This document shows, piece by piece, positions 1 through 64,000 of a stretch of 64,000 nt of DNA (the first letter of the stretch is position 1; every line of letters begins with the position of its first letter). Below the pieces are notes generated by a model. The model had not been told where the DNA came from and searched no databases. It was given only the letters and a program-made list of their open reading frames with translations. This stretch comes from a bacterium. Its GTDB lineage: Bacteria; Patescibacteriota; Minisyncoccia; Phycocordibacterales; UBA2100. The position numbers and the translations under genes were made by a program. Location: the NCBI GenBank assembly GCA_016789445.1, contig JAEUQT010000003.1, positions 82,600 through 146,599 on the forward strand, read 5' to 3'.

Positions 1-112
1 CGTCGTACTCGTTTTCCGGAAGCGCATTCAAAACCGCGCCTCCCGTTTTCAGCGAGAGATCGTATTCGCTTGATGCGCCACCTCTTAGAACGCCAACAAC
101 CGTGCGAGCCAT
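1..112 (-). CDS. ddl: D-alanine--D-alanine ligase, N-terminal fragment (gene continues past window start)
   Basis: Reverse-strand ATG at 112. The translation MARTVVGVLRGGASSEYDLSLKTGGAVLNALPENEYD fits the Ddl N-terminal pattern (VxVLxGGxSxExxxSLxxG). An in-frame stop just upstream fixes the start. Confidence 0.5.
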   Translation of the reverse strand, partial: MARTVVGVLRGGASSEYDLSLKTGGAVLNALPENEYD

Positions 113-251
113 GAAAAACGCGCCAGAATTTCCCATCTACATCGTTGCGGGTCCCTCCAGGTTCGTCATCGTACATTTTGTACGCCTCCTCACCTGTCTT
201 CCCGCGCCTCGTATCTAGAAAATTCTGATCACGTTTTAAAGTATACCCCAC

Positions 252-285
252 AAAAAAGAAGGACCGGTCGAATGTCGACCGGTCC
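252..285 (-). terminator. intrinsic terminator
   Basis: Hairpin GGACCGGTCGA-ATG-TCGACCGGTCC. It is preceded on + by an A-run, which is a T-run on the minus strand. It lies just downstream of the 293-487 ORF. Confidence 0.7.
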
Positions 286-292
286 GTGATGC

Positions 293-487
293 TTAGTGCC
301 GCCGCACGGCGTGAGCATCGAACGCTTCGATCTGTGACGGCGACATCGCCATCAGCATACCGAGCCTGAATTTCGCTTGTTCGTAGAGCGGGGTGTTCGC
401 TTTGACGAGCGCCTTCTCCTCTTCGGTGAGGCGATCGAATGCGGTGCGAACTGCGATGTCATGCGTGGTTGCCATTACGGCCTCCAT
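293..487 (-). CDS. hypothetical small protein (64 aa)
   Basis: ORF track; followed by its own terminator hairpin; purine-rich stretch upstream of the ATG. Confidence 0.55.
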   Translation of the reverse strand: MEAVMATTHDIAVRTAFDRLTEEEKALVKANTPLYEQAKFRLGMLMAMSPSQIEAFDAHAVRRH

Positions 488-564
488 TCACTGGATCCCT
501 GCCCTCAGTGGACATTAGGATAATTATACACCATTTCGGCGTATTTTGTCAATATCCTAGACGA

Positions 565-588
565 GGGAACTATATACCTATCTACCCT
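565..588. repeat. left terminal inverted repeat of the IS element
   Basis: GGGAACTATATACCTATCTACCCT. The reverse complement of 2584-2607 is GGGAACTATATAGATAGCTACCCT. Confidence 0.8.
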
Positions 589-598
589 AGACGATAAA

Positions 599-778
599 TT
601 ACTTACGTTCCTGCGTCCATTTATTGCCAAATTCGTCGTAGCCCTCTTTTGGCTTACTAAGCTTATCTATCTTCTCTTCCAGATCGTCTATCCGGTCAGA
701 AAGGCTGCCGAGCGCAGCGCGGTGCGCTAAGAAACCGATAAAAGCGACAATTGCAAAAATCCACAGTAGCCACTGCAT
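599..778 (-). CDS. small membrane/coiled-coil protein (59 aa), inside the IS
   Basis: Hand translation: MQWLLWIFAIVAFIGFLAHRAALGSLSDRIDDLEEKIDKLSKPKEGYDEFGNKWTQERK. Its ATG lies 1 nt after the stop of the preceding mini-ORF. It is below the 60-aa track cutoff. Confidence 0.45.
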   Translation of the reverse strand: MQWLLWIFAIVAFIGFLAHRAALGSLSDRIDDLEEKIDKLSKPKEGYDEFGNKWTQERK

Positions 779-779
779 A

Positions 780-914
780 TCATTTCTTCTTACCTTTTAA
801 TTGCTTCTTGCTCTTATAGCCTGACTTGGCGAGTGCGCCAAGCACCTCATCGAATGAGGCGGGAATGGGTTTATGGATTTTGGGCTTGCGGCCGCGTGTT
901 TCTTTCTTGCTCAT
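780..914 (-). CDS. small basic protein (44 aa), inside the IS
   Basis: Hand translation: MSKKETRGRKPKIHKPIPASFDEVLGALAKSGYKSKKQLKGKKK. Its ATG overlaps the transposase TGA (ATGA), which suggests translational coupling. Confidence 0.45.
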   Translation of the reverse strand: MSKKETRGRKPKIHKPIPASFDEVLGALAKSGYKSKKQLKGKKK

Positions 915-1795
915 GCCGTGAGTTTCCTCAAAGGCATTTTACCACTTTTGGCGATACGTCGTGTCGTATCCTCGAATATCGTCTGCATAGGGCTGGTGCG
1001 GTGGTTGAACCGGAACGCCACCTCATCGACGTATCGCTGGAGGTGCTTCTTGCTCATCGAATGATAGGTACCGTGATAGTTACGCTTGAAAAGCGCCCAG
1101 AATGACTCGATAGAGTTGGTGCTGACGGTGCCGCGTACCCAGTGCTTCTTCCCGTGCTTGATATATCCCCACTGATAGCCGAGCTTCGGCAGCTTCGAGT
1201 ACACGCGAGCCTCGTCGGACATAATCTTCGTCTTAGGATGGATGTGCTTGCGGATTGTCGGCAAAAGGGTTTCTGTCCCACGATCGGGAACGGCAACAAC
1301 GCGGATACGGCCACCGCGCTCTGTCATGCCCATAAGCACCTGCTTCTTGCGGAAGCCGTCTTTGCGCTTGTGCTTGCCTCCGAGGTACGTTTCGTCCACC
1401 TCGACAACGCCAAGGAGTTTAGCCTTGGACTGCTTAAAAGACGCGCGGATACGCATATCCATGAACCATGCCGTCTTCTGCGTAACGCCGACATGTGAGG
1501 CGAGTTCGATGCTGGAGATGCCCTTCTTGCGGGTTGTGAGGAGGTAGATGGCGATGAACCATGAACGCATCGGGATTTTGCTCTCTCCGAAGAGCGTACC
1601 GGTCTTGATGGTGAAGTCCTTACGACACTTGTGGCAGCGGTAGCGGATGCCATCGGAGAAGCGCATGATTTGGTTGTGCTTGCAGTGCGGGCAGTAGTCG
1701 CCCTTGGCAAAGCGCATACGTTCAAAGTAGGCGCGGCACGCCGCCTCGTCGGGGAAAGCTGCCATGAACTGGGCGAGGGTCTTAAAGTTATTCAT
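911..1795 (-). CDS. IS1595-family (ISXO2-like) transposase
   Basis: 294 aa. N-terminal zinc ribbon (CPHC...CHKC) followed by a DDE-type core (VEVDETYLGG ... MSDEARVY ... TNSIESFW), as in IS1595/ISXO2-like transposases. Confidence 0.9.
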   Translation of the reverse strand: MNNFKTLAQFMAAFPDEAACRAYFERMRFAKGDYCPHCKHNQIMRFSDGIRYRCHKCRKDFTIKTGTLFGESKIPMRSWFIAIYLLTTRKKGISSIELASHVGVTQKTAWFMDMRIRASFKQSKAKLLGVVEVDETYLGGKHKRKDGFRKKQVLMGMTERGGRIRVVAVPDRGTETLLPTIRKHIHPKTKIMSDEARVYSKLPKLGYQWGYIKHGKKHWVRGTVSTNSIESFWALFKRNYHGTYHSMSKKHLQRYVDEVAFRFNHRTSPMQTIFEDTTRRIAKSGKMPLRKLTA

Positions 1796-2276
1796 AGCCC
1801 CATCCTATACTCCCGCTTTAGGGTTGTCAAGTGCTGGAAATAAATATCGCTTCTGCCTGTGGATAAACCCCCTCTATACAAGCGAAAGAGCCTTGCTACG
1901 ATATTGGTAGACAGCTGCGGAGCGGCTTGGTCGCCTACCTCCGTTGTCATAGCTTGCACCGAAACAGACAACCTGTTTCTTACTCTCGGCACAGGATCCA
2001 AAAGACCATGCGCCGATAAGGCGTAACCACCGAAAGGTGCAAGCGCCTGCGCCGGGAGTAAGGGATAGGTTTTTTGAATATCGGAAAAGCGAATACCCCC
2101 GAAGTGGGGGCATTAGCGTAGTTGGTCTGGATTGCCTCTCCTAAAAACGGATAGGGCGGGACGACATGAATCCCGGTACAGAACCTATTATTGCGACTTT
2201 AGGCCTAAAGTCTTCGAAAACAAGTACTTGTACGGCTGACACGTTTTATAGTGCCTCCCCCTCGCGGGCTTCCGCG
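1796..2276 (+). ncRNA. hairpin-rich non-coding segment; candidate structured RNA with some RNase P RNA-like motifs (unverified)
   Basis: No credible ORF. Contains several hairpins: CACC-GAAA-GGTG; an imperfect (one-mismatch) AATACCCCC-GAAGT-GGGGGCATT; and the palindromes GACTTTAGGCCTAAAGTC and ACAAGTACTTGT. Motifs GAAACAGAC and ATGAAT..ACAGAACC occur in the order seen in class A RNase P RNA. The canonical GAGGAAAGUCC element is absent. Confidence 0.3.
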
Positions 2277-2299
2277 ATCACCTTCAAAAGGTGATACAT

Positions 2300-2384
2300 G
2301 CGTCCGTGGCGAAACTAGGTAAACGCAGTGGATTTGTAATCCACCATCCCCTCGGATTTGCGGGTTCAAGTCCCGTCGGACGCA
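2300..2384 (+). tRNA. class II tRNA (long variable arm); anticodon loop TTTGTAA = anticodon UGU as folded; Leu/Tyr-like body
   Basis: Manual cloverleaf. Acceptor GCGTCCG/CGGACGC. D arm GCG-AAACTAGGTAAA-CGC. Anticodon stem GTGGA/TCCAC. 15-nt variable arm (ATCC-CCTC-GGAT). T arm GCGGG-TTCAAGT-CCCGT. Discriminator A. No encoded CCA. Confidence 0.85.
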
Positions 2385-2583
2385 AATATCAACTCTCAAA
2401 GACCATAAACAACAGCCAGTTATCTGACTGTCGCGCACGACTGCTAGTAATTGAACGATCCCGCGGTTCCCCCTTTCAAATCGTTTCCGATTACCACCAT
2501 TGTAGACGAAGGTGGTACATGCGGTAAATAGAGTTATCCACGCGGATTCGGACTATACAACAATCTTCATGCGATTGGAATTA

Positions 2584-2607
2584 AGGGTAGCTATCTATAT
2601 AGTTCCC
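2584..2607. repeat. right terminal inverted repeat of the IS element
   Basis: AGGGTAGCTATCTATATAGTTCCC, the inverted copy of 565-588 (21/24 identical). Confidence 0.8.
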
Positions 2608-3867
2608 CTAGACGATGCTGGTCGCTTGTCGTCGCTTACGATGCCACGTAATCGCGAAACGATGCGCCTCAGAATTGGCGAGAAGGATGTCACGTTCAAA
2701 CGATTGTATGGCATTGAGATTGCCGATGAGACGTTCCGGACGATGGCGTTCGTTCTTTACGACACCCACCAGCGGAATGGTGATACCCGCTTTGGAGAGC
2801 ACTTTCTTGGCGGCATTCATCTGTGCCGTCGAGCCATCGACGACGATGACGCGCGGATACTGCCATTCAGGATGAAGTAATCGGCGCGACAAGACTTCAG
2901 TCAGAGCTCCCGGATCGTTGTTGGTGAATCCCTTCACTTTGAATTTGCGATAGGCGCTTTTGAGCGGTTCCCCTTCTTCGACGGCGACCATGACGCCGAC
3001 CGTTTCGGTGCCGGAGGTGTGGGCGACGTCGAATGCTTCGATACGTGCGCCGCGTTGCGGGATGTTGCCGCCGCTGGAGATGCGGGAATCATCCTTGATG
3101 AGCGCGATGTCGTTGATGTGGGTCAGCGCGCCGACCTGACGGCGTGCGCGTTCGGCATCTTCGAATCGTTCTTCTTTGGCAGCCACTTTCATTTCCTTCT
3201 CGAGCTCCTTCACGAGCGTTTTCTTCTTGCCGCTGAAAAGAAGGCAGATGTTGCGGATAGTGATTGCGTATTCCTGCGCATCGGTTTCTCCGGTGCAGAC
3301 GCCAGGGCACAGCCCTATTTGCCTGTTAAAACAGGGACGGCAATTGGCTTTGCCGGACTTGAGTTGTTCCGAGCATGGGGTGCACTTGTCATCGCGATAC
3401 GGGAAGATGCGACGCACGAGCTTCATCGCTTCGCGCAGCGCGAGGCCTTGCGGAAACGGGCCGAAAAGCTGCTTCACCTTCCCTCCCTGCCAGTTGGTGA
3501 AGTATTCACGACCACGCACGACGAGCAGGCGCGGGAATGCTTCTTCGGTCACCACGAGGTAGTTGAAGCTGCGGTTGTTCTTGTCGATGATGTTGTAGGG
3601 CGGCGTGTGCTTCTTGATGAGATTCGCTTCGAGGATCATCGCTTCGAGTACGGAATCCGCTTCTTCCCACGTGATGGTGTCGGCTTCCTGCACCATGGCC
3701 GCGATGGCGGTGGAACGCGATTCCTGAAGGCCGGCATTGAAATAGCTGCGCACGCGGTCGCGCAGCACCGTTGCCTTGCCGATATACAAAATCTTCCCGC
3801 CCTTCTGGAAGCGGTAGATGCCCGGTGTTTCCGGAAGGTCGAATTTTTGGAGGTCATCTTTCTGCAT
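2608..3867 (-). CDS. uvrC: excinuclease ABC subunit C (short form, 419 aa)
   Basis: N-terminal GIY-YIG (GIYRF...ILYIGKA), a UVR-like helical segment, and an RNase H-like endonuclease domain (EAFDVAHTSG ... EAHRFAITWHRKRR). No C-terminal helix-hairpin-helix pair. Confidence 0.9.
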   Translation of the reverse strand: MQKDDLQKFDLPETPGIYRFQKGGKILYIGKATVLRDRVRSYFNAGLQESRSTAIAAMVQEADTITWEEADSVLEAMILEANLIKKHTPPYNIIDKNNRSFNYLVVTEEAFPRLLVVRGREYFTNWQGGKVKQLFGPFPQGLALREAMKLVRRIFPYRDDKCTPCSEQLKSGKANCRPCFNRQIGLCPGVCTGETDAQEYAITIRNICLLFSGKKKTLVKELEKEMKVAAKEERFEDAERARRQVGALTHINDIALIKDDSRISSGGNIPQRGARIEAFDVAHTSGTETVGVMVAVEEGEPLKSAYRKFKVKGFTNNDPGALTEVLSRRLLHPEWQYPRVIVVDGSTAQMNAAKKVLSKAGITIPLVGVVKNERHRPERLIGNLNAIQSFERDILLANSEAHRFAITWHRKRRQATSIV

Positions 3868-4052
3868 GACGACTCAGTGTGCAACACTTGACGCCGCACA
3901 TCAAGCGTTACCTTATTTTTCAGAATCTTCATTTTCCGGCTCTAGCGCTCACCATCCACATCCCCCACTTGCCGCCAATCGCGTGCGGGCGTATATCTGC
4001 GGCAGAAGTCGTCCCGAAGTGGGAACGACCGTAAACGTCCAAGGAGATTGGA

Positions 4053-4406
4053 ATGGACCTACAGAAATGGCTGGTATGGGCGGTAACGCTCGTGGTGCTC
4101 GGCTTCGGTTACTCGATGTGGAGCGGCATGGGCTTTATGGCACTCCTCACGGATTGGTGGCTGGTCGCGCTCCTGAGCGCACTCGTCATCGCGTGGGCGC
4201 CGGACATGACGATCGAGTTCGAGACCGGATCGGCCGACTGGATCGCGTGGCTGCTCGTCATGTGCGTCCTCTTCGGCGCATACGGACTGCTCGCCGGCGG
4301 TGGTGTCCTTGCGCTCTTCACGATGTGGCACTGGGGCGTCGCGCTCGTAAGCGCGCTCGTCATGTACTTCGTCGCCCCGTGGGGCAAGCAGTACATACCG
4401 GCCTGA
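4053..4406 (+). CDS. hypothetical membrane protein (117 aa)
   Basis: AAGGAG Shine-Dalgarno sequence upstream; about 4 hydrophobic, Trp-rich segments. Confidence 0.6.
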   Translation: MDLQKWLVWAVTLVVLGFGYSMWSGMGFMALLTDWWLVALLSALVIAWAPDMTIEFETGSADWIAWLLVMCVLFGAYGLLAGGGVLALFTMWHWGVALVSALVMYFVAPWGKQYIPA

Positions 4407-4441
4407 AAAAGACGCGCCCGCAGCAGTGCTGCGGGCGTTTC

Positions 4442-4681
4442 TCATAGAGTCGCGAGCGGTACGTGCTTAAGATACTCGCACTGGACACTCGGCGGCAGAT
4501 ACGCGCATCCGCCGGCAACGAAGATACGGTATGCAGCGCGGCCTTCGGAGACCTGATTGTTCTCGAACGCCTTGATGAACACATCTTCGTCTGACACCGC
4601 GCTCAGTTCGCCTCGCAGGAACGCGAGGATTTCCGGGATCGGCGTCAAAAGCCGGGGGTCTTCAAGCGTGATTGCTGACAT
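4442..4681 (-). CDS. hypothetical protein (79 aa from MSAITLEDP)
   Basis: ORF track. GAAAGGGA precedes the internal ATG at 4681, so that start is preferred over 4708. Confidence 0.5.
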   Translation of the reverse strand: MSAITLEDPRLLTPIPEILAFLRGELSAVSDEDVFIKAFENNQVSEGRAAYRIFVAGGCAYLPPSVQCEYLKHVPLATL

Positions 4682-4813
4682 CTGCGGTCCCTTTCCCTGT
4701 AGGAGCAATCTAAAAATGCACTATACCCGCTTGCAGTCATTTTTCAAGGTACCGCTGGACAACGGCTGCGCGAAGCATATGCTGCCAGCGGGACTAACCA
4801 ACGGAGGAAAAAG

Positions 4814-5068
4814 ATGAATAATCTGCTCGAAGGAGCGAGGGATGTCGCCATCGGACTCGTCGTGTACGCAACAGGCGTCTTCCTGGTGATACTCATCGGA
4901 CAGTTCCTGACGCCCAAGGGCGTCCTGTCGATGGCACCGGTCTACACCTGGCTCGCGTACATCAGCCGACCGGACATCCTCGTTACCATGATCGGTGCTG
5001 GGATCGCGGTCAAATACGCATCACAGCTCTCGTGGGCACACTCATCTGAACCTAATAGGAGGAAATAA
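4814..5068 (+). CDS. hypothetical membrane protein (84 aa)
   Basis: GGAGGA Shine-Dalgarno sequence; two hydrophobic helices; hairpin GGCCCGC-ACGCTA-GCGGGCC plus T-run follows. Confidence 0.6.
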   Translation: MNNLLEGARDVAIGLVVYATGVFLVILIGQFLTPKGVLSMAPVYTWLAYISRPDILVTMIGAGIAVKYASQLSWAHSSEPNRRK

Positions 5069-5103
5069 GTCCTAGGCCCGCGGCCCGCACGCTAGCGGGC
5101 CTT

Positions 5104-7740
5104 TTATTTTTTCTTCTTCGTACGCTTCGCGAGCTCGCGCTTGAGGTACGTGCCAGTGTGGGAGCCTGTTTTTTCCGCGACTTGCTCCGGAGTGCCCTTC
5201 GCGACGATCCTGCCGCCATTGGAACCGCCTTCAGGACCGAAATCGACGAGATAGTCGGCGGATTTCAGGACATCGAGATTGTGTTCGATGACGACCACGG
5301 AATTACCCCGATCGACGAGACGCTGGAGGATCTCGATGAGCTTCGCGACGTCGTCGTAGTGCAATCCCACGGTAGGCTCGTCGAGGAGGTACATGGTCTT
5401 CGTCTGGTGCGGACGATACAGTTCCGACGCGATCTTCACGCGCTGCGCTTCTCCGCCGGAGAGCGTCGTCGCGCTCTGCCCGAGCTCGAGATACGAGAGG
5501 CCGACATCCATGAGGGTCTGCAGACGATCAGAGATTGCCGGGATGTCTTGGAAGAATTCGGTCGCTTCCTCCACCGTCATCTTCAAGACGTCGTGGATGC
5601 TCTTCTTCTTGAACTTCACATCGAGCGTCTCTTTCATGAATCGCTTGCCGTTGCAGACATCGCACGTGACGTAGACCGTCGGGAGGAAGTGCATTTCCAC
5701 CGCGACCATACCGTTCCCTTCGCACGCTTCGCAGCGGCCGCCTTTGCGGTTGAATGAGAATCGCGACGGACCCCATGCGCGTGCTTTTGCCTCCTCCGTC
5801 ATCGCGAAGAGATCGCGGATGTGCGTCCATGCGCCGGTGTAGGTAGCAGGGTTCGATCGCGGCGTGCGGCCGATCGGCGATTGATCTATCAAGATACTGC
5901 GGCCGAGGTACTCGGTGCCGGAAAACTCTGCAACGTTGTACTGCTTCGCGGTGCGGAAGCGCTTATCGAAACGGGCCTGCAGGTTGCGATGGAGGATCTC
6001 GTAGAGGAACGTGGATTTACCGGAGCCGGAGACGCCGGAGATGACGACGAGTTTGCCGAGCGGGATCTCGACATCCTGATTCTGGATGCTGAACTTCGTC
6101 GCGCCTTTTATCTTGATCTTTCCCTTATCCTGCGTGCGGCGCTCCTTCGGGACTTCGACGCGGACTTCGTCACGTAGGTATGCAAGCGTGCGCGAGCCGG
6201 ATTTGTTCGTCTTCGCGGTAAGGAGATCTTCCAGCCACCCATCGGCGACGATGTTGCCACCGTGCGTTCCGGCGCCGGGGCCGATATCCACGATGTAATC
6301 AGCGGCGAAAATGGTGTCTTCGTCGTGCTCGACGACAAGGACGGTGTTTCCTAAGTCGCGCAGACGCTTGAGTGTCTCGATAAGGCGATCGTTGTCTCTC
6401 TGATGGAGACCGATGGTCGGCTCATCCAAGACATAGAGCGCTCCCACGAGACCGGAGCCGAGCTGTGACGCAAGACGGATGCGCTGCGCTTCCCCGCCGG
6501 AGAGGGTGTTTGCCTTACGATCGAGGGTGAGGTACTCGATGCCGACGTTGAGCATGAATTGGACGCGGCTGGAGATCTCCTTGATGACCGCCTTCGAGAT
6601 CTCCATCTCTTTTTCACTCAACTGAAGCGCATCGAAAAACTTCTTTGCGTCCTCGATCGACATCGAGCTCACTTCGACGATGTTCTTACGGGATTCCTCC
6701 TTCCCCTTCGTGTACAGGTAGACGTGAAGCGCTTCGTTGCGCAGACGCGCGCCCTTGCAGGTCTCGCACGGCTCATCGCTCCAGATGTACTTGGTGCCGA
6801 TACCGTTACAGGTCGGGCACGCGCCGTACGGCGAGTTGAATGAAAAGAGACGCGGTTCGACTTCCGGAAATGAGAAGCCATCGTACGGGCACATGAACTT
6901 CGCGGAGACGATCTTGCCTTCGCCTCCCGGCTCATAGATCTTTACGAGCCCCTCGGCCTCGTGGAGCGCGCGCTCGATCGCTTCGGAGGCGCGTTCGCGG
7001 GTTCCCTTCGGATCGTCATTGAATTCGCTGACGAAGATCTCATCGACGATGATGTCGATGTCGTGCTTGAAGTTCTTTTTCAGTTCCACTCTCTGACGGA
7101 GAGAGTGCTCATTGCCGTCGATGATCGCTTTCTCAAAGCCCTTGTTGAGCATATCGTAAAGGAGCTGGTAGTACTCGCCCTTACGGCCGACGACCATCGG
7201 TGCGGCGATGCGGATTTTTGCCTTGGAAACTCCTGACGTAAGCGCTTCAGGATTCGCTTTCTTGAGTGCCTTCGAGGTCTTCTCGACGGATTTCAAGATG
7301 GAATCGAGGATTTCTTCATTCGTGAGCTTGCGGACCTCGCGATCACAGATCGGGCAGTGCGGATGACCCACGCGCGAGTAGAGGACGCGGAGGTAGTCGT
7401 AGATTTCGGTGATGGTCGCGACCGTGGATCGCGGGTTGTTGGAGCGGGACTTCTGGTCGATGGAAATCGCCGGTGAAAGGCCGCTGATCTCGTCGACATC
7501 CGGCTTCTGCATCTGGCGGAGGAATTGTCGCGCGTAGGCGGAGAGCGATTCGACGTACTTGCGCTGACCTTCCGCGAAGATGGTATCGAACGCGAGTGAT
7601 GACTTCCCCGAGCCCGAAAGGCCGGTGAATACGATCATTGTGCCGCGCGGCATCTCCACACTCACGTTCTTGAGATTGTGCGTGCGGGCGCCCTTCACGA
7701 TGATGCTGCCTTCCGTAGTGTGTTTCTTGTTCTTTTCCAT
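5104..7740 (-). CDS. uvrA: excinuclease ABC subunit A
   Basis: Two ABC ATPase modules (GLSGSGKSS, GVSGSGKST, two LSGGE signatures) and zinc-finger cysteines. The start is set at MEKNKKHTTEG; the upstream part of the 936-aa ORF looks non-coding. Confidence 0.92.
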   Translation of the reverse strand: MEKNKKHTTEGSIIVKGARTHNLKNVSVEMPRGTMIVFTGLSGSGKSSLAFDTIFAEGQRKYVESLSAYARQFLRQMQKPDVDEISGLSPAISIDQKSRSNNPRSTVATITEIYDYLRVLYSRVGHPHCPICDREVRKLTNEEILDSILKSVEKTSKALKKANPEALTSGVSKAKIRIAAPMVVGRKGEYYQLLYDMLNKGFEKAIIDGNEHSLRQRVELKKNFKHDIDIIVDEIFVSEFNDDPKGTRERASEAIERALHEAEGLVKIYEPGGEGKIVSAKFMCPYDGFSFPEVEPRLFSFNSPYGACPTCNGIGTKYIWSDEPCETCKGARLRNEALHVYLYTKGKEESRKNIVEVSSMSIEDAKKFFDALQLSEKEMEISKAVIKEISSRVQFMLNVGIEYLTLDRKANTLSGGEAQRIRLASQLGSGLVGALYVLDEPTIGLHQRDNDRLIETLKRLRDLGNTVLVVEHDEDTIFAADYIVDIGPGAGTHGGNIVADGWLEDLLTAKTNKSGSRTLAYLRDEVRVEVPKERRTQDKGKIKIKGATKFSIQNQDVEIPLGKLVVISGVSGSGKSTFLYEILHRNLQARFDKRFRTAKQYNVAEFSGTEYLGRSILIDQSPIGRTPRSNPATYTGAWTHIRDLFAMTEEAKARAWGPSRFSFNRKGGRCEACEGNGMVAVEMHFLPTVYVTCDVCNGKRFMKETLDVKFKKKSIHDVLKMTVEEATEFFQDIPAISDRLQTLMDVGLSYLELGQSATTLSGGEAQRVKIASELYRPHQTKTMYLLDEPTVGLHYDDVAKLIEILQRLVDRGNSVVVIEHNLDVLKSADYLVDFGPEGGSNGGRIVAKGTPEQVAEKTGSHTGTYLKRELAKRTKKKK

Positions 7741-7826
7741 ACCCGAAACGGCCCCCTGTCTGAGATAGGGGGTACGTGGGACCACTATAGCATACGAGGA
7801 CCCTTGGAAGAGTCCTCGCTGGTTTC

Positions 7827-8048
7827 CTAGGCGGCCTGTTCCTGAGTGCTCGCGATACATTCTGACGGGAGCCAGTGATTGATGATCGATCCCTCGAATC
7901 TGACGGCAAACCATTCTATGCCGTCAACATCCTCAGAATCGACCACCTCGACACGTGCTCCTACCTTGGCGACCTGCGGCATGCCGCGATGATGCTTCGC
8001 CAACGTACCACGCCTCGGGATCGTCGATCCGTCTGCGTTTTCGTCCAT
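7827..8048 (-). CDS. hypothetical small protein (73 aa)
   Basis: Strong AAGGAGG Shine-Dalgarno sequence 6 nt upstream of the ATG; ORF track. Confidence 0.6.
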   Translation of the reverse strand: MDENADGSTIPRRGTLAKHHRGMPQVAKVGARVEVVDSEDVDGIEWFAVRFEGSIINHWLPSECIASTQEQAA

Positions 8049-8110
8049 GAAAGATCCTCCTTTCGAACGATGCGCGTACTATAACCGCCTGAGCGGTGCT
8101 TCATTTTGAT

Positions 8111-9034
8111 CTACCTGAGGATAACTGCTTCTTCTTCGAGCTCGACATCGAATTTCTCTTTCACTTCCCTTTTGATGCGATCGGCGAGTTCACGGACTTC
8201 GCTCGCTTTTGCGTTGCCGGTGTTTACGAGGTAGTTGGGATGCTGCTCACTCGATTGTGCACCACCGATCTGTGCTCCCTTGAGACCTACCTTCTCGATA
8301 AGCCAGCCTGCAGGTACTCTTCCTCCGCGGCTTTGGACACCCTTCTCTTCTTCAAACATGGAGACGATCGCCTGTGGTGCGATGGGATTCATGAAATAGG
8401 AACCTGCAGCGCGGACATTCTGGATGTGGCGCTTTTCACGCTCATGGATGGTCGCCTCAATGGCTGCAACGCTTTCGTTCGGATCGACTTTCTCAAGCTT
8501 CAGGTGCACCTTTGTGATGATCCACTCAGGGTTCTTCTTGAAATAACTTTGTCGGTACGCGAATTCGCACTCTGCATTCGCGAATTCGTGCGTGTCTTCG
8601 GTTTTAGTATTGATTGCGTGCGCATAGACGAGGAAGTCCTTTATCTCAGGACCGAAGGCTCCTGCGTTGCCGCGCACCGCACCGCCAAGGCTGCCTGGAA
8701 TGCCGGAGAGCTTCTCCCAGCCGCCGAGACCTTGTTCAGATGCTGAGCTGATGAGTGAGAGCAAATTGCATCCTGCGTCCGCTTCAAGAATGTCACCGGA
8801 AAATCCGAAATGGTTGCTCACGATGTGGATGACAAGGCCGTCGAAGCCTTCATCAGGAATGAGGAGATTACTTCCGCCGCCGAGGATGAAGAACGGAACG
8901 TCATGTTCACGTGCCCAACCGAGCGCGTCACGGATTTCCTCTTCGGTTTTCACCTCGACGTAGTGTTTTGCTGGCCCGCCGATCTCGAAGGTCGTGAGAC
9001 TAAAAAGTGGCTTATTATTAAGGATTTCTAACAT
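8111..9034 (-). CDS. murB: UDP-N-acetylenolpyruvoylglucosamine reductase
   Basis: FAD-binding MurB pattern (TTFEIGGPA, ILGGGSNLL, SGIPGSLGGAVRGNAGA, AGWLIE). The start is set at MLEILNNKPLF. Confidence 0.85.
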   Translation of the reverse strand: MLEILNNKPLFSLTTFEIGGPAKHYVEVKTEEEIRDALGWAREHDVPFFILGGGSNLLIPDEGFDGLVIHIVSNHFGFSGDILEADAGCNLLSLISSASEQGLGGWEKLSGIPGSLGGAVRGNAGAFGPEIKDFLVYAHAINTKTEDTHEFANAECEFAYRQSYFKKNPEWIITKVHLKLEKVDPNESVAAIEATIHEREKRHIQNVRAAGSYFMNPIAPQAIVSMFEEEKGVQSRGGRVPAGWLIEKVGLKGAQIGGAQSSEQHPNYLVNTGNAKASEVRELADRIKREVKEKFDVELEEEAVILR

Positions 9035-9101
9035 ATTGACATTTACACGTTTTGATGCTATTATTATATCAGAAATCAGCCAAGGGACAAAGGAGTACGT
9101 G

Positions 9102-9299
9102 ATGGTAAAAAAAATCCCCATCGAAGTCTGGGTAGGAATGATGGTAACCTCTTCCATTGCAGCCATAATCGTCATGGTAACTGCCAGCTTTTATACGGAC
9201 TGGGTGACCACCATGAAAATCGCGGCATCTGTCTTGGTTATGCTGATCCTCCTAAAATACCTTGCATACACTTGGATACTGAATTCCAAGAAGCTCTAA
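9102..9299 (+). CDS. hypothetical small membrane protein (65 aa)
   Basis: AAGGAG Shine-Dalgarno sequence before the ATG at 9102; two hydrophobic helices. Confidence 0.5.
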   Translation: MVKKIPIEVWVGMMVTSSIAAIIVMVTASFYTDWVTTMKIAASVLVMLILLKYLAYTWILNSKKL

Positions 9300-9345
9300 A
9301 TAATTACTGAACATCCTCAACTGGTTGCCCTCTTGGCAGCCAGTT

Positions 9346-11367
9346 TTATTTTTTACGCGTCTCCAGTTTCGATATTTCGTCACGGAGGAGTGCGGCAGTC
9401 TCAAAATCCAAGCGATCGGCTGCTTCGTGCATTTCTATACGCTTCTGCTTGATGAGTTTTTTGATGTCTCCCCCGGCCGCTGCCATGTCGCTCTCGGCGA
9501 GCGTCGCAACGGTACGATCACGCATCTTCTGGATGTCCCCGATGATGTCGTGGATCTTCTTGGCGACCGTCTTCGGCGTGATGCCGTGTTTTTTATTGTA
9601 CGCGATCTGGATTTCGCGACGACGGTTCGTCTCCCCTATCGCGCGCTCCATGGAGCCGGTCTGCATATCAGCATAGAGAAGGACGCGGCCGAGGACGTTG
9701 CGGGCGGCACGACCGATGGTCTGGATGAGTGACGTTTCCGAACGGAGGAAGCCTTCCTTATCGGCATCGAGGATGCCGACGAGTTCGACTTCAGGAAGAT
9801 CGAGTCCCTCGCGAAGCAGGTTCACGCCGACGAGGACATCGAACGCGCCTTTCCGGAAATCGGTGAGCGTCTCGATGCGATCGATGGTCTTCACATCGGA
9901 GTGGATGTAGCGCGTCTTGATGTCCTTCTCCTTCAGGAATTCCGTGAGATCTTCGGCCATCTTCTTGGTAAGGACGGTGACCATGGAGCGGCCGCCGCGC
10001 TTGGTGACGACTTCCGCTTCTTTGATGAAATCGCGTACCTGACCTTCGTAGCCGTCTTTCGCCACGATCGGGCGCACTTCGATCTCCGGATCGATGAGAC
10101 CGGTCGGGCGGATGATCATCTCGACCGGCTTCCCGCCTTCCTTGATCTCGAATTCACCTGGTGTCGCGGAGGTATAGATGGTCTGCCCTGTTTCTTTGCG
10201 GAACTCATCGAATTTCAACGGACGGTTATCGACCGCGCTGGGGAGGCGGAAGCCGTGCTCGATGAGCGTGAGCTTACGTGCACGATCACCTGCATACATC
10301 GCTCCCAACTGCGGCACGGTGACGTGGCTTTCATCGATGATGGTGAGGTAATCCGGCGTACCGTCGGCTTTGTGCGGGAAATACGAAAGGAGGGAATACG
10401 ATGGCTCGCCCGGTGCGCGGCGATCGAAGTGGCGCGAATAGTTTTCGATTCCCGAACAGAAACCGAACTCCTTGATCATCGCGAGATCCTGACGCGTGCG
10501 ACGCTTCAAACGTTCCGCCTCGAGGATCTTCCCTTCCTGATCGAGCTCCTTGAGGCGCTCTTTCAATTCGTGCTCGATATCCTTCACCGCCGCATCCATA
10601 ACATCCTTCGGCGTGACGTACTGTTTCGCCGGAAAGAGGAAAAGCTCAGGCAGTTCTTCGGTAATCGCGCGGGTGATGTGGTCCATCACCTCGATTTTCG
10701 AGACCTTTCCGCCCGCAAGATCGATGCGGTAGATGATGCGTTCCCCTGCGGGCATGAATTCGACGTAGGAACCGAGTGCACGGAAGGTCCCTGGGGAGAG
10801 ATCGCCCGTGGTGCGTTCGAAATACATTGCGATGAGTTTGCGGGTGAGATGGGCGCGCGTCATCGCTTCGCCTTTCTCCAATTTCACGATGTACTTCGCG
10901 TATTCCTGCGGATTACCGAGACCGTAGATGCACGAGACGGACGCCACGATGATGACGTCTTTACGCGTCAGGAGCGCTTGCGTCGCCGCATGGCGCAGAC
11001 GCTCGATGTCTTCGTTGATCATCGCCTCCTTCTCGATATAGGTGTCGGTGACCGGTACGTACGCTTCCGGCTGGTAGTAGTCGTAGTAGGAGACGAAGTA
11101 GTGGACCGCCGCGTCCGGGAAGAATTCGCGGTACTCGGCGGCGAGCTGCGCGGCGAGCGTCTTGTTGTGGGCGATGACCAGTGTGGCTTTTCCGTGCTTC
11201 GCGATGACGTTCGCCATCGTGTAGGTCTTTCCGGAACCGGTGACACCGAGGAGCGTCTGATCACGCTTTCCCTCCTGAAGCCCTTTCATCATGGCTGAAA
11301 TAGCCTGCGGCTGGTCGCCGGAGGGTTCGTAGTCGCTCGTGAGGGTGAACGGAGATTGATTTTTCAC
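9346..11367 (-). CDS. uvrB: excinuclease ABC subunit B
   Basis: 673 aa. Helicase motifs ([12 protein letters not shown]), a beta-hairpin region and a C-terminal UVR domain ([12 protein letters not shown]). Confidence 0.95.
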
Positions 11368-11414
11368 AGGTACATGGTATTATTTTTCGAGCTATTCTGC
11401 AAACGGAGGGACAC

Positions 11415-11621
11415 GTGACGACATTCATGCAGGAGCTTCGTAAGAACCAGAAGAAATTCGGGAAACGACTCAGTGTCGGCGAACTGCAGATGCGCATCCA
11501 GTCAGAGGAGAAATTCCGCGAGGATGACCCTGCAGAAGCCGCGGCCCAGCAGCGACTCATCGAGTCACTCAAAGCCCAGCGCGACAAGCGCTTGAAACGA
11601 CTATTCAACGGCAGCCGCTAG
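11415..11621 (+). CDS. hypothetical small protein (68 aa, GTG start)
   Basis: GGAGGG Shine-Dalgarno sequence; charged helical sequence; a terminator overlaps its stop. Confidence 0.5.
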   Translation: MTTFMQELRKNQKKFGKRLSVGELQMRIQSEEKFREDDPAEAAAQQRLIESLKAQRDKRLKRLFNGSR

Positions 11622-11638
11622 GCTGCCGTTTCTTTTTT
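11610..11638 (+). terminator. intrinsic terminator
   Basis: GGCAGCC-GCTA-GGCTGCC followed by GTTTCTTTTTT. Confidence 0.7.
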
Positions 11639-12884
11639 AATCGAGCACCAAGACGGCGCTCTGGCGCTTCCCTCGCTTCAATATCGCGAGATTGTTCTGG
11701 AAATCCGATTCTTGGAGGACACGCGCGACATCGGTCACCTTTTCATCGCCGAGGGAGATGGCTCCGTCTTCGATGAATTGACGGGCCTCACGCTTCGAGG
11801 CCGCAAGATTGGCTGCGATCAGCGCATCAACGACCGGAAGACCGAGCTGGATGCCGGCATTCGGCGCTTCCTGCGCGAGGAGTTGTCTCGCATCGCGCGA
11901 GACTTCTGCGAGGGTTTTCTCTCCGAAGAGGACTGCCGAGACGTTTTCTGCATTCTCTGCTGCCTCGGCGCCATGCACGATCGTGGTGACGGCGCGTGCG
12001 AGCTCCTTCTGCGCGAGACGCGAGCCCGGCTCCCCTTTGTGGGCATTCATGATGCTCTCCACTTCGTGGAAATGCAGGAGCGTGAGCTTGAGGAGAAGCT
12101 CCTCGACCGCTTCGTCGTCGACATTGAGGAAGAACTGGTAGAAGGCATAGGGGGAGGTCTTTTTCGGATCGAGCCAGATCGCGCCCTGTTCGCTCTTGCC
12201 GAACTTCTTACCGGTGGATTTATTCACGATGAGCGGCCACGTAAGCGCATGGACTTCCTTCTCGCTCCTGCGGCGGATGAATTCGACGCCCGCGAGAAGA
12301 TTGGACCACTGATCGGAGCCGCCGACCTGCAGATCGACGCCGTAGGTGTCGTTGAGATGGAAATAATCGTAGCCCTGCAACAAGGAGTAGCTGAATTCCG
12401 TGAACGAGATCGGGGATTCGGCATCAAGACGGTTCTTCACGATATCCTTCTTGATCATCGCATTCACCGTGAAGTGTTTGCCGACATCGCGGAGGAATTC
12501 GAGGAGCTTCAGTTTCGAGAGCCACTCGGCGTTGTTCACTTCGATGAAATCCGAGGAGCCGAAGACCTGACGGATCTGCTTCGCGACCGCCTTCGTGTTG
12601 TGTTCGATCGTCGCTTCGTCGAGAAGATTGCGCTCGGCGCTCTTTCCTCCCGGATCGCCGATCATGCCGGTGCCACCGCCGGTAAGGATGACGATGCGGT
12701 GTCCTGCTTCGAGGAACCGACGAAGGACGATGAGCCCCATCAGGTTACCGACATGCAAGGAGTCCGCACTCGGATCGATGCCGAGGTAGAGCGTGCGCTT
12801 CTCACCGTCGGTGATCTCTTCGAGGGTTTCAGACGAATGCTGGTGGACATAGCCACGCTGGCGCAGGAGTTCTGAAAGCTTCAT
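11637..12884 (-). CDS. tyrS: tyrosine--tRNA ligase
   Basis: 415 aa. HIGH-type motif (LHVGNL), KFGKS (KMSKS-type), and a C-terminal S4-like domain. Confidence 0.95.
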   Translation of the reverse strand: MKLSELLRQRGYVHQHSSETLEEITDGEKRTLYLGIDPSADSLHVGNLMGLIVLRRFLEAGHRIVILTGGGTGMIGDPGGKSAERNLLDEATIEHNTKAVAKQIRQVFGSSDFIEVNNAEWLSKLKLLEFLRDVGKHFTVNAMIKKDIVKNRLDAESPISFTEFSYSLLQGYDYFHLNDTYGVDLQVGGSDQWSNLLAGVEFIRRRSEKEVHALTWPLIVNKSTGKKFGKSEQGAIWLDPKKTSPYAFYQFFLNVDDEAVEELLLKLTLLHFHEVESIMNAHKGEPGSRLAQKELARAVTTIVHGAEAAENAENVSAVLFGEKTLAEVSRDARQLLAQEAPNAGIQLGLPVVDALIAANLAASKREARQFIEDGAISLGDEKVTDVARVLQESDFQNNLAILKRGKRQSAVLVLD

Positions 12885-13024
12885 CCCATTAGAAATAGAA
12901 CACGGACTACAAAGTTCCGCACTCTACTTCATTACGGCATATAAAACCGACCTGTATGAGAAGTTCAGATTTCGCGCGTCCGCGATTTCTAACGGGATAC
13001 ATGCAGCAGAATATAGCACGGATT

Positions 13025-13053
13025 CAAAAAGCGGGTGTCCGGTAGGACACCCG
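13025..13053 (-). terminator. intrinsic terminator/attenuator-like hairpin upstream of tyrS
   Basis: GGGTGTCC-GGTA-GGACACCC. On the minus strand it is followed by GCTTTTTG. Confidence 0.65.
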
Positions 13054-13141
13054 AGGCTGCATTCGCGGATACGGGAGATGGGCAGGGCGCACCTCTGTTC
13101 CGTGTTCATTGCATCATGCGGCCAGCCGGTGTGGGTGGGAT

Positions 13142-13172
13142 GAAAAGAAAAGGCCTCGCTGACGCGAGGCCT
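13142..13172 (-). terminator. intrinsic terminator
   Basis: AGGCCTCGC-TGAC-GCGAGGCCT. On the minus strand it is followed by TTTCTTTTC. Confidence 0.65.
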
Positions 13173-13278
13173 GTAAGGTGCGAATGCGGCGAATGCCTCC
13201 ATAGTGGTGGCAGTTGACTTCAGAGACAGTCCCCCGATTCGTCCCGTGAATATACCACAGATTCATGATGTGTCCATG

Positions 13279-13303
13279 AAAAAGGGCCATCGGAGGATGG
13301 CCC
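13279..13303 (-). terminator. intrinsic terminator
   Basis: GGGCCATC-GGAG-GATGGCCC. On the minus strand it is followed by TTTTT. Confidence 0.65.
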
Positions 13304-13395
13304 AAGTCACGTGGCTGTGCACTTGCAAACGCAGCGCCGTTTCCGAACTTCGGAGAAGCGCAACTACATACACTGTAGCAAGCCCCGCTAATGCG

Positions 13396-13788
13396 TCAAA
13401 TGCGGCCGTCGCGGATATTTTCGCGATGCCTTACTTCGTGCTCATCGAGGCCCATGTAGTGCCCGACTTCATGCCAGATTGTTTCCGCGACCACCTGCGC
13501 TACTGAGAGCTCATCTTCTTGAGCAGCATGCTCGATGGGCAGCTGGTAGAGCGTGATGGTATCCGGCATGGTGATCCCGACGCCGTAGTGATCGCCGCGC
13601 GCGGTAAGCGGGATGCCTTGGTAGTAGCCGAGGAGCGTTTCGTCTTCTTCGAGACCTTCGCGCACTCTCACTTCCTCAGACGGTTCATCTTCGATGAGAA
13701 TGGCGACGTTCTTGATCTTCGCGCGCACCCATTCCGGCAGCTTCTCGTAGCCTTCTTCGATCAGCTTCTCGAATTCCTCCCGTGACAT
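13396..13788 (-). CDS. small zinc metallopeptidase-family protein (130 aa)
   Basis: HExxH motif (WHEVGHYMG) in a short acidic protein, resembling the minimal zincin family. Confidence 0.7.
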   Translation of the reverse strand: MSREEFEKLIEEGYEKLPEWVRAKIKNVAILIEDEPSEEVRVREGLEEDETLLGYYQGIPLTARGDHYGVGITMPDTITLYQLPIEHAAQEDELSVAQVVAETIWHEVGHYMGLDEHEVRHRENIRDGRI

Positions 13789-13803
13789 CAGCGCATCCTA
13801 GTA

Positions 13804-14340
13804 TCACACACCGGGATTCACAAGCTCGGCGAATCGTTTGCGGACTTTCTCGATCTTCGGCTCGATGACGAGCATGCAATACGGCGCTGATGTGTGGTTG
13901 GCGTAGTAGTTCCGGTGGTAATCCTCTGCGGGATAAAAGTCCGTTGCGGGAACGAGCTGCGTAACGACGCGCGTGCCGTCGTTGAGGGACTCATCCACTT
14001 CCTTGATGATGCGTTCGGCGGTCTTCTTCTCTTCCTCGTCGGCGTAGAAAATGATGGAGCGGTACTGTTCGCCGATGTCGTTCCCCTGCCGGTTCGGCGT
14101 CGTCGGATCGTGCGAGCCGAAAAAGACCGTGATGAGGTCTTCGTAGCTGACGAGCGAAGGATCGTACGTGATACGGATCACTTCCGCGTGACCGGTAGTT
14201 CCGGCACTCACTTCGGCGTACGTCGGATTCACGACGTGGCCACCGGCGTATCCCGGTTCGACTTTCGTCACGCCCTTCAGCATCAGGAATACCGCCTCCG
14301 TGCACCAGAAGCAACCGTTGCCGAAGACCACCTGCTTCAT
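13804..14340 (-). CDS. msrA: peptide-methionine (S)-S-oxide reductase
   Basis: GCFWC active-site motif and the overall MsrA pattern (GHAEV, YHRNY). Confidence 0.92.
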   Translation of the reverse strand: MKQVVFGNGCFWCTEAVFLMLKGVTKVEPGYAGGHVVNPTYAEVSAGTTGHAEVIRITYDPSLVSYEDLITVFFGSHDPTTPNRQGNDIGEQYRSIIFYADEEEKKTAERIIKEVDESLNDGTRVVTQLVPATDFYPAEDYHRNYYANHTSAPYCMLVIEPKIEKVRKRFAELVNPGV

Positions 14341-15254
14341 ACCGCTTGGGCAACCGCTTCAGGCAGTTTGGGTGAATTGAGCTGCGCGACCTTGTACATG
14401 GCAAAAAGCAGGATCGCGGCGGCGAGGTATTGGGTCCAGATGAGCGTCGTGCCGTAGAGGAAGTAGTCGATGATGATGGCGGTCATCGGGAACGCGAGCT
14501 CCACGATCGCCGAGATACGCGCAGGAGTCGTTTTCAGGCCGCGATAATAGATCCACAGCGCGAGCATGCCGGTGGAGAGCGCGATGCCGAAGAGTGTGAG
14601 AAGTTGGATCCCCGTGACCGCGGTGACGGAATCAAGCTGGCCGAAACCGATCACGAATCCGAATGCCAAGGGAACGGTGAGGAGGAACCGCATACCGGTT
14701 ACCAAGGTATTGCTGTGTCCGATGAGCACGTAGCGCGAGAAGGCGGTGGAGGAACCCCACGCGATCGCCGCAGCGAGCGCCAGAAGCGCGGCGCTGACGT
14801 GTGCACCATCTCCCGACATATTCACGACGCCGTTCGGGAAGGTCATGAAGTATCCGGCGACCAAGGCGAGTGCGGCCCACGGCAGATACTTGGTACTCAC
14901 CTTTTCCCCGAGCACGAACCACGCCGTGATGATGGTGAAGATCGGCTGCAGCTTCTGGAGGAGGAAGACGACGCTGAAGGAGATGTAATTGACCTTCATC
15001 AGTGCCGTCGTGAAAAAAAGCGTCCCGAGGACGCCTGAAAGAAGCGAGACGAGGCCGAGCGCGGTGAGTTCGTTCTTGCTGAGCACTTCCTCCTTCCATG
15101 CTTTCCAGAGGAACGGCGCGATGAGGATGGCGCCGATGAGGTGTTCATAGAACACGATCGTTGCCGGCGGGAGACCGTAGAGCGAGCGTCGCAGGATGCC
15201 ATCCAGGCCCCACAAGACAGCGGCGATGAAGATAAGCAGAGGCCCGTACTGCAT
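14337..15254 (-). CDS. EamA/DMT-family transporter
   Basis: 305 aa with about 10 TM helices in two EamA-like halves. Overlaps the msrA start by 4 nt. Confidence 0.8.
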   Translation of the reverse strand: MQYGPLLIFIAAVLWGLDGILRRSLYGLPPATIVFYEHLIGAILIAPFLWKAWKEEVLSKNELTALGLVSLLSGVLGTLFFTTALMKVNYISFSVVFLLQKLQPIFTIITAWFVLGEKVSTKYLPWAALALVAGYFMTFPNGVVNMSGDGAHVSAALLALAAAIAWGSSTAFSRYVLIGHSNTLVTGMRFLLTVPLAFGFVIGFGQLDSVTAVTGIQLLTLFGIALSTGMLALWIYYRGLKTTPARISAIVELAFPMTAIIIDYFLYGTTLIWTQYLAAAILLFAMYKVAQLNSPKLPEAVAQAV

Positions 15255-15280
15255 AGCGGCAGTATACCGCGAAACGACGC

Positions 15281-16741
15281 CTATTCCGACTTCGGGCGAA
15301 GGAGCGGGAAGATCTGGGATTCGTGGGCGGGGCGATTCTCGAGAAACGCGAATAATCTCTCCGAGACGCCGAAGCCGAAGGCCGGCGGCATGCCGTATTC
15401 CATCGCTTTCACGTAATCCTCGTCGAGGCGCTGCGCTTCGTCATCGCCTGCATCGCGGAGTTGTTGTTGTTCTTCAAAGCGTGCGCGCTGATCCTGCGGG
15501 TCGTTGAGTTCGCTGAAGCCCTTGCCGACTTCGGAGCCGGCGATAAGAACCTGGAATCGTTCGACGACATTCGGATTCGTCTTCGAGCGTTTCGCGAGCG
15601 GTTCGAGATAGACCGGAACACCGACGAGGAATGCCGGGCCTGAAATCTTCTTGCGGAGCTGCTTCCAGAGATTATCGATGGCGCGTGCTTTGTTGGGCGA
15701 ATCGCCGAGGTCCACTTTCGCGTCGCGTGCGGCCTGGATGGCCTCCTCTTCGGTGCAGCTGATCGGATTCACGCCGAATGCCTTCTCGATCTCCTCGCAG
15801 AAATCGACGAGCGGCCATTCTTCAGCAAAATCGACGGTGTGCTCCCCTATTTCGAACGTGTATTTCGCATAGACCGCATTCACGATGTGACGATAGAGAT
15901 CCTTCGTGAACTCCATCCCCTTTTTCATGTCGCTGTAGGCCTCGTACGTCTCGAGCTGGACGTAATCCTGCAGGTGTTCGCGTGACTGGCCTTCGTTGCG
16001 GAAGATGCGGCCGATCTCGAAGACCTTCGGGAACCCCGCGACGAGAAGACGCTTCTGCCACAATTCCAGCGAGATACGGAGGTACACATCCATATCCAGC
16101 GAGTTGTGCTTCGTGATGAACGGACGCGCATCGGCGCCGCCGGGGGAATTCTCAAGGACCGGCGTCTCGACTTCGACGAAACCTTTCAGCGTGAGGAATT
16201 CGCGGATCGATCGCCAGAATGCGGCGCGGCGCTCGAACATGGCGCGGACATCTTCGTTGAGGAGGATGTCGAGGTATCGCTGGCGCAATATCGCTTCCTC
16301 GTCTTTGAGGCCGAACCACTGATCGGGGATCGGCATGAGGCTCTTCGCGAGCATCTTCCATTCCTTTACCTTGAGCGATTGGTGACCGCGCTGCGTCTTG
16401 AACGCGATGCCGCTTACCTGTATGAAATCACCGATATCCGCGGCCGAGGCGAAAAGATCGAACAGCGCATCATCGAATTCCCCTTTCTGGAAGACGGCCT
16501 GCGCCTTGCCGGTACCGTCGAAGAGATCGACGAACATGATGCCGCCTTGGCCGCGCTTGGACATGACACGGCCCGCGAGGGTGACGGGTGTCGCGGATGC
16601 TTCGAGATCATCGAAACGTAGGAGAAAATCTGCAGCGTCGGTGTCTTTTTCGGTTTGTGCCGGATACGGCTCCATTCCTGCGAGCTGGAGGAGCTCCAAT
16701 TTCTTCAACCGATCCTGCTTGAGGTCGTCGCCGCTTGCCAT
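15281..16741 (-). CDS. lysS: lysine--tRNA ligase (class II)
   Basis: 486 aa. OB-fold N-domain and class II motifs (FRNEG, GGADARPF, GFGVSERL). Confidence 0.95.
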   Translation of the reverse strand: MASGDDLKQDRLKKLELLQLAGMEPYPAQTEKDTDAADFLLRFDDLEASATPVTLAGRVMSKRGQGGIMFVDLFDGTGKAQAVFQKGEFDDALFDLFASAADIGDFIQVSGIAFKTQRGHQSLKVKEWKMLAKSLMPIPDQWFGLKDEEAILRQRYLDILLNEDVRAMFERRAAFWRSIREFLTLKGFVEVETPVLENSPGGADARPFITKHNSLDMDVYLRISLELWQKRLLVAGFPKVFEIGRIFRNEGQSREHLQDYVQLETYEAYSDMKKGMEFTKDLYRHIVNAVYAKYTFEIGEHTVDFAEEWPLVDFCEEIEKAFGVNPISCTEEEAIQAARDAKVDLGDSPNKARAIDNLWKQLRKKISGPAFLVGVPVYLEPLAKRSKTNPNVVERFQVLIAGSEVGKGFSELNDPQDQRARFEEQQQLRDAGDDEAQRLDEDYVKAMEYGMPPAFGFGVSERLFAFLENRPAHESQIFPLLRPKSE

Positions 16742-16759
16742 GAGTGAGAATATAGCACG

Positions 16760-17185
16760 CTACTCGGCCGCTACGCAGTCGGCGTAGGTGATGCTCTCAC
16801 CCTCCTGCAGATACGCGTCGTTACCCTTGCCGCGGAATTCGATGGTCTCCGAACTGTTGGTGTAGCGGATGCCGCTGCCGGAGATGGCCTGATTGAGCGT
16901 GAGTTGTCGGCCGTCGGAGAGCGTGAGATCGACGAGGTCGCGTACGAAGACCGCGGTCATCGTCTTGCCGCCGCTGCAGGTGAAGGTCGCCAAGGCCTCT
17001 TCGCCGCCATGCGCGCTTACCTCGCTGCTCTCCGGTGGCGGGGATTCCTCATGGCCGCGTTGCTGCTGCGGTTTCGGCGGAAGCGCGTCGTTGTGCGCGG
17101 TCTCGATATTGAGCGACGTGTAGTACCACAGACTGCCCGAGAGGATGACGATGGCTGCAGCGATGAGTGCGTACATCTTATTCAT
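16760..17185 (-). CDS. MliC-like (lysozyme-inhibitor fold) secreted/anchored protein
   Basis: From MNKMYAL: an N-terminal TM segment, then FTCSGGKTMTAVF...LNQAISGSGIRY...FRGKGNDAYL, typical of MliC-family domains. Confidence 0.6.
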   Translation of the reverse strand: MNKMYALIAAAIVILSGSLWYYTSLNIETAHNDALPPKPQQQRGHEESPPPESSEVSAHGGEEALATFTCSGGKTMTAVFVRDLVDLTLSDGRQLTLNQAISGSGIRYTNSSETIEFRGKGNDAYLQEGESITYADCVAAE

Positions 17186-17192
17186 ACCGGAA

Positions 17193-18272
17193 TTATACCC
17201 CTTCCCGCTTGATGAGCATGCGTACCGCGACGGCCGTCGTGATAGGGACCGCAAGGACCAATCCGATGGATCCGACGAGGATACGGACGATTTCCGTCGC
17301 AAACATCTCGCGGTTGATGGTGAGACCGAGGTTGAGATCGCCCGTCTGGTAGAAAAGAAGGAGGAGCGGGAGGCCCGCGCCGAGATAGGCGATCGCAAGC
17401 GTGTTTACGAGTGCGCCGACATGCTCGCGGCCGATGCGGATGGCTCGCTGGTAGATCTCCTTGCGGGAAAGGTCCTTGCCGGCACGGCCGAGTTCTTCCA
17501 CGGCGACTGCCTGACCGATCGCTCCGTCGTAGAGGACGCCAAGGAGTCCGATAAGGATTCCTCCCAAGAGAAGACCGGCGAGATCGATGGCGCCGCGCGC
17601 ATTCAGGTTGAGATAGGTCACCTCTTCGCCGCTCCAGCCTTCGAGATGCGTGAGATAGATCGCTGCGTACGCAAGCAGGCCGGTGAGAATGATGGTGAAG
17701 ATCATGCCGACGACCGCCGCAGACGTCATCCTATTGAAGCCGTGGGTCACGTAGGAGCCGAGCGTGACGATGATCGCGGCGACGCCGATGGAGACGAGGA
17801 TCGGCGAATAGCCGTTGAGGATGCCCGGCAGAAGGAATGCGCCGATGAATACGAGGCTGCCGATGAGGGCAAGAAGACCGCGCGCGCCTTGTTTGCCGCC
17901 GAAAACCAGCGTGACGACGATAAAGAGGATGAGAAGCCCGAGCAGTGCGGGCGTGCGATCGCGCTCGAGGACCGAATAATAGTCGGTGCCGTCGTACGCG
18001 CTGGTCGTGTGGTTGAGGAAAAAGACATCTCCTTCTTCGAGCTCGAGATAATCATTCTCGATGATAACCTCTTTGCCCTCTTCGGGTGCTTCGAGGATGA
18101 CGGCACGGATAGTCTGATGCTTCGCCGTGAGATCCATGCCGGGGATCTGACGGATTTCCTCGGTAACGACCTGGATCACCTCCGCTTTCATCGTTACGAC
18201 GGTGTCAGCGACGAGTTCTTGGGCGCCAGCGAGACTCGGGATGAGAAGGATGGTGAAGAGAAGTGCTTTCAT
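17193..18272 (-). CDS. YibE/F-family membrane protein
   Basis: 359 aa. Signal peptide, a soluble N-domain, then a multi-TM YibE/F-like core. Confidence 0.75.
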   Translation of the reverse strand: MKALLFTILLIPSLAGAQELVADTVVTMKAEVIQVVTEEIRQIPGMDLTAKHQTIRAVILEAPEEGKEVIIENDYLELEEGDVFFLNHTTSAYDGTDYYSVLERDRTPALLGLLILFIVVTLVFGGKQGARGLLALIGSLVFIGAFLLPGILNGYSPILVSIGVAAIIVTLGSYVTHGFNRMTSAAVVGMIFTIILTGLLAYAAIYLTHLEGWSGEEVTYLNLNARGAIDLAGLLLGGILIGLLGVLYDGAIGQAVAVEELGRAGKDLSRKEIYQRAIRIGREHVGALVNTLAIAYLGAGLPLLLLFYQTGDLNLGLTINREMFATEIVRILVGSIGLVLAVPITTAVAVRMLIKREGV

Positions 18273-18287
18273 GGATTCAGTATAGCC

Positions 18288-18686
18288 CTAGGCGCAGGAG
18301 CGGCATATACCGAAGAATTCGAGCGCATGATCGTTGATGCGCGAGAATCGCGATGAGGCATGGAGCGCTTGATGCTCGAGTGGAGAATTCCTGCACCCTT
18401 CCAGCTCCTCGATGAGACCGCAGCTCGTGCAGACGATGTGGTGATGATGGCCGTGAGAGAGCTCGAAGCGCACCGCGGTGTCCTTGAAGCGCACTTCGTG
18501 GACGATACCCGCCTTCACGAGCGATTGGAGATTGCGGTAGATCGTGACCAGATCGGCATCGGCTTTCGCGTGCAATTCTTCCGCGGTCTGCGGACCTCTT
18601 GCCTTGCCGAGCGCATGCAGAAGCGCGAGGCGCTGGGGCGTCGCGCGCAGTCCTGCACCTCGCAATATGATGGCGTGATCCGACAT
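18288..18686 (-). CDS. Fur-family metalloregulator (Zur-like by context)
   Basis: Winged helix (ATPQRLALL...LVTIYRNL), a His cluster (HGHHHH) and CxxC motifs (CTSC, CRSC). Divergent from a ZIP transporter gene. Confidence 0.85.
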   Translation of the reverse strand: MSDHAIILRGAGLRATPQRLALLHALGKARGPQTAEELHAKADADLVTIYRNLQSLVKAGIVHEVRFKDTAVRFELSHGHHHHIVCTSCGLIEELEGCRNSPLEHQALHASSRFSRINDHALEFFGICRSCA

Positions 18687-18703
18687 ATCCCCAGTATACT
18701 ACA

Positions 18704-18718
18704 TGCAAATGATTTGCA
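18704..18718. promoter_or_regulatory. candidate Fur/Zur box (7-1-7 palindrome)
   Basis: TGCAAATGATTTGCA, centred in the 61-nt divergent intergenic region between the regulator and the ZIP gene. Confidence 0.6.
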
Positions 18719-18747
18719 AATAGCTAAAAGGCGTGTATGCTGCCCGC

Positions 18748-19575
18748 ATGAGCATCACTTTCATATCATTTGCCGCCGCGTTCGCGGTCATGCTGATCTC
18801 GTTATCGGGCGTGCTGTTTGCCGCGGGCCCCTTGCATCGTTTCGCACAGCGACGCCTCCCCTATCTCGCATCGTTCGCGGGCGGTGTCTTCCTTATCGTC
18901 GTCTATCACCTCTTGGAGGAATCGCTGCATGAGGGATCTGTCGCGGTTGCGGCGGGCGCCATACTCTTCGGTGCGGCATTGATGGAAGCACTGCATCACA
19001 TCCTGCCGGATTCGCACCATCACCACGGCGTCGATCATGGGCACGCGTATACCTCCATCGATGGACGACGCGTACTGCTCTCTGATGCCTTACACAATGT
19101 CGGTGACGGCGTACTCATCGTCGCATCGTTTGCGGCGGACTTCCGTGTCGGTATCGCCGCGACGATCGGCATCCTCATCCACGAATTCGTGCAGGAGATC
19201 TCCGAGTTCTTCGTCTTGAAAGAGGCAGGATATTCGACTCGGGATGCTTTGCTGCGGAATTTCCTCGCGTCTTCGACCATCCTCATCGGCGTTGTTATCG
19301 CGCTCTACTTGGCTTCTGCTGCGGAAATAGCGCTCCTTTTCGCCGGACTTGCCGCAGGTGGATTCCTTGCAGTCATCCTTCGCGACATCATCCCACACAC
19401 CATCTCCTCGATACGTACCCGCGGCGGTGGCATCGTGCATCTTTTTGCGGTCGTGGCAGGTATCGCACTTATGGTGGGCGTGCAGATCGCGCTCCCGCAT
19501 CAGGAACACGAGGAGTCGGGCCTTGAAGACGTGGGCGCTACGACTGCGGTTCGAACTCCAGACACACTGAGTTGA
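18748..19575 (+). CDS. ZIP-family divalent metal transporter
   Basis: Multi-TM protein with a His-rich loop (HHILPDSHHHHGVDHGH) and the ZIP signature region (HEFVQEISEF). Confidence 0.85.
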   Translation: MSITFISFAAAFAVMLISLSGVLFAAGPLHRFAQRRLPYLASFAGGVFLIVVYHLLEESLHEGSVAVAAGAILFGAALMEALHHILPDSHHHHGVDHGHAYTSIDGRRVLLSDALHNVGDGVLIVASFAADFRVGIAATIGILIHEFVQEISEFFVLKEAGYSTRDALLRNFLASSTILIGVVIALYLASAAEIALLFAGLAAGGFLAVILRDIIPHTISSIRTRGGGIVHLFAVVAGIALMVGVQIALPHQEHEESGLEDVGATTAVRTPDTLS

Positions 19576-19927
19576 TGCAATGACGCTTGCCCGTCTGCGT
19601 AGGACCGTCGTTGAAGACGTGGCCTAAGTGAGACTTGCACTTCGCGCAGACGACTTCGGTGCGGTGCATCCCATGCGAGGAATCCTCGACGAATTCGACG
19701 GCGCCCGGAAGCGCCTCATCGAAGGACGGCCAGCCGGTGCCGGAATCGAATTTCTTCGACGATTCGAAGAGCTGGTTGCCGCAGGCGGCGCATCTGAACA
19801 TCCCTTCGCGCTTCTCATTGAGGAGTTTCCCCGTGAACGGAGCTTCGGTCCCCTTTTCGCGCAGCACCGCGTATTGCTCAGGGGTGAGCTTCTGCTTGAA
19901 ATCCTCTTCGGTGGGCTGCGTATCCAT
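19538..19927 (-). CDS. msrB: peptide-methionine (R)-S-oxide reductase
   Basis: SelR pattern: CAACGNQLF, GWPSF, CAKCKSHLGHVFNDGP. Confidence 0.92.
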   Translation of the reverse strand: MDTQPTEEDFKQKLTPEQYAVLREKGTEAPFTGKLLNEKREGMFRCAACGNQLFESSKKFDSGTGWPSFDEALPGAVEFVEDSSHGMHRTEVVCAKCKSHLGHVFNDGPTQTGKRHCINSVCLEFEPQS

Positions 19928-20002
19928 GTAAGCAGTATACCCTTGCCTAGATGACGCTCCAGTGAGAGACTGCGGTCCTCTCGTTCTTTAGAGGAAGAAT
20001 GA

Positions 20003-20356
20003 ATGCGATTGATCCTTTGTGTGGTGGCGGTGCTTATGCTGAGCTCTGCCGCTGAAGCCCGCTGTATGGCACGGCTTTCAGAGCCGCAGGTGTATGTGGC
20101 TGATGAGTGCGACGAATGTGAACAGCTTCTCTTCTCACTTCGAGCGCTTCGGCTGAAGCCCGACGTATGCAATATAACCACCGATGCCGAATGCCGGTCG
20201 GTGTACGAGACATGGAAGGAAGGCGATGCTATGCCGCTCACCTTCGTGTGCAATACGCCGATATTCGGTAACAAACCGAAAGCGATCATGGATCAGATCG
20301 CGCAGGAGAAGAAAGAAATCCATCCCGATGACTACGACTACGGGGATTGGGATTGA
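20003..20356 (+). CDS. secreted glutaredoxin/thioredoxin-fold-like protein (CDEC motif)
   Basis: Signal peptide, then VYVADECDEC...MPLTFV...PIFG, a layout typical of Grx-like folds. Terminator hairpin follows. Confidence 0.55.
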   Translation: MRLILCVVAVLMLSSAAEARCMARLSEPQVYVADECDECEQLLFSLRALRLKPDVCNITTDAECRSVYETWKEGDAMPLTFVCNTPIFGNKPKAIMDQIAQEKKEIHPDDYDYGDWD

Positions 20357-20461
20357 CTGCAGCCGCTCCGCAAGGGGCGGCTTTTTCTTGTCAGAACGGG
20401 CTCATTGCGTTCCGGTATGGAAGTGGCAGACTTGCGGCAGTCAGGGAGAAAGGAGGCAGAT

Positions 20462-20806
20462 ATGCCCATACGCCTGATGGGGACGAGCATGGCGATCGCC
20501 CTGCTCGTGTTCACTGCTCCGGCATACGCGGACTTCACGTGCGCGAATCCGAAACGGAAGCTTGATGCGAAGATCTTCGGTGTCGACGTCAGTTGTCCCG
20601 AATGCATCGAGGCACGGGTGTTCTTCTATCGCGAAGGCATCCCGTTCCGGGATTTCGATGCCGGCGATCCCGATGTGTGGAAACGCCTACGGGACGGGCC
20701 CGGACGCGGACAGATGCCCGCGATCCAAGTATGTGGCGAATGGTTCTTCGGATTCACCGAGGATACCGCCGCGCAGATACTGAGACTCTTCCCGCACACC
20801 GTCTGA
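20462..20806 (+). CDS. secreted glutaredoxin/thioredoxin-fold-like protein (CPEC motif), paralog of the preceding gene
   Basis: AGGAGG Shine-Dalgarno sequence and signal peptide. IFGVDVSCPEC...MPAIQVCGEWFFGF matches a Grx-like layout. Terminator hairpin follows. Confidence 0.55.
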   Translation: MPIRLMGTSMAIALLVFTAPAYADFTCANPKRKLDAKIFGVDVSCPECIEARVFFYREGIPFRDFDAGDPDVWKRLRDGPGRGQMPAIQVCGEWFFGFTEDTAAQILRLFPHTV

Positions 20807-20957
20807 GAGCGGCCGCCCGAGAGGACGGCCGCTTGTTTTTATGTTGTGGATAAGTCGCATTCTTTACAAATGAAGATGCGGGTGTACTTTTAGGAAAGCG
20901 ACGTTCGGAATCTCTCCGGAGGTCGCTTGTACTTTTTTGATACGAAAGGAGTAAACA

Positions 20958-21197
20958 ATGTTGGAACTCCTGCTTATTGTTGCCATGTGTGGACCGACTG
21001 ATCGCATCAACGATCATGCCCGCCAGATTCGCTGCAGAGAACGCGAGGTCTCTCTTATCGGAGCCGATGAGAACATGACCCAGATGCAGTGCTTGATGGT
21101 CGCACCGATGGTCATCGCGCAATGGATCGACGAGCATCCCAAGTGGGTGCAGCGTCGTTGGCTCTGCCGTCCGGCGGGACAAGTCGCGAAGATCTAG
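20958..21197 (+). CDS. hypothetical Cys-containing small protein (79 aa)
   Basis: AAAGGAG Shine-Dalgarno sequence 7 nt upstream; ORF track; 4 Cys. Confidence 0.5.
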   Translation: MLELLLIVAMCGPTDRINDHARQIRCREREVSLIGADENMTQMQCLMVAPMVIAQWIDEHPKWVQRRWLCRPAGQVAKI

Positions 21198-21320
21198 GCT
21201 GGAGGCCTACCATGGAGGAAACAACGACTTACGACTAAAGGGCCGCGACGCAACGACGCCACGGCCCTTTGGATTGAATCCCGCCTTCTGGCGGTTTTCT
21301 TATTTCAGACTAGAGAACGA

Positions 21321-22547
21321 CTATAAGACAAACTGGCCGTCGTCGTAGATGACTTTCGTGGAGCCATCCTTCAGATGTGCCGTTACGGTGCGCTTCGTCG
21401 TCGAGATGATGTCGGTGTGGACGGATGAATCGTTGTAGCCGAGTTTTTCCGCCATCTTCTTGGTGAAGGTCTTGTGGTTGCCGGCGTAGGTATCCTTGTA
21501 GCTCATGCCGACCGCGAGGTGCGTGTTGCCCTGACGGCCGCCCATGTTCTCGTCGAAGAGCGTCTCCGCCATGAACTTGGTGATGCGCGAGTGGCGTCGA
21601 TCGGTGAGCGAGTATTCGCCCATCTTGTCGGCGTCTTTCGTCGCGATCATCTGCTTGAGAAGCTTCTCATTGGTCTCGGCGGTCGCTTTGACGACCTTGC
21701 CGTTCTTCCACCAGAGTTGTATCCCGGTGATCTTCGCGCCATAGCGATAGAGCGGCTGGTTGAAACGGATCCAACCGTTGGTGCCGCGCCAATCCGGCGA
21801 GGTGAAGATCTCGAAAGACGGGATGTTGCGGCCTGAGCCTGCGAGCCACTGACGCTTCTCGCCGAGCGTGATCCAGAGATCAGCGTCCTCGCCTTGTACG
21901 TGGAGCTTATCGATCTTCGGTGAGAGCTTGTTGAGACGGCTGCGGTACTTCTCGATGTCCTTGTAGACGTTCTTCCATTCCTTGATCGGATCTGCCTTGT
22001 CGAGGAAGCAGGCCTTGATGATTTCTCCCCAGTATTCTTCTTCGGTCAGTCCCGCTTCTTTTGCCATTGCGGGCGTGCCGTAGAGCGCGATGGTCCAGAA
22101 GAACTTGCCCTGCATCTCCTTCGCGTTTTCCCAATCGCGGAACGGCTTCCACGCGACGCCGCGACGCATGATCTTCTTCGGATCGATGCCTTCGAGTTCC
22201 TTCTTATCGTTCTCCGCGATGATGTGGACCGCATGGGTGATGGTATCCACGATGCCGCGGACGTACTTCTCCGGGAACCAGTCGAGCTGATGATCCTTCG
22301 CGAGCTTGTAGTAGTCGCGCGAGAAGGAATCCTCGCCCGGATGCGCATCGGGGATGTAGTTCACGATGCAGTGACCGCCGCTCTTCAGGACCGCGTTGCG
22401 GACGGCAAGGAGGAGCGGCTTCGCGCTCTCCGGTGCCGTGATCTGGACGACTTCGTTCTTCTTGATGCCTTTGCCGCCGCCGAGGGCGAAATTCACGAGG
22501 ACATCTGCGTACTTATCAAGGATTTTCTTGTCGGGTGTGTAGGCCAT
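21321..22547 (-). CDS. aminopeptidase, M29 (AmpS/PepS-like) family
   Basis: 408 aa with family-typical N-terminus (LDKYADVLVNFALGGGKGIKKNEVV) and C-terminal metal-binding region. Confidence 0.85.
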   Translation of the reverse strand: MAYTPDKKILDKYADVLVNFALGGGKGIKKNEVVQITAPESAKPLLLAVRNAVLKSGGHCIVNYIPDAHPGEDSFSRDYYKLAKDHQLDWFPEKYVRGIVDTITHAVHIIAENDKKELEGIDPKKIMRRGVAWKPFRDWENAKEMQGKFFWTIALYGTPAMAKEAGLTEEEYWGEIIKACFLDKADPIKEWKNVYKDIEKYRSRLNKLSPKIDKLHVQGEDADLWITLGEKRQWLAGSGRNIPSFEIFTSPDWRGTNGWIRFNQPLYRYGAKITGIQLWWKNGKVVKATAETNEKLLKQMIATKDADKMGEYSLTDRRHSRITKFMAETLFDENMGGRQGNTHLAVGMSYKDTYAGNHKTFTKKMAEKLGYNDSSVHTDIISTTKRTVTAHLKDGSTKVIYDDGQFVL

Positions 22548-22588
22548 TTCCAGAGCGTACTTCTGAATAGTGAATTTGTCGAGAAAGC

Positions 22589-23638
22589 CTACACGTTTCG
22601 TCGCTGTGCGATTTCGCTATAGATGGAAAGGAATGCGAAGAGAAGGCTGATGGAAAGGGGGCCGAGGAACAGGCCGATCGGACCGAAAAATGCGAGGCCG
22701 CCGAGGACTGAAAGCAGGACGAGGAGCGGGTGGAGATTCACTCCCCTGCCGATAAGCTGGGGACCCAAGAAGTTGTCGATCATGCCGACCGCTACGATAC
22801 CCCAGATGGTGAGGCCGAGCGCAGAACCCGTGTGTCCGGTGAAGTACATAAAGAGGACGGTCGGTATGAATACCAATCCGGTGCCAAGACCCGGGATCAA
22901 GGCGGCGATGGCCGTCACCGTGCCCCAGAGGATGCTGTTGGGAACGCCGAAGATGGTGAAGCCGATTGCCGTGAGCGAGCCTTGGATGAGCGCGATGGTG
23001 AGGTTCCCCTTGATGATGGAATTCACCGCGAGCTCGAGCTTGTCGGCGATGCTTTCATCGTAGGTGTCTTTGAGCGGTGAGAGATGGACGAGCGTATTTT
23101 TCAGTTTGCGGCCATCACGAAGAAGGTAGTAGAGCGCGATGAAGAAGAGGAATGCTTTGAGGAGGATGCTCGCGACGCCGGATGCCGCCGTACCGATGTG
23201 CTGGATGATCCATTGGAGTGCGCCCTCCGCGTACTGTGAGATATTCGCAGGGATATCCTGCGTGAATCCGCTTGCGGCAGGCACGTAGCGTGCGACGACT
23301 CTTTCGAGATCGTTGGCCGCGGTCTGGATTTCTGCACGAGTATCCCTATCGGAGATCTGCGTGTAGAGACTGCGTGCTTCGATGCCGACCTGCGTTCCGA
23401 TGATGGTGACGGGAACGAGAATGATGATGACGCTGATGAGGACCGTGATGAGCGAAGCGAGCGAGGGCCAGCGCGGGATGGTATGCAAAATGCGGCGATA
23501 GAGCGGATTCAGGATGACCGCGAAGACGAGGGCGAGGACCAAGGGCGCGAGGAACGGCTGGAAGATGAAATACGTGAGGACGAGCGCGCCGACAAGGAGC
23601 GCCAGAAGGAAGTACATGCCCAGATGCTGGGTGTGCAT
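22589..23638 (-). CDS. AI-2E family (PerM/UPF0118) transporter
   Basis: 349 aa. Multi-TM protein with the conserved C-terminal GLFLGP-type region. Confidence 0.85.
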   Translation of the reverse strand: MHTQHLGMYFLLALLVGALVLTYFIFQPFLAPLVLALVFAVILNPLYRRILHTIPRWPSLASLITVLISVIIILVPVTIIGTQVGIEARSLYTQISDRDTRAEIQTAANDLERVVARYVPAASGFTQDIPANISQYAEGALQWIIQHIGTAASGVASILLKAFLFFIALYYLLRDGRKLKNTLVHLSPLKDTYDESIADKLELAVNSIIKGNLTIALIQGSLTAIGFTIFGVPNSILWGTVTAIAALIPGLGTGLVFIPTVLFMYFTGHTGSALGLTIWGIVAVGMIDNFLGPQLIGRGVNLHPLLVLLSVLGGLAFFGPIGLFLGPLSISLLFAFLSIYSEIAQRRNV

Positions 23639-23690
23639 GCCGGAAGTATAGCAAAAAACCCCGCTCGACGCGGGGTTTTCATCATGGATG

Positions 23691-23742
23691 TTATTTCAAG
23701 ACGTCCCAGATCTTCGGGTCTTGGTCCCGATCTTGTTTCAGG
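23691..23742 (-). pseudogene. orphan duplicate of the last ~17 codons of the GH18 gene
   Basis: Encodes ..LKQDRDQDPKIWDVLK*. The live gene ends ..FKIDGGQDPKIWDVLK* 56 nt upstream. The fragment lies between the live stop and the terminator hairpin CCCCGC-TCGAC-GCGGGG. Confidence 0.6.
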
Positions 23743-23746
23743 AGCA

Positions 23747-24943
23747 TTACTTCAAGACATCCCAAATCTTCGGATCCTGGCCGCCATCGATCTTGAAGAC
23801 GGAGACGCCGCGGATGCCGAGCTTCTTGGCGAGCGCGACTTTGTCGGCGATCGCTTGGGAGTCCTGCCACGTCACCATGCGATAGGTCAGGTTGGTGTTG
23901 TTGGAAGTGGTGAGCGCGGCTGCTGCGGAGGCGACGGAGTTGTACGCCTGCGCGGACTGCGGACGCGGGACGTTCAGCGCGCTGTCCTTCGGGAAGTACG
24001 TGAAGCCTAATTCCCCTCCGGCATTGCGGCCCGGCGTGATGTTGTATTCGTTGGCGAGATCCCAGCCGTACTGCGGATTGAAGGTCCAGAGGAGGTCGTA
24101 CATGTGCTCGTTGTTCGCGTAGGTAGTGACGCTCCATTCGTAGCCGTAGGTCGGGATGCCGAGCATGATCTTATTCGCTGGAATGGTCTTCATCGCTTCC
24201 TTGATGGCTTTCTCTACCCACACGGTGTCGGAAACCGGACCGTAGGGCTCGGTGACTTCTGCCTCGCGTTTCTGGTCGATGGTCTGCTGGTCGTAGGTCA
24301 TGAAGCGGACGCGATCGCAGTATTTCTTGAGCGCCTCGAAGTCGTTGGCGTATTTGCCTGCGTCGGCCGGCGTGTCGGTGCCGTAGTAACGATCGCTGAG
24401 CGGCGTGCGGCTCTCGACGGTGCACTGCACCCACTTGTTGCCCATTGCCGCGTAGAGCTCTTTGAGGAATTGCGAGAAATACGGACGCGTCTTCTCGTAC
24501 TTACCCTCGTAGTCGATGTCGATGCCGTCGAAATTATTGACCTTCACCTCGTCGACGATCATGGCGATGTGCTTCTTGCGGAGCGTCGGATCGGAAAGGA
24601 CGGTATGCATCGCATCGGCGTTGGACCACATCACCGTCGGGATGTAGCGGATGTTCTTCTTCTTGGCCTCAGCCTGGAGCGTCGTCCATGGTTCCACTGA
24701 GATAGCGGCAGCATCCCAGAGCGTGCCGTCGTTCTGGACGGTATAGCCGAAGGGATTCACCTCTTTGAACGTATCAAGATGAGCGAGTGTCTCGCGGGTG
24801 GAGGTGGCTGCACGCCAGTATGGGAGCCAGCCGGAGATCTCGAATTTCGAGGACCACGTGGCGGCGGAGGCCGGTGTTGGAAGTACAACAAAGAGTGCCC
24901 CGATAAGGAGCATGGGAACCGAGGCGAGTGCGGTGTTCTTCAT
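23747..24943 (-). CDS. glycoside hydrolase family 18 protein (chitinase/peptidoglycan hydrolase-like), secreted
   Basis: Signal peptide from MKNTALASV. GH18 catalytic motif FDGIDIDYE. Confidence 0.85.
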   Translation of the reverse strand: MKNTALASVPMLLIGALFVVLPTPASAATWSSKFEISGWLPYWRAATSTRETLAHLDTFKEVNPFGYTVQNDGTLWDAAAISVEPWTTLQAEAKKKNIRYIPTVMWSNADAMHTVLSDPTLRKKHIAMIVDEVKVNNFDGIDIDYEGKYEKTRPYFSQFLKELYAAMGNKWVQCTVESRTPLSDRYYGTDTPADAGKYANDFEALKKYCDRVRFMTYDQQTIDQKREAEVTEPYGPVSDTVWVEKAIKEAMKTIPANKIMLGIPTYGYEWSVTTYANNEHMYDLLWTFNPQYGWDLANEYNITPGRNAGGELGFTYFPKDSALNVPRPQSAQAYNSVASAAAALTTSNNTNLTYRMVTWQDSQAIADKVALAKKLGIRGVSVFKIDGGQDPKIWDVLK

Positions 24944-25026
24944 AGTTGAAATCTTTACCCTACACTTCAAAAGACGCAGGAGATTCATTTACATTACCGG
25001 ATATTCCCAGATGAACAAGGAAGAAC

Positions 25027-25419
25027 GTGGAAAACGGCGATATAATCGCTCTAATGCTGTACAAATGGTGGCCGAATCTGCGGTATGCCGTTTTGGGGAT
25101 GGAGATCGCGTGGCGGAACGAGCCGCACTTCCGCTCGCACGTAATCGCAAGCGCCGCGCTCATCGTTCTTTCCTTCATCTTGAACATCTCAGCGTTGGAA
25201 TTCGCGGTCATCGTGCTCTCGTGCGGATTCGTGATCGCGATCGAGGTGTTGAATACCGCGCTGGAGGAACTCTGCGACAAGCATACGAAGGAACACGATC
25301 CGCATATCGCGCGTATCAAGGATCTGGCGGCGGCGGCGGTTTTGATTTCATCGATCTTCGCGGCAATCGCACAGGCGGTGATCTTCCTCCCGTACATCAT
25401 CCACTATGTTTCCCGTTGA
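25027..25419 (+). CDS. diacylglycerol/undecaprenol kinase (DgkA family)
   Basis: Small 3-TM protein with the EVLNTALEELCD motif typical of prokaryotic DAGK. Confidence 0.8.
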   Translation: MENGDIIALMLYKWWPNLRYAVLGMEIAWRNEPHFRSHVIASAALIVLSFILNISALEFAVIVLSCGFVIAIEVLNTALEELCDKHTKEHDPHIARIKDLAAAAVLISSIFAAIAQAVIFLPYIIHYVSR

Positions 25420-25957
25420 TCTCTCCGTTGCGGCTTCCCTTGCAGCGGCGCGGACTGACGGGCTGACCGCGTTCTTCGCGACGATAACGAATCTCGGCGA
25501 GGTGTGGTTCTGCATCTTTGCCGCATCGCTGATCTGCCTCTTCCTGTATGCGGCGCGGCAGCAGAAATTCGTGCCGGAGCTGTTGGTCATATCGCTTGGA
25601 AGCGCGGCGACGGTGTGGGCACTCAAGATCTTCTTCGCGCTTCCGCGCCCATCTGATCCTATCGCGCTCATGACGATCGATTCGTTCTCATTCCCGAGCG
25701 GACACGCAGCTGCAGCGGCTACGCTCTACGGATTTCTCTTGTGGATGATGCTTGGCACGGGAACGACGGATCGCGTGCGTACGCTCGCTGCCGGTATCTT
25801 CTTCATGATCATCGTACTCGTCGGTTTCTCTCGTATGTATCTGGGCGTGCATTATCTCAGCGATGTCATCGCCGGATATGTGATCGGATTCGTGTGGGTC
25901 ATGATCGGCGTCTCACTCGCCCGATCGAAGAAGTTTACGCGGTTTTTCGCGCGTTAA
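25406..25957 (+). CDS. PAP2-family phosphatase
   Basis: Tripartite PAP2 motifs: KIFFALPRP, SFPSGH, SRMYLGVHYLSD. Overlaps the dgkA-like gene by 14 nt. Confidence 0.8.
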   Translation: MFPVDLSVAASLAAARTDGLTAFFATITNLGEVWFCIFAASLICLFLYAARQQKFVPELLVISLGSAATVWALKIFFALPRPSDPIALMTIDSFSFPSGHAAAAATLYGFLLWMMLGTGTTDRVRTLAAGIFFMIIVLVGFSRMYLGVHYLSDVIAGYVIGFVWVMIGVSLARSKKFTRFFAR

Positions 25958-27158
25958 AGAGTACGAACCACGCCGAGAGGACGAGGATGCTTCCGGCGAT
26001 GAACGGTGCGGCGATACCGATGACTCCGGATGCGACGCCGGCGATAAGCGGGATGGAGCCCTGCGCGAATGCCTGCAAAGAGCCGCTGATGCCGAGTGCG
26101 GCGCCTTGCCGGTCGACCGAGACGCTCTTGGAGACGAGTGACTGGAGATTCGCCATCGTGAAGCCGACCGGAATCGCGATGAACGGCATGATGAAATAGA
26201 ACGCAAGGAGCGAAGGCAGGAACGGGTATGCCGCTAGGACCGCGGCGATGGCGATGAAGGTCACGCGCAGGATCGAACGCTCGTTGAAGCGGGGAGCTAT
26301 GAGTCGCAACAGGACGAGCTGTGTGAAGACCATCCATGCGCCGATGGCACCGAAGTATGTCCCTACTGCGGCTTCCGAGACACCGAACCGCTGCACGAGA
26401 AGGACGCCGGTGAAGGAGGTCATGAACGCGAAGCCGGACATATAGAGAAGGACCGTGAGGTAGACCGGTCGCGCATCGACGTCATTGAATGCCGCGCGGA
26501 GGTTGCGGATGCCTTTGAGGAGGGAGAATCTGTGGCGCACTTCCGCGCTCACCTGACGCGTCTCCGGCAGCATGTAGGCGACGAAAAGCAGATTGATGAT
26601 ACCGAGCGCTCCGGCGAGCCAGAACGGCGAGGCGGCATCCTGCGTGACGCCGGCGATCCAGCCGCCGAGAACGGGTCCCAAGATGAATCCCGTGCCGAAT
26701 GCCGCGCCCATGAGACCGAAATTCTTTGCGCGGTCCTGTGGTTCCGTCACGTCGGCGATGGTCGCCTGTGCGATCGAGAAATTCGCCGCCGCGAGACCGG
26801 CGATGGCACGCGCGAAGAGGATGAGGCCGACGCTGGCGATCGCGATACCGAACCCGAAGACGACTTGGGAGATCGCGAGGACGCCCACGCCGAGCATGAG
26901 CAATCTCTTACGACCATAGACGTCGGAGAGTTCGCCCAAGACCGGTGCCGCGATGAATTGCATGAGGCCGAAAAGCGACGTGACGAGGCCGGCGATGAGG
27001 AACTGCATGCCCTGCGAATAGCCATGCAGCATGAACGAGTGCGATGCCGGATCGGTAAAGAGGATTGGGATGATCGGAAAGACCATACTGGTCCCGATCA
27101 TGTCGAGCAGCAAGGTGAAGAAAAGGATCGGGAGTACGTATTTGCGTCGCATATACAA
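25935..27158 (-). CDS. MFS transporter (drug/H+ antiporter-like)
   Basis: 407 aa with 12 TM helices. MFS motif A-like sequence [13 protein letters not shown]. Confidence 0.85.
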
Positions 27159-27387
27159 AGCCGGCAGCGCCGGCGAGAGTGCAGTATAGCAAACCGCCCT
27201 ACGCGAAGCGGCCGAGGCTTTCGCCTCGGCCGCTTCTTCGGCTTATTCAGCCGCCTTTTCCTCCGCGTCTTCCGACGGCGTCGGCTTCACTTCCGGATCG
27301 TCACTCATACTCATTATGCAAATTACGCTCTGCTAATGACGACCGTATCAATTGTCTGCCTCTCAGCAGATGAAGTCAAATCGAGGA

Positions 27388-28224
27388 CTACGGCGTGTAC
27401 ACTTCTTCGATCATGATCACCTGGTTGTTTTTCACTGTCACGTTGTAGGGAAGCTTGTTCCAGTGCTGGGAATGGTCGTTGATGAGTGCGGCGAATTCAT
27501 TCGTGCGGATCGACTGTCGTTTGATGCCGCTTTCCCCCGCATTCCACGTGAGCATGTAGATCGTGAGGTTCGGTGCGAGCGGGATGGTTACCGGCTTCGC
27601 ATCAGCGTTGCCGATGTAGAAATCGTTCGGGAGACACTCGCTGCGCGTCTCCTCGGTGCAAATACCTGCGGCGATCGCTGCATCTTCCCCTGCAGCTCCC
27701 GTCATCCACTGCGCATCATCGAACTGGAGTGTGCTGGACGCGGTATCGAACGAACGGATGTAGCCGAAGTCGATGGCGAAAAGGGTCTGGAAGTTGCCGC
27801 GGGATCCTCCGCCTTCAGCAGTTCCCTCTTCGATCTCACCTACTTTGATGAGTGCACGCCCCCCGTCGCTGAAGACACCGATCTCCGTGCCAGCGCCTGC
27901 CCACCAGCAGATCGCTCCCGCGAATTCGCCCTGATCGCTGAGGAGTTGCCATTCGGACGCCGTGATGTCGAAGCAGCTGCCGTCCATGGTGCCGATGACG
28001 TAGGAGGTGCCGCCATTATTGAGGGTGACGTTCGTCTTCGGGATGCCGTCACTCTCCCCCATCGGGTCGAATTGCCACTGCCACTGTGCGCTGCTATCGG
28101 TGGTGGTCGCGAAGACGTTTTCGGCGTCCACGTTGGAATCACGGGATTGCGGGACGACGACGAAGCCCCACCAGAGGCTGATTCCTATGATAAGAAGGCC
28201 GACAAAGCCCAGAAATCGATACAT
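27388..28224 (-). CDS. hypothetical membrane-anchored exported protein (278 aa)
   Basis: N-terminal TM anchor. The N-domain shares the pattern IP[KR]T..TL...GTS...DG[ST]C...IC[WY][WY]AG.G with the 43168-43641 product. Confidence 0.6.
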   Translation of the reverse strand: MYRFLGFVGLLIIGISLWWGFVVVPQSRDSNVDAENVFATTTDSSAQWQWQFDPMGESDGIPKTNVTLNNGGTSYVIGTMDGSCFDITASEWQLLSDQGEFAGAICWWAGAGTEIGVFSDGGRALIKVGEIEEGTAEGGGSRGNFQTLFAIDFGYIRSFDTASSTLQFDDAQWMTGAAGEDAAIAAGICTEETRSECLPNDFYIGNADAKPVTIPLAPNLTIYMLTWNAGESGIKRQSIRTNEFAALINDHSQHWNKLPYNVTVKNNQVIMIEEVYTP

Positions 28225-28356
28225 AGGGGCATCCTAGGATAAAGCCGCTTCCGGCACAACCACACGTAGTTGCGTCTCCTGTCGCGCTGGTTATATACTT
28301 GCGCCACCTTCGTATTCCCTGCGAAGGTGACGTTGATCATAAGGGGCGTCTCCGAG

Positions 28357-28396
28357 GGGCACCGGTATATCTAATATCCGGTGCCCTTTTTCTTTT
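28357..28396 (+). terminator. intrinsic terminator of a short + strand transcript
   Basis: GGGCACCGG-(12 nt)-CCGGTGCCC followed by TTTTTCTTTT. Confidence 0.7.
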
Positions 28397-28487
28397 GGTA
28401 CACTGTAGGGAGTCTTGGTCTTTCGCCGCTCGCATCCACACTGCGACGGCACGGTTGAGATTGATCAGCGGGTTTATTTCCCACTGA

Positions 28488-28525
28488 CAAAAGCGGACAC
28501 TTCCACGTGTCCGCTTTTCTTTTTG
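28488..28525. terminator. bidirectional intrinsic terminator
   Basis: GCGGACAC-TTCCAC-GTGTCCGC, flanked by ACAAAA on the 5' side and TTTTCTTTTT on the 3' side. Confidence 0.7.
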
Positions 28526-28743
28526 TAGGCGGACTTGTGGTCACACATCATTTCCTGCTGGAAATGTGCGCGATCGCACGTAAATCGCTGCTGCGATTTC
28601 GTGCGATCCCGGCTCGGGCCAGCCCTGCGCCCTTGCGAAAGCGCACTGCGCTTTCTCACCCGCCTCGGCGCCGAGCGCCTCCGGCCTTGCGAAGCAACGC
28701 TTCGCTCGCTTCTCACGCTTTTTTTGTGCTCTTTGGAATCCTC

Positions 28744-29373
28744 TTATTTGCCCGCGAGCTTGATACCGGAGACCTGCTCGAGCTTCGTCATGAGGCCCGG
28801 CGTTGAGTTGAACACGATCGGAAAGGCGAAGAAGAAGAGCGCCGCAGGAATGGAGATGGTCGTGAGAAGAAGCCCGAAAAAGGTAATCATCGGCGTGAGA
28901 TAGATGCGGGCGCGCACGAGCGCGATCGTGTGTGCATCGTTGTGTCCGGTCTTCACCTCATTTGATGAGAGCGCGTACTCGAAGAGCGCGACCACGATGA
29001 TACCGAGAACGAGCACATTAAGACCGTAGAGCTGCGCAGCTATCGGGAATTCCATGTAGCGGCCGAGCATGTGGGCGGAAAACGGAATGAGCGCGAGGAA
29101 TCCGAGAAAGAGCGCGTTGATAAGGGCGAGCGGACGATTCACCGTCTTCACGAGTGTGCCAAAAAAGACGCTATGCGTGATCCAGAACATGATGATGACC
29201 GCGAACGAGATCGCGTAACCGATAAGCAGCGGTCCGAAATCGGAAAGGATGTGGATGAGTTCCGCTTCGGTGTTAGAGCTGATCTTGTCGGGAACGAGCA
29301 ATTCGATGACGAGAAGCGTGAGGATGATGGCAAATGTTCCGTCGGAGAGGGCTTCGATGCGGCTTTTCGTCAT
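28744..29373 (-). CDS. TMEM175/DUF1211-family putative potassium channel
   Basis: From MTKSRIEALSDGTFAIILTLLVIEL, the family signature RxEAxSDGxFAIxxTLLV. About 6 TM helices. Confidence 0.75.
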   Translation of the reverse strand: MTKSRIEALSDGTFAIILTLLVIELLVPDKISSNTEAELIHILSDFGPLLIGYAISFAVIIMFWITHSVFFGTLVKTVNRPLALINALFLGFLALIPFSAHMLGRYMEFPIAAQLYGLNVLVLGIIVVALFEYALSSNEVKTGHNDAHTIALVRARIYLTPMITFFGLLLTTISIPAALFFFAFPIVFNSTPGLMTKLEQVSGIKLAGK

Positions 29374-29527
29374 GCGGATATCGTACCGTGATGTTGCTCC
29401 AGGACCAGTCGGTATCCCCACATGCCTGTGCCGTCGCTGTCCGTGCCTGCTGGCACAGCGCTCACTCTCGGCCCGTCGGCCTGCGAGAGACGGCACATGC
29501 ATGCGGAGCTACCTCCTCCTTCGCGAT

Positions 29528-30052
29528 TTACCTAGGTAGATACTTCCGTAACTCAAGCCGCTGTTTTTTGTAGTTAGGAAGAGCTCTCTCGACGAGCGCC
29601 CAGAATTGCGGTCCGTGGTTGTGTTCCTTGAGATGACAGAGCTCGTGGACGACGACGTAATCGGCCAGTTCGCGAGGCAGAAAGAGAAGCGTGTACGAGA
29701 AATTGAGATTCCCCTTTCTTGAGCAGCTGCCCCACAAGCGCTTCGTGTTCTTTATCGAGACCCGCTGATACGGGTGATCGTAGAACTGGTTCCAATATTC
29801 GAGACGCTCATGGATGAAGGCGCGCGCTTCTTCTTTGTGTTTGAGATATGCCCTGCGGCCGCTCACGGGAAGAGATTTGAAATCACGCATCCGCGCAACG
29901 CTACGCTCGATCCATGATCGATGGCCGCTGAGAAAGCGGTTGATGGAACTCTGCGACATCCACAGCGGCGCTGTCAGGATGACAACGCCGCCTGGTTGGA
30001 CCTGGAGGCGCATGGTGCGGGCCCTGTTTGATCGCTTCAGCGTGATTTCCAC
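29528..30052 (-). CDS. YgjP/DUF45-family (SprT-like) metal-dependent hydrolase
   Basis: WGSCS...NLNF...DYVVVHELCHLKEHNHGPQFW pattern. Confidence 0.8.
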   Translation of the reverse strand: MEITLKRSNRARTMRLQVQPGGVVILTAPLWMSQSSINRFLSGHRSWIERSVARMRDFKSLPVSGRRAYLKHKEEARAFIHERLEYWNQFYDHPYQRVSIKNTKRLWGSCSRKGNLNFSYTLLFLPRELADYVVVHELCHLKEHNHGPQFWALVERALPNYKKQRLELRKYLPR

Positions 30053-30126
30053 CTCTCTATTGTAGCTGATTGCCCCTCAGGGGCTTTCTTGCTAGGTTTC
30101 CTGCAGTCTGTACACAGGAGGAAAAC

Positions 30127-31527
30127 ATGTCAGACGCACTCACGGCGCTCTGTCCGTTGGACGGGCGCTATCAGAAGACTGGCGCGAAGCTCGCGAAATA
30201 CTTCAGTGAGCAGGCGCTCATCTTGTATCGCCTACGGGTGATGCATCGCTGGCTCGTAACGCTCGTCGGACAGAGAGGCGTTCCAACGCCGGAACTTACC
30301 GCCGAACAGCACGAGAAACTGACAGACCTCGGCAACTCGTTCGAGGCCGCGGACTGCGTGATCGTGAAGAAGATCGAGACCGAAGGCTACGGCGCCTACA
30401 AGCGCACGAACCACGACGTGAAAGCATGCGAGTTCTACCTTCGAATCCTCTTGGAAGATGCAGGGCTCGGTATGCTCTGCGAATGGGTGCACTTCAGCTG
30501 TACGTCGGAAGACGTGAACAACGTCGCGTACATGCTTATGCTGCACCGCGGCGTCAGTATCCTTGTGGATAGCACAACGGCTATCAGCGAGGAAATCACG
30601 ATCATGAGTTCGGACCATGCAGGGCTGGCAATGCTCGCCCGGACGCATGGGCAACCGGCGACGCCGACTACTTTCGGCAAGGAGATGAGCGTCTTCGAAC
30701 GACGTATCGACCTCCTTATCACCCGCCTCATGGACGTGCGTATCAGCGTCAAATGGAACGGCGCCAGCGGCAATTACAATGCGGCGAACGCTGCACTTCC
30801 ACATATCGCGTGGCAGACGCTCGCGGAAGGCTTCTGCACGATGATCGTCGAGAAAAATGAGCGCATCGACTTCAATACTCACACGACGCAGATCGAACCG
30901 CATGACAGCTATGCGGAGTTGTTCGATCTCCTGACGCAACTCAACACGGTCCTCATCGGTTTCAACCAGGACATCTGGCGGTATGTAAGCGATGACTGGC
31001 TCGTGCAGAAAGCAGTCGAGGGCGAAGTGGGATCATCGGCGATGCCACACAAGGTGAACCCCATCGACTTCGAGAATGCCGAGGGTAACCTCGGTATCGC
31101 GAACGCGCTCTTGGGACACATGGCGCGCAAGCTTCCGATATCGCGCCTCCAGCGCGATCTCTCGGACTCGACGGTGGAGCGGAACTTCGGTATGGCGTTG
31201 GGCTACTGCCTCCTGGGATACGAAGCTATCCTGCGGGGGTTACGTAAACTATCTCCCAACGAGGCGAAGATTGGTGCGGCGCTTGCGGAACATCCGGAGG
31301 TGCTGACCGAGGCCTACCAGACGATCCTACGGAGCGTGAACTATCCGAATGCGTACGATGCCCTCAAAGGACTCGCCCGCGGAAAGAAGATCACACTCGA
31401 GGATCTGCATGCTTTCGTGCATTCACTGGATGTACCGCAATTCGTGAAGCAGCAAATGCTTGCGCTGACGCCCGAAACATATCTCGGGATCGCACCCGAA
31501 CTGGCGAGACAGAAGTTGTTCACCTAG
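30127..31527 (+). CDS. purB: adenylosuccinate lyase
   Basis: AGGAGG Shine-Dalgarno sequence. SPLDGRY-type N-terminus (CPLDGRYQ) and the fumarate-lyase signature GSSAMPHKVNP. Confidence 0.92.
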   Translation: MSDALTALCPLDGRYQKTGAKLAKYFSEQALILYRLRVMHRWLVTLVGQRGVPTPELTAEQHEKLTDLGNSFEAADCVIVKKIETEGYGAYKRTNHDVKACEFYLRILLEDAGLGMLCEWVHFSCTSEDVNNVAYMLMLHRGVSILVDSTTAISEEITIMSSDHAGLAMLARTHGQPATPTTFGKEMSVFERRIDLLITRLMDVRISVKWNGASGNYNAANAALPHIAWQTLAEGFCTMIVEKNERIDFNTHTTQIEPHDSYAELFDLLTQLNTVLIGFNQDIWRYVSDDWLVQKAVEGEVGSSAMPHKVNPIDFENAEGNLGIANALLGHMARKLPISRLQRDLSDSTVERNFGMALGYCLLGYEAILRGLRKLSPNEAKIGAALAEHPEVLTEAYQTILRSVNYPNAYDALKGLARGKKITLEDLHAFVHSLDVPQFVKQQMLALTPETYLGIAPELARQKLFT

Positions 31528-31546
31528 AAAATGACCCGCGGCCAGA

Positions 31547-31885
31547 CTATCGGCTGCGGGTTTTCTTTTTCGCTTTCTTCTTCGGTGTGGGGACGTGTTC
31601 GGCAGTGATGCGGATGAGATCGGAAAGCCACTCGCGGTCATCAAGAAGGTCTTCATCGATGCGCATCGAGGGTTTCGCGCCGGGATACGCGGCGTCTTCT
31701 TCATAGTAGGTGCCGACGAATTTCTTCCCTTCGACGGTGATCTTCACGAACAGCGTGTCATCACACACAAGGGCGATGACTTTGCCTTTTGCATAGAGTG
31801 CATATTCACCGAACATCTTACGCGCGGTTACATTCTCGCCGACTTGGTCGAGAATATAATCTACGGTGGATTGTTTGGTAGCCAT
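31547..31885 (-). CDS. TfoX/Sxy N-terminal domain protein
   Basis: 112 aa. The ARKMFGEYALYAKGKVIALVCDDTLFVK pattern is typical of the TfoX_N domain. Confidence 0.7.
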   Translation of the reverse strand: MATKQSTVDYILDQVGENVTARKMFGEYALYAKGKVIALVCDDTLFVKITVEGKKFVGTYYEEDAAYPGAKPSMRIDEDLLDDREWLSDLIRITAEHVPTPKKKAKKKTRSR

Positions 31886-31899
31886 ACCGGCCTGCTTCG

Positions 31900-32601
31900 C
31901 TACTTCACCGAGATGCTTTCGATGATCATCGGCTGGACCGGGCGGTCGTTGGCACCCGTCTGCGCTGCTTCGATCTTCGCGACGACGTCCATGCCGGCCG
32001 TCACTTTGCCGAAGACGGTGTGTTTGCCGTCGAGGAAGTTGTTGGCGGCCACGTTGATGAAGAACTGGCTGCCGTTGGTGTTCGGGCCCGCGTTCGCCAT
32101 CGAGATGGTGCCGATTTCGTTCTTGTTGTTGGCATGGATCTCATCCGCGAACTGGTAGCCTGGGCCGCCGGTTCCCCAGCGTGCCTGCATCGCCTCATCC
32201 TTTGAAAGCGGATCGCCGCCCTGGATCATGAACCCTTTGATGACGCGGTGGAACTTAGTGCCGTTATAAAAACCTTCCTGCGCGAGCTTGGTGAAGTTCG
32301 CGACCGTGTTCGGTGCGTCGGTACCGAGGAATTCGATGGTAATGTCGCCCTGATTCGTGTGAAGCGTTGCCTGCATAGCTTTCTGGATATTAGTACTAGT
32401 AGTAGATGTGCTGGTAACCGGCTGCGTTCCAGCCGCTGCGCCCGTCTGCGCGCCGCGTGCGGCTGCGAACTGATCCATAAAACTCGCAGTCATCGAATCG
32501 ACGTTCCCGCCCGTGGCCGTGGCATCCGAGCCCGAAAAGAGCCAGACGCCGCCTGCCGCGAGAGCGACGACGAAGACGCCCGCTACGATCGCATTCTGCA
32601 T
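31900..32601 (-). CDS. peptidyl-prolyl cis-trans isomerase (cyclophilin type), membrane-anchored/exported
   Basis: FHRVIKGFMIQGGDP and SMANAGPNTNGSQFFI motifs. N-terminal TM segment. Confidence 0.9.
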   Translation of the reverse strand: MQNAIVAGVFVVALAAGGVWLFSGSDATATGGNVDSMTASFMDQFAAARGAQTGAAAGTQPVTSTSTTSTNIQKAMQATLHTNQGDITIEFLGTDAPNTVANFTKLAQEGFYNGTKFHRVIKGFMIQGGDPLSKDEAMQARWGTGGPGYQFADEIHANNKNEIGTISMANAGPNTNGSQFFINVAANNFLDGKHTVFGKVTAGMDVVAKIEAAQTGANDRPVQPMIIESISVK

Positions 32602-32628
32602 TGCGGGAGTATATCAAACGTGAACGGA

Positions 32629-32793
32629 CTAGCCCAAAAGCGGACTCACGTGTACGCCCAGATAATAGGGCCACACGATAAGCGCCAAGACTCCCTTCCA
32701 GAACGAAAGCTGGAGGTAGCCGATGGTAAACAGCCAACCCGCGAACCAGACGCCGCCCGAGAACGTGTGATTCTCGATCTTTATCTTTTCCAT
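32629..32793 (-). CDS. possible small membrane protein (54 aa)
   Basis: Hand translation: MEKIKIENHTFSGGVWFAGWLFTIGYLQLSFWKGVLALIVWPYYLGVHVSPLLG. Below the track cutoff, with no clear Shine-Dalgarno sequence. Confidence 0.35.
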   Translation of the reverse strand: MEKIKIENHTFSGGVWFAGWLFTIGYLQLSFWKGVLALIVWPYYLGVHVSPLLG

Positions 32794-32828
32794 CTATCAA
32801 GTATACGCCTGCCTGCAGGCGAGCAAGA

Positions 32829-33671
32829 CTACGCGGTGCGTAACTCGCTATGCTGTGGAATGCAGTCTCTGCAGCAGATGACTTTAAGTGACGGCTTCTG
32901 GCTGTCGTCGCTGTAGAAATCCTCGCTCGCTGTGCCGCAGTAGGTGCACTTCCCGACGACTTCGCGCTTGGCGACGGAGACGACGTCGGTCGTCATGCGG
33001 TTGTCGAAAACGAAAAGCGTGCCCTTGAAGCGTGCCCCAGGATACTTCTGCATGTAGGTGTGGATACCGTCTTTCAATTGATGGATGTCCTCGAAGCCTT
33101 CTTTCTTGAGAAGACAGGTCGCCTTCTCGCAGCGGATGCCACCGGTGCAGACGGCGACGACTTTCTTTTTCTTGAGATGCTTGATCGCGTCGATCTTCTC
33201 CGGCAGGTCGCGGAAGTTGCGCAGGTTCGGGTGTTCGGTCTTCTCGAAATATCCTGCTTCGATCTCGTAGTCGTTGCGCAGATCCAAGACGACGAAATCT
33301 TCGCCGCTCTCGTAGAGCTGGTGCAGTTCGTCGGCGGACATCTGCGCGGCGGTTTCCTTGGCGACGTCGAATTTTCCGGCACCGAGGGTGACGATCTCGT
33401 TGCGGACGCGGATGTCGAGCGAACGGAATGCCTGGCCTGTACCAGCGCTTTCCTTGAACGGCATGTTTTTGAAAAGTTCGCTCTCGCCCATCGCCTTCTT
33501 GTAGGCGCTGATAGCATCGTTGGTGCCTTCGAGCGTGCCGTTGATACCTTCGGTGGCAATGAGGATGCGGCCCTTGAGGCCGAGCTGTTCGCAGAGAGAT
33601 CGCTGTGCATCGCGAACCACTTCCGGATTCGCGATGTCGACGAAGCTATAGAAAAGGATGACCGTATGCAT
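32829..33671 (-). CDS. trhO: rhodanese-domain protein of the UPF0176/TrhO (tRNA U34 hydroxylase) family
   Basis: N-terminal ILFYSF...GRILIATEGINGTLEG, a rhodanese loop CTGGIRCE, and a C-terminal CxxC pair. Confidence 0.8.
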   Translation of the reverse strand: MHTVILFYSFVDIANPEVVRDAQRSLCEQLGLKGRILIATEGINGTLEGTNDAISAYKKAMGESELFKNMPFKESAGTGQAFRSLDIRVRNEIVTLGAGKFDVAKETAAQMSADELHQLYESGEDFVVLDLRNDYEIEAGYFEKTEHPNLRNFRDLPEKIDAIKHLKKKKVVAVCTGGIRCEKATCLLKKEGFEDIHQLKDGIHTYMQKYPGARFKGTLFVFDNRMTTDVVSVAKREVVGKCTYCGTASEDFYSDDSQKPSLKVICCRDCIPQHSELRTA

Positions 33672-33702
33672 GGGATTTCAGACTAGCACTATTTGGCGGG
33701 AG

Positions 33703-33753
33703 TAAAAAGAAATACCCCTTGGCGCGCGTACGGGGTGTCGCTACGCCAAGGGG
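33703..33753 (-). terminator. intrinsic terminator of a short minus-strand transcript
   Basis: CCCCTTGGCG-(19 nt)-CGCCAAGGGG. On the minus strand it is followed by TATTTCTTTTT. Confidence 0.6.
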
Positions 33754-34045
33754 CCCGTGCTCCTCCACATACGTGGGCTAGACGCAAACTCGCGGAGGGA
33801 CGCCCACTCTAGCTCTGGCCGCTGTGGGATGCAAGGCTACCTACCGCACGAGGCTGACGATGGAATTCGCGAACGAAAGAATGAGATTCAGGATGGTGAT
33901 GAAGAAATTGATGGTGAGCGTAAGAAGCTGCATCAGGAAGTCGATGATCATCTGGATGAGGGCCATAGCGGAAGTGTAGCATTATTGCTATTGGATAGTA
34001 CATGTGGTATAATGATGCCAGTGTGAACAACTCAGTAGGTGTGAA

Positions 34046-34333
34046 ATGGCAGAAATCAAGACGGGCGCGGAGAATGTCGGCTCCCTCCTTCTTCAGTACG
34101 AGAAACGCCGCGGAGTCGTCATCGACTCCCTTCCCGAGCCCGTACGAGAAGCAGTCGTGAGACAGATCGCTCGCAACCTCATCATCCTCGCGGACATGCA
34201 ACTCATCGCGCTCGAGAGCCCCAGTCCTATGGAGACCCTCAAGAAGATCGATTCGATCATGGATCAGATGAAGCAAGAGATCGGCCCCCTGCAACGACCG
34301 TCGTCCCGACCGACCAACAAGAAGCATCACTGA
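34046..34333 (+). CDS. hypothetical protein (95 aa)
   Basis: Preceded by a near-consensus promoter (TTGCTA-17-TATAAT with TG) and followed by a terminator. Confidence 0.55.
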   Translation: MAEIKTGAENVGSLLLQYEKRRGVVIDSLPEPVREAVVRQIARNLIILADMQLIALESPSPMETLKKIDSIMDQMKQEIGPLQRPSSRPTNKKHH

Positions 34334-34336
34334 ATC

Positions 34337-34371
34337 GCGGCCGCGCCCGTTGGGACGCGGCCGCTTTTTTT
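34337..34371 (+). terminator. intrinsic terminator
   Basis: GCGGCCGCG-(10 nt)-CGCGGCCGC followed by TTTTTTT. Confidence 0.75.
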
Positions 34372-34432
34372 CGGATCCGCTTGTGTTCTTCTGCTGCTTC
34401 GGTTCAAATGAATGCAGACGAAGGAGGTATCC

Positions 34433-34624
34433 ATGGAAAAGATACAGGAATCGGCATTAGTCGGCGTGAAGATCTATCCTCACGCCACCTATATCGGCAT
34501 CTATCGTCGCGAGACCTATGATGACGGCACGATCAGCAGTCTCGAGATGAAAGACAGCAGGGAGCACCGCTGGATCCATCGAGGCAATCCTGAAAAGATA
34601 ATCTCTCGTCTCTCGCGTCGCTGA
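34433..34624 (+). CDS. hypothetical small protein (63 aa from MEKIQ)
   Basis: GAAGGAGG Shine-Dalgarno sequence before the ATG at 34433; own terminator. Confidence 0.5.
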   Translation: MEKIQESALVGVKIYPHATYIGIYRRETYDDGTISSLEMKDSREHRWIHRGNPEKIISRLSRR

Positions 34625-34630
34625 CGCGCT

Positions 34631-34663
34631 GCGGCCTCGCTTTCGCGAGGCCGCTTTTCTTTT
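34631..34663 (+). terminator. intrinsic terminator
   Basis: GCGGCCTCGC-TTTC-GCGAGGCCGC followed by TTTTCTTTT. Confidence 0.75.
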
Positions 34664-34725
34664 GACTTGCAGATACTGGAGACATAGGCCAATCTACAGC
34701 CAGACGTGAAATGGAGGAGGAACGC

Positions 34726-34923
34726 ATGTTCACGCGTATACGCAATCTCTGGAAGCGCCTCGAAGACTACCGGAATACGCCCCGCACGATCGGATCGGAG
34801 TACACGTCGCACATCCTCGGGGTGAGCGGCAACTTATGGACGGTTGAGTTGTGTCGGGACGGCGTCCCCTACCGTCGGATGCAGGTGCATTCGATCTCGA
34901 ACCTCCTGCGGCGATATGAATGA
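34726..34923 (+). CDS. hypothetical small protein (65 aa from MFTRI)
   Basis: GGAGGAGG Shine-Dalgarno sequence before the ATG at 34726; own terminator. Confidence 0.5.
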   Translation: MFTRIRNLWKRLEDYRNTPRTIGSEYTSHILGVSGNLWTVELCRDGVPYRRMQVHSISNLLRRYE

Positions 34924-34931
34924 AAGACCGA

Positions 34932-34961
34932 GCGGCGGCCCTCCGGGCCGCCGCCTTTTTT
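34932..34961 (+). terminator. intrinsic terminator
   Basis: GCGGCGGCCC-TCC-GGGCCGCCGC followed by CTTTTTT. Confidence 0.75.
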
Positions 34962-35418
34962 ATTGCTCTGAAATGCGTTTGAGTTCCGCGAGTGCCTTCT
35001 GCCACATCTCCGCGAACATCGCCGCGTATTCTTCCGCGATATCCATCGATACCTCGAACTCGGTACCCCCGTCTTTCTCGGTGAGCGTGTATGCCTCGAT
35101 TGCGGGAGTCCATTTTTTTACCTCTTCGCTCGTCGTATCTTCGACACCGTCTTTGATCATGCCGAAGTGTTCGAACGCGATGTGTTCCGGCTTGCGGCTT
35201 TCCTTCACATGCGAGAGCATGCCGCCTTCCTTGCCGGTCTCCGGATCAGGACCGGTGAATTTCACGACGGAACCGACCGCGTTCCAATCTCCCTCATATC
35301 GTGAGCCACCCTCGTTAAACGGCTTCGTCCATGCGGTATAGGTCGCCGGGGTACTCATTACCTCCCACACCTTTTCGCGCGGTGCGTTGATGTGAATGGA
35401 TTGTTGCAGTTTTTGCAT
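34960..35418 (-). CDS. SRPBCC-superfamily protein (AHSA1/START-like)
   Basis: 152 aa. The IHINAPREKVWEVMSTPATYTAWT pattern is typical of the Aha1/BPI-like SRPBCC domain. Confidence 0.75.
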   Translation of the reverse strand: MQKLQQSIHINAPREKVWEVMSTPATYTAWTKPFNEGGSRYEGDWNAVGSVVKFTGPDPETGKEGGMLSHVKESRKPEHIAFEHFGMIKDGVEDTTSEEVKKWTPAIEAYTLTEKDGGTEFEVSMDIAEEYAAMFAEMWQKALAELKRISEQ

Positions 35419-35514
35419 ACGCTAAAAAATGATGAGCGGTTATTTTTTAAGGATACGTACAATGTAGCAAAGCCGTATGAAGAACACCCTTCCGCACGGG
35501 CGGAAGGGTGTCGG

Positions 35515-35784
35515 TTACGCGTGTTCGACGAGCGTATCCACCAGGAGCTTCTGGAGCTCCTCGGGGGAAACTTCGCGTATCTCCATGTGCTGCGCCGGCC
35601 ATCTGAATCCTCTGATCCGCGGACGGATATGTTGGTTCCAGAAAATATCCTTAGCCGCAGATTCACTCTTGGCGCCGATAAGGCGTGCGAGTGAGATGGT
35701 ATGCAGTGCGGGCACCGTGAAGATATAGAACGAGCGGCGGCTGCGCATACGGCATACCGATCCGCTGCAGAGATAGATCGGCAT
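35515..35784 (-). CDS. hypothetical protein (start uncertain)
   Basis: ORF track. Followed by the strong hairpin CACCCTTCCGC-ACGG-GCGGAAGGGTG. No family recognised with confidence. Confidence 0.4.
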   Translation of the reverse strand: MPIYLCSGSVCRMRSRRSFYIFTVPALHTISLARLIGAKSESAAKDIFWNQHIRPRIRGFRWPAQHMEIREVSPEELQKLLVDTLVEHA

Positions 35785-35842
35785 GTAGCACCTCGCTTTC
35801 TGCCGCATTGATTAGACGGCCAAGCGGGACCGGTGTCAACGC

Positions 35843-36349
35843 TTACGATGTATACACGCCGCCGCTTCCCGATGCCGCTGCCTGATTGATATAGAGCTGC
35901 AAGTAGTACATCGCAAAGATGAGAAGCGGTAGTAATTCTTTTTCGCTGCCTTCGAATATCTCGATCGTGCCCGGCTTGAAGTAGCCGCCGAGGCGGACGT
36001 GCGCGATTTTCCTCTCTCCTTTTGAGAGCGTGAATCCGGAATACCATGTCTGTGGCTTCCATGCGTATTCAGCACCACCGTAGGAAAGCGTGGTGTTGCC
36101 CCACCAATCTTTCGGCTCGGCGCTGCCGACGCTCTGCCCTGAGGCGTCCGTCATGACGGCGCGGCGCAGATCCCACATGCTTTTCGGCGCGAAAAGGTAT
36201 TTCTTTCCGTACACCTCGCCTTCCGCCTTGTTGGACCATGCGCTTACCATCACGAGATTGCCCGCCTTCCCGTGCGACGCGTCACGAAGTTCGCGGCGTG
36301 GATTCCAGAACGATGGCTTCTCGATCGTGAACGCCGGTCGGGAGTTCAT
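35843..36349 (-). CDS. hypothetical protein, possibly tubby/LURP-one-like beta-barrel with C-terminal hydrophobic helix
   Basis: 168 aa. Beta-rich, Trp/Gly-rich sequence ending in LLPLLIFAMYYLQLYI. The fold assignment is only an impression. Confidence 0.5.
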   Translation of the reverse strand: MNSRPAFTIEKPSFWNPRRELRDASHGKAGNLVMVSAWSNKAEGEVYGKKYLFAPKSMWDLRRAVMTDASGQSVGSAEPKDWWGNTTLSYGGAEYAWKPQTWYSGFTLSKGERKIAHVRLGGYFKPGTIEIFEGSEKELLPLLIFAMYYLQLYINQAAASGSGGVYTS

Positions 36350-36383
36350 GCATTCATCCTAGCACCTCGCTTTGTTTTGACTA

Positions 36384-36875
36384 TCAGTCGTCGGCATCGA
36401 TGAATTGCACCGGATCTTCCCCGTTCTGTGCGGCTTCCTGTTTGAATTCCTTGCGCTTTTTCGGGTGGAAATGCGGGATACGCGGGATGGCGATGGAGGC
36501 GAGGCCTGCGATGATCGCGATCACGTGATAGCCGAAGCCGAGCGACATGCCAATGGCTCCCGCAAACCAGATGCTCGCGGCAGTGGTGAGGTTCTTCACG
36601 TTGGCACCGTCTTTGAGGATGAGACCTGCCCCGAGGAAGCCGATGCCCGAGACGATCTGCGCCGCGATGCGGGATTTCGATGCAGGATCCACCATCATCG
36701 AGAGGAAGGTGAAGAGCATCGCCCCGCAGATGACGAACGTGTGCGTGCTGATACCAGCATCTTTACCGCGTGATTCACGTTCAGCGCCAATGATGAATCC
36801 CATTGTGACCGCCACAGCGAGATTGAAGAGGAATTGGATCTCCGTCGGGCCGATAAGCGCTGAAAACATATCCAT
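36384..36875 (-). CDS. mgtC: MgtC/SapB-family membrane protein
   Basis: The GFIIGAERESRGKDAGISTHTFV motif and 4-5 TM helices. Confidence 0.85.
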   Translation of the reverse strand: MDMFSALIGPTEIQFLFNLAVAVTMGFIIGAERESRGKDAGISTHTFVICGAMLFTFLSMMVDPASKSRIAAQIVSGIGFLGAGLILKDGANVKNLTTAASIWFAGAIGMSLGFGYHVIAIIAGLASIAIPRIPHFHPKKRKEFKQEAAQNGEDPVQFIDADD

Positions 36876-36899
36876 CTTTTATAGCATATGACGCTCACG

Positions 36900-36931
36900 C
36901 AAAAGAAAAGCGGGCATGCTTCGCATGCCCG
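36900..36931 (-). terminator. intrinsic terminator
   Basis: GCGGGCATGC-TTC-GCATGCCCGC with a T-run on the minus strand. Confidence 0.75.
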
Positions 36932-36941
36932 CGTGAGTTTC

Positions 36942-37982
36942 CTACCTCCGACGCGTCTTTTTGCGCCTGAGTTCCTTCCGCATCGCGGCTACTGCCGAGA
37001 CGTTCCGCCCGATCTGCTCCGCGATGTCCTCATCGCTGAGGGATTTGTCCTCGAGGAGCTTCACGTGACCAGCCGGCCACTCAGTACCGTGGCTTCGTGC
37101 CGTCGGCACGTTGCCGCTGCTCTTGCGGATGTTGATACCGAGCGAGACACGTCCACCGGCAGAAATCCGATCGCGGATTCGCCGCGAGGCTTCTTCCAGT
37201 TCGAGATGCACCTGCATCAGCCGTCCACGTTCTTCAGGCGTCATCTCTGCACTCTCGATGAGAGCGAACGCCTGCTCGACGCTTTGGCGGATGCCTGCAA
37301 CACGCAGACGGTACTTCTGCACCGTCATCTCGCGCGGCTTCCCTGCCTGGCCGACATAGCGAGCCTGCCGTTCACGGATAAGCTGCGTTGTCTCACCGGC
37401 AGCAAGCCCTTGTCGCACGACTTCCTGTGCGACCGCGACCTGCTCTTCGCCGACGATGATGTTCGCGAGAACGACCGCCGTACTTGGCGCAAGAGAACCT
37501 TCCGCGACAAGATGCTGGACACTCGGAGCGAGATCGAGAAGCTTGAGCCGATTCCGAATATGCGAGACGTTTTTACTTAACCGCTTCGCGATATCCGACG
37601 GCTGCAACCCGTACTCCTGGAAGAGCCAGAGGTACGCATTCGCTTCTTCGAGAGGATCGAGTTCTTCACGCTGCACGTTTTCCGCAAGCGCGAGAACGAC
37701 GATATCGCACGGACTTGAGACGTCGACGATCACGCACGGGATCACGGTGAAGCCGCCGGCTCTCGCAGCCCGAAGGCGTCGAGAACCTGCAACGAGGGTG
37801 TAGTACCCGTCACCACGCTCCGACACGATCACGGCCTGCATGAGGCCGTCGCGCATCGATCCTGCCAGCTCGAGAAGCGCCTCTTCCGAGTACTTCTTGC
37901 GCGGCAGGTACGGATCTTCGATGATCCGATCGAGCGCGATGTCACGTAAGTTCCTGCCGACGAACGGCACGATTTCCGCCAT
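36942..37982 (-). CDS. ParB/Spo0J-like N-terminal domain protein with atypical C-terminal region
   Basis: AGGAGG Shine-Dalgarno sequence. ParB box (LVAGSRRLRAARAGG) and an HTH (SDIAKRLSKNVSHIRNRLKLLDL). The C-terminal ~150 aa is unlike canonical ParB and ends in a SANT/Myb-like helix segment and a basic tail. Confidence 0.8.
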   Translation of the reverse strand: MAEIVPFVGRNLRDIALDRIIEDPYLPRKKYSEEALLELAGSMRDGLMQAVIVSERGDGYYTLVAGSRRLRAARAGGFTVIPCVIVDVSSPCDIVVLALAENVQREELDPLEEANAYLWLFQEYGLQPSDIAKRLSKNVSHIRNRLKLLDLAPSVQHLVAEGSLAPSTAVVLANIIVGEEQVAVAQEVVRQGLAAGETTQLIRERQARYVGQAGKPREMTVQKYRLRVAGIRQSVEQAFALIESAEMTPEERGRLMQVHLELEEASRRIRDRISAGGRVSLGINIRKSSGNVPTARSHGTEWPAGHVKLLEDKSLSDEDIAEQIGRNVSAVAAMRKELRRKKTRRR

Positions 37983-38055
37983 TAGTTCCTCCTTTCTGTG
38001 CTGAAGGTGACCAAAGACCTTCTGTTTGCATACAACCATTACACTATAGGCGTGT

Positions 38056-38089
38056 CAAACAAAAGACCGCACCTCGAAAGGTGCGGTCT
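38056..38089 (-). terminator. intrinsic terminator
   Basis: AGACCGCACC-TCGAAA-GGTGCGGTCT with TTTTGTTTG on the minus strand. Confidence 0.75.
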
Positions 38090-38945
38090 AATTCTCCTGA
38101 TCCGAGCTCCTCAGGAAGGGTCGAAGGTGCTTGATGCGACGCTTGGTCTGCCAGACTTTGATGACGGTATCGTAGGGTATGCCCGCTTTCTCGACGGCAT
38201 TCTCCCAGGTCCCGAAATAACGATACCCGGCCTCCAGCAAGGGACTATCCTCTATCTCCATGTCTCCATGACTCAGAGAATAGCCCGCACGCGCACGCGC
38301 ACGAATGGAAACGATAACGAGCTTCTTAGACCAATACCGCACGATCCATCCTTTCTTGACGCGATCATACGTAAATCCAGTAGCTTCGATCACCGCCTTC
38401 CAACTGCCTTTGAAATGCCGCATCCCCGCCAGATAGAGCGCCTCGTCATCTTTGCGTACCGCGCCGATGTTGAGATCACGACCTGACGCTGCGCGCTCAC
38501 GCATACGCTCGACGACAAGGGCTTTCGACCAGTACGGCTTCGGTTTTGGAAGTCTTTTTCGTACCTCCGCATACGAAAAGCCGCTCGCCTCGATTGCCTT
38601 TTCCAAACTGCCTTCGAACTGACGAAGCGCCATCGATAACAGCGCAGGCTCCTCTCGACGCAGGTCTTTCGAACTGATCGACTTGCCGCTTGCGTGTCGA
38701 TCTTGGATGCGTCGGATGACTTCAGCTCGACGATCGATTGGCCTTTTGACTTTTCTTCGTCGAGGAAGATCAGTGGCACGCGTAATACGCACAGCTTTCT
38801 TCCATCCTTCCGGAAAGAATCGCTGTACGGTCTTCAGCAGTGCAGGATCGCTATTGAGCACATCCAGATACCGCATGGAGAGCCCTGTCTCGATTCGTCG
38901 CCGAATGCGATTCATCGCGACCCGACGCGTGATTCGTCGTGTCAT
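38088..38945 (-). CDS. protein made of four homing-endonuclease-associated-type repeats, no nuclease domain seen
   Basis: 285 aa. Four ~60-aa repeats of the form WSK..V...I..R...G..L.......D..L......F.GSW..A.E..G..Y, for example FKGSWKAVIEATGFTY and FGTWENAVEKAGIPY. Confidence 0.6.
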   Translation of the reverse strand: MTRRITRRVAMNRIRRRIETGLSMRYLDVLNSDPALLKTVQRFFPEGWKKAVRITRATDLPRRRKVKRPIDRRAEVIRRIQDRHASGKSISSKDLRREEPALLSMALRQFEGSLEKAIEASGFSYAEVRKRLPKPKPYWSKALVVERMRERAASGRDLNIGAVRKDDEALYLAGMRHFKGSWKAVIEATGFTYDRVKKGWIVRYWSKKLVIVSIRARARAGYSLSHGDMEIEDSPLLEAGYRYFGTWENAVEKAGIPYDTVIKVWQTKRRIKHLRPFLRSSDQEN

Positions 38946-39017
38946 TTCCTACCTCCTTTCTTTTGGCTTTCGCCTCTGATCGGACAATACAACGATTCGA
39001 GATGGACGTCAAAACAT

Positions 39018-39047
39018 GAAAAAAGCGGGCATCCGGAGGATGCCCGC
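39018..39047 (-). terminator. intrinsic terminator
   Basis: GCGGGCATCC-GGA-GGATGCCCGC with TTTTTT on the minus strand. Confidence 0.75.
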
Positions 39048-39053
39048 AGGTAT

Positions 39054-39428
39054 TCATTCTTCTTCAACGCCGCAGATCGCGATGTACTCCTTGAGGATGG
39101 CGCGCATCTCGGTGGCCGGATAGCCGCCGACCTTGGTCGATCCATCGTCGCTTTTGCAGACGCGCGCTGCCCTGTCGTTCTTCGCGATGATGCCTTCGAC
39201 CAGCGTCAGTCGTTTGCGGGCGATCGGCAGCATCTTCGTGCATTCGACGAAGTAGTTGAAGTCGAAGCTCGTCGCATCCGCGCCGAGCACCGTCTTCACT
39301 TCCGCGGCAAACCAGTGCCGCTCTTGGTCCTGCGCATCATGTACGCGCGCGATCGCATCCGTACAATCGTCGGCCCATGCGGTCGTGATCATGAGCGAGA
39401 CCGCCGCCGCTACTGCCATGCGAATCAT
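39054..39428 (-). CDS. hypothetical secreted protein (124 aa, 4 Cys)
   Basis: Signal peptide (MIRMAVAAAVSLMITTAWA); ORF track. Confidence 0.55.
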   Translation of the reverse strand: MIRMAVAAAVSLMITTAWADDCTDAIARVHDAQDQERHWFAAEVKTVLGADATSFDFNYFVECTKMLPIARKRLTLVEGIIAKNDRAARVCKSDDGSTKVGGYPATEMRAILKEYIAICGVEEE

Positions 39429-39489
39429 GTCCGTACCTCCGTGTGGTTGAACCGAGGTGATTCAACCACGCCTGCATAGGCGGAGCAAG

Positions 39490-39888
39490 CTATCCGCGCT
39501 TGGCGATGAGTTCGTCGACCGCCGCGACGATCTCCGAGGGGATGTACTGCGCTTTCTGCAGATACGCATCCATACCCAACTCGGCGAGACGTTCTTTCGC
39601 ACCTTCGCGGCCTTCGTTGGTGAGCGCGACTTTGATCGCTCGCTTGGCCAGGCCCTCTTTGGTGACGGCTTCGACGAATTCGTAGCCACTGCGACTATCC
39701 GGCATGGTGACGTCGAAAAGAATCACATCTGGTTCGTACTGGCCGCTGCGCAGCAAGTCGAGCGCGTTGTCAGCTTTGTAGTAGGTGGCCACTTCATACC
39801 CGCGCTTCTCGAATGCGAGTTTGTACATCTCGAGGAGGAACGCTTCATCGTCGAGCATCAGGACTTTGGGCTTCATTTCTCCATTCAT
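39490..39888 (-). CDS. stand-alone response-regulator receiver domain protein
   Basis: CheY-like pattern: VLMLDDE, ILFDVTMPD, ALTNEG...K. No output domain and no adjacent kinase. Confidence 0.85.
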   Translation of the reverse strand: MNGEMKPKVLMLDDEAFLLEMYKLAFEKRGYEVATYYKADNALDLLRSGQYEPDVILFDVTMPDSRSGYEFVEAVTKEGLAKRAIKVALTNEGREGAKERLAELGMDAYLQKAQYIPSEIVAAVDELIAKRG

Positions 39889-39935
39889 GTACCAAATTAT
39901 ATATTGTCAGATGCTTTTTTCGATACAGTCCGGAA

Positions 39936-39964
39936 TTGACATATGCTATAAATCGAAGTATAAA
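39936..39964 (+). promoter_or_regulatory. candidate sigma-70 promoter for the small-membrane-protein operon
   Basis: TTGACA-17 nt-TATAAA, about 27 nt upstream of the ATG at 39991. Confidence 0.5.
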
Positions 39965-39990
39965 ATATACAGGTTGCACGGAGTGAACAA

Positions 39991-40233
39991 ATGACACAGC
40001 AATCGGTGGATCCCGAACGGAAAGCGACTCCTATCGCATCGGGATCAATGGCCATCGCTTTAGCTTCAATTCGCAATGCAGAAGCATATTTGCGCTGGCA
40101 AGGAGCACAGTGGGTTATTGCACTCAATCTCTCGGCATTCGTCGCTCTTCTCTATCGCCTTTTAGCTAAGCCCGATATTGCAGAGATAATCGTACTTGCT
40201 ATAGGCTGTATAGGCGTCGCATCACTCGATTAG
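39991..40233 (+). CDS. membrane protein, N-terminal part of a frame interrupted by TAG
   Basis: 80 aa with 2 TM helices. The stop TAG at 40231-40233 is in the same frame as the following ORF. Confidence 0.45.
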   Translation: MTQQSVDPERKATPIASGSMAIALASIRNAEAYLRWQGAQWVIALNLSAFVALLYRLLAKPDIAEIIVLAIGCIGVASLD

Positions 40234-40245
40234 GAGTGGTATAGC

Positions 40246-40491
40246 GTGGTGCGAAGAAACGGCCGTCTCTTCGATTTCTGGAATCGGAAATTTGAAGAGC
40301 ACGAACGACTGAACGGAATCGATGGAGGAATTACGGTGTTTACAGCACCGGAATACCATAATCTTTCAGGTTCGCGTGAACGTCTGCAAAGACGACTTGA
40401 ACGGATCTCGGTAATATTCGTTGTTGGGTGGTCTGCTGGTGCTATAGTGTTTATAACTCTTGCATTCGTCGCCTTGAAAGGAGGTTCATGA
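40246..40491 (+). CDS. membrane protein, C-terminal part of the same frame (GTG start if independent)
   Basis: 81 aa. A charged segment, then one TM helix. In frame with 39991-40233 (offset 255 nt), with only the TAG between them. Confidence 0.45.
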   Translation: MVRRNGRLFDFWNRKFEEHERLNGIDGGITVFTAPEYHNLSGSRERLQRRLERISVIFVVGWSAGAIVFITLAFVALKGGS

Positions 40492-40607
40492 TGAAATCGC
40501 ATGAGATCTTTGCGGTTACGGTCGGAACAATTGGCGTTCTTCTGATGTTTGTGACCCCTGCGCTAATCAGCGCATGGAATCAGTGGAAGGAACGCAAGGA
40601 TCGTTAA
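40488..40607 (+). CDS. small membrane protein (39 aa)
   Basis: AAAGGAGG Shine-Dalgarno sequence. The ATG overlaps the previous TGA. Hand translation: MMKSHEIFAVTVGTIGVLLMFVTPALISAWNQWKERKDR. Confidence 0.45.
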   Translation: MMKSHEIFAVTVGTIGVLLMFVTPALISAWNQWKERKDR

Positions 40608-40619
40608 CCCACTTCTTCA

Positions 40620-40650
40620 GCCAGCTTCAATCGAAGCTGGCTTTTTTCTT
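40620..40650 (+). terminator. intrinsic terminator
   Basis: AGCCAGCTTC-AATC-GAAGCTGGCT followed by a T-run (coordinates +/-1). Confidence 0.75.
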
Positions 40651-41344
40651 ATCCAAGAAGTCCCCAGCCAGTTGATTCGCCTCGATCTTTCGCGCAGAGG
40701 AGCTTGAGGGTCCTCCCTTCCTTTACAAATCGGAGGCCGCTTTGGATTTTGCACTTCGCGCAGCGGCCTTTGGCCTTCTCCCATGCCGCCGCTTTGGCGG
40801 CGGCCCCGAGGTAGCGTTCTTCTTCAAGCGCCGCGTCTTTGTCGCGGCGCGCTCGGTCGGCGGGCAGTAGAGAGAATTTGAAAATCTTGCGGCCGTTTTC
40901 GGTCACACCCGCCGCATCCACGAGATCAAAGATGCCTTTGTCGAACCACACGCCTGGATCGAGCTTCTCATACACCTGTATCTGGAGCGGCTCTTTGCGT
41001 ACGCCGTCCTTGAAGGCGTTCGCCGCTTTATAGAATTTCCCGTTCTCGGTCAGCTTGTCGCCGCCATACATGAGGAGCTGGTCGTTCGATTTCCCTTGCG
41101 TTTCTTTCGTCGTCGAATCGTGTCCCTCGAAGGAATAGATCTGCTTTTTCGGATTCCATTCGTCGCGGAACTCGCCATCGTCTTTCTGCAGGACGAGGAA
41201 GACGCTCAGGAGTTCTCCCTGATGGCGGAAGTTCATGCTCTTCTGCAGCATGATGCCCTCGCGCTCCATCAGCTCGTTGGCCGAGAGGATAGACGTCGCG
41301 CGTTGTGGCATGTGCACATCGCCTAAGAAATTGGACATCGGCAC
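40649..41344 (-). CDS. hypothetical protein: SRA/YDG-like (PUA-like) domain plus degenerate HNH-like C-terminus
   Basis: 231 aa with a GTG start. YSFEGHD...NDQLL..GG...PLQIQVYEKL..GVWFDKGIFDLVD...GRKIFKFSLLP resembles SRA-type modified-base readers. The C-terminus AAWEKAKGRCAKCK...TLKLLCAKD resembles the start and end of an HNH finger but lacks the His residues. Confidence 0.55.
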   Translation of the reverse strand: MPMSNFLGDVHMPQRATSILSANELMEREGIMLQKSMNFRHQGELLSVFLVLQKDDGEFRDEWNPKKQIYSFEGHDSTTKETQGKSNDQLLMYGGDKLTENGKFYKAANAFKDGVRKEPLQIQVYEKLDPGVWFDKGIFDLVDAAGVTENGRKIFKFSLLPADRARRDKDAALEEERYLGAAAKAAAWEKAKGRCAKCKIQSGLRFVKEGRTLKLLCAKDRGESTGWGLLG

Positions 41345-41419
41345 AGCGTATCACTCATGTAAGCATGTTGCTAAAACAATCTTTCATTGTATAATGATTA
41401 CAGATGAAAGGAGGTTCCT

Positions 41420-42058
41420 ATGCGTCATCTTACGAAACACGCGCGTGAGCGCATCCTGCTTCGTACGGAATTGAAGCCTGAGAATGTATTGCAGCTAATC
41501 AATGACAGTGCCGCAATCAGTTTGGGCAAAGGTGAAATCTTCGAATACCTGCTCTTTTTCTCCCCTTTCGACCTCTGCTGCAAGATCGCGGTTGTGAGTC
41601 ATGATTGGGGAAATATCGTGTCTGTTTGGGACGAAGATTTCGATCTACCTGAAGGGATACTTGTGCCGACCGAACGCGACCGTTACAAGGCCAAGAAACT
41701 CTATCAAGCATTCACGTTCCGCCGTATCGGTGAAAGACAGCAAACGGCGGAAGGTCTGCCTTATTATTCGGCAACGATCGATGTCGTAGTCGAGGCCAAG
41801 ACTGTCTATTCGCACGCTGCCGGTGAAATCACGCGTTCTCAAGGCACATTCAAGAAAGAATGCATCAAAGCAATCTGGAAAGAATTGTCGACGCTTGCTA
41901 GCATCACTGAAGAGAATCGCGACAAGCTCCACGGATTCGTGCAATACCAGATCTCACTTAAGGCATTGAACGGCATTCAGGACTTCAAGCGCTACGCTAT
42001 CTCTCATAAAAAGGTCCTCCGAAAAGGAAGACCGATCACTCGACAGGCTGCCGAATAG
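41420..42058 (+). CDS. hypothetical protein with DUF4258-like N-terminus
   Basis: Promoter TTGCTA-16-TATAAT and an AAAGGAGG Shine-Dalgarno sequence. The N-terminus MRHLTKHARERILLRTELKPENV...KIAVVSHDWGNIVSVWD resembles the DUF4258 (HAxxR..R) toxin-like fold. The remaining ~130 aa is unassigned. Confidence 0.6.
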   Translation: MRHLTKHARERILLRTELKPENVLQLINDSAAISLGKGEIFEYLLFFSPFDLCCKIAVVSHDWGNIVSVWDEDFDLPEGILVPTERDRYKAKKLYQAFTFRRIGERQQTAEGLPYYSATIDVVVEAKTVYSHAAGEITRSQGTFKKECIKAIWKELSTLASITEENRDKLHGFVQYQISLKALNGIQDFKRYAISHKKVLRKGRPITRQAAE

Positions 42059-42072
42059 GCAGCCTGTTTTCT

Positions 42073-42552
42073 TTAAAACTCTGCGTCGGCTTCGGCCAAA
42101 AGTGCATCCAGATCCAAGGGGAGCGAGGTCATCTCCACCATACCGTCGTTGGATACCTTCCACTCACCTTTCGGGCGGTCGGCATATATCTCCACGCCGT
42201 TATTGTCCGGATCACGCAGATAGATGGCTTCGGAGACGCCGTGGTCGGCTGCGCCTTCGATCGGATAGCCCGCATTGGCGATGCGCTTCAGCGTGTTCGC
42301 GAGGGATTTCCGGTCGGGATACAGGAACGCGACGTGATACATGCCCGCGTATCCCGGCGGCGCCGGCTTCACGCCTTCTCCGTTCCACGTGTTCAGTCCG
42401 ATGTGATGGTGGTAGCCGCCGGCGGAGAGGAAGACGGCGCTCGTGCCATACTTCGCCGTAACCGCGAACCCCAAGAGGTCGCGATAGAACGCTACCGAGC
42501 GTTCGAGGTCGGCGACCGTGAGATGGATGTGTCCGACGATGGGGTGGGTGCT
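42073..42552 (-). CDS. VOC-family (glyoxalase/dioxygenase-like) protein
   Basis: GHIHLTVADLERSVAFYRDLLGF and HHHIGLNTW patterns. The start is set at MSTHPIV to avoid overlapping the upstream toxin gene. Confidence 0.8.
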   Translation of the reverse strand, partial: STHPIVGHIHLTVADLERSVAFYRDLLGFAVTAKYGTSAVFLSAGGYHHHIGLNTWNGEGVKPAPPGYAGMYHVAFLYPDRKSLANTLKRIANAGYPIEGAADHGVSEAIYLRDPDNNGVEIYADRPKGEWKVSNDGMVEMTSLPLDLDALLAEADAEF

Positions 42553-42565
42553 CATATTCTTAAGA

Positions 42566-42853
42566 TTATCCGAAAAGTTCTGAATGGCTGCCAATGTCTA
42601 TGAGCACCAATATCAAGACTTCGTTTCTCACTTCGTACACCAACAAGAGATCACCTTTGATATGACATTCGCGATATCGCTTTACATCCCCAGTCAGCTG
42701 ATGGTCTCGATACGATGCCGGCAGCGACTTGCGCGCAGCGAGAGACAGAATCACATCTTCGAGCTTTTTCATCAGGGCAGGTTTCAATGTCCCGGATTTC
42801 TTCAGTTTCCGGAACGATCGTTCGAACTGTTGCGTTCTGACGACGCCGTACAT
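42566..42853 (-). CDS. type II toxin, RelE/YafQ family mRNA interferase
   Basis: 95 aa. F.RSFRKLKK...YRDHQLTGD...YRECHIKGDLLLVYE...LVLIDIGSHSELF is the YafQ-type signature. Confidence 0.85.
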   Translation of the reverse strand: MYGVVRTQQFERSFRKLKKSGTLKPALMKKLEDVILSLAARKSLPASYRDHQLTGDVKRYRECHIKGDLLLVYEVRNEVLILVLIDIGSHSELFG

Positions 42854-42860
42854 GCGAGCA

Positions 42861-43109
42861 TTATAGCCCCTTCAACGCATCGCGCGCGCTATACACTTTC
42901 CCCTTCTTCAGAGCATCAGCAACTTCCTTGTCCCATTTCGCTGCTATCGAAGCCATGTTTTTCGTAGGAGTGAATGGCAATCCTTTTTCAAGAGCGACCT
43001 GATGGAGAAATATTTTCACACCCGATGACAAATCGAGACCGACATCACGCAATACCTTGCTTGCCGCTTTCTTGGTTTTCTCTTCGATCCGAATGTTAAG
43101 CGTAGTCAT
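42861..43109 (-). CDS. type II antitoxin, RelB/DinJ family
   Basis: From MTTLNIRIEEKTKKAASKVLRDVGLDLSSGVKIFLHQV, a ribbon-helix-helix DinJ pattern. Lies 7 nt upstream of the toxin. Confidence 0.8.
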   Translation of the reverse strand: MTTLNIRIEEKTKKAASKVLRDVGLDLSSGVKIFLHQVALEKGLPFTPTKNMASIAAKWDKEVADALKKGKVYSARDALKGL

Positions 43110-43167
43110 ATGTAGAAAGTATATACATTGTATACACATTGTCAATACACTCACATATTACATACGA

Positions 43168-43641
43168 CTAGAATACCACTATCGTTTCAAAATTGGTGAC
43201 GGGCGGCGTGTAATCGGGAGAGGTTTCTTCGAAGGTGCGCTTTTGGACGAGATACTTCCCATCCTGCGCGACGATCTTAAAATAGTGCCCGAGACCTGCG
43301 TAGTAGCAGATGATCTGATCGGATTTCGGATACACGTCGTCGTCCGGTGATGGATACGTATTGCAGGTGCCATCGACGGTGTCGATCTCCTTCGTGCGCG
43401 AAGTGCCGTCGAAATACATGGCGCGCAGCGTGATCTTCGTGCGCGGGATCTCCCCGCTCTCGTCGGTCGAGTAGCTCCAACTGAATGTCGGCTCCCCGTG
43501 CGGCACTTCCTCTCCCTGAATCACCGGCTCAACCGCCACATCCACCACAGGCCAGAACGCGTTATATCCCGCAATCACGACAACTGCAGCAACCACGAAT
43601 GCGAGGAGGTATCTGAGTGCTGTGGGCATATGGAGGCTCAT
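43168..43641 (-). CDS. hypothetical membrane-anchored exported protein (157 aa), paralog of the N-domain of 27388-28224
   Basis: TM anchor plus the shared IPRTKITL...GTS...DGTC...ICYYAGLG pattern. Confidence 0.6.
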   Translation of the reverse strand: MSLHMPTALRYLLAFVVAAVVVIAGYNAFWPVVDVAVEPVIQGEEVPHGEPTFSWSYSTDESGEIPRTKITLRAMYFDGTSRTKEIDTVDGTCNTYPSPDDDVYPKSDQIICYYAGLGHYFKIVAQDGKYLVQKRTFEETSPDYTPPVTNFETIVVF

Positions 43642-43893
43642 TTAATCACCTTTCTCACCAAGCTGCTCATCGATGCTGGTCGCGGCCTCCTTAACGTCTT
43701 CCAATTCCGAACGTATATCCTCCATCTGGCTGCTTAGCTCACCCTCCTCCTGTTCGATCTTAGCTTCAATCAATTCGAGCTTTTCCATCACATCCGCATG
43801 TTGCGATTCTTGCGCGTCAATCAGCTTTTCCATGAGCTCGGAGAGCGCGTCAACATCCTGACGGAGCTTCTTGATCTCGGGATTATCGAACAT
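43642..43893 (-). CDS. acidic coiled-coil protein (83 aa)
   Basis: Heptad-rich, E/D/L-rich sequence. Its stop abuts the start of the next gene, suggesting coupling. Confidence 0.55.
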   Translation of the reverse strand: MFDNPEIKKLRQDVDALSELMEKLIDAQESQHADVMEKLELIEAKIEQEEGELSSQMEDIRSELEDVKEAATSIDEQLGEKGD

Positions 43894-43926
43894 GGCTATA
43901 GTATGTACCTTTTATAATTTAAAGTC

Positions 43927-44196
43927 TTATTTTTGCTCCCCTCCATCTTCGCCGAATAAATGATCCCCAAAAATTGGTCTCGTACGTGGATTCTTAAAAA
44001 CGGACGTTGGATCTTTATCCTCTTCTACAGTTAGGAGAAAGAGGCCTCCGGTATCGAGAAGAAAACCATTCATGTGCTCCTCGATTACTCTCTTACCTAC
44101 AGCATCAGATGCCGTCTTTTTGTCGGGAGCTTCGAGAAAATAGTGCCATAGCACCGTTCCTTCAGTCGGGTGAATGATTTCGGCATAGAATTTCAT
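43927..44196 (-). CDS. hypothetical protein downstream of hsdR (start uncertain; the ORF opens at 44262 with TTG)
   Basis: ORF track; low GC like the R-M genes; no family recognised. Confidence 0.4.
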   Translation of the reverse strand: MKFYAEIIHPTEGTVLWHYFLEAPDKKTASDAVGKRVIEEHMNGFLLDTGGLFLLTVEEDKDPTSVFKNPRTRPIFGDHLFGEDGGEQK

Positions 44197-44291
44197 AAGT
44201 TCATGCTGGCACAAATGCTTGGAAAGTATTGTATGCTCAGATTGCGGCAATAAACCTGCCAATTTTTCCGCTCAGTTGCAAATATAGAACC

Positions 44292-47200
44292 TTAACGTCG
44301 AAGTATTGAACCTTCAGAAATGCCAATGAATCTCTCGAAGAAGCTCGTCAATTTATTCAAGACACTATCACGTTTCCGCGAGCGCTCTCCACTTGGGGAG
44401 AAGCGAGAAACTGGTGGCAGCACCTTTGTGAGTGCTGTCCCCGTTATGGCGACTGCGCCGTCGCGAAAGGCATTTTGAACGAAATTATAGGTGGCATCAG
44501 GATCCAGATTTTCATCCTTGATGATTTGGTCCAATTCTTCCACTTTCTTTTCCTCCACATACTTCTGCCAATCCTCGTCCACGACCGAATTCGCATCGAG
44601 CGATGAAATGAATTTGTTGATGAGGTCTTTCTTGTTGCGCAATTCAACGCTCGAATCGATTGCCTTGTTGATGTCAATCAAGAGCTCTTTGTTCTTAGTA
44701 TGGTCTTCGTGGTACTTCTTGATGAGGGCAAGGATGTAATCGATATTGATCTCGATCTGCTTAATGAGCTCCATCTCAAACACCAGATCGTCGTTGATGT
44801 TCTCTTTCTCCTTGTCGATGCTGGTACGGAACTCGTTGTACAGATCAATGTACATGCTGTGGTAGTCCTGCAGATCTCGCGCAGAAAGTATTTCGTTTCC
44901 CGTGAACTGGTCGAAGGTCACCAAGATATTGCGCAACCGCAATACAGCGCCGTACAGCTTTATGAAGTCCTTTTGGCTCTGTTCACCCATAATGCGCTCG
45001 CCCACAGGAAACTTTTCCAGAAGTTCGTCTACCAAGCTCTTGTAGCCCCGCACCTCCTTGTTACGTTCCGTGTAGCCGTTGTAGTAGTCCTCGTATGCTT
45101 TGAGAAGCACGATGCCGCTCGCTTCCTTGTCTCCGAAAAGAGCGATTGCTTCGTTGGTAGCTTTCTCTAAATTGCGGAAGCAGACGATATTGCCGAAGGT
45201 CTTCACGCTGTTAAGGATGCGATTCGTACGGGAATATGCCTGCAGTAGCCCGTGGAGTCGGAGATTCTTGTCCACCCACAGCGTGTTGAGTGTGGTGGCA
45301 TCAAAACCGGTCAGAAACATATTGACCACAATGAGAATATCAATCTCGCGACTCTTTACGCGCTCACTCACGTCTTTATAGTAGTTTTGGAACTTATCTG
45401 ACGAAGTATCGTACGATGTGCCGAACATCGCATTGTAGTCGGCGATAGCACTCTCTAAGAACTCACGCGAACTAGCATCAAGTCCGCTAGTGTCTTCCGA
45501 GTTTTCATCAACCATCCCGTCGGCATCCTCGTCGTTGACGCCAAAACTGAAGATTGTGGCGACCTTCAATTTTTTGTCACTGGGAACGTCCGCGAGCTGT
45601 TTTTTGAACTCGGCATAATACTTCTTTGCGACATCAATGGAAGACACCGCGAATATTGAATTGAAACCGGCAAGGCGTCTGTCTTTCAGCTTGTAAAAGC
45701 TATTGCGCTTTGTCTTTTGGTCGAAGTGTTCGCGTATATAACGCACGATATTCTCGAGTCGTTCAGGCGAAGCGAGAGCTGCCTCACGATCTATACCGCT
45801 CACTTGCTTGTCCTCGATGTCTTCCGCTTCGCGGATTGTGGAGACGTAATCAACCTTGAAGGGCAACACGTTCTTGTCCGCAATCGCGTCCACAATCGTA
45901 TACGTATGGAGCTTGGTGCCGAATGCCTGCTCGGTGGTCTTTAGGTCTGGACGACCACCAGACGAGGCGTTTGCGGCAAATATTGGCGTACCCGTGAAGC
46001 CAAATAGGTGGTAGTTATTAAATGCCTTGGTGATAGCGGCATGCATGTCGCCGAACTGCGAACGATGACACTCATCAAAAATAAGCGCTACATGCCCATC
46101 AAATATGGTGTGTCCGCTGTTGCGCGCTATGAAGCGGTCGAGCTTTTGGATGGTGGTAACGATGATGCGAGCCTTAGAGTCTTCAAGCTGCTTTTTCAAT
46201 ATTGATGTCGAGGTGTTGCTGTTCGCCGCTCCTTTCTCAAACTTGTCATACTCACGCATTGTCTGATAGTCGAGATCCTTGCGGTCTACGATGAAAAGGA
46301 CCTTGTCGATGTACGACAATTTGCTGGCAAGTTGTGCTGCCTTGAAGCTGGTGAGCGTTTTACCCGATCCAGTGGTATGCCAGATGTATCCACCTGCCTC
46401 TACCGTGCCTAGCTTTTTATAGTTGGTACTTACCTCGATGCGGTTCAAAATGCGCTCTGTAGCCACTATTTGATACGGGCGCATAACCAGCAGTTGGTGG
46501 TCGGTCGTGAACACGCAATAGCGTGTGAGGACATTGAGGAGCGTATGCTTGGCAAAAAACGTCTTAGCAAAGTCCATGAGGTCAGCAATCGGCTTGTTGG
46601 TCGCATCTGCCCACCAACTGGTAAACTCAAAGCTGCTGCTCGAACGCTTACCACGCTTTGCTGCGCCTTCGTTTGCTTCCTTGATATGCTGCCAGCGAGT
46701 CGTATTGCTGTAATACTTCGTATGCGTGCCATTCGAGATAACAAAAAGCTGGATGTATTCATAAAGCCCCGAAGCCGCCCAGAAGCTCTCGCGCTGATAG
46801 CGATTAATTTGGTTGAATGCTTCTTGAATAGCCACCCCACGACGTTTGAGTTCAATGTGGACTAACGGCAAGCCGTTCACGAGGATGGTCACGTCATAGC
46901 GATTCGCGCGCGCACCATCCTCGGTCGCGTACTGATTTATGACCTGTAACGTGTTGTCATGCACGTTGTCTTTACGGAGTAGGTAGATGTTCTTTGTGGA
47001 GCCATCATCCCGTGTGAGATTTTTTATGTAGTCCTCTTGAATGGTTGCTGTCTTTTCTTCAATGCTCTGGTTAGGGTTGGCTATTTCACCCTTAAAGAAC
47101 CGTTCCCACTCCTTGTCGGTAAAGATGTAATCGTTGAGCTTCTCAAGCTGGGTGCGGAGGTTTGCAATGAGGTCGTCTTCGCTTGTGATGGGGAGGCAAC

Positions 47201-47354
47201 CATAGGCCTGGGATTCGAGCTGCTCGATAAACGCACGTTCAAGCTCCGCTTCGCTCTGATAGTGTTCCGCGCGGTTCTTGTCCGGCGTGTATTCAGCTAC
47301 GACGGTGCTCTGCGCGTTCTCGGCAACTAAATTGTATTTGTTATTAACTGACAT
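44292..47354 (-). CDS. hsdR: type I restriction enzyme, R subunit
   Basis: 1020 aa. An N-terminal nuclease region and an SF2 helicase core (TGSGKTLT, DECHRSQ, and later motifs). Confidence 0.95.
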   Translation of the reverse strand: MSVNNKYNLVAENAQSTVVAEYTPDKNRAEHYQSEAELERAFIEQLESQAYGCLPITSEDDLIANLRTQLEKLNDYIFTDKEWERFFKGEIANPNQSIEEKTATIQEDYIKNLTRDDGSTKNIYLLRKDNVHDNTLQVINQYATEDGARANRYDVTILVNGLPLVHIELKRRGVAIQEAFNQINRYQRESFWAASGLYEYIQLFVISNGTHTKYYSNTTRWQHIKEANEGAAKRGKRSSSSFEFTSWWADATNKPIADLMDFAKTFFAKHTLLNVLTRYCVFTTDHQLLVMRPYQIVATERILNRIEVSTNYKKLGTVEAGGYIWHTTGSGKTLTSFKAAQLASKLSYIDKVLFIVDRKDLDYQTMREYDKFEKGAANSNTSTSILKKQLEDSKARIIVTTIQKLDRFIARNSGHTIFDGHVALIFDECHRSQFGDMHAAITKAFNNYHLFGFTGTPIFAANASSGGRPDLKTTEQAFGTKLHTYTIVDAIADKNVLPFKVDYVSTIREAEDIEDKQVSGIDREAALASPERLENIVRYIREHFDQKTKRNSFYKLKDRRLAGFNSIFAVSSIDVAKKYYAEFKKQLADVPSDKKLKVATIFSFGVNDEDADGMVDENSEDTSGLDASSREFLESAIADYNAMFGTSYDTSSDKFQNYYKDVSERVKSREIDILIVVNMFLTGFDATTLNTLWVDKNLRLHGLLQAYSRTNRILNSVKTFGNIVCFRNLEKATNEAIALFGDKEASGIVLLKAYEDYYNGYTERNKEVRGYKSLVDELLEKFPVGERIMGEQSQKDFIKLYGAVLRLRNILVTFDQFTGNEILSARDLQDYHSMYIDLYNEFRTSIDKEKENINDDLVFEMELIKQIEINIDYILALIKKYHEDHTKNKELLIDINKAIDSSVELRNKKDLINKFISSLDANSVVDEDWQKYVEEKKVEELDQIIKDENLDPDATYNFVQNAFRDGAVAITGTALTKVLPPVSRFSPSGERSRKRDSVLNKLTSFFERFIGISEGSILRR

Positions 47355-48552
47355 ATTCGGGGAAGGTTAAGAGCTTGCCTCGATAGTATTCGTACTGTTT
47401 GCGCCGTGCCGAGATTTCCGCCGGGAGACCTTCGGATTTGTCATTCACAAGCGCATCAAACTTGTCCAGAATTGACACAATATGTTCTTGCTCTTCCTCT
47501 GACGGAACTGGTACGGGTATCTTGTTGAGGTTTGTTTTGTTGAGCTTTGGTTGTGCTCCTCCGCTGACATAAGATCGTAAATCGATAGAATTCAAATAGA
47601 TCTCAATCAGACGTCGCATTGCATAACTCTCAAACTTAAGAACATGAGCGTGGTTATTGACCCAGGTCTTTCCTGAAATCGAAAAAGCGATTGGCGTCGT
47701 TCTTGCAAGAAGATTGGCTCCATCTTCTGAAACAAGTAAGTAGTCACCCTCAAATATGTAGTCGCTAACATAGTCAACAATGCCGGACGCCCCATAGTAA
47801 GGAACGTTTCCAGCCGTCCGTGCTGATCGCGTGACTGGTTTACGCTTTGAGTCTAAGTTGATGGAAATTCTATCGAGCGTCGTCCATCTTACTCTCTCAC
47901 TCTCGTTAAACGTCAAGAGCTCAGAACGATAATGCTCGTATTGCTTCCCTCTCGCTTCTAACTCTGCTTCTAACTCTGCTTCTAACTCTGTAAAAGCATC
48001 GAGGATGCTTGCAATCTCCTGCTGGATTTCAAGTGGCGGAACGGGAATTTTGATTGATGCCAATGTTGCCATTCGTACTCCTTTAAGCGTACTGCCGACC
48101 GATTGACTTTGATACTGGTCCTTTGCGATGTCTGAACCAAGGATATACATCAAATACCTTGGCAATATTGTTTCTTGCTTGGGTTTTATGATGAAGACAC
48201 TTTCACTGCAATTCCAGTTGTTTGTCGGAATATCTGCCAATGCAACTTTTCCAATAGTTCCAATACCAGAAAACAGCACGTCGTTCAATTCCAAGTCAGA
48301 GCGGTTCTGAATTATTCTTACAGCTTCATCATTAATCTTATCTGTCTTGTCACTGAACTGAACCTTACCAGAAGTAATCTCCTTGACCGTTACATAAAAA
48401 TTGGTTGCGTCGGGCGTATTCAATCTGAAATTCTGGCGCGGATTCAATCCTGTCTTAATTGATTTTGTGATAACTCCCAACTCCCTAAACTCCACACCTT
48501 TCGAGCATTTTTCAGCAATCAACTTTTCAATTTGACTCTGGTGTTTGGTCAT
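47344..48552 (-). CDS. hsdS: type I restriction enzyme, S (specificity) subunit
   Basis: 402 aa. Two target-recognition domains separated by a central coiled-coil region containing (ELEA)x3. Overlaps hsdR by 11 nt. Confidence 0.92.
   Translation of the reverse strand: MTKHQSQIEKLIAEKCSKGVEFRELGVITKSIKTGLNPRQNFRLNTPDATNFYVTVKEITSGKVQFSDKTDKINDEAVRIIQNRSDLELNDVLFSGIGTIGKVALADIPTNNWNCSESVFIIKPKQETILPRYLMYILGSDIAKDQYQSQSVGSTLKGVRMATLASIKIPVPPLEIQQEIASILDAFTELEAELEAELEARGKQYEHYRSELLTFNESERVRWTTLDRISINLDSKRKPVTRSARTAGNVPYYGASGIVDYVSDYIFEGDYLLVSEDGANLLARTTPIAFSISGKTWVNNHAHVLKFESYAMRRLIEIYLNSIDLRSYVSGGAQPKLNKTNLNKIPVPVPSEEEQEHIVSILDKFDALVNDKSEGLPAEISARRKQYEYYRGKLLTFPEYVS
47954..47989. repeat. 3 x 12-bp perfect tandem repeat inside hsdS
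   Basis: GCTTCTAACTCT x3 on the + strand, encoding ELEAELEAELEA in the central conserved region. Confidence 0.9.
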
Positions 48553-48554
48553 GG

Positions 48555-50156
48555 TTATTTTTTACCTTCAATATCAGCAACGATAGCGTCGATAGCGTTA
48601 CGGAGTTCGTTTTGGCGAGCGACAATGTTCGCAATACTCTCGTTCAGCTCCTTGATATCAACTACCTCACGAGTGTCTTTTCCGTCCACATAGCTTGAGA
48701 CCGAGATATTGTAGTCGTTCTCCGCAATATCATTGTTGTTCACCAGCGCGGCAAAGTGCTCAACGTCTTCTCGGTCAATAAAGGCATCGAGGATCTTTTT
48801 GCGATTTGTTTCGCTGAGTTTGTTCTTATTGCCACTGCGAACGAACTCGGTCGATGCGTCAATGAAAAACGTCTTATTGTCTTTCTTACTCTTTTTCAGA
48901 ACAATTACGCAGGTCGCAATAGTTGTGCCGAAGAAGAGATCCGGCGGCAGCTGGATTACAGAGTCGATGTAGTTGTTGTCTATGAGATACTTGCGGATCT
49001 TCTGCTCTGCACCACCGCGATAGAGCACGCCAGGGAACTCGACGATGGCTGCCGTGCCGTTCGTCGCAAGCCACGAGAGCATGTGCATTGTGAATGCGAG
49101 ATCCGCTTTGCTCTTAGGCGCGAGTACACCTGCCGGAGAGAAACGGGGGTCGTTGATGAGAATGGGATTAGCGTCACCCTCCCATCGGATTGAGTAGGGA
49201 GGGTTCGATACGATGGCCTCAAATGGCTCATCGTCCCAGTGCTTAGGGTCTGTGAGAGTATCACCATGCGCGATATTGAACTTCTCGTAGTTGATATCGT
49301 GCAAGAACATGTTGATGCGGCATAGATTGAACGTGGTGAGATTGATTTCCTGTCCGAAAAACCCCTGACGTACTTTGTCTTTACTCAGTACCTTGGCGAA
49401 TTTGAGCAACAGCGAACCGGAGCCGCACGCAGGGTCATACACTTTATTGACTTCCTTTTTGCCTACCGTAGTTATCTCTGCCAGTAGCTCGCTTACTTCC
49501 TGTGGCGTAAAGAACTCGCCGCCGGACTTACCGGCGTTGGAGGCGTACATGGTCATGAGGAACTCGTATGCATCGCCGAAAGCATCTATTGAGTTGTCGG
49601 CATAGTCGCCAAAGCGCAAACCCCCTATTGCCTCAAGGAGCTTTGCGAGCTTCTGATTGCGTCTTTCTACGGTGTTGCCCAGCTTGCCGGAGTTAACGTC
49701 GAGGTCGTCGAAAAGTCCCTTGAGGTCATCCTCGCTATCTGCGCCCTTCGCGGAGCTCTCTATGTTGTTGAAGACGCGCTCAAGTGTTTCGTTGAGGTTC
49801 GCGTCATTCCGAGCGTTTTTTGTGACGTTTACGAACAGCTCGCTTGGCAGTATGTAAAAACCTTTCTCTTTTACCGTATCGGCGCGACCAAATTCAGCTT
49901 GTTTATCTGAAAGTGATGCGTAATCAAAATCCTTTTTTCCAGCACGCTGCTCCTCTTCATTGATGTAGCTCTCGAGGTTCTCGCTAATGAAGCGATAGAA
50001 GAGCATTCCAAGCACGTACTGCTTAAAATCCCACCCGTCCACACTGCCACGAAGATCGTTGGCAATCTGCCAAATGGCACGATGCAATTCTGACCGCTCT
50101 TGGTCTTTCGTGACTGCTGAACCTTGTTTGTTCACCATATAGTCGATCTTGATCAT
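48555..50156 (-). CDS. hsdM: type I restriction enzyme, M (N6-adenine methyltransferase) subunit
   Basis: HsdM N-domain (IWQIANDLRG...YVLGMLFYRFIS), the AdoMet motif VYDPACGSGSLL and the catalytic motif NPPY. The start is set at MIKIDYM (50156), 1 nt after the stop of the upstream mini-ORF; 50138 is also possible. Confidence 0.92.
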   Translation of the reverse strand: MIKIDYMVNKQGSAVTKDQERSELHRAIWQIANDLRGSVDGWDFKQYVLGMLFYRFISENLESYINEEEQRAGKKDFDYASLSDKQAEFGRADTVKEKGFYILPSELFVNVTKNARNDANLNETLERVFNNIESSAKGADSEDDLKGLFDDLDVNSGKLGNTVERRNQKLAKLLEAIGGLRFGDYADNSIDAFGDAYEFLMTMYASNAGKSGGEFFTPQEVSELLAEITTVGKKEVNKVYDPACGSGSLLLKFAKVLSKDKVRQGFFGQEINLTTFNLCRINMFLHDINYEKFNIAHGDTLTDPKHWDDEPFEAIVSNPPYSIRWEGDANPILINDPRFSPAGVLAPKSKADLAFTMHMLSWLATNGTAAIVEFPGVLYRGGAEQKIRKYLIDNNYIDSVIQLPPDLFFGTTIATCVIVLKKSKKDNKTFFIDASTEFVRSGNKNKLSETNRKKILDAFIDREDVEHFAALVNNNDIAENDYNISVSSYVDGKDTREVVDIKELNESIANIVARQNELRNAIDAIVADIEGKK

Positions 50157-50157
50157 T

Positions 50158-50343
50158 CTAACGCACAAGACTGATTCCCCACCCCAGAATGCTGAGAAAA
50201 AGAACCCAGCTGAGAAATTGCACAAAATGCCCATATGCCCCATGTACAACAGCACTCGCCAAGCGCCACAACGGATATAGCAAAAAGAAAGCTGCCCTCA
50301 GAACTGCATTGAGCAAATATTCCCACCATCGCTGTCTGTACAT
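50158..50343 (-). CDS. small 2-TM membrane protein (61 aa), first gene of the R-M operon
   Basis: ORF track (MYRQRWWEYLL...). Its ATG follows the shared 35-nt leader at the same spacing as in the NYN gene. Its TAG is 1 nt from the hsdM ATG. Confidence 0.5.
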   Translation of the reverse strand: MYRQRWWEYLLNAVLRAAFFLLYPLWRLASAVVHGAYGHFVQFLSWVLFLSILGWGISLVR

Positions 50344-50348
50344 TGGGG

Positions 50349-50383
50349 AATCCTACGCCCAAAATGAAGAAACGCCACTGCTT
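50349..50383 (-). promoter_or_regulatory. 35-nt leader repeat, copy A (upstream of the R-M operon)
   Basis: Minus-strand sequence AAGCAGTGGCGTTTCTTCATTTTGGGCGTAGGATT, 31/35 identical to copy B. Confidence 0.6.
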
Positions 50384-50412
50384 GTGGGCTTGTGCACACC
50401 CCTTGAATTCAC

Positions 50413-50441
50413 TTGATTTTAACGAGGCGCTCGGTTATAAT
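50413..50441 (+). promoter_or_regulatory. near-consensus sigma-70 promoter on the + strand
   Basis: TTGATT-17 nt-TATAAT. Confidence 0.5.
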
Positions 50442-50466
50442 ACATGCAAGATCACCACGGAAAACG

Positions 50467-50497
50467 CCCTTCAAGGCTCGTCCTTGCGGGGTTTTTT
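50467..50497. terminator. hairpin with flanking A- and T-runs (bidirectional terminator)
   Basis: CCC-TT-CAAGG-CTCGT-CCTTG-C-GGG followed by GTTTTTTC. On the minus strand it follows the NYN gene stop. Confidence 0.55.
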
Positions 50498-50500
50498 CTT

Positions 50501-50986
50501 TCAGCCCCGCTTGGTATATTCGAGTTTCTTACGCAAATCTGACACAAAGGCCAGATAACCCGAATCGAACTTCTTAAGCAAAGCAGAATATTTTGCTTGG
50601 TTCGGGATAAGTAATTTCTCAAACTTCTGCTGCTTGACCAGGTAGTCGACAAGACAATAAAAATCCCCGTCGCCAGTGACGATGACCGCTTTAGAATACT
50701 CATCACGATCGATCATTGCCTGTAGCACAAGCTCTGCGTCACAATTACCCTTTGTAGTCCCGTCCTTATAACGTAATGTGGGTTTGAAAATGAGAATATA
50801 GCCCTTCTCTTGTAGCGATTTATACAAGTCGGCATGTTTCTCGACAAAACCGATGAAAAGATATGCCTTTTCGACCTTATATTTGTCCTTCAAATACCGT
50901 CGGAACCTCAACCAATCAATCTTCCACCCAAGACCCTGGACGGCAAGATTGAGGTTCTGACTGTCGATAAAGGCGTAATTCGCCAT
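50501..50986 (-). CDS. NYN (LabA/PIN-like) domain protein
   Basis: From MANYAFIDSQNL. The later GNCDAELVLQAM and VIVTGDGDF motifs are typical of the NYN/LabA-like nuclease fold. Confidence 0.85.
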   Translation of the reverse strand: MANYAFIDSQNLNLAVQGLGWKIDWLRFRRYLKDKYKVEKAYLFIGFVEKHADLYKSLQEKGYILIFKPTLRYKDGTTKGNCDAELVLQAMIDRDEYSKAVIVTGDGDFYCLVDYLVKQQKFEKLLIPNQAKYSALLKKFDSGYLAFVSDLRKKLEYTKRG

Positions 50987-50993
50987 ACGAATT

Positions 50994-51028
50994 AATCCTA
51001 CGCTCAAAATGAAGAAAATCCACTGTTT
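50994..51028 (-). promoter_or_regulatory. 35-nt leader repeat, copy B (upstream of the NYN gene)
   Basis: Minus-strand sequence AAACAGTGGATTTTCTTCATTTTGAGCGTAGGATT. Confidence 0.6.
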
Positions 51029-51051
51029 TCAGGCTAAAGCCCGAGCCAAGA

Positions 51052-51081
51052 CTTGGCTAAAATGGCGCCATTTTAGCCAAG
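51052..51081. repeat. 30-nt perfect palindrome
   Basis: CTTGGCTAAAATGGCGCCATTTTAGCCAAG. Preceded by the partial copy GCCAAGACTTGGC. Confidence 0.9.
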
Positions 51082-51087
51082 GGCGCC

Positions 51088-51666
51088 CTAAACTAGCTCG
51101 TAGACTGTCCCCGCACGGATTCCTGACCTTTTGAGCTTTCCTTCGCGCACGAGCTGGCTTAGGTAGTTAGTCGCAGTCGCATCGCTCACCCGGAGCAGCT
51201 TTTCGACGTCGTCGTTTTTGATGGAGCGCTTGGCTTTGGCGAGGACAATGATTTTCTCCAATTTGGCTCGCTTTCGGAACTGCACTTTCTCGAGGGCGGC
51301 GTAGAGGCGATCTTTGATGTTTACCCCGTAGGATGCCGCGGGAGCGGCTATCGTATCGGGGGTGATTGCTGTCGGATTGGTTGGCGGTGAGACAGGGTCG
51401 GGCCCCTGTCGCAAGGCCGGACCAGCTTGGCTGGGAGGCGGGGTCGCGGAAAATCGTTCCGACGATTTATCTGTGACCGGGTTAGACGGCGGCCGTGAGG
51501 GTTGCGGCACTTCTGGTGCGGGAGTTTCCACCGGTGGGATTTCGGGAGATGGCTGGACAGCTTCGGGAACGGGAGGCGGCGGCGAAGCCGCCGCCGGGCT
51601 CTCGACAACAGGCGCGGTCGAAGTCGGAGTCTCTACGCTTACGCCTGCATCCGCGACGTCGCTCAT
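51088..51666 (-). CDS. Pro-rich protein with C-terminal winged-helix-like domain
   Basis: 192 aa. A P/S/A-rich disordered N-half, then DDVEKLLRVSDATATNYLSQLVREGKLKR (HTH-like). Confidence 0.55.
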   Translation of the reverse strand: MSDVADAGVSVETPTSTAPVVESPAAASPPPPVPEAVQPSPEIPPVETPAPEVPQPSRPPSNPVTDKSSERFSATPPPSQAGPALRQGPDPVSPPTNPTAITPDTIAAPAASYGVNIKDRLYAALEKVQFRKRAKLEKIIVLAKAKRSIKNDDVEKLLRVSDATATNYLSQLVREGKLKRSGIRAGTVYELV

Positions 51667-51730
51667 ATATGGATTATACGCCTCATATAAAAAACCGCCG
51701 CAGATATTCTCTGCGACGGGGAAAGAGCGG

Positions 51731-52003
51731 TTAGGCTAGTTTCGCGCGATGGATGGCTTCGGCGAGCTTCGGATCAGCCTCGTTGCAGATGCTGTCGAAG
51801 TAATTGTTCTGCACCATGTTCTGATGCTGGTGCAAAACGACCTGCTGTGCGAAATGGACGCTGTTTGCGTGTTCGCAGCTACGGCAAAGCCATGGCCCGA
51901 GCGCGACGCCGTTGCGAACGGACTTCGCGACCTGGCTTTCCTCGACCGGTTTACTACATTCGTCGCATCGAGGATCAGGAACGGGAACAAAGTAATCAGC
52001 CAT
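51731..52003 (-). CDS. hypothetical zinc-ribbon-like small protein (90 aa)
   Basis: CDEC...CRSC cysteine pairs; ORF track. Confidence 0.5.
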   Translation of the reverse strand: MADYFVPVPDPRCDECSKPVEESQVAKSVRNGVALGPWLCRSCEHANSVHFAQQVVLHQHQNMVQNNYFDSICNEADPKLAEAIHRAKLA

Positions 52004-52126
52004 AACAACCTCCTGTTTTCCTGGAGCATCCTATCTTCAAATAGAATAAAAGCCACCCCCGCATTGCTCCCGTGTGGTAGCTGTGGTTTAGTGCCCCCAG
52101 CCTGAACCTTAGGAAAGGATGAGGAC

Positions 52127-52654
52127 ATGGGCTGGTTTCCATTATTCCTACGTCGTAGCGCGCTCGGGAGCATCTGCGGACATCCGACGAAGCTCAAAGG
52201 AACGCTCTCGGCATTCGGCGAGACCATCAAGATGAAGATCAATCTGAGGGAGGACGGCTCGACGCCGTACTGCCTCGATTGCCTCGCGAAGATGTCCATC
52301 CGGTGCGGATGGTGCGGCAAGCCGATATTCATCGCCGACGTCGTCACGCTCTACTCGCCGACAACCACCGAGGAGTTCAATGCCCGATGGAAGGAGGATC
52401 TTCCCTTCACGCTCGTCGAGGATGCCGCGACCGGATTACGGCTGCCGGAGACGGCCGTCGTGTATCAACCGACACAGGGTCGCACGCGACCAACGATCGT
52501 CGGGTGCGGGCGCACCAGCTGTGCCGAGAGCGGCGCCGATTACGCCGGCACTTGGCTTCCGGGGAAATTCGGCAAGGGATACGCGCAACGTATCCGGACG
52601 CCGTATGAGCAATTGCTCAACGCCGAAGCCGGGACGATCACGAACGTACGATAA
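52127..52654 (+). CDS. hypothetical Cys-rich protein (175 aa)
   Basis: CLDC...CGWCG zinc-ribbon-like pairs; purine-rich Shine-Dalgarno sequence; own terminator. Confidence 0.55.
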   Translation: MGWFPLFLRRSALGSICGHPTKLKGTLSAFGETIKMKINLREDGSTPYCLDCLAKMSIRCGWCGKPIFIADVVTLYSPTTTEEFNARWKEDLPFTLVEDAATGLRLPETAVVYQPTQGRTRPTIVGCGRTSCAESGADYAGTWLPGKFGKGYAQRIRTPYEQLLNAEAGTITNVR

Positions 52655-52659
52655 GGCAT

Positions 52660-52692
52660 GCGGCCGCGCTCCAGCGCGGCCGCTTCTTTTTT
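52660..52692 (+). terminator. intrinsic terminator
   Basis: GCGGCCGCGC-TCCA-GCGCGGCCGC followed by TTCTTTTTT. Confidence 0.75.
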
Positions 52693-53101
52693 ACAAACTT
52701 TCAGCGAGCGTCTTGAAGTTATTTAAAATCGCCTGCCAGCCACCGATCTGGAATTCGTGCGGATTCTCGCTCTCCGGATCAAAGGAAACGCGGACATGGG
52801 TGCTATTGCCGAGCTCTTCAAACACGACCAGCGCTTTGCGGCCGTCGCTCATGGTGTACGCGATGCGCTCCGGCGCAACAACTTCGTCATACACACCGGT
52901 GAAATCAAAGCCCTCGGAGCCATCCTTGGCTTCCATGCGGGTGAGGAACTTCCCTCCTTCTTTAAGATCATTCTCGGCGCGCGGCGCGTGCCAGGTATCG
53001 TCAGCATGCGCCCACTTCGTGATGAACTTCGGATTCGTGTAGGCCTCCCACACCTTCTCGCGCTCGTTATTCACGATCGCTTCTACCGTAAGCTGCGCCA
53101 T
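52691..53101 (-). CDS. SRPBCC-superfamily protein (AHSA1-like), second copy
   Basis: 136 aa. REKVWEAYTNPKFITKW pattern. Paralogous in type to 34960-35418. Confidence 0.75.
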   Translation of the reverse strand: MAQLTVEAIVNNEREKVWEAYTNPKFITKWAHADDTWHAPRAENDLKEGGKFLTRMEAKDGSEGFDFTGVYDEVVAPERIAYTMSDGRKALVVFEELGNSTHVRVSFDPESENPHEFQIGGWQAILNNFKTLAESL

Positions 53102-53110
53102 AGTGCGATC

Positions 53111-53785
53111 TTACTGCTTCACGAGCGACTGGCGGATCGAGTCGAATTCGCCGAGAAGCGCTGGCATATTGAACTCACGCACCGTGCCTTCTGGGTAATT
53201 GCCGATCGCCGTCGAATGGATGTGGTAGCGCACCGCGGTGCACGGCTTGCTGCCCGTGAGGGCGAAGACGTACTCGTCGTAGCGATTGCCTGCACCGGCA
53301 TCGCTCGAAGTCGCGACGGAGTACGAAACGGCACCATCAGTGACCGGTACCGCCTTCACGTTGGCCGCAAGGAAGATGTCTCCCGTGCATGCATTCGCGC
53401 GCGGAAGCTGTTCGACGGAAATAAAGCTATCGGCGGAGAGATTCGTACCCGTGGCAACCTGCGCCGGAATGGTGAACTTCACGCCGAGGATCGGCTTGGT
53501 CGGCGAGACCGAGGTGTTGGCGAATTTGTCATCGACGGTGTAGCCCTGCGGATACTTGATCGAGATACCCATGGTCGTAGAAGCGAATTCACCGCGCTCG
53601 TCGGTGACGACGGGAGCCTGTTCTACCGGCGCGGGAGCCGGTTCTTCCGCGGGAGCACTGTTGGAAATCGCCTTCCAGGCGAGGAAACCGCCCACTACTA
53701 ATACAAGAAGGATGGCACCGGCGGCGATCGGCGACATGTTGCGGCCGCGGCGCGGGTTGCGTTCCTGTCCGAATTCATCTGGCAT
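53111..53785 (-). CDS. hypothetical membrane-anchored exported protein (224 aa)
   Basis: TM anchor (AAGAILLVLVVGGFLAW), then a beta-rich domain. The start could be MSPIAAG. Confidence 0.55.
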   Translation of the reverse strand: MPDEFGQERNPRRGRNMSPIAAGAILLVLVVGGFLAWKAISNSAPAEEPAPAPVEQAPVVTDERGEFASTTMGISIKYPQGYTVDDKFANTSVSPTKPILGVKFTIPAQVATGTNLSADSFISVEQLPRANACTGDIFLAANVKAVPVTDGAVSYSVATSSDAGAGNRYDEYVFALTGSKPCTAVRYHIHSTAIGNYPEGTVREFNMPALLGEFDSIRQSLVKQ

Positions 53786-53880
53786 GGCTTCAGTATCTCA
53801 CTCCCACTCCGGGCCGCAACCCTTTTGAGTCTTGACGCTTCATCTCGGCGTTGTACGCTAGCCGGAGAAAGGAGACGAAC

Positions 53881-54237
53881 ATGAATCGTTCTGAGTGCCG
53901 TAAGGCGATTATCGCGCATCTGCCGGTAGGAAGCTGGATGCGCGCGACCGAACTGCGTGCGTATATCGCGCACGAACTCGATACCGACGACGTGCCGCTC
54001 TCGATCTTTTCCCTGATGAACGACCGTGCCCGGCTCGCCGCGCTCGATGTCCCGTCGATCTGGAAGATCTGGCGGGAATTGCGGCGGATGCAGAAGGAAG
54101 GGCTCGTAGTATCGCGCCGGACCACCCGTTACCGGCTGAATCTGCCGGTGGGATACGTGCGGGAATGGAAGCTCCAGCGCGTCTGCCAGAAGCGGATGGT
54201 GCTCGAGACGCCGCCGCGCTACTCGGTCGTCCAATGA
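53881..54237 (+). CDS. hypothetical small winged-helix-like protein (118 aa)
   Basis: GAAAGGAG Shine-Dalgarno sequence; ELRRMQKEGLVVSRRTTRYRL wing-like segment; own terminator. Confidence 0.5.
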   Translation: MNRSECRKAIIAHLPVGSWMRATELRAYIAHELDTDDVPLSIFSLMNDRARLAALDVPSIWKIWRELRRMQKEGLVVSRRTTRYRLNLPVGYVREWKLQRVCQKRMVLETPPRYSVVQ

Positions 54238-54242
54238 ATACT

Positions 54243-54275
54243 GCCCGCCGTCGAAGACGGCGGGCATTTCTTTTT
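54243..54275 (+). terminator. intrinsic terminator
   Basis: GCCCGCCGTC-GAA-GACGGCGGGC followed by ATTTCTTTTT. Confidence 0.75.
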
Positions 54276-54335
54276 CATTTGACAATCACCCGTCGCACCC
54301 TACTCTTGGCAGAGGACTTTGAGAAAGGACATCCG

Positions 54336-54695
54336 ATGTCAGAAGCCGAAGTTCTTGAGAGCGAGTTGGAGAGATTCATCCTGCCGCATCTTCACCGGTT
54401 CCGCTCGACCACTATCGCAGAATTGCGGCAATGGATGGCGGAATGCAGGAAAAGCTGTAACACGTGGCCGCTGTCGGCCTCCATCGTCGAGAAGCTTTTC
54501 GGCGAAGACGCCGCCCTCGCGTGGGTCGGCATCCCGAGCGAAGATCATCTGCAGAAAGCACTCGACACGCTGCGCGATCGCGGCGAAGTCGAGAAGATCA
54601 GCGGTTCGTGGCGGCTCACCCGGATCGGCGCGCTCATGCGCCGGCTCGAACAGGTCGAACACGAGATGGATGAATGCAAGCCGCCGACTCGATAG
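54336..54695 (+). CDS. hypothetical small winged-helix-like protein (119 aa), likely paralog of the preceding gene
   Basis: GAAAGGA Shine-Dalgarno sequence; LDTLRDRGEVEKISGSWRLTRIG wing-like segment; own terminator. Confidence 0.5.
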   Translation: MSEAEVLESELERFILPHLHRFRSTTIAELRQWMAECRKSCNTWPLSASIVEKLFGEDAALAWVGIPSEDHLQKALDTLRDRGEVEKISGSWRLTRIGALMRRLEQVEHEMDECKPPTR

Positions 54696-54700
54696 CCACC

Positions 54701-54730
54701 GCCCGCCGTCTTCGACGGCGGGCTTTTTTT
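54701..54730 (+). terminator. intrinsic terminator
   Basis: GCCCGCCGTC-TTC-GACGGCGGGC followed by TTTTTTT. This is the exact reverse complement of the 54243 hairpin. Confidence 0.75.
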
Positions 54731-55058
54731 AGAGATACTGCTTCGCGTATTCGATCATCGCCTTCTCGATGATGCGCAACCCTGCGCCTTTTTCGGTGGC
54801 TTCATACACCCCTTCGTCTGACTTCGCGATAAGCCCGCGTTTCTTGAGCGTGTCTAATTTGAGGGTCAGCGTGCGCGAGGAGATGCCGTTGAGCCACTTT
54901 TCAAGCTCGGAAAAGCGCTTCGGACCCTCCGTGAGAGAGCGCATGATGAGCATCGTCCAGGTATCCGAGAGGATCTCGGCGACTTTCGTCGTGGGACAAT
55001 CGCTGCGCGAGGTGCTGCAATCGTCGGCGCGCTTTTTCATCGGGGCTTTCGTCGTCAT
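54729..55058 (-). CDS. HxlR-family transcriptional regulator
   Basis: From MTTKAP. CPTTKVAEILSDTWTMLIMRSLTEGPKRFSELEKWLNGISSRTLTLKLDTLKKRGLI is the HxlR wHTH signature. Confidence 0.85.
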   Translation of the reverse strand: MTTKAPMKKRADDCSTSRSDCPTTKVAEILSDTWTMLIMRSLTEGPKRFSELEKWLNGISSRTLTLKLDTLKKRGLIAKSDEGVYEATEKGAGLRIIEKAMIEYAKQYL

Positions 55059-55085
55059 GGAGAGAATATAGCACGTCGAAGGTGC

Positions 55086-55139
55086 TTTACAAAGTACAGT
55101 AAATGACGCCGAACGCGATATACACTTTACATTGTAAAG
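55086..55139. promoter_or_regulatory. candidate HxlR operators (TTTAC/GTAAA half-sites)
   Basis: TTTAC-N8-GTAAA (55086-55103) and the perfect palindrome CTTTACATTGTAAAG (55125-55139), both in the divergent intergenic region. Confidence 0.45.
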
Positions 55140-55180
55140 CATACGCGCATACTTACCTTCTATCACTAACCCTACGCACC

Positions 55181-55798
55181 ATGGATTATGCAACGCTCGC
55201 CTCTGAGGCAACTATCACGAAGACGGCTGAGAACATCACGCCGCGAAATTTCATCCCTCATGTCGTCGCCGATCGCGCGGCAGCACTTACCCTCATCAAG
55301 GAACTGATCCCTCAGGGTGCATCGGTGCAGACCGGCACCTCGCGCACGCTCGAGGAGATCGGCTTCATCGATTATTTGAAAGACGGTGAACATGGATGGG
55401 ACAATCTCAAGGGTACAGTCGCCAACGAGAAGGACCCTGCTACGCAGACAAGGCTTCGCAAGGAAGCGACGATGAGCGATTTCTACCTCGGCAGCGCACA
55501 CGCACTCACGGAAGACGGCGAGATCTACATCGCCTCGAATACCGGCAGCCAGCTGCCGAATGTGGTCTTCAACTCCCCGAACGTCATTCTGGTGATTGGC
55601 GCACAAAAGATTGTCCCCGACAGGGCGCATGCCTTTGACCGCATCGAGAAACACGTCGTCCCGCTTGAAGACGAGCGCATGATGCAGGCGATGAACGCCC
55701 ATACCCAGTGGTCCAAGACCTTCGTCTTCAGCAAGGAGCCGGCCTTCAACCAGCGCCAGATCCACGTCGTGATCGTGAAGGAAAAGCTAGGGTTCTAG
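55181..55798 (+). CDS. LUD-domain (LutC/YkgG-like) protein
   Basis: From MDYATL. The GSAHALTEDGEIYIASNTGSQL and VILVIGAQKIVP patterns are typical of the LUD domain. Confidence 0.75.
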   Translation: MDYATLASEATITKTAENITPRNFIPHVVADRAAALTLIKELIPQGASVQTGTSRTLEEIGFIDYLKDGEHGWDNLKGTVANEKDPATQTRLRKEATMSDFYLGSAHALTEDGEIYIASNTGSQLPNVVFNSPNVILVIGAQKIVPDRAHAFDRIEKHVVPLEDERMMQAMNAHTQWSKTFVFSKEPAFNQRQIHVVIVKEKLGF

Positions 55799-56524
55799 CT
55801 CCATCATTTCCGGCATCGGTCCGCGCGGCGGGCCACCTCCTTCTTTGCGCACCCCGAACGCTTCAATGACGCCGTCATCTTCCCTGCCAGCAATGAATAC
55901 GATGTCTCCCACCCTGAGGCCCGTGGTCGTCGCGCGGCGATCATCCATTGGCAGAATGATTTCGAGGGTCGTCGTCGCGTTGCGGGTATCTTCGACGGTA
56001 ATCACGTTTCCCTCGATAGCCAGGATAGTGCAGCGACAGATCCCGCTTCCGCGCGGATGCGGCCGATGCGCATCATCATAGAATCCGCGCATCGGCGGCG
56101 GCAGGTGTTCGCGACGCTCCTGGAGCGCCTCATTGAATTGGGCACGGTCGAGCACGAATCCGAAGGCGAGTGATGCTACCAGAAGCACCGCAAGCAGGTG
56201 GAGTATCGGCACACGATAGCCGAAGCGGAAGTATCGCAAGAGCCACTGCAATACGGCGATGAACGCGATATCCAGGATCAAGAGCAACCACGGGAAGAAG
56301 GTAAGGAACGCACGTACGCCCTGCGGCCCGAATGAGAGTAGCGCCGTCTCGTTGCCGATGCGGATCGAGAAGAATATGAAATTGAAGATGAATACCGTGA
56401 CCGCGACGATCGCGACCGACACCACGGCGAGAGCGGCGACTTTGAGCGAGAAATATACACGCGGCGTCATCCCCACGTTGCCCGCATGGATCTCTTTGAG
56501 AAGCCTGTCTTTTAGATCGCTCAT
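55787..56524 (-). CDS. membrane protein downstream of ECF sigma (putative anti-sigma/partner)
   Basis: 245 aa with 4 TM helices plus a C-terminal soluble domain. Its start overlaps the sigma gene stop by 4 nt. Confidence 0.6.
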   Translation of the reverse strand: MSDLKDRLLKEIHAGNVGMTPRVYFSLKVAALAVVSVAIVAVTVFIFNFIFFSIRIGNETALLSFGPQGVRAFLTFFPWLLLILDIAFIAVLQWLLRYFRFGYRVPILHLLAVLLVASLAFGFVLDRAQFNEALQERREHLPPPMRGFYDDAHRPHPRGSGICRCTILAIEGNVITVEDTRNATTTLEIILPMDDRRATTTGLRVGDIVFIAGREDDGVIEAFGVRKEGGGPPRGPMPEMMELEP

Positions 56525-57114
56525 ATGATGTCTCGTAGCGGTTCTCGTAATGCCTCCCGCAATGCCTCCTTCGCGCGGCGCATGCGGATTCCCACCGTTC
56601 CCATCGGGATCTGCAGCACATCCGCCATGTCCTTGTAGGACAGCTCTTCGTAGTAATGCAGCACCAATACCTCGCGGTACTTCGGGCTCAACTTCTCCAG
56701 TCCGGTATCAATCATAGCGCGTATTTCCTTCAATTCGCGTTCCGTCTCCGCCGATTCGTCGACCACGTGATGTGCAAGAAATGTATCGAAATCGATATCA
56801 ACTGGGCCATGCTGATTCTTTCGCAGATGATTAGCAAATGCATTGTGTGCGATGCGATATATCCACGGAGAGAATCGTAGTGACGCATCGAAGCCCTGGA
56901 TACTGCGGTAGACACTGATGAAGACATCTTGGACGACGTCGGTGATGTCGTCGGCGCGTGCGATGAATTTGGTGCCATAACGGTGCAATTTCTTCTCGTA
57001 GCGGTCGACCAACTCGCCGAACGCGTCGATATCCCCGCGCTGCACGCGGATCGCTATCTCTTCGTCGGTGAGGGGTGTCTGGTCCACCACGCTATAGTAC
57101 ACGCGAACCTTCAT
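56521..57114 (-). CDS. RNA polymerase sigma-70 family, ECF-type sigma factor
   Basis: Region 2 (DVVQDVFISVYRSIQGFD...FSPWIYRIAHNAFANHLRK) and region 4 (EVLVLHYYEELSYKDMADVLQIPMGTVGIRMRRAKEAL). Confidence 0.9.
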   Translation of the reverse strand: MKVRVYYSVVDQTPLTDEEIAIRVQRGDIDAFGELVDRYEKKLHRYGTKFIARADDITDVVQDVFISVYRSIQGFDASLRFSPWIYRIAHNAFANHLRKNQHGPVDIDFDTFLAHHVVDESAETERELKEIRAMIDTGLEKLSPKYREVLVLHYYEELSYKDMADVLQIPMGTVGIRMRRAKEALREALREPLRDII

Positions 57115-57179
57115 TTTTCTTTCACCTATCTTTCAAAGGGAAAAGCCCCCGATCGGGGGCTTTTCGCATGAGAGAACCC

Positions 57180-57824
57180 TTACTGTTGTGCCGGTGGCTC
57201 CGGAAGATCATCCATGATCTGTGTCGCCGTCACCGAATTGCCCGAGACCGTTCCCTGGACGCCGATGCGATCCCCGACCGCGATGTCTGAGATGCTGCCC
57301 GCAACCATTTTCTGGACCGTCGCGCTACCGGCGTTCACCGTGTAGCTCTGGCCGTCCTTGCCCGTCACCGTGATGGTATTCCCATCGACCGCCGTGACCT
57401 GGCCCATGACGCCATGTCCGCGCCCGCCTGGGCCGCCGAAGCCATGTCCGCCTTTCGGCATGCCACTCATGACTTTCGTCGCGGTGAGTGTCGTGCCATC
57501 AAGCGTGCCTTCTGCCATCACATGACCGCCGACCGTGACGCTCGAGATGTCCGACGAAGCGCCATCTTTTATGAACGTCGCACCGCTGGCATCAATGGTG
57601 TAGGTGCCGCCTTTGCGCATATCGTTCACCGTGATCGTGGTGCCACTCACCGCCGTGACCTCGCCGCCGACGTGCGGCGTCGATTCATCGAACATGTGGC
57701 GTTCCTGATTCGTGTTGGTAGAAGTGTCGGCGGAAACCATGCCGACGTATCCCGCGATACCGCCACCGAGGAGCATGAGACCGCCAAGGATGGGGAGCGT
57801 GATGAATTTCTGAGAGTTCGTCAT
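57180..57824 (-). CDS. exported protein with two DUF5666-like beta repeats
   Basis: TM/signal anchor. Two repeats of G.VTAV.G.TITV....G..YT..A..AT.......S.I.VGD.. separated by a Gly-rich linker. Confidence 0.6.
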   Translation of the reverse strand: MTNSQKFITLPILGGLMLLGGGIAGYVGMVSADTSTNTNQERHMFDESTPHVGGEVTAVSGTTITVNDMRKGGTYTIDASGATFIKDGASSDISSVTVGGHVMAEGTLDGTTLTATKVMSGMPKGGHGFGGPGGRGHGVMGQVTAVDGNTITVTGKDGQSYTVNAGSATVQKMVAGSISDIAVGDRIGVQGTVSGNSVTATQIMDDLPEPPAQQ

Positions 57825-57894
57825 AATCGAATGTACTAGTTTTCTAATGTGGAGGCGTCCCCCGCACGTATCTAGTACACCCCTTCTCGCCGGT

Positions 57895-59247
57895 TTATTT
57901 CACCTGAGCCACCGCCGGCAAGACGATGACGAACGTCGTCCCCGCGCCAAGGATCGATTCGACGCGGATGGTGCCGTTGTGGGCTTTCAGTGCCTCCTTG
58001 GTGAGGAAAAGGCCGAGACCCGTCCCCTCCTTCTTGGAAGCCGCAGCGGCAGCAGTGCGCTCGTATCCCTTGAAAATGCGTTCCTGATCCTCCTTCGCAA
58101 TGCCGTTGCCTTGATCACTGATGCTGATCTCGTGCATGCCGTCTTTGAGCATGTACGCCACCAAGACGCGGGTGTTCTCTTTCGTGTATTTCACCGCGTT
58201 GACGATGATATTGAAGAGGATCTGGCGCAGGTACTCCTGATTCGCATGCACCGTGATGCCTTCGTGGAGCTGTGCATCCATTTCCAGCCGCACGTTGCGC
58301 GCGGCGGCCGTGAGCGCGAGATCGTCGAAAACCTCCTTCACTGCCTTGCGCAGCGGCACTTCATCGCGGCGCAGTTCATTCGCCTTCCCTTCGAGCGCAT
58401 TCACCGAGAGGAAGTTGGAGATGCGGTAGATGAGATCGACGGTGTTCGCGTAGGATTTGAGCACCATCCCTTTCTCTTCTTCCGGTATCGGATTCTTCGA
58501 GGTGAGGACGCTGCCGAGCGCCCAACGGATGCCGGTGAGCGGCGAGCGGATCTCATGCGAGGCGATGGCGAGGAATTCCCCCTTCTTGCGGACGTATTTC
58601 AATTCCTGCTCACGCGTATACCACGCGAAGCCGATGAGGAGCGCGATGAGGAACGAGACGATGAACGGGATGCTCGCGTAGAAGAGCGCATTGCGCAGAT
58701 ATTCGTCGGCCGGCACATCGACGCCCAAGAGCCCGACCACCTGCCCGTACTGATCATAGATAGGCGCCGAGCCCGAGACCCACGTGCCCCAGCGATCGGT
58801 GGTCTGTTCCGAGTAACTCTTCCCCGTCTGGAAGACGCGATGCATCATCTCCGACGCTTCGTCGTAGGTCTGTCCGGGCGGCGAGTAATCCTCCGAATCG
58901 GAACGTTCGGAATCCATATAGAAGAAGAGCATGCCGTCCGGCCGCTGCCCGACGATATAGATGAACCGCACATCAGGGTTCGCGAGGCGCACCAGCTGGA
59001 GCGTGGCCTTCATCGCGCGATAGCGCGTGTCGTAGAGATCCGCTTCGGTTCCGCTCAATTGCTTCAGGTTCTCGTAATCCACCATGAGCGCGATGGTGTT
59101 GGTGCGATCAAGGATGTGCTTCTGGAGGTTCTGATCGACGCGTTCATACACGTAGAAGCCGCCGGCCGCGCCGATGATAAGCAGCACCGCCATGATAGAG
59201 AGGTAGGGCAGGAACGGCATCGTGCGGACGTTCGAGGGCGTCATCAT
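57895..59247 (-). CDS. sensor histidine kinase with extracytoplasmic (Cache/PDC-like) domain
   Basis: 2 TM helices flank a periplasmic domain. HisKA H-box (IASHEIRSPLTGI) and HATPase N/G boxes (NAVKYT, DQGNGI, GTGLGL). Confidence 0.88.
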   Translation of the reverse strand: MMTPSNVRTMPFLPYLSIMAVLLIIGAAGGFYVYERVDQNLQKHILDRTNTIALMVDYENLKQLSGTEADLYDTRYRAMKATLQLVRLANPDVRFIYIVGQRPDGMLFFYMDSERSDSEDYSPPGQTYDEASEMMHRVFQTGKSYSEQTTDRWGTWVSGSAPIYDQYGQVVGLLGVDVPADEYLRNALFYASIPFIVSFLIALLIGFAWYTREQELKYVRKKGEFLAIASHEIRSPLTGIRWALGSVLTSKNPIPEEEKGMVLKSYANTVDLIYRISNFLSVNALEGKANELRRDEVPLRKAVKEVFDDLALTAAARNVRLEMDAQLHEGITVHANQEYLRQILFNIIVNAVKYTKENTRVLVAYMLKDGMHEISISDQGNGIAKEDQERIFKGYERTAAAAASKKEGTGLGLFLTKEALKAHNGTIRVESILGAGTTFVIVLPAVAQVK

Positions 59248-59375
59248 TACGGGAAGTATAGCGCCGCTTCATGCACGCCAGCCGGGTTATCAAGGCATGC
59301 CTTCGCACATCTCGTTGACTTTTCCTCGTGAGACGTTTTAATACGCAGCGACTGCAACAACCGAAAGGAACGACT

Positions 59376-59609
59376 GTGACAGTCAGAACGATTCCGCTTC
59401 CCTTACCTCCCCTGAAGAAAGGTCTTCGCTATCGGCTTTCAAAGCCGGTACAGTCGAGCTTCAAGTGGTACAAGGAAGTGATCTACGACGGACGGGTCGA
59501 CGGTCGCGATGCCATGTGGGTACGCGGCACACCTGATAGCGGCGGGCCGGAGAACCGGATTCTCCTGTTCGGCCCGCAGATCAAGGACATCGAATTCCAT
59601 CCCGTTTGA
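59376..59609 (+). CDS. hypothetical small protein (77 aa, GTG start)
   Basis: Promoter-like TTGACT-17-TTAATA at 59316-59344 overlaps the 59328 start given in the ORF track, so the GTG at 59376 after GAAAGGAA is preferred. Terminator follows. Confidence 0.45.
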   Translation: MTVRTIPLPLPPLKKGLRYRLSKPVQSSFKWYKEVIYDGRVDGRDAMWVRGTPDSGGPENRILLFGPQIKDIEFHPV

Positions 59610-59721
59610 ACGCGGCCGCCCCGGAAACAACTGTTTCCGCGGGCGGTTTTTTCTCATACTTTGACACTTTTCTATTACAATGGCATTTTAATGCCAGCTT
59701 GATCTTGCAAAGGAGGTAGGC

Positions 59722-60342
59722 ATGCATCGGCTGTTCCTGCTGGCGCTTATCGTCAGCACACTTTCAGTAACCCCTGCGCAGAGTGTGAATCTTCACCGCA
59801 AGCATGGTCCGGGTTGGGATTGTTCCTACATCACGACGGGAACACCCTACAAGGAAGCATGCCTCGCGTGCGAAGCACAGGGCAAGCAATTCGACCAACG
59901 AGGAGATGGCGGCATCTGCGTCGGCGGAGGTACTCCGAATTTCCCATCGCCCCGCGATGCGGATTACGGAAAGCGGGAGAGTCCCCGCCAACCGCAGTAC
60001 TCGAGTCCGCAACGGCAAACCACGAAAAAAAGACTCTGGGGTGCGATAGCGGGATCAGTCGATCGCCAAACAAACGGCGGCGTCAGATACTCGATTGCTT
60101 CCTCGTTAAACTACAACTCGGAATCTGAAGCTTCTGCAGCAGCACTACAAGGCTGCCGGAGCAAAGGCGGCAAGAACTGCGAAGTCTCTACGTTCAACAA
60201 CGGTTGCGCGTACATCGCCGGCGGCACTTCCAATACGGGTGCCGGGTATGGTGGTTCCAGCACTCGTGCAGCAGCAATATCCAAGTGCCAAAGCCAAGGA
60301 CTTTCGTGCAGCGATGTAGTCGGTGGCTGTGTAAACCAGTGA
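59722..60342 (+). CDS. secreted protein with C-terminal DUF4189-like domain
   Basis: Signal peptide and a Cys-rich N-part. WGAIAGS...ASAAALQGCRSKGGKNCEV...NGCAYIA...AAAISKCQSQGLSC pattern. Confidence 0.6.
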   Translation: MHRLFLLALIVSTLSVTPAQSVNLHRKHGPGWDCSYITTGTPYKEACLACEAQGKQFDQRGDGGICVGGGTPNFPSPRDADYGKRESPRQPQYSSPQRQTTKKRLWGAIAGSVDRQTNGGVRYSIASSLNYNSESEASAAALQGCRSKGGKNCEVSTFNNGCAYIAGGTSNTGAGYGGSSTRAAAISKCQSQGLSCSDVVGGCVNQ

Positions 60343-60348
60343 CAGAGG

Positions 60349-60381
60349 CCCCGCGGAACTATTCCGCGGGGTTTTTATTTT
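60349..60381 (+). terminator. intrinsic terminator
   Basis: CCCCGCGGAA-CTA-TTCCGCGGGG followed by TTTTTATTTT. Confidence 0.75.
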
Positions 60382-60522
60382 GAAAACCCCTTGGGCATCG
60401 GAGCGGTGTATTTGACGCGCCATGCGAAGGCGGAGCGCTACGGCAGGACCACATTCTGGACACCGATCGACTACGTCGTTGATTTCGATTCCGAAGAAGA
60501 GGTCGAGATTATCGAGGAATGA

Positions 60523-60558
60523 GCGGCCGGAAGCGAAAGCTTCCGGCCGCTTCTTTTT
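60523..60558 (+). terminator. intrinsic terminator
   Basis: GCGGCCGGAAGC-GAAA-GCTTCCGGCCGC followed by TTCTTTTT. Confidence 0.75.
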
Positions 60559-60631
60559 CGCGGGTTTGACATATGGTGTGGAAATGTTTTAATCCATCCG
60601 GACTGAGAACCTTAACTGGAAAGGCACAACG

Positions 60632-61597
60632 ATGGAAAATCAGAAGTCATCTCGATGGCTGACGACGTTCCTCATCCTCATGGCGAAGTCCAAATACATC
60701 GCCGTCGCCGCGAAGACGGTCAAGATGATGAAGGTCGCGAAGCCGTTGGTGACGGTGATAACGGTACTCCTCTCCGTACTCGCGTACGGCTGGGCGTATG
60801 GCTCGTGGTATTTCGCCGCGGGTCTCGTCATCATGATCCTGATCCACGAGTTCGGGCATGTCATCGCGATCCGACAGCAGGGTCTGCCGCCGGCACCGAT
60901 GGTCTTCATCCCCTTCTTGGGCGCGGCGATCTTCGTCCCGCCCCTGAAGACGCGACACACCGAAGCGGTCGTCGGCATCGGCGGCCCCCTCTTGGGGACC
61001 GCGGGAGCCGTCGCCGCGTTCGCGCTCTGGGCGATTCTCCCGGGCGAAAACCCGATGCTGCTTTTGACGAGCTACGTCGGCATGGTGCTGAATCTGTTCA
61101 ATATGATCCCCCTCAGTCCGTTGGATGGAGGAAGGATCACGCAGATCTGCGGACCATGGTTCAAAGCGGTGGGCTTTATCGCTCTCTTCGCGTTCACCCT
61201 GATGGCGGCGCAGCCTGCGCTGCTTCTCATCTGGATCCTGGTCTTGGATGGATTCGATCGCATGCCCGGGCATACACGCCCGATCATCGCTTCGATCCTT
61301 CTCGTGACCATGAGCGGACTGATGCTCGCCGGATTCGGCCACCAGCCGTGGTGGCTGGACTGCATCGATATCGTGCTTGCTCTTTCGTTCACCGCCGGAT
61401 TCTACTTCCGTGCGCGAAACCCCGGGCTGTTCACGCCTCAGACCTATGAGGATGAACGCACGATAACGTCGCAGGACAGAACGCGATGGGCTGCGGCATG
61501 GATCGCCTTGGTGATCTTCCTCAGCGGCATGATGGCGGTTCAGATACCGTTCATGCCGAAGGAGATCAAGCAATCGATCGAAGCCAGTGAGCAGTGA
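60632..61597 (+). CDS. site-2 protease-family (M50) membrane metalloprotease
   Basis: HEFGHVIA (HExxH) in a TM helix, and NLFNMIPLSPLDGGRI (the NxxPxxxLDG motif). Confidence 0.85.
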   Translation: MENQKSSRWLTTFLILMAKSKYIAVAAKTVKMMKVAKPLVTVITVLLSVLAYGWAYGSWYFAAGLVIMILIHEFGHVIAIRQQGLPPAPMVFIPFLGAAIFVPPLKTRHTEAVVGIGGPLLGTAGAVAAFALWAILPGENPMLLLTSYVGMVLNLFNMIPLSPLDGGRITQICGPWFKAVGFIALFAFTLMAAQPALLLIWILVLDGFDRMPGHTRPIIASILLVTMSGLMLAGFGHQPWWLDCIDIVLALSFTAGFYFRARNPGLFTPQTYEDERTITSQDRTRWAAAWIALVIFLSGMMAVQIPFMPKEIKQSIEASEQ

Positions 61598-61637
61598 CTC
61601 CATGAAGCCCCGGATTCAACCCCGGGGCTTCTTCTTT

Positions 61638-62321
61638 TTATCCAAACACTGCGGGCGGCGGCGCTTCGAACATCAGGCGCACCCCGGATGGCAACGTGAG
61701 TGCAATCGAATGCGCATGCAGCATGACGCGATCGAATCCATGCGTCGGCATTCCGGCGCCGTAGATACTGTCTCCCACGATCGGGTGGCCGATGTGCGCG
61801 AAGTGCACACGCAGCTGATGCGTGCGTCCGGTACGCGGCATGGCTTCGATGAGCGTCATGCCGTCACGCACTTCAAGTGATTTCCAATCCGTAATCGCCG
61901 CTCGCTTCGAATCAGGCGGGCACTCCTTCGCAAACCACTTTTTAGGATTCCCTCCTTTATCTATCTCTGCACTGATGCGTCCCTCGCCCTCGAGTTTTCC
62001 GTGCACCAGCGCGAGATACTTCTTCTCGACCCTGCGCGCCCTGAATTCAGCCCGCAGGTATTCCCACGCCTCCTCTGTCTTCGCAACGATCATAACCCCC
62101 GAAGTAGTCCGATCCAATCGATGTACAATTCCCGGCCGCGGGATCGATTCGCCCTGCGGCGAGAGCCACGGCTCGCCCACGTCTTTGAGCTGCGGCCATC
62201 GTTCAAGCAACCAATCGACGAGCGTCGGCTCGTCGGTGCGCCCATCGGAATGAACGATCAGGCCCGCCGGTTTATCCAGCGCGATCAGCAATTCATTCTC
62301 CTCGATGATGCGCGGTTCCAT
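61638..62321 (-). CDS. RluA-family pseudouridine synthase
   Basis: HRLDRTTSGVMIVAK catalytic motif and the later GRTHQLRVH motif. No S4 domain. Confidence 0.9.
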   Translation of the reverse strand: MEPRIIEENELLIALDKPAGLIVHSDGRTDEPTLVDWLLERWPQLKDVGEPWLSPQGESIPRPGIVHRLDRTTSGVMIVAKTEEAWEYLRAEFRARRVEKKYLALVHGKLEGEGRISAEIDKGGNPKKWFAKECPPDSKRAAITDWKSLEVRDGMTLIEAMPRTGRTHQLRVHFAHIGHPIVGDSIYGAGMPTHGFDRVMLHAHSIALTLPSGVRLMFEAPPPAVFG

Positions 62322-62420
62322 GACCTGAGCATATACAAAGATGCCGTCGAACGCGATGCGAGGCGTTCTTGACGCTCAACCAGGAGAGGCGCATCATTGT
62401 GCCCAGAAAGGCAGGTGCCC

Positions 62421-62696
62421 ATGGATACGATCATGCTGTTCGCGATACTTGCGCCGGACGAGACCCCGGACGAAGCGGTTCCTCTGTGCGTGTATTCAGA
62501 AGTGCTCTGGAATTGGATACCGAAGGAGAGGACGCTGACCTGGATTCCGGAAATCCGTGAGTTCGTACGGGTCGCATCGCTTCGCTATCCGCGAGGAGAC
62601 TACGGCCCCGAAGCCCCGTTGGCGGAAATCGAATTCTTCGTGACCGCCGCTCAGATACGGGAACTCGCGACGATCGAGAACTGGGAAATAGGCTGA
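62421..62696 (+). CDS. hypothetical protein (91 aa from MDTIML)
   Basis: ORF track; own terminator. Confidence 0.45.
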   Translation: MDTIMLFAILAPDETPDEAVPLCVYSEVLWNWIPKERTLTWIPEIREFVRVASLRYPRGDYGPEAPLAEIEFFVTAAQIRELATIENWEIG

Positions 62697-62698
62697 AT

Positions 62699-62730
62699 GC
62701 CCGCCGGTGCAAACCGGCGGGCGATTTTTC
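62699..62730 (+). terminator. intrinsic terminator
   Basis: GCCCGCCGGT-GCAA-ACCGGCGGGC followed by GATTTTTC. Confidence 0.7.
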
Positions 62731-62732
62731 GT

Positions 62733-62762
62733 AAAAAACAAGGCCGCAGCAAGCTGCGGCCT
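62733..62762 (-). terminator. intrinsic terminator
   Basis: AGGCCGCAG-CAAG-CTGCGGCCT with TGTTTTTT on the minus strand. Confidence 0.7.
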
Positions 62763-62786
62763 TTCGAGCATAGAAACGTGTTGACG

Positions 62787-62948
62787 CTAGTCTTCGTCCC
62801 TCCGCCGACGCTGTTGGCTGGCGTGATGTACGGCATAGCCGTCATCATCGTCATCTGAACGGACCTTGATGCACGGTAGCATCACCGGCTCATCCATTCC
62901 CTGTTGCATCTGCGGTGCCGAAAGATCAGACTTCCCTTCATGCTGCAT
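62787..62948 (-). CDS. small charged protein (53 aa), below the ORF-track cutoff
   Basis: GGGAGGAATTC-ATG Shine-Dalgarno context. Hand translation: MQHEGKSDLSAPQMQQGMDEPVMLPCIKVRSDDDDDGYAVHHASQQRRRRDED. A terminator lies 25 nt downstream. Confidence 0.5.
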   Translation of the reverse strand: MQHEGKSDLSAPQMQQGMDEPVMLPCIKVRSDDDDDGYAVHHASQQRRRRDED

Positions 62949-63052
62949 GAATTCCTCCCTGAATGCAGCCTCACGTCAAACGCCACGAGCATACTCTGCC
63001 CGTCCGAGCCCGTCAATCAAGCTATCCCCGGTGCATGAATCCTGCATGAGCA

Positions 63053-63080
63053 CAAAAAAGGCGGGCCCTACGGGCCCGCC
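63053..63080 (-). terminator. intrinsic terminator
   Basis: GGCGGGCCC-TAC-GGGCCCGCC with TTTTTT on the minus strand. Overlaps the stop of the upstream gene. Confidence 0.75.
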
Positions 63081-63364
63081 ATGGTTATCATCCTCCACAC
63101 CTGGATCACGCTCTCCGTAACGCCGATGTTGTACGCCAACACCAGACTGATGACGGTCGCGAAGAATCCCGCGGCCAGACCCTGCATCGGATCATTGGTC
63201 ACGAAGGCGATGAGGAAACCGAGTGCGTAGAGGTTGAACGCCACCAGCGCCAGCTGACCATTGATGGTCTCCAGACATCCGGCTTCGATCTTCGGCATGT
63301 CGACGTAGACAAGGATCGCCGCAGCGAACATCGCCGAGACGATCACGCGTGAGTAACTTGCCAT
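63068..63364 (-). CDS. hypothetical membrane protein (98 aa from MASYSR)
   Basis: GGAGGG Shine-Dalgarno sequence immediately upstream of the ATG at 63364; 3 hydrophobic helices. Confidence 0.55.
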   Translation of the reverse strand: MASYSRVIVSAMFAAAILVYVDMPKIEAGCLETINGQLALVAFNLYALGFLIAFVTNDPMQGLAAGFFATVISLVLAYNIGVTESVIQVWRMITMAGP

Positions 63365-63421
63365 TACACCCTCCAAAAGAACGAGACGGCCATTCTGCCT
63401 GCCCCGAAGGCCTGCGTCAAA

Positions 63422-64000
63422 CTACTTCCCGTCCTTGATCGCATTGAGTATCTTTTTCACTTCCTCCATCTTCGCGTCATCGATGACCGAAATCGCGATC
63501 ACGTTTGTGTTCTTTTTCTTGAGCTTCTTCAGCTGATCCTTGAGATCCGCTTCGGAGACCATGTCCATCTTCGAGAGGAAGAGCTGCTCCGGCTTATCCA
63601 GAAGCTCGGGATTGAACGCTTCGAGTTCTTTGCGGACGATGTCGTAGTCGCGCACCACATCATCGCTCTCCGCGGATACGAGATGGAAGATGCTCTTGGT
63701 GCGCTCGATGTGGCGGAGGAACTTGTCTCCCAACCCTTTTCCTTCCGAAGCGCCTTCGATAAGCCCCGGCACGTCGGCAAGAATCAAACCGTAGTAGGCA
63801 CCGAGGTGCGGCTCGAGCGTGGTGAACGCGTAATTGCCGATCTTCGAGTGCGCGCCGGTGAGTGCATTGAGGAGCGATGATTTCCCCGCATTCGGCAAGC
63901 CGATGAGTCCCACATCCGCGATCATCTTCAATTCCAAGCGGAATTCGAAGCTCTCGCCGGGCTTTCCTTCCTCCATGTTCATCGGCGTGGTGTTCGTCGA
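63422..64000 (-). CDS. obg: GTPase Obg/CgtA, C-terminal part (gene continues past window end)
   Basis: G1 motif GLPNAGKSSLL, then TTLEP and DVPGLIEGA motifs. The reading frame stays open to the window edge. Confidence 0.9.
   Translation of the reverse strand, partial: STNTTPMNMEEGKPGESFEFRLELKMIADVGLIGLPNAGKSSLLNALTGAHSKIGNYAFTTLEPHLGAYYGLILADVPGLIEGASEGKGLGDKFLRHIERTKSIFHLVSAESDDVVRDYDIVRKELEAFNPELLDKPEQLFLSKMDMVSEADLKDQLKKLKKKNTNVIAISVIDDAKMEEVKKILNAIKDGK

What the first reader, a model, noticed from the sequence alone, without database searches (positions are those of the whole stretch)
557..2615. Passenger-carrying IS1595-family element with intact ends, inserted exactly on the uvrC stop codon
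Seen directly in the sequence:
- 565-588 (GGGAACTATATACCTATCTACCCT) and 2584-2607 are inverted copies with 21/24 identity.
- The 8 nt immediately outside both ends are identical (CTAGACGA at 557-564 and 2608-2615). That is the signature of a target-site duplication.
- The right copy contains the last codons and the TAG of uvrC.
- The element is 2,043 bp, but the transposase ORF (911-1795) accounts for only 885 bp.
- The remainder consists of two translationally coupled mini-ORFs downstream of the transposase (ATGA overlap, then TGA-n-ATG) and about 790 bp upstream. That upstream region holds a hairpin-rich non-coding segment and a complete tRNA.
- A third copy of CCCTAGACGAT sits at the inner edge of the left IR (585-595) and is unexplained.
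From established knowledge: IS1595-family elements typically make 8-bp duplications, and some subgroups carry passenger genes. A passenger tRNA would be unusual.
Basis: partly seen in the sequence, partly recalled or inferred. Interest (0 to 1): 0.6.

Follow-up and report, generated by a model that had tools for sequence, protein, structure and literature searches.

The report
Transposon carrying a hybrid Leu/Thr tRNA
This is a real, recently inserted 2-kb IS1595-family jumping gene, and it belongs to a lineage that always carries an odd tRNA gene (leucine-type body, threonine anticodon), which raises the untested possibility that a transposon spreads a code-bending tRNA between bacteria.

Summary
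Observation confirmed and interpretation supported. Window 565-2607 is a 2,043-bp IS1595-family element: DDE_Tnp_IS1595 plus Zn-ribbon transposase, 24-bp inverted repeats, and an 8-bp duplication of TCGTCTAG that contains the uvrC stop codon. A closely related metagenome contig (L092) has the empty site: uvrC...ATCGTCTAG followed directly by the window's left flank. Fifteen related elements end in the same repeats, and 13 of the 14 whose two flanks could be read have perfect 8-bp duplications at different sites. So the cargo moves with the transposase.

The new result concerns the passenger tRNA. All 16 elements analysed carry it. Fourteen were found through the transposase, one through the inverted repeat, and one (transposase only 29% identical, GC-rich host) through a tRNA-only pattern. 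It is a well-folded class II tRNA. Its body and identity positions (A73, A15-U48, D-arm) are leucine-type. Its anticodon loop is that of tRNA-Thr(UGU): UGU in 15 elements, UGA in 1. It usually sits inside a leader-trailer helix behind a structured spacer. tRNA divergence tracks transposase divergence.

Which amino acid the tRNA carries, and what it does for the element, are not established. I infer a LeuRS substrate that reads ACA. Charging by ThrRS and a non-translational role remain live alternatives.

The parts
557..564 (.). Left copy of the 8-bp target-site duplication (CTAGACGA, which is TCGTCTAG on the minus strand)
   Evidence: The empty site in L092 has a single copy.
565..588 (+). Terminal inverted repeat on the side far from the cargo (GGGAACTATATACCTATCTACCCT)
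   Evidence: The same end is found in 15 related elements.
585..595 (.). Third copy of the target sequence, at the inner edge of the repeat. On the minus strand the repeat is flanked on both sides by TCGTCTAG. Unexplained.
   Evidence: Not seen in the four other elements whose inner repeat edge was read. The others were not checked for it.
599..778 (-). 59-aa ORF with an N-terminal hydrophobic helix. This slot holds small membrane peptides that differ between elements.
   Evidence: Unrelated small hydrophobic ORFs occupy the same position in relatives. No Pfam or PADLOC hit.
780..914 (-). 44-aa basic ORF (ETRGRKPKIHKPIPASFDEVLGAL) that overlaps the transposase stop codon (ATGA). It is a conserved accessory gene of this IS lineage.
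   Evidence: Detected in 15 of the 17 relatives checked. It is fused to a Dam-like methylase in L009, L017 and L018. No Pfam hit.
911..1795 (-). IS1595-family DDE transposase, 294 aa, intact
   Evidence: Pfam DDE_Tnp_IS1595 2.4e-42 and Zn_ribbon_IS1595 6.4e-10. It keeps every column that is invariant across 33 homologues.
1802..1830 (-). Promoter-like site TTGACA-17-TAGGAT, 6 nt upstream of the transposase ATG. This implies a very short or absent leader. The block is conserved in relatives.
   Evidence: The roughly 48-nt block 1797-1844 is 88-98% identical in L001, L002 and L004.
1845..2135 (+). Lineage-specific structured non-coding cargo. It includes a long hairpin (about 1970-2063, with 4 G-U pairs on the plus strand) ending in a T-run, and a G+C hairpin at 2096-2110.
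   Evidence: Fold z = -4.0. No homologue in any other element, no protein remnant, no Rfam hit.
2136..2299 (+). Conserved structured leader upstream of the tRNA. It contains the CCTAAAAACGGA motif and the GAC-hairpin-GTCTTCGA motif.
   Evidence: 77% identical to L001. It can be aligned with L101, L012 and L010, and the hairpins change sequence while keeping their pairing.
2300..2384 (+). Passenger tRNA. Class II with a long variable arm, leucine-type body, A73, anticodon loop UUUGUAA (anticodon UGU), no encoded CCA.
   Evidence: Model R1 scores it 95.1 bits. 18 of 24 base pairs covary. The best alignment is to E. coli tRNA-Leu.
2385..2402 (+). Trailer that can pair with the leader at 2282-2299, so the tRNA sits inside a helix. 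In this copy the pairing is degraded on the tRNA strand.
   Evidence: I2: 25 nt, 76% complementary. The helix is strong in 10 of 16 elements. Here it is -4.6 kcal/mol on the sense strand and -15.0 on the antisense strand.
2403..2583 (.). Non-coding spacer between the tRNA module and the cargo-side repeat. Only its last 28 nt are shared with L001.
2584..2607 (-). Terminal inverted repeat on the cargo side (GGGAACTATATAGATAGCTACCCT read inward)
   Evidence: Identical to the corresponding repeat in L001, L002 and L003.
2608..2615 (.). Right copy of the target-site duplication. It holds the last codons and the TAG stop of uvrC.

Best explanation
Window 565-2607 is an intact 'transporter IS' of the IS1595 family.

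Shown:
- Its DDE transposase recognises the two 24-bp ends. It inserted the whole 2,043-bp unit into the 8-bp target TCGTCTAG at the end of uvrC and duplicated that target. The uvrC coding sequence is unchanged.
- The element sits between the uvrC stop codon and the promoter of the next gene.
- The lineage has a fixed core: transposase, a 44-46-aa basic protein, small membrane peptide(s), and one tRNA gene. It also has swappable cargo: DUF5343, a STAND-like NTPase, or small coiled-coil proteins. This copy has only non-coding cargo.
- The tRNA is a structurally sound chimera that has been inherited along with the transposase. Its body is leucine-type (A73, A15-U48, G18G19, Leu-type D-arm and variable arm). 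Its anticodon loop is that of tRNA-Thr(UGU).

Inferred:
- The tRNA is transcribed on its own strand, usually at the tail of the cargo operon.
- It is cut out of a leader-trailer helix, receives CCA, and acts at ACA codons.
- By the E. coli identity rules it should be a LeuRS substrate, so it would insert some Leu at ACA, as nematode nev-tRNAs can. I put this at about 0.4. Charging by ThrRS is about 0.25. A non-translational role is about 0.25.

The confidence value given here is for the shown part.
For: Insertion and mobility:
- Both IS1595 domains are present.
- The inverted repeats and duplication are present.
- The empty site is in L092.
- 13 of the 14 related elements with both flanks readable have perfect 8-bp duplications at different sites.

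A real tRNA:
- All copies tested against Rfam (the window's and 12 relatives') exceed Rfam's tRNA gathering score, at 46-59 bits against 29.
- 18 of 24 pairs show compensatory changes.
- G-U pairs favour the tRNA strand.
- L001 and L004 change G18 and U55 together.

Conserved passenger:
- It is present in all 16 elements analysed.
- One of these, L123, was found by a tRNA-only pattern. Its transposase is only 29% identical in a tblastn match, and its host flank is 66% GC.
- tRNA identity correlates with transposase identity (rho 0.44; 5 of 2000 permutations reach this value).

Leucine-type body:
- Each of the 14 tRNAs compared aligns best to an E. coli tRNA-Leu. Mean scores are 20.9 and 17.1, against 1.8-5.0 for Ser, Tyr and Thr and 7-8 for the Gly and Arg controls.
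- A73 is present in 16 of 16.
- The E. coli leucine identity set is A73, A15-U48, G18G19 and A20a. It does not include the anticodon or the variable arm (PMC9976931).

Threonine-type anticodon loop:
- The loop is YUUGUAA in 13 of 16. The CUUGUAA form, present in 7, is identical to E. coli thrU.

Leader-trailer helix:
- 10 of 16 elements have -15.6 to -24.3 kcal/mol. Nine of those have z of -3.7 or lower. The tenth (L121) is weaker against shuffles, at z = -1.8.
- It is absent from 4 host tRNAs.

Precedent:
- nev-tRNAs are leucine-derived class II tRNAs with non-Leu anticodons. They are charged only with Leu and decode GGG as Leu in vitro (PMC3333845).
Against: - There are no expression, processing or charging data.
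- ACA codons in the elements' own transposase genes fall on conserved Thr columns (16 cases) and never on conserved Leu columns. Leu insertion would therefore damage the element's own enzyme, and nothing suggests recoding.
- Near-strict conservation of UGU is not explained by a generic mistranslating tRNA.
- G1-C72 and C2-G71, present in most copies, together with G35 and U36, also match the ThrRS identity set (PMC9976931).
- nev-tRNAs cause no detectable mistranslation in vivo (PMC4300185).
- In this window's copy the leader-trailer helix is weak on the tRNA strand.
- The third TCGTCTAG copy at 588-595 is not explained by a single simple insertion.
- No tRNA promoter or terminator could be assigned.
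- I could not inspect the hosts' full tRNA sets.
Confidence: 0.85

Rival explanations
1. The passenger is a genuine tRNA-Thr. ThrRS charges it through G35, U36 and the first two acceptor pairs. It supplies extra decoding capacity for ACA, a codon that is rare in the GC-richer hosts but commoner in the AT-richer element, in the way phage-borne tRNAs do.
For: - ACA's share of Thr codons is higher in the transposase than in host flanks in 9 of 9 tRNA-bearing elements that had host ORFs to compare. For the window it is 0.23 against 0.07. For L123 it is 0.19 against 0.07.
- Nearly all the elements are lower in GC than their flanks, by 4-14 points in the tRNA-bearing ones with host ORFs to compare. 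L019 and L015 are the exceptions.
- ACA sits on conserved Thr columns.
- UGU is kept in 15 of 16 elements.
- G1-C72 and C2-G71 are present in most copies.
- Thr identity consists of acceptor pairs plus anticodon nucleotides (PMC9976931).
Against: - The body is leucine-type in every copy.
- No class II tRNA-Thr is known (my own knowledge).
- ThrRS is a class II synthetase that approaches from the variable-arm side, so a long arm may clash with it (inference).
- Relatives without the tRNA (L009, L017) show the same ACA excess.
- AT-richness should make several other codons equally limiting, yet only this tRNA is carried.
Confidence: 0.25
2. The tRNA does not work in decoding. Options are:
- a processing or stability module (RNase P and RNase III sites) that defines the 3' end of the cargo transcript;
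- a decoy or antidote for a nuclease or toxin that targets tRNA-Thr(UGU);
- an RNA partner of the transposition proteins.
For: - The leader-trailer helix encloses the tRNA in 10 of 16 elements and is absent from host tRNAs.
- The tRNA lies downstream of a cargo ORF and in the same direction, after a structured spacer, in most elements.
- The cargo includes defence-candidate proteins: DUF5343 matches PADLOC PDC-M34A, and there are a STAND-like NTPase, a NYN domain, restriction-modification genes and a dCTP-deaminase-like protein.
- Irregular allo-tRNAs were proposed to be associated with toxin-antitoxin systems or transposable elements rather than used in translation (PMC5389517).
Against: - The window and L001 have lost any upstream ORF but keep an intact tRNA.
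- The cargo proteins vary while the tRNA stays constant.
- A pure processing signal would not need a conserved anticodon loop, A73 or intact D/T-loop tertiary pairs.
- No tRNA-targeting enzyme is identifiable in the core.
Confidence: 0.25
3. The tRNA and the spacer are ordinary host DNA that happens to lie between two IS ends (a composite or an accidental capture), or the tRNA is a decaying hitch-hiker with no function.
For: Parts of the cargo (1845-2135 and 2403-2555) have no homologue in any other element. The cargo is clearly modular.
Against: - The empty site shows that none of 565-2607 is native to this locus.
- The tRNA recurs in 16 elements with covarying stems.
- Its divergence tracks that of the transposase.
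Confidence: 0.03

Closest known systems
IS1595-family insertion sequences with passenger genes ('transporter IS'; Siguier, Gagnevin and Chandler 2009, as cited in PMC3129680; family traits summarised in PMC8101967)
   Same: DDE_Tnp_IS1595 catalytic domain with an N-terminal zinc ribbon. A single transposase ORF. Terminal inverted repeats beginning GG(G). 8-bp target duplication. Extra genes unrelated to transposition carried inside the repeats.
   Different: The passenger that defines this lineage is a tRNA gene rather than a protein gene. I found no report of that. There is also a conserved 44-46-aa basic ORF overlapping the transposase stop codon. I could not assign the ISfinder subgroup.
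nev-tRNAs of nematodes (PMC3333845, PMC4300185)
   Same: Class II tRNAs derived from tRNA-Leu that keep the leucine determinants but carry an anticodon for another amino acid. [quoted passage not shown]
   Different: nev-tRNAs are nuclear genes in animals, their anticodons are Gly and Ile, and they are not carried on transposons. Here the host is bacterial, the anticodon is Thr (UGU), and the gene rides in an IS. Charging has been measured for nev-tRNAs but not here.
allo-tRNAs and other irregular bacterial tRNAs from metagenomes (PMC5389517, PMC7609411)
   Same: Bacterial tRNAs with long variable arms whose anticodon does not match the identity of their body. Some lie near toxin-antitoxin or transposon genes and may not be used in translation.
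   Different: allo-tRNAs have an 8/4 or 9/3 acceptor/T-stem geometry and serine identity. This tRNA has the canonical 7/5 geometry and leucine-type features. The link between allo-tRNAs and transposons was anecdotal. Here the tRNA lies inside defined IS ends with target duplications.
tRNA genes carried by phages and other mobile elements (my own knowledge)
   Same: A mobile element that is AT-richer than its host carries a tRNA for a codon it uses more than the host does.
   Different: Phage tRNAs normally have matching body and anticodon and often come in arrays. Here there is one tRNA, always the same anticodon, with a mismatched body, inside a 2-3.9-kb IS.

Membership tests
IS1595 family | Transposase with the DDE_Tnp_IS1595 catalytic domain | tested here: met
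   PF12762, 2.4e-42, covering residues 1-153 of the 153-position profile. D134, D194, N227/E230 and K237 are invariant in 33 homologues.
IS1595 family | N-terminal zinc-ribbon domain (present in all groups except IS1016; PMC8101967) | tested here: met
   PF12760, 6.4e-10, residues 15-59.
IS1595 family | 8-bp target-site duplication | tested here: met
   CTAGACGA on both sides. A single copy in the empty site L092. 13 of the 14 relatives with both flanks readable have perfect 8-bp duplications.
IS1595 family | Terminal inverted repeats that bound the element | tested here: met
   24 bp, 21 of 24 matching, starting GGG. Present only at the two ends in the window and conserved in relatives.
IS1595 family | Assignment to a named subgroup or ISfinder entry | not testable with these tools
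   ISfinder is not available here. No named match was obtained.
Transporter IS (IS with passenger genes) | Genes unrelated to transposition lie inside the repeats and move with the element | tested here: met
   The tRNA and other cargo lie between the repeats in 16 elements, each with its own duplication site. The empty site lacks all of it.
Canonical elongator tRNA | Cloverleaf with 7/5 acceptor/T stems, 7-nt anticodon loop with U33, T-loop and D-loop GG, supported by covariation | tested here: met
   Rfam RF00005, 57.9 bits. 18 of 24 pairs are compensatory. U33 is present in 15 of 16 elements; L010 has C33.
tRNA-Thr | Thr anticodon (NGU) with a Thr-type anticodon loop | tested here: met
   UGU in 15 of 16 elements. 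The loop CUUGUAA, present in 7 elements, is identical to E. coli thrU. The window's own loop is UUUGUAA.
tRNA-Thr | Class I body (short variable loop) resembling known tRNA-Thr | tested here: not met
   The tRNA is 82-92 nt with a paired variable arm. Alignment scores to E. coli thrU and thrT are 5.0 and 1.8, against 20.9 to leuV.
tRNA-Leu | E. coli leucine identity set: A73, A15-U48, G18G19, A20a (PMC9976931) | tested here: met
   A73 in 16 of 16. The D-arm UG-GYGRAA-YUGGUA-NACRC matches leuV and leuZ. U48 is invariant. L001 and L004 have A18 paired with G55 instead.
tRNA-Leu | A leucine anticodon (NAG or YAA) | tested here: not met
   The anticodon is UGU (UGA in L008).
tRNA-Leu or tRNA-Thr | Which amino acid is actually attached | not testable with these tools
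   Needs aminoacylation assays or mass spectrometry.
allo-tRNA | 8/4 or 9/3 acceptor/T-stem geometry | tested here: not met
   The consensus structure has a 7-bp acceptor stem and a 5-bp T stem.

The most novel reading that the evidence does not exclude
An IS1595 lineage found in Patescibacteria, and in at least one GC-rich host, is a vehicle for a hybrid tRNA that LeuRS charges and that reads the threonine codon ACA. Each transposition or horizontal transfer would then install low-level, heritable ACA-to-Leu ambiguity in a new genome. That would be a mobile agent of genetic-code change. Alternatively, the element itself may depend on this tRNA for its own regulation.
Probability: 0.3. Interest if true: 0.9.

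Novelty: new variant of a known kind. Interest (0 to 1): 0.72.

Why it matters
IS elements are assumed to carry only what they need to move. Passenger-carrying members blur the line between IS and transposon. A tRNA as the constant passenger of an IS lineage has, as far as I could find, not been described.

The tRNA also matters in its own right. It combines a leucine-type identity set, which LeuRS reads without looking at the anticodon, with a threonine anticodon loop. If it is charged with Leu, a transposon is spreading codon ambiguity between genomes. That would make directly testable the long-standing question of how sense-codon reassignments begin.

If it is charged with Thr, it is the first class II tRNA-Thr. 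If it is not charged at all, it is a new tRNA-like RNA module tied to transposition or to defence-type cargo.

Any of these can be tested by expressing an 85-nt gene.

Tried and rejected
- RNase P RNA: I first suspected that the hairpin-rich stretch 1900-2290 was RNase P RNA next to a native tRNA, which would have argued against a passenger. Rfam found nothing there even at E <= 1, and the empty site excludes a native origin.
- Decayed cargo gene: I looked for a degraded gene in the window's non-coding cargo by running tblastn with all cargo proteins from the relatives. There were no hits.
- Exact-sequence look-ups: the window's transposase and UvrC returned nothing. The 64-aa neighbour is what gave the empty site.
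- Phage tRNA comparison: classifying the tRNA against a phage tRNA array (L064) was inconclusive. Comparison with E. coli reference tRNAs was decisive.
- BLAST against phages and E. coli: only weak hits, to tRNA-Leu.
- Viral contigs: scanning with the inverted-repeat pattern gave only four hits, one of them an element with the tRNA.
- Promoter and terminator scan: it did not identify signals for the tRNA.
- General pre-tRNA trait: I considered that the leader-trailer helix is a general feature of pre-tRNAs in these bacteria. Four host tRNAs lack it, although this is a small control.
- DNA-level inverted repeat: I considered that the flanking complementarity reflects an invertible segment at the DNA level. 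Strand asymmetry is mixed: most copies favour the tRNA strand, and the window favours the other. This is left open.
- Literature: searches for IS1595 with tRNA passengers, for DUF5343, and for class II tRNAs with Thr anticodons found no prior description.

Full report
**1. The observation**

- CTAGACGA lies at 557-564 and 2608-2615.
- A 24-bp inverted repeat lies at 565-588 and 2584-2607, matching at 21 of 24 positions.
- The repeat occurs nowhere else in the 64-kb window, with 0 copies expected by chance.
- The 294-aa ORF 911-1795(-) is followed by two small ORFs joined by ATGA and TGA-T-ATG.
- About 790 bp of non-coding DNA lies upstream of the transposase. It contains one tRNA at 2299-2385(+), the only tRNA in the window.
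- A third CCCTAGACGAT lies at 585-595.
- The ORF has both IS1595 Pfam domains. The neighbouring ORF 2608-3867(-) is a 419-aa UvrC without the C-terminal HhH domain, and its TAG stop lies inside the right direct repeat.

**2. It is an insertion, and the whole unit moves**

The 64-aa protein encoded just left of the element is found, identical, on another metagenome contig (L092). There a 419-aa uvrC is followed 69 nt later by that gene. The junction reads ...accagtATCGTCTAGgatattgacaaaatacgcc... This is one copy of TCGTCTAG followed directly by the window's left flank.

Independently, homologues of the transposase at 56-98% identity were fetched with their flanks.
- They come from Patescibacteria/CPR metagenomes and MAGs, to judge from the names the source records carry.
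- The same GGGAACTATATA...TACCCT ends bracket the transposase plus 0.7-1.7 kb of extra DNA.
- 13 of the 14 elements whose two flanks could be read have perfect 8-bp duplications, at unrelated and mostly A/T-rich sites.
- Element sizes run from 2,043 to 3,864 bp.
- The three differences between the window's two repeats recur in L002 and L004, so they reflect left/right asymmetry and not decay.

These features match the published traits of the IS1595 family: 8-bp duplications, one transposase gene, an N-terminal zinc finger and a DDE domain (PMC8101967). They also match its passenger-carrying members (PMC3129680).

**3. Anatomy of the lineage**

The constant parts are as follows.
- The transposase, with a promoter-like TTGACA-17-TAGGAT ending 6 nt before its ATG. 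The promoter site is from the window. The block containing it is conserved in relatives.
- A 44-46-aa basic ORF (ETRGRKPKxHxPIPASFDEVLGAI) that overlaps or abuts the transposase stop codon. It was detected in 15 of the 17 relatives checked. In elements that carry restriction-modification genes it is fused to a Dam-like methylase.
- One or more small hydrophobic ORFs of unrelated sequence.
- One tRNA gene.

The variable cargo includes the following.
- DUF5343 proteins, which match the PADLOC defence candidate PDC-M34A.
- A STAND-like NTPase and a NYN-domain protein.
- Small coiled-coil/winged-helix-like proteins.

The window's copy is the smallest. Its cargo is non-coding. Only the 164 nt upstream of the tRNA, the tRNA itself and a short trailer are shared with its closest relative L001, whose transposase is 98% identical. 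No remnant of a protein gene is detectable.

**4. The passenger tRNA**

All 16 elements analysed carry the same kind of tRNA. Fourteen were found through the transposase. One (L121) was found through the inverted-repeat pattern. One (L123) was found by scanning viral contigs with a pattern taken only from the tRNA.

L123 is a 3,864-bp element with its own repeats and the duplication AAAAAGTC. Its transposase is only 29% identical to the window's in a tblastn match. Its GC content is 54% inside a 66% GC flank.

Structural properties:
- Length is 82-92 nt, with a base-paired variable arm.
- All copies tested against Rfam (the window's and 12 relatives') exceed Rfam's tRNA threshold.
- 18 of 24 pairs show compensatory changes.
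- G-U pairs outnumber C-A mismatches on the tRNA strand.
- L001 and L004 change G18 and U55 together.

Identity features:
- A73 is present in 16 of 16 elements.
- The anticodon is UGU in 15 and UGA in one (L008).
- The loop is YUUGUAA in 13 of 16. Its CUUGUAA form, present in 7 elements, is identical to that of E. coli tRNA-Thr(UGU).
- The rest of the molecule is leucine-type. Each of the 14 copies compared aligns best to an E. coli tRNA-Leu. Mean scores are 20.9 and 17.1, against 1.8-5.0 for Ser, Tyr and Thr and 7-8 for the Gly and Arg controls.
- The D-arm (UG-GCGGAA-UUGGUA-GACGC type), U48 and the variable-arm layout all match tRNA-Leu.

tRNA divergence tracks transposase divergence (rho 0.44; 5 of 2000 permutations reach this value). 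This indicates co-inheritance and argues against repeated capture from hosts.

**5. Context of the tRNA**

In 10 of 16 elements the 28 nt on either side of the tRNA pair with each other. The energies are -15.6 to -24.3 kcal/mol. Nine of the ten have z of -3.7 or lower, and L121 is the weakest at z = -1.8. Four host tRNAs on the same contigs show nothing of the kind.

The pairing keeps its geometry while the sequence changes. In most copies it is stronger on the tRNA strand. In the window it is degraded on that strand (-4.6) and better on the other (-15.0).

Upstream lies a structured spacer of roughly 110-190 nt in most elements.
- One type (long GCUCUGG.../...CCAGAGC hairpin) follows DUF5343 or the small coiled-coil genes.
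- Another type (CCUAAAAACGGA... plus a GAC-hairpin-GUCUUCGA) is shared by the window, L001, L101, L012 and L010.

The tRNA is usually co-directional with the cargo ORF before it. Relative to the transposase it can be on either strand, upstream in 14 elements or downstream in 2. No Rfam family other than tRNA matches any element.

**6. How it most likely works**

The transposition part is standard and is shown: DDE cut and insertion with an 8-bp staggered target.

For the tRNA, the following is shown. It is a folded, conserved, co-inherited chimera.

By inference it is expressed on its own strand, released from the leader-trailer helix (RNase III and RNase P are the obvious candidates), and given CCA.

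Which synthetase charges it cannot be computed.
- E. coli LeuRS ignores the anticodon and the variable arm. It reads A73, A15-U48, G18G19 and A20a (PMC9976931). All of these are present here.
- ThrRS reads acceptor pairs and anticodon nucleotides. These are also present in most copies (G1-C72, C2-G71, G35, U36).
- ThrRS is a class II enzyme that faces the variable-arm side, so it may not tolerate the long arm. This is my inference.

I therefore rank the possibilities as follows:
- Leu charging, about 0.4;
- Thr charging, about 0.25;
- a non-translational role, about 0.25.

Three observations count against Leu:
- ACA codons in the elements' own transposases fall on conserved Thr columns and never on conserved Leu columns;
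- UGU is conserved far more strictly than a generic mistranslator would need;
- nev-tRNAs, the nearest precedent, are charged with Leu in vitro but give no detectable mistranslation in vivo.

One observation favours a decoding role of some kind. ACA is 2-6 times more frequent among Thr codons in the elements than in their hosts in most cases (1.4-1.6 times in L002, L007 and L012). However, relatives without the tRNA show the same bias.

**7. Comparison with what is known, and novelty**

The element is a member of the IS1595 family by every testable criterion. Its ISfinder subgroup could not be checked.

The tRNA fails membership of tRNA-Thr because of its body. It fails tRNA-Leu because of its anticodon. 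It fails allo-tRNA because its geometry is 7/5. It works most like nev-tRNAs.

I found no report of an IS whose conserved passenger is a tRNA, nor of a bacterial leucine-type tRNA with a Thr anticodon. Allo-tRNA work mentions a loose association with transposons and toxin-antitoxin loci.

I class the finding as a new variant of a known kind.

**8. Loose ends**

- Read on the minus strand, the far end is TTTA|TCGTCTAG|GGTAGATAGGTATATAGTTCCC|TCGTCTAG|GATATT. The 22-nt repeat is flanked by the target on both sides, so the site holds three target copies. By my estimate, chance at that exact position is about 1e-5 to 1e-4. The four other elements whose inner repeat edge I read do not show this, and the rest were not checked for it. 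I have no tested explanation. Two successive events at one target, or a preference for targets that resemble the sub-terminal sequence, are possibilities.
- The 290-nt segment 1845-2135 is unique to this copy and strongly structured. Its long hairpin has G-U pairs on the plus strand and ends in a T-run. Its role is unknown.

Noticed in passing
window 557-595: Read on the minus strand, the 22-nt terminal repeat is flanked on both sides by the 8-bp target TCGTCTAG. The locus therefore holds three copies of the target (2608-2615, 588-595, 557-564). The four other elements whose inner repeat edge was read do not show this.
   Followed up: partly
L123 140-4003 (IMG/VR UViG_3300037247_001878): A distant IS1595-type element (transposase 29% identical, duplication AAAAAGTC, 54% GC inside a 66% GC flank). 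It carries the same leucine-type tRNA(UGU), here with an encoded CCA. It also carries a coiled-coil protein, a GIY-YIG-like protein, DUF6471 and a dCTP-deaminase-like protein.
   Followed up: partly
window 780-914(-); L009, L017, L018 just downstream of the transposase: The 44-46-aa basic ORF (ETRGRKPKxHxPIPASFDEVLGAI, AT-hook-like) is conserved after the transposase in nearly all relatives. In elements with restriction-modification cargo it forms the N-terminus of a Dam-like methylase.
   Followed up: partly
window 523-552(-): A perfect sigma-70 consensus promoter (TTGACA-18-TATAAT) for the 64-aa gene lies 4 nt from the insertion point. The IS landed between the uvrC stop codon and this promoter.
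   Followed up: no
window 2608-3867(-): UvrC is only 419 aa and lacks the usual C-terminal helix-hairpin-helix domain. The empty-site relative has the same length, so this is native and not caused by the IS.
   Followed up: partly
L017 907-4283, L018 70-2462, L009 3322-6281: More distant relatives (about 50% transposase identity) with the same inverted repeats carry no tRNA. They carry a Dam-like methyltransferase instead. In L017 and L018 a further ORF of about 160-180 aa follows the methylase and could be its restriction partner.
   Followed up: no
L001 3900-3981, L004 3254-3337: In these two tRNA copies the D-loop GG reads AG and the T-loop UUC reads UGC. This looks like a paired change of the 18:55 tertiary contact.
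   Followed up: no
L124 2248-2339(-): A viral contig carries a 92-nt tRNA with anticodon UUA (reads the stop codon UAA) next to other tRNAs.
   Followed up: no
L007 6112-6184, L013 7069-7142: Host tRNA-Ile genes with the uncommon anticodon UAU lie about 0.8 kb (L007) and 2.6 kb (L013) from the elements.
   Followed up: no
L120 4261-4328: Two IS-type terminal repeats face each other only 20 nt apart on a viral contig. This may be a miniature derivative or a remnant of the element.
   Followed up: no

Follow-up and report, generated by a model that had tools for sequence, protein, structure and literature searches.

A class II tRNA with a UGU anticodon inside an IS1595-family insertion sequence is coupled to frozen ACA codons in the transposase gene

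Why should an insertion sequence (IS) carry a tRNA gene, and what could it gain from one whose body and anticodon point to different amino acids? The question is raised by an 85-nt gene in the window studied here, that is, the whole 64-kb stretch of DNA that was analysed. Its host is a tiny groundwater bacterium.

A conserved class II tRNA carried by an insertion sequence

The tRNA lies inside a 2,043-bp insertion sequence of the IS1595 family at positions 565–2607 (Table 1). The initial annotation had called it element-borne, and the ends of the element bear this out, as the tRNA and the transposase gene both lie between its inverted repeats, which are themselves flanked by the 8-bp duplication. 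The terminal consensus GGGAACTATATANNTANNTACCCT also ends related elements. An empty site, with a single uninterrupted copy of the target, was found in relatives (L117 and L115), and the uvrC–ddl junction is uninterrupted in relatives with UvrB proteins that are 95% and 88% identical. The UvrC of the window gave no exact database match. Together, the Zn ribbon and DDE_Tnp_IS1595 domains, the inverted repeats, the 8-bp duplication and the empty site place the element in the IS1595 family. The same inverted repeats bound 11 other elements, 10 of them with perfect duplications that differ in sequence and one with a duplication matching at 7 of 8 positions; nine of the 11 enclose a class II tRNA(UGU). 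Two elements (L042 and L074) have no transposase gene and carry the tRNA only, and these too have transposed, leaving perfect target duplications. The 85-nt gene is confirmed as cargo of the IS and is not a stray tRNA.

Table 1 Features of the insertion sequence and its flanks (positions in the window)
Feature	Position	Strand	Remarks
Target-site duplication, left copy	557–564		8 bp, CTAGACGA; identical to 2608–2615
Left terminal inverted repeat	565–588	+	GGGAACTATATACCTATCTACCCT; 21/24 matches to 2584–2607
Cargo ORF	599–778	−	59 aa; hydrophobic N terminus and charged tail
Conserved basic ORF	780–914	−	44 aa, MSKKETRGRKPK...SFDEVL...; overlaps transposase stop codon
IS1595-family transposase gene	911–1795	−	294 aa; Pfam DDE_Tnp_IS1595 2.4e-42, Zn_ribbon_IS1595 6.4e-10
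Obligate ACA, residue 278 (column 291)	962–964	−	ACA 13/17; otherwise GTG/GTC
Semi-conserved ACA, residue 180 (column 191)	1256–1258	−	ACA 6/19; otherwise Ala, Gln or Lys codons
Obligate ACA, residue 174 (column 185)	1274–1276	−	ACA in 18/18 tRNA(UGU)-type genes
Obligate ACA, residue 158 (column 169)	1322–1324	−	ACA 16/19; rest AAA, CTA, TTT, never ACC/ACG/ACT
Obligate ACA, residue 87 (column 87)	1535–1537	−	ACA in 21/21 tRNA(UGU)-type genes
Putative promoter-like site	1802–1830	−	TTGACA-17-TAGGAT, upstream of transposase gene; consensus scan only, 10/12 matches
Hairpin in tRNA 5′ leader	2277–2295	+	8 bp, 3-nt loop, −8.8 kcal/mol, z −3.4
Class II tRNA, Leu-type body, anticodon UGU	2300–2384	+	85 nt; anticodon 2335–2337, variable arm 2345–2359, discriminator A 2384
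Right terminal inverted repeat	2584–2607	−	24 nt; pairs with 565–588
Target-site duplication, right copy	2608–2615		CTAGACGA; includes uvrC stop codon

Homologues of the transposase with E ≤ 1e-20 number more than 7,800, and the few with a named source all come from CPR bacteria. The basic 44-aa ORF follows the transposase gene in L001, L002, L011, L038, L059, L077, L086, L100 and L106, and further cargo in related elements includes DUF5343 and small ORFs. A sensitive Rfam scan of positions 400–2800 recognised no RNA family besides the tRNA, T-boxes included, and the IS ends had no match in a collection of viral contigs.

ARAGORN reported a single tRNA in the window, Thr(tgt) at 2299–2385 (+). 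The Rfam family RF00005 matched 2300–2384 over its full length with 57.9 bits (E = 6.8e-10), well above the gathering score of 29, and its alignment places a 13-nt insertion in the variable region. Read from the sequence and the family alignment, the cloverleaf consists of a 7-bp acceptor stem (GCGTCCG/CGGACGC), a 3-bp D stem (GCG/CGC) whose loop contains GG, an anticodon stem GTGGA/TCCAC, a 7-nt anticodon loop TTTGTAA at 2333–2339 with TGT as its third to fifth letters, a 15-nt variable region with a 4-bp stem, and a T arm GCGGG-TTCAAGT-CCCGT; the terminal CCA is not encoded. With a variable arm longer than 10 nt that forms its own stem–loop, the gene belongs to class II. ARAGORN, RF00005 and covariation thus agree with the class II tRNA with a UGU-reading loop that had been proposed from the sequence. 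In the other 22 copies of the family the variable region spans 14–24 nt and, folded alone, forms a stem of 3–7 bp in 21, with none in L054. The acceptor/T-stem geometry of the family is the canonical 7/5.

Related IS copies of Patescibacteria (CPR) contain at least 24 distinct versions of the class II tRNA(UGU). In all, UGU was seen in 27 distinct sequences, the accompanying transposases being 61–98% identical to that of the window. The loci came from groundwater sites (Hainich and Rifle), and GCA_001823065.1 is one genome with the element. A class II tRNA was present at every related transposase locus with enough flank. Across 23 divergent copies, 98.7% of stem cells pair, 19 of the 20 stem pairs show compensatory change on both sides, and none of 500 shuffles matched the observed pairing and covariation values. 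The tRNA is therefore a real, conserved gene inside the IS. It had also been considered a decayed tRNA-Tyr or tRNA-Leu copy, and a pseudogene or integration-site remnant dragged along by the IS might indeed show a body and anticodon that disagree and lack an encoded CCA. Neither the RF00005 score nor the pairing and compensatory change fits such a relic, and the tRNA has been retained while transposases diverged by up to about 39% from that of the window. The covariation already refutes decay, to which we attach practically no credence.

Because covariation extends to all five pairs of the anticodon stem, with compensatory changes in each among 23 homologues and TGT invariant, the register of the anticodon is fixed. 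The loop consensus of the family is YYUGURA, and no register puts GUA at positions 34–36, so that the gene is not a tRNA-Tyr. This speaks against the suggestion that the loop is a Tyr loop shifted by one nucleotide, a candidate that we dropped because covariation sets the stem register; the body, moreover, has the Leu-type A15–U48 pair and scores like a host tRNA-Leu. The family model gave 68.6 bits to a host tRNA-Leu(CAG), compared with 41.7 to tRNA-Ser and at most 47 to class I tRNAs. Every distinct version keeps UGU, and none has a Leu anticodon (NAG or YAA).

The hairpin upstream of the tRNA does exist, although not with the 6-bp stem and 7-nt loop first drawn for it: its minimum-energy form is that given in Table 1. 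Its likeness to an anticodon arm is a chance resemblance, as the fold is a different one and the hairpin is conserved only in L001, the closest relative, and not in other elements.

ACA codons of the transposase gene and of the host

Where an element carries tRNA(UGU), the complementary codon ACA is the only one used at four ‘Thr’ columns of its transposase, and a fifth column contains no other Thr codon. Among 76 conserved columns of amino acids with at least threefold degeneracy, compared across 13 transposase genes, a single codon was used in four, and in all four it was ACA. ACC, ACG and ACT never occur at any frozen column in the 21 tRNA(UGU)-type genes. By contrast, the ordinary Thr columns of the transposase use all four codons, and none of its five strictly conserved Thr columns is frozen. 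Column 87 is ACT in a tRNA(UAA)-type element, and the adjoining Thr column 88 drifts freely; column 185 is ACT in both tRNA(UAA)-type and tRNA(UAG)-type elements. Overall, relatives with UAA or UAG cargo have ACT or a non-Thr codon at the frozen columns, with the exception of one ACA (column 87, UAG element). The frozen ACA codons are thus coupled to the presence of tRNA(UGU), with four to six positions of the transposase affected. A similar match is seen at conserved Leu columns 86 and 248, which have TTA and CTA, respectively, in the UAA and UAG elements, again the codons of the element’s own tRNA.

The freezing is specific to the transposase gene, because it is seen in neither of the other cargo genes compared: two DUF5343 genes share no ACA position, and across ten elements the 44-aa ORF has no frozen ACA, its Thr codon drifting among ACA, ACT, ACC and ACG. 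We also considered ACA as a cleavage word of the MazF type or as a DNA motif and dropped both, since flanking synonymous sites vary and only the in-frame codon is kept. Outside the frozen columns, ACA makes up 12% of Thr codons in the element’s genes, compared with 16% A-ending codons in the other four-codon boxes (p = 0.12). Avoidance of ACA at these sites is therefore weak and not significant, which counts against a Leu reading of the codon, as does the conserved Thr of the 44-aa ORF, which is often ACA. Efficient Thr-to-Leu decoding would carry a cost at such sites and in the host’s own genes.

The host itself reads ACA as Thr, as the codon occupies invariant positions in UvrB (T62 and T402, the latter in the SATP motif), UvrA (T514) and PurB (T470). 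ACA accounts for 12% of host Thr codons; per 1,000 codons, the window contains 6.5 ACA, 2.9 TTA, 2.9 CTA and 7.2 ATA. Complete genomes of Paceibacteria have 2–4 tRNA-Thr genes according to published tRNA counts. Because the host already reads ACA as Thr, an additional Thr-charged decoder would put no selection on codon choice.

The coupling also bears on two readings in which the transposase codons have no part. In the first, the tRNA would be cargo directed at the host, which it would help or manipulate, and the codons would be incidental. It might, for instance, cause low-level mistranslation of Thr codons as Leu during stress, or stand in or act as bait for a tRNA-Thr(UGU) that is attacked by an anticodon nuclease. 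Such a role would suit the tRNA-only elements that have transposed, the carriage of DUF5343 and small ORFs, and the finding that recombination shuffles the tRNA module separately from the transposase module. It leaves unexplained, however, why set columns of the transposase are invariably ACA only when the element carries tRNA(UGU), and we found no nuclease or defence gene consistently linked to the elements among the examined loci; we consider it improbable. In the second, the tRNA-shaped RNA would serve outside translation, as a processing signal, insulator, promoter module or transposase cofactor. The variable position and orientation of the gene, which frequently sits right against an inverted repeat, facing outward, would be compatible with this, as would the C33, G37 or non-canonical elbow of some copies. 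Yet UGU is invariant while positions 32 and 33 and the stems vary, and the complementary codon is exactly the one frozen in the transposase gene. A role outside translation is, in our judgement, very improbable.

Identity of the tRNA and possible decoding of the frozen codons

In E. coli, the identity of tRNA-Leu rests on A73, A15–U48, G18G19 and A20a; LeuRS does not read the anticodon, requires G18G19 and is blocked by G73 as an antideterminant (PMC9976931). A73 is found in 22 of the 23 copies and A15–U48 in as many, the window tRNA having both, and G18G19 in at least 90%, with the window D loop reading GGUA and thereby providing A20a. The absence of G18G19 from the L001 and L002 copies counts against Leu charging. 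The determinants of E. coli ThrRS are G35, U36 and the acceptor pairs G1–C72 and C2–G71. A general statement on ThrRS determinants is given in PMC9976931. G35 and U36 occur in all copies and the two acceptor pairs in 19 of 23 each, which argues against a Leu reading; the window tRNA, with UGU, G1–C72 and C2–G71, has the full set. What it does not have is the short variable loop of a class I tRNA-Thr, as every copy carries a long variable arm. A host-type tRNA-Thr(UGU), at L055 754–826, is a 73-nt class I tRNA. Among the loci searched, L055 alone shows such a copy, beside a lone inverted repeat; no class I tRNA-Thr(UGU) was found in a genome that also has the element, which counts against the Leu reading.

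The tRNA thus has the make-up of a missense suppressor, in that its identity elements and its anticodon belong to different amino acids: the body is Leu-type and the anticodon that of Thr. Two sister elements carry Ser-type bodies (G73, G15–C48) with the Leu anticodons UAA and UAG, so a mismatch between body and anticodon is the rule for this cargo. The description of the body as Leu- or Tyr-like and not Thr-like is backed, on the Leu side, by A73, A15–U48, G18G19 and the family-model scores. Judged by these sequence elements, tRNA(UGU) is probably charged with Leu.

We propose that the element uses its own, probably Leu-charged tRNA to decode the obligate ACA codons of its transposase, an explanation that we rate as evenly balanced between right and wrong. 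The tRNA body, with A73, A15–U48, G18G19 and a long variable arm, would be recognised by the anticodon-blind LeuRS, and its UGU anticodon would read the Thr codon ACA. At a frozen ACA, the element’s tRNA could then give an outcome that host tRNA-Thr cannot, most likely the insertion of Leu, which would tie the output of one transposase form to the dose of the element’s own tRNA. Decoding by the element’s tRNA is suggested because the transposase keeps ACA, and no other Thr codon, at set positions; both Leu charging and use of the tRNA on the transposase mRNA are inferred. The Leu form of the transposase may be either active or inhibitory. Two ideas of the initial annotation, a recoding tRNA with Leu identity and a tRNA used by the mobile element itself, survive here in merged form, with the qualification that ACA is frozen only where the tRNA is present.

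The amino acids expected at the frozen columns were assessed against 150 diverse IS1595 transposases. In this wider family, columns 169, 191 and 291 are occupied by V/I/L/F, and no more than 4 of about 148 sequences have Thr at any of them: column 169 is V/I/L (Thr in 2 of 148), column 191 is F/I/L, and column 291 has L in 74, I in 20, V in 18, F in 14 and T in 1 of 145. Log10 log-odds summed over the five frozen columns are +0.85 for Leu and −1.0 for Thr, compared with a sum of +8.9 for Thr at ordinary Thr columns; the profile thus favours Leu, as indirect evidence that Leu is inserted at the codon. Columns 87 and 185, by contrast, are Thr-like, with T/S in the wider family at column 87 and ACT in the UAA element at both, so that Leu is not obviously required there; their freezing therefore needs entrenchment or an effect at the codon level. 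Within the in-group, columns 191 and 193 also admit K, R, Q and A, which suit neither Leu nor Thr well.

The main competing explanation is that the tRNA supplies a cognate rare-codon decoder, in the manner of bldA and TTA. For all its class II body, it would be recognised by ThrRS from G35, U36 and the first acceptor pairs and so be charged with Thr; ACA would be slow, and the codons would act as checkpoints that tune or time transposase translation, for example by a pause after the N-terminal DNA-binding domain emerges. All cargo anticodons seen in the related elements (UGU, UAA, UAG and UAU) read rare A-ending codons, most copies have the ThrRS determinants, and the Thr-like character of columns 87 and 185 would fit. 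The element’s genes also tolerate ACA where Thr is ordinary, and the use of TTA/CTA at Leu columns 86 and 248 of the UAA/UAG elements follows the same pattern. Against this, the host decodes ACA at invariant Thr with its 2–4 tRNA-Thr genes, and nothing forces the use of ACA. About 20 Thr codons could become ACA by silent change, yet the five strictly conserved Thr columns are unfrozen, and at two of the frozen columns the family has V/I/L, Thr being very rare there. An ordinary class I tRNA-Thr could do the same job, whereas every copy is a Leu-type class II tRNA, and the UAA and UAG tRNAs are of the Ser type, with the G73 that is a LeuRS antideterminant in E. coli. Nor does the host resemble a bldA-like setting, in which the codon is absent from essential genes and has a sole decoder, given ACA at invariant UvrB Thr. 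On balance we think supply of a rare codon rather unlikely.

Dedicated Leu decoding by the element’s tRNA may also be one half of a two-way gate, in which some obligate codons are read by the host and others by the mismatched tRNA. Columns 87 and 185 would depend on the host for Thr, as would columns 86 and 248 for Leu where sister elements carry Ser-type tRNAs, and columns 169 and 291 would depend on the element’s tRNA for Leu. Only an intermediate dose of that tRNA would then yield fully functional transposase, and ambiguous decoding of a sense codon would provide built-in copy-number control and make the tRNA indispensable to the element. This extension is speculative, and we hold it to be unlikely.

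Comparison with known systems

Several systems resemble parts of this arrangement. CrAss-like and Lak phages use suppressor tRNAs to recode stop codons in their own genes. As proposed here, a mobile element has a divergent tRNA and the matching codon in its own genes, which then depend on that tRNA to be expressed correctly; in the present case, however, the element is a 2-kb IS, the codon is the sense codon ACA, with which the host itself encodes essential Thr residues, and only 4–6 codons of one gene are concerned. The Streptomyces bldA tRNA-Leu(UAA) is a cognate tRNA and the sole decoder of TTA, a codon absent from essential genes. It shares with the IS tRNA the combination of a dedicated tRNA with a rare codon conserved at set gene positions, but in the IS tRNA the body does not match the anticodon, and ACA encodes invariant Thr residues of the host. 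The ‘+’ subgroups of ISfinder comprise IS1595-family insertion sequences with passenger genes; these, too, have a Zn-ribbon DDE transposase, inverted repeats, an 8-bp duplication and extra genes, whereas the passenger in the window is a tRNA gene that, going by codon conservation, seems functionally tied to the transposase gene.

Closer in the tRNA itself are the nematode nev-tRNAs reportedly described by Hamashima and colleagues in 2012, class II tRNAs that are said to be charged with Leu and to have Gly or Ile anticodons. They likewise join a Leu-type class II body to a non-Leu anticodon by way of an anticodon-blind LeuRS, but are eukaryotic and chromosomal, whereas the IS tRNA is bacterial, borne by a transposon and coupled to frozen codons; to our knowledge, the nev-tRNAs have no linked gene with dedicated codons. 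Bacterial allo-tRNAs, reportedly described by Mukai and colleagues in 2017, are said to have an 8/4 or 9/3 acceptor/T-stem geometry and Ser or Ala identity. Along with other natural missense or nonsense suppressors of bacteria, they similarly combine elements for an anticodon-blind synthetase with another amino acid’s anticodon; the IS tRNA differs in its 7/5 geometry, its Leu-type elements, and its defined genetic context and target codons. Neither an IS-borne tRNA nor a class II tRNA(UGU) is described in the literature searched, and a full-text search linking allo-tRNA with transposase found nothing.

If decoding of the obligate codons by the element’s tRNA is correct, this would be the first IS known to employ a tRNA in expressing its own genes: a selfish element would give a sense codon a private meaning in a cell where that codon otherwise has its normal use. 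Transposition would be controlled in a new way, by translation through a dedicated mismatched tRNA, and the element would offer a natural setting in which to examine ambiguous decoding and how the reassignment of a codon begins. If the two-way gate exists, this CPR IS lineage would be a natural reservoir of tRNAs that reassign sense codons (Leu body with UGU; Ser body with UAA or UAG). Even a Thr-charged tRNA would be new, as a class II tRNA-Thr coupled to frozen transposase codons.

Under the Leu-charging proposal, calls of ‘tRNA-Thr(UGU)’ in Patescibacteria may hide Leu-type tRNAs, which would affect tRNA inventories and the inference of genetic codes. The loop motif YTGTAA is no specific guide to the tRNA(UGU) family, as it also fits normal Tyr loops (CTGTAAA): scanning a genome collection with it gave 16 hits, mostly ordinary tRNA-Tyr genes, with L018 and L024 the only family members. 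These ordinary tRNA-Tyr genes head arrays of about 30 tRNAs in Acidobacteria.

The insertion sequence and its tRNA gene

The transposase gene of the window encodes an IS1595-family protein with a Zn ribbon (Pfam DDE_Tnp_IS1595, 2.4e-42). A 24-nt inverted repeat that occurs nowhere else in the window encloses this gene, two small ORFs and the tRNA, and the 8-bp sequence CTAGACGA borders both outer sides of the repeat pair; together, these repeats therefore delimit the element. The host belongs to the Parcubacteria/Paceibacterota and is close to Candidatus Kaiserbacteria; its UvrB shares 79-84% identity with named proteins. In two relatives (UvrB 95% and 88% identical), uvrC is followed directly by the ddl region, and the window flanks align across this junction with the element precisely missing. 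The insertion is therefore recent and the tRNA moved as part of the element, bearing out the initial annotation, which had called it element-borne. uvrC was not truncated because the duplicated target contains its stop codon. CTAGACGA occurs a third time immediately within the left inverted repeat, where 9 nt (CCTAGACGA) are in common with the flank; a chance origin is unlikely, and this copy may reflect a choice of targets resembling the element's own end.

ARAGORN reported a single tRNA in the window, Thr(tgt), and the Rfam tRNA model matched it at full length (57.9 bits; threshold, 29), the variable region containing a long insertion. The sequence reproduces exactly the class II cloverleaf with a UGU loop that had been described. 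Its acceptor stem has 7 bp and its D stem 3 bp, with GG in the D loop; then follow the anticodon stem GTGGA/TCCAC around the 7-nt loop TTTGTAA, a 15-nt variable region containing a 4-bp stem, the T arm GCGGG-TTCAAGT-CCCGT and discriminator A. The hairpin noted upstream exists, but resembles the proposed anticodon arm only superficially, as the minimum-energy form has 8 bp and a 3-nt loop; it was found again in the closest relative only.

The very basic, conserved 44-aa ORF, which overlaps the transposase stop codon (ATGA) and recurs in nearly all related elements, may encode an accessory or regulatory protein. Elsewhere in the window, a type I restriction-modification operon lies in an island of 47-48% GC, compared with roughly 57% for the genome, and was therefore probably acquired horizontally; its content of ACA codons is higher than that of the core genes.

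Coordinates of features in the window and in loci with related elements or tRNA matches
Sequence	Feature	Position	Strand
Window	IS1595-family element (2,043 bp)	565-2607	
Window	Inverted repeats	565-588 / 2584-2607	
Window	Third CTAGACGA copy	587-594	
Window	44-aa ORF	780-914	-
Window	Transposase gene	911-1795	-
Window	ACA codon	962-964	-
Window	ACA codon	1256-1258	-
Window	ACA codon	1274-1276	-
Window	ACA codon	1322-1324	-
Window	ACA codon	1535-1537	-
Window	Hairpin	2277-2295	
Window	tRNA(UGU), ARAGORN	2299-2385	+
Window	tRNA(UGU), Rfam	2300-2384	+
Window	Anticodon	2335-2337	
Window	hsdR, hsdS, hsdM operon	44295-50255	-
L001	Related element	3679-6144	
L004	DUF5343 gene	4068-4817	-
L112	DUF5343 gene	377-1114	-
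L042	Non-autonomous element	176-1404	
L074	Non-autonomous element	1388-3356	
L046	Tandem array	652-1457	
L048	MITE-like pair	10610-10759	
L050	MITE-like pair	13295-13592	
L060	MITE-like pair	2561-2945	
L078	MITE-like pair	1738-2336	
L092	MITE-like pair	1875-2360	
L098	MITE-like pair	1236-1691	
L080	Distant IS1595 element	299-3015	
L080	tRNA-Ile(UAU)	2863-2934	
L100	Class II tRNA(UAA)	3595-3683	+
L118	Class II tRNA(UAG)	3590-3690	+
L035	Host-type tRNA-Ile(UAU)	7069-7142	
L059	Host-type tRNA-Ile(UAU)	5777-5849	
L071	Host-type tRNA-Ile(UAU)	2894-2966	
L089	Host-type tRNA-Ile(UAU)	3347-3419	

A functional class II tRNA(UGU) is conserved in an IS1595 lineage

Transposase homologues numbered more than 7,800 at E<=1e-20, and the few with a source name were all from CPR bacteria. 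In every homologous locus with sufficient flank, a long 'Thr(tgt)' tRNA adjoins the transposase gene. Scanning metagenomes with the inverted-repeat consensus as the sole query, and thus blind to the tRNA, returned 69 loci, mostly short contig fragments; the same kind of tRNA was present in every window-related element complete enough to judge. A covariance model found tRNA copies missed by ARAGORN, and all 27 distinct tRNA sequences obtained in total have the anticodon UGU in a loop of the form YYUGURA. A separate target duplication flanks each of eleven further elements (10 perfect, one 7/8), 9 of which enclose the tRNA(UGU). Its position and orientation within the element vary, and DNA identity between the window element and the related element L001 is 93% for the transposase module versus 73.5% for the tRNA module. 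Recombination between the modules is therefore evident, but every copy retains UGU and the class II body.

Across 23 aligned tRNA copies, whose columns average 66% identity, 98.7% of stem cells are paired, the anticodon is invariant and 19 of 20 pairs show two-sided changes, and no shuffled or slid control approached the observed values. These properties exclude a pseudogene, and with it the earlier suggestion of a decayed tRNA copy. Leucine-type elements are present throughout most of the family: A73 (22/23), A15 with U48 (22/23) and G18G19 (at least 90%). E. coli LeuRS uses these same elements and ignores the anticodon and variable arm (PMC9976931). The family model scored host tRNA-Leu(CAG) at 68.6 bits, tRNA-Ser at 41.7 and class I tRNAs at 47 at most. 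It is firmly established that this CPR-bacterial IS1595 lineage has, among its conserved components, a functional tRNA(UGU) that is class II and Leu-type. The determinants of E. coli ThrRS are G35, U36, G1-C72 and C2-G71; G35 and U36 occur in 23/23 copies and each of the two pairs in 19/23, so that charging is not decidable from sequence alone.

The window element and the L001 element are mosaic, and their spacer lengths are about 500 bp apart. In L001 and in another related locus, L002, the tRNA is missing G18G19 and its T loop reads UGCAAGU, which makes a non-canonical elbow; the tRNA of L042 has G73 in place of A73. L042 and L074, two of the eleven further elements, are non-autonomous elements of 1.2 and 2.0 kb, with the same inverted repeats and a class II tRNA(UGU), no transposase gene, and target duplications of 8/8 and 7/8, respectively. 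MITE-like inverted-repeat pairs 150-600 bp apart, without tRNA or transposase gene, also occur. A DUF5343 gene is extra cargo between the tRNA and transposase genes in some elements (L004, L112), and an array of a 68-bp unit contains words like the IS inverted repeat.

Frozen ACA codons in the transposase gene

Transposase genes were aligned codon by codon. Among 13 distinct genes from tRNA(UGU) elements, 76 conserved columns encode amino acids with at least three codons; exactly 4 of the 76 use a single codon, and all four use ACA (columns 87, 169, 185 and 291). A fifth, column 193, has ACA in 10 of the 13 genes. Eleven other conserved threonine columns vary among ACC, ACG, ACT and ACA, as do synonymous sites flanking the frozen codons; as an internal control, column 88 takes any threonine codon and adjoining column 87 always ACA. 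Extending the comparison to 21 genes, ACC, ACG and ACT never appear in any frozen column, and the non-ACA cases encode another amino acid (Lys, Leu or Phe at 169; Val at 291). ACA, the codon read by the element's tRNA, is firmly shown to be frozen at these positions.

In elements whose cargo tRNA has the anticodon UAA (L100-L105), the transposase is 64% identical to that of the window, as close as some in-group members, and columns 87, 169, 185, 193 and 291 read ACT, ATT, ACT, CTA and GTG. With cargo anticodon UAG (L118), columns 185, 169 and 291 are ACT, ATT and GTA; column 87 is still ACA. The freezing is confined to the transposase gene: in the 44-aa ORF no ACA is frozen and the threonine codon drifts across elements, and the two DUF5343 genes compared have no ACA position in common.

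Candidate leucine decoding of ACA and related systems

In the host, ACA is read as threonine. It accounts for 12% of threonine codons in window genes and is used at the invariant UvrB residues T62 and T402 (SATP motif) and at conserved Thr or Ser positions of UvrA and PurB. Complete Paceibacteria genomes have 2-4 tRNA-Thr genes (PMC13011429 Table S2). If the element's tRNA delivered threonine as well, ACA would be interchangeable with the remaining threonine codons and its freezing could not persist; the element's tRNA must therefore have an effect at ACA that host tRNA lacks, and the simplest candidate is a different amino acid.

In 150 diverse IS1595 transposases (33-61% identical), column 291 holds L74, I20, V18, F14 and T1; column 169, V44, I30, L24 and T2; column 191, F35, I32, L25 and T4; and column 87, T61, S23 and L/V/I 24; column 185 is variable. 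By log-odds summed over the five frozen columns, leucine ranks first (+0.85) and threonine sixth (-1.0); threonine scores +8.9 at ordinary threonine columns. None of the five strictly conserved threonine columns is frozen. This absence and the profile fit favour leucine insertion, and we give roughly even odds to a tRNA(UGU) that is charged with leucine and recodes the frozen positions of the transposase. The initial proposal of a recoding or element-used tRNA is thereby supported in part and considerably extended: the Leu-type body, the UGU anticodon and the coupled frozen ACA codons are observed, and leucine charging and the recoding we infer.

The main rival, which we consider unlikely, is a threonine-charged tRNA supplying the rare codon ACA: ACA would then be synonymous, with nothing to keep it frozen, and a translational 'checkpoint' could silently use about 20 threonine codons, yet not one strictly conserved threonine column was taken. 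Several observations nevertheless sit poorly with leucine. Columns 87 and 185 are Thr-like (ACT in the UAA element, T/S common in the wider family); depletion of ACA elsewhere in the gene is slight and non-significant (12% versus 16%, p = 0.12); ACA is common at the small ORF's conserved threonine; and Thr-to-Leu decoding, if efficient, would harm host proteins too. Given the Thr-like columns, the weak depletion and the cost to the host, decoding is probably ambiguous, in that host tRNA would insert threonine at ACA and the element's tRNA leucine.

The cargo tRNAs of L100 (the same in L101-L105) and L118 (the same in L119) are also class II and combine a Ser-type body (G73, G15-C48, Ser-like D arm) with a leucine anticodon; body/anticodon mismatch is thus the rule in this cargo. 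At conserved leucine columns 86 and 248, the UAA element has TTA and the UAG element CTA, each the codon of its own tRNA (one sequence per type), a match that fits two readings, a supply for rare codons and a deliberate mis-incorporation at essential residues. The four anticodons observed among cargo tRNAs (UGU, UAA, UAG and UAU) all read rare A-ending codons.

Phage-encoded suppressor tRNAs serve recoded phage genes; the IS tRNA would work alike, with an insertion sequence as carrier and, as its codon, a sense codon that the host uses normally. Nematode nev-tRNAs and bacterial allo-tRNAs join an anticodon-blind identity to a foreign anticodon, and the IS tRNA resembles both in this respect, although its geometry, compared with allo-tRNAs, is canonical 7/5. 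The frozen ACA codons recall bldA/TTA, but the defining feature of bldA, absence of its codon from essential genes, is not seen here. The system is a member of none of these groups, and full-text literature searches gave no description of a tRNA carried by an IS or of a class II tRNA(UGU).

L080, a more distant IS1595 element with the target duplication AAAAAGAT and a transposase 47% identical, has as cargo a class I tRNA-Ile(UAU) whose anticodon stem is weak. Class I tRNA-Ile(UAU) genes of the host type are located 0.8-2.6 kb outside several of the elements, suggesting that AUA is read by a UAU tRNA in these CPR hosts. Acidobacteriota MAGs, including Pyrinomonadaceae (L015, L016, L023 and L025-L029, loci with tRNA matches), contain arrays of 18-30 tRNA genes per about 5 kb, with tRNA-Tyr first; among their members are 'Leu' tRNAs that are just 74 nt long and lack a long variable arm, and 'Glu' tRNAs that measure about 87 nt.

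Follow-up and report, generated by a model that had tools for sequence, protein, structure and literature searches.

Three tandem predicted small-RNA genes and a palindromic insertion in the tyrS start codon within the Zincin_1-tyrS spacer of a CPR bacterium

The spacer described here lies in a 64-kb stretch of DNA (the window, analysed at its full length) from an uncultured CPR bacterium, whose tyrS finds its closest relatives, at 57-80% identity, among metagenome-assembled genomes of Paceibacterota, Kaiserbacteria and 'Patescibacteria'. On the minus strand, the genes follow one another in the order lysS (15281-16741), an EamA transporter gene, msrA, a gene of the Zincin_1 metallopeptidase family, a gap of 511 bp (12885-13395), tyrS and uvrB. 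A first-pass annotation, made from the sequence alone, had described a gene-free region of about 510 bp before tyrS, and this description agrees both with the measured length and with the gene calls, none of which falls within the gap in six public copies of the contig. The features discussed below are collected in Table 1.

Table 1. Positions of the genes flanking the gap and of the elements found or predicted between them.
Feature	Position	Strand	Details
Zincin_1 metallopeptidase-family gene	13396-13788	minus	130 aa; Pfam PF06262; context gene
Unit A promoter	13372-13399	minus	-35 TTGACG 13399-13394, 16-nt spacer, extended -10 TGcTACAGT 13380-13372; 9/12 match
Unit A, putative sRNA of ~87 nt	~13365-13279	minus	5' stem-loop, linker, terminator 1
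Terminator 1	stem 13303-13284, T-run 13283-13279	minus	GGGCCATC-CTCC-GATGGCCC+TTTTT
Unit B promoter	13249-13276	minus	-35-like TGGACA 13276-13271, 16-nt spacer, extended -10 TGgTATATT 13257-13249; 10/12 match
Unit B, putative sRNA of ~100 nt	~13243-13143	minus	long imperfect hairpin 13243-13180, ACCUUAC spacer, terminator 2, T-run
Terminator 2	stem 13172-13151	minus	AGGCCTCGC-GTCA-GCGAGGCCT+TTTCTTTT
Unit C	13026-13113	minus	conserved block TGcAATGAACACGGAAC (13113-13097); putative RNA of ~76 nt, ~13101-13026; terminator 3
Terminator 3	stem 13053-13032, T-run 13030-13026	minus	CGGGTGTCC-TACC-GGACACCCG+CTTTTT
Ancestral leaderless tyrS promoter and old start codon	13018-13000	minus	TGcTATATT (13018-13010), N7, ATG (13002-13000)
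MITE-like palindromic insertion, 114 nt	12884-12997	minus	TIRs TCCCGTTAGAAAT (12997-12985) and ATTTCTAATGGGA (12896-12884); inner 7-bp repeat CGCGGAC/GTCCGTG (repeat I1)
tyrS	11637-12884	minus	415 aa; Pfam tRNA-synt_1b, SYY_C-terminal, S4; context gene

All three terminator sites combine a G+C-rich hairpin with a U-tract, the stems measuring 8-9 bp with 6-7 G-C pairs, closed by 4-nt loops and followed by a T-run. Three strong minus-strand hairpins with T-runs had been listed at these positions in the first pass, and a consensus scan finds exactly those three in the gap. Under stricter criteria the 64 kb contain 15 terminators on the minus strand and 16 on the plus strand; given 15 minus-strand terminators in 64 kb, three on one strand within 272 nt are unlikely by chance (Poisson estimates of ~5e-5 per given 280-nt span and ~0.01 for the whole window). 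Conservation provides a stronger argument than clustering, as relatives have the promoters, predicted RNAs and terminators at the corresponding syntenic position, with the terminators of unit B covarying among them. Other close terminator pairs occur at 34.6-34.9 kb; the genes that they flank are small protein genes led by Shine-Dalgarno (SD) sequences, and these pairs were rejected as sRNA units on that ground.

Close relatives (L155-L165, Zincin_1 identity of 78-92%) were collected via protein searches and contig look-ups, and more distant ones from a metagenome scan. The exact Zincin_1 protein is found on several public contigs with spacers identical over the compared length, and the same-strain contigs L081-L086, identical in this way, are therefore uninformative for covariation. 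Among relatives, the Zincin_1-tyrS spacer holds 0, 1, 2 or 3 units and ranges from 18 to 511 nt. Units A, B and C are not homologous to one another. This variable number of units, the exchange of unit C for a different one (C', below) and an 18-nt promoter segment duplicated between B and tyrS suggest that the locus gains, loses and swaps units. Neither the rest of the window nor 94 sources yielded another copy of B or C, weak matches at 52630-52690, 34570-34661 and 39019-39061 and at 6634-6715 of L006 being discarded as apparently terminator-driven. Since all units occur at one locus only, they may also have a cis role tied to the neighbouring genes.

The -35 box of unit A overlaps the Zincin_1 stop codon TGA (13398-13396). 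A promoter of the same layout was seen by eye in L001, L002, L003, L088 and L155-L160, and at least nine lineages have TTGAC(G/A) over the stop codon and, 16-17 nt further on, a -10 box; in L013, where the stop codon is different, the equivalent promoter reads TTGGCG-17-TATAGT. Two units had been delimited in the first pass; because of this conserved promoter at the Zincin_1 stop codon, we count three promoter-to-terminator units, A, B and C. The A-type RNAs predicted in relatives measure ~80-130 nt and are heterogeneous: their sequences diverge, while independent folds display a common layout in which one or two 5' hairpins precede an unpaired linker and the terminator (z = -2.6 for the window copy). 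CUCCC-type motifs are present in the linker of most lineages, and CUCC occurs 22 times in 14 A homologues versus 11.0 +/- 2.8 times in dinucleotide shuffles (0 of 1000 shuffles reach 22), a twofold enrichment to be taken as an indication and not as a probability because the homologues are not independent. The linker CUCCC is missing from the window's own A, where a stem contains CUUCUCC and the loop of the terminator CUCC.

Between terminators 1 and 2, the extended -10 element TGG-TATATT recognised in the first pass was found again, now paired at 16 nt with the -35-like TGGACA. This promoter of unit B is nearly invariant in L155-L157, L159 and L160, and its 18-nt copy is the tyrS promoter (repeat D1). 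The predicted RNA folds with a z of -4.25 and exhibits an apical loop of 11 nt, CAACUGCCACC (13216-13206), containing an invariant GCCACC at 13211-13206. Independent folds of L155, L159, L163 and L001 yield the same architecture, namely a long imperfect hairpin whose 11-nt apical loop has UGCCACC at its end, and then a short spacer and the terminator. A covariance model built from the window clade (R1) matches this syntenic site only, with E<1e-4 in the window, L155-L159, L163 and L001 and weaker matches in L160, L002 and L161. In the model-guided alignment of seven sequences, which is fitted to the model and favours structure and which represents only about five independent lineages, 96.1% of the cells are standard pairs and both sides have changed in 23 of 32 pairs; none of 500 shuffles reached the observed values, and slid 3' partners paired at 37-47%. 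Independent folds of single sequences likewise reveal compensatory changes, both in P1 and in the apical stem. This alignment superseded a first attempt with plain MAFFT and RNAalifold, which was messy (-4 kcal/mol).

A comparison of the region upstream of tyrS among relatives had been proposed in the first pass as a check for covariation; it was run here, and returned covariation in B and none in C, for which six homologues aligned with their terminator display 85% mean column identity. The corresponding model (R2) gives strong matches to this site alone, namely in the window, L156-L158, L160, L161 and L163, and a different third unit, C', occupies the position of C in L155 and L159. Besides the conserved block given in Table 1, unit C carries a conserved CAUCUCCCGUAUCCGCGAAUGCA (13080-13058). 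The block at 13113-13097 may hold a weak extended -10, TGcAATGAA/TGtAATAAA, with an A at the sixth position; as this candidate is missing the usual final T, the independent transcription of C is uncertain, and its RNA could be made by read-through from B. An 8-nt complementarity between B and C in the window (GCAUUCGC/GCGAAUGC) is, by inspection, not conserved in L163 and was treated as chance.

Downstream of terminator 3, the window retains an old tyrS promoter together with an ATG, TGCTATATTCTGCTGCATG, in a 19-nt promoter-start pattern that also begins lysS (16757-16739). In L155 and L159, this old ATG is the actual tyrS start codon, reading CTGCATGAAGCTT. In L001, L002 and L003, TGTGgTATATT stands immediately after the last terminator, and the tyrS ATG comes six or seven bases later; the layout of a terminator followed by a tyrS promoter is also present in L155, L159, L160, L161, L163, L165, L013, L088, L091 and L094, the pattern after the units across relatives being TGnTATAnT-N6-8-ATG. 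Relatives devoid of units (L006, L007, L009, L089 and L092) have a tyrS promoter of the same kind 18-39 nt past the Zincin_1 stop. By these comparisons, tyrS is ancestrally leaderless, with its own promoter directly after terminator 3. More generally, 15 of 50 candidate genes have TAnnnT 5-8 nt before the start codon, versus 3.7% of all ATGs, and another group of genes in the genome has strong AGGAGG Shine-Dalgarno sites.

We propose, with a probability of about 0.7, that the Zincin_1-tyrS spacer is a small-RNA locus, that is, three unrelated tandem predicted ncRNA genes on the same strand, whose terminators would be their own 3' ends and not regulators of tyrS. That the units may be independent sRNAs had been suggested in the first pass, and for the predicted RNAs this suggestion gains support from the conserved promoters of A and B, the terminators, the synteny and the covariation of B. 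Units A and B have the generic attributes of an sRNA gene (own promoter and terminator, 50-300 nt, non-coding, conserved); C shares these attributes, with an uncertain promoter. The main competing view, that the terminators, or at least the third, are tyrS attenuators within a novel non-T-box leader sensing tRNA or tyrosine, draws on the location of the units, which lie with their strong terminators upstream of an aminoacyl-tRNA synthetase gene and on its strand, and on the well-structured B directly upstream of tyrS in L001 and L002; the third terminator had indeed been described as placed like a tyrS attenuator. However, every relative has a full extended -10 between the last terminator and tyrS, with the ATG 6-8 nt later, the five unit-free relatives have the same tyrS promoter without any unit, and in relatives without the insertion described below the terminator precedes the tyrS promoter and lies outside any leader. 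With the tyrS promoter downstream of the last terminator, the terminators would thus end sRNA genes and would not attenuate tyrS. Moreover, inspection of B reveals no conserved alternative antiterminator pairing, and the 141 nt that separate the end of terminator 3 from the tyrS ATG (12884) were made by the insertion. Attenuation of tyrS is largely refuted by these comparative data, and we consider it very improbable. The first-pass statement that no T-box is recognisable also holds: at gathering scores, tRNA is the only Rfam match in the whole 64-kb window, with neither a T-box nor any other family in the gap, and RF00230 gives no match in 12700-13600 even at E<=10. The locus resembles a T-box riboswitch by its site upstream of an aminoacyl-tRNA synthetase gene and by its terminator hairpins, but it differs by the lack of a model match, of a T-box sequence and of an antiterminator, and by a promoter located between terminator and gene in the window and in relatives, whereas the terminator of a T-box lies inside the leader, downstream of the gene's promoter. 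The permissive scan of 12700-13600 (E<=10) returned sub-threshold matches only, to ar15 (21.9 bits versus a gathering score of 40), SorY and RNase MRP, all dismissed as terminator-driven or spurious. A related view would see the units as orphan cis-regulatory RNAs, riboswitch-like aptamers on a terminator platform that tune read-through along the array into tyrS. The covarying structure of B, its invariant loop and stem nucleotides (CGGGGGA, GCCACC) and the terminator 7 nt later do resemble a riboswitch followed by a terminator; yet no conserved mutually exclusive antiterminator is apparent by inspection, there is no Rfam riboswitch match, and the downstream neighbour of B varies (C in most relatives, C' in L155 and L159, the tyrS promoter in L001 and L002), leaving this view a small chance.

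Two further readings concern the nature of the transcripts. Only B, and perhaps C, could be sRNA genes; A would then supply the msrA-Zincin_1 operon with a structured 3' UTR and its terminator, and the promoter-like site would have arisen as a side effect of coding. Terminator 1 comes before any other past Zincin_1, TTGAC is partly made of the last codon plus TGA, and the window's A has no CUCCC motif in its linker, all of which would fit. On the other side, at least nine lineages keep a -10 box 16-17 nt past TTGAC(G/A), although the spacer and the -10 are non-coding and otherwise diverged; L013 still has TTGGCG-17-TATAGT with another stop codon; and the unit-free L006 and L007 have no such -35/-10 arrangement. 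We regard this reading of A as unlikely, while noting that both may hold, as sRNAs that derive from 3' UTRs and have an internal promoter of their own are a known type. The first-pass proposal that the first terminator ends the metallopeptidase gene accordingly stands in part: terminator 1 probably also ends the msrA-Zincin_1 mRNA, but with a unit A promoter overlapping the stop codon, the region is more than an odd 3' UTR. Finally, the gap could encode small proteins, as two minus-strand ORFs, 12924-13202 (92 aa) and 13114-13305 (63 aa), appear in the ORF listing. These ORFs have no Pfam match and no gene call in six public copies, cross terminators and the recent insertion, and are preceded by neither an SD nor a leaderless promoter, whereas genuine small-protein genes of the window (34434-34626 and 34727-34923) have GGAGG SDs. 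Nor are they conserved: the ATG of the 92-aa ORF is lost in L155, the ATGs of both are lost in close relatives, and close relatives differ by indels that are not multiples of three, including 2-nt indels. We give the small-protein reading next to no credence.

If the spacer is a small-RNA locus, A and B would each be transcribed from their own sigma-70-type promoter and every unit would end at its own intrinsic terminator, the resulting RNAs acting in trans as base-pairing regulators by analogy with AbcR1/2 and NfeR1. The A-type RNAs would expose C/U-rich, anti-Shine-Dalgarno-like CUCC(C) motifs between the last stem-loop and the terminator, which could occlude GGAGG ribosome-binding sites in a genome that has both SD-led and leaderless genes. 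In B, the covarying stem would present the invariant GCCACC in its 11-nt apical loop, either as a seed or for binding by a protein, and the conserved unpaired CU-rich/GCGAAUGCA stretch of C would be its pairing region.

Two described systems offer points of comparison. AbcR1 and AbcR2 of Sinorhizobium and Agrobacterium (alpha-r15, RF02345) are homologous sRNAs of 121 and 114 nt whose genes lie in tandem within a single intergenic region and for which promoter alignments are reported separately; they inhibit the translation of ABC-transporter mRNAs (PMC8844928). The present locus shares with them the tandem arrangement of predicted sRNAs in one intergenic region, and ar15 is the only Rfam match of unit B; this match has 21.9 bits (gathering score 40), an E of 0.055 in a 901-nt search and comes mostly from the terminator, so B is not taken as an AbcR member. 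Here, in addition, the units are not mutually homologous and the phylum is different. The NfeR1/alpha-r14 ('CCUCCUCCC') sRNAs are short, with anti-Shine-Dalgarno motifs in unpaired regions and diverging stems, the family being defined by three hairpins, each with an unpaired CCUCCUCCC (PMC10746234). The A-type units recall them by the enrichment of CUCC(C) in their unpaired linker, but their motif is shorter, usually occurs once or twice (1-4 CUCC per unit) and lies mostly in the pre-terminator linker instead of in three hairpin loops; conservation does not extend to the full 9-mer, Rfam gives no match, and in the window's A the linker motif has been lost. The Rfam test places the predicted units in neither the AbcR nor the NfeR1 family, and they would be new sRNA families of a known type.

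Members of the CPR/Patescibacteria have tiny genomes with few known regulators. A literature search returned no described sRNAs for CPR/Patescibacteria, and, judging by this search, no sRNA family would have been defined for Paceibacterota before A-C. With its 0-3 units, the locus is conserved and at the same time evolutionarily dynamic, and it offers concrete candidates for post-transcriptional regulators, one of which has a covariation-supported structure. The comparisons also correct the attractive view of a tyrS attenuator, in a genome in which tyrS, lysS and many other genes would be leaderless.

A by-product more unusual than the sRNA units is the palindrome at the tyrS start codon. When the window is aligned with L155, L156, L157 and L159, it shares with L156 and L157 a stretch of 118 additional bases that separates the old ATG from AAGCTT; the insertion is present in these three and absent from L155, L159, L160, L161, L163, L165 and L001-L003. 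By comparison with these empty sites, the 118-nt structured leader that tyrS has today goes back to a palindromic mobile element that inserted recently, and the gap of ~140 nt between terminator 3 and tyrS exists because the 114-nt palindrome inserted into the start codon. The element is flanked in the window by a 4-bp duplication, TGTA (13001-12998) and TGAA (12883-12880), and the present tyrS ATG (12884-12882) consists of the last A of the element and the TG of the duplication. The element is also carried by two other CPR genomes: a second copy lies in the lysS start codon of L009, with a perfect TGAG duplication, and a third in the tgt start codon of L005, with a perfect TGAA duplication; in the latter case, the ancestral start is GTG and the new ATG uses the terminal A of the element. 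The identities of both host genes are backed by Pfam, and empty sites were found for each insertion (tgt in L006, TATAGTcctgctttGTGAAAAGG; lysS in L091, ATGAGCGAA; tyrS in L155 and L159). The ends of the element are conserved across the three copies while the middle has diverged; its 13-nt TIRs are complementary at 12 of 13 positions in the window, perfect in L009 and changed to a matched variant, GAGAC/GTCTC, in L005. One copy is present in the 64-kb window, three independent sites are known in ~0.8 Mb of loci, and exact-match scans of viral contigs gave no copy. The host genes tyrS, lysS and tgt are all tRNA-related, probably as a result of sampling bias, since the loci were all fetched around tyrS.

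Correia-type MITEs of Neisseria and other palindromic elements are small, have TIRs and a short target-site duplication, lack coding capacity, differ in their insertions between near relatives and are co-transcribed as hairpins near genes. The 114-nt element resembles the Correia type in size, TIRs, duplication, absence of coding, insertion polymorphism and a long hairpin next to genes; it differs in its target, as each of the three insertions separates nucleotide 1 from nucleotide 2 of a leaderless gene's start codon, comes with a TGAR duplication and rebuilds an ATG. From these three insertion sites, it is possible, if somewhat short of probable, that the palindrome represents a CPR mobile-element family that targets leaderless start codons, duplicates TGAR, rebuilds the ATG with its terminal A and brings a portable hairpin leader. 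As the terminal A rebuilds the ATG, the essential gene would survive the insertion. A literature search found neither MITEs at the start codons of leaderless genes nor a target preference of this kind. Several features considered within the element were set aside. The idea that the tyrS leader contains a UAC 'specifier' or resembles tRNA was dropped, the leader being a mobile insertion with a different middle at lysS and tgt; a conserved uORF was rejected, the reading frames comprising 31 codons in the window, 39 codons with an ATGA overlap in L009 and GTG-TGA in L005; and an outward promoter in the right end is unsupported, with a TATTTC box present in the window and L009 and not in L005.

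Should this behaviour generalise, it would represent a new target specificity, namely the start codons of leaderless genes with regeneration of the ATG, and a natural experiment in which an essential leaderless gene tolerates a structured leader. Such a gene would acquire a leader in the form of a long hairpin, the basal helix of which reaches its end at the start codon, with possible consequences including RNase III processing to a near-leaderless mRNA, 70S reinitiation after a 5'-terminal mini-ORF or structure-dependent control. The element RNA is predicted to fold as one long hairpin, with its base ending on the tyrS AUG and z values of -3.9 to -4.9.

The palindromic, MITE-like element inserted between terminator 3 and tyrS in the window recurs in front of lysS and tgt, and the three copies share a length of ~112-120 nt, 13-nt TIRs (TCCCGTTAGAAAT) and a 4-bp duplication, TGAR. 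In each of the three CPR genomes, the insertion splits the start codon of a leaderless gene after its first nucleotide, and the ATG of the host gene is restored by the terminal A of the element. Empty sites are present in relatives.

Coordinates of the element copies, array units, small ORFs and other features
Feature	Sequence	Position	Strand	Remarks
Palindromic element at tyrS	window	12884-12997	-	
Palindromic element at lysS	L009	1014-1125		
Palindromic element at tgt	L005	5517-5636		
Short palindrome	L105	3689-3727		perfect, 18 bp
Unit C'	L155	~2645-2745		third array position
Unit C'	L159	~2655-2760		third array position
Gene start with -10 box (examples)	window	16739-16757, 15255-15275, 23639-23660, 32602-32620, 51667-51685, 62322-62342		
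ORF convergent with tyrS	window	11415/11427-11621	+	64-68 aa; promoter-like site 11356-11383; hairpin terminator 11607-11630
Small SD-led ORF	window	34434-34626	+	~63 aa; strong terminator 34631-34654
Small SD-led ORF	window	34727-34923	+	~65 aa; strong terminator 34932-34954
tRNA-Thr (UGU)	window	2299-2385	+	87 nt

The short palindrome of locus L105, GCTTGCCCCGTTAGAAAC-GAA-GTTTCTAACGGGGCAAGC, has CCCGTTAGAAA in common with the TIR of the start-codon element, and it may be a collapsed copy of that element or a related hairpin. Three short public contigs from the strain of the window end ~20 nt within the right end of the element (L084), directly past terminator 3 (L085) and directly past terminator 2 (L086). 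It may be that the assemblies broke off there at a repeat or hairpin; the L084 break would be accounted for if the element were multi-copy in the source community.

In the array of putative tandem sRNA genes upstream of tyrS, L155 and L159 carry a unit C' (...CUGCG..GACGCGGACCUUCGGUAACC.CCUGGGCGCC...) that is kept between these two loci but bears no relation to unit C of the window, a comparison that points to unit replacement at this locus.

A -10 box (TAnnnT) lies 5-8 nt upstream of the start codon in 15 of the 50 candidate genes of the window (about 30%), which are for this reason probably leaderless; strong AGGAGG Shine-Dalgarno sites mark another, distinct set of genes. The very basic ORF convergent with tyrS (MQELRKNQKKFGKRL...) combines its own promoter-like site with a GGAGG site, and its hairpin terminator is back-to-back, being common to the ORF and the end of tyrS. 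At its position, L155-L165 have a gene call of 56-71 aa. The public copies of the window's contig also have a gene call there, and their records assign it to no Pfam family. In contrast to units A-C, which contain no ORF, the two SD-led units listed each pair a small ORF with a strong terminator of its own. Elsewhere in the window, the tRNA-Thr appears to carry a long extra arm, AUCCCCUCGGAU, between its anticodon stem and T arm, an unusual feature in a tRNA of this specificity.
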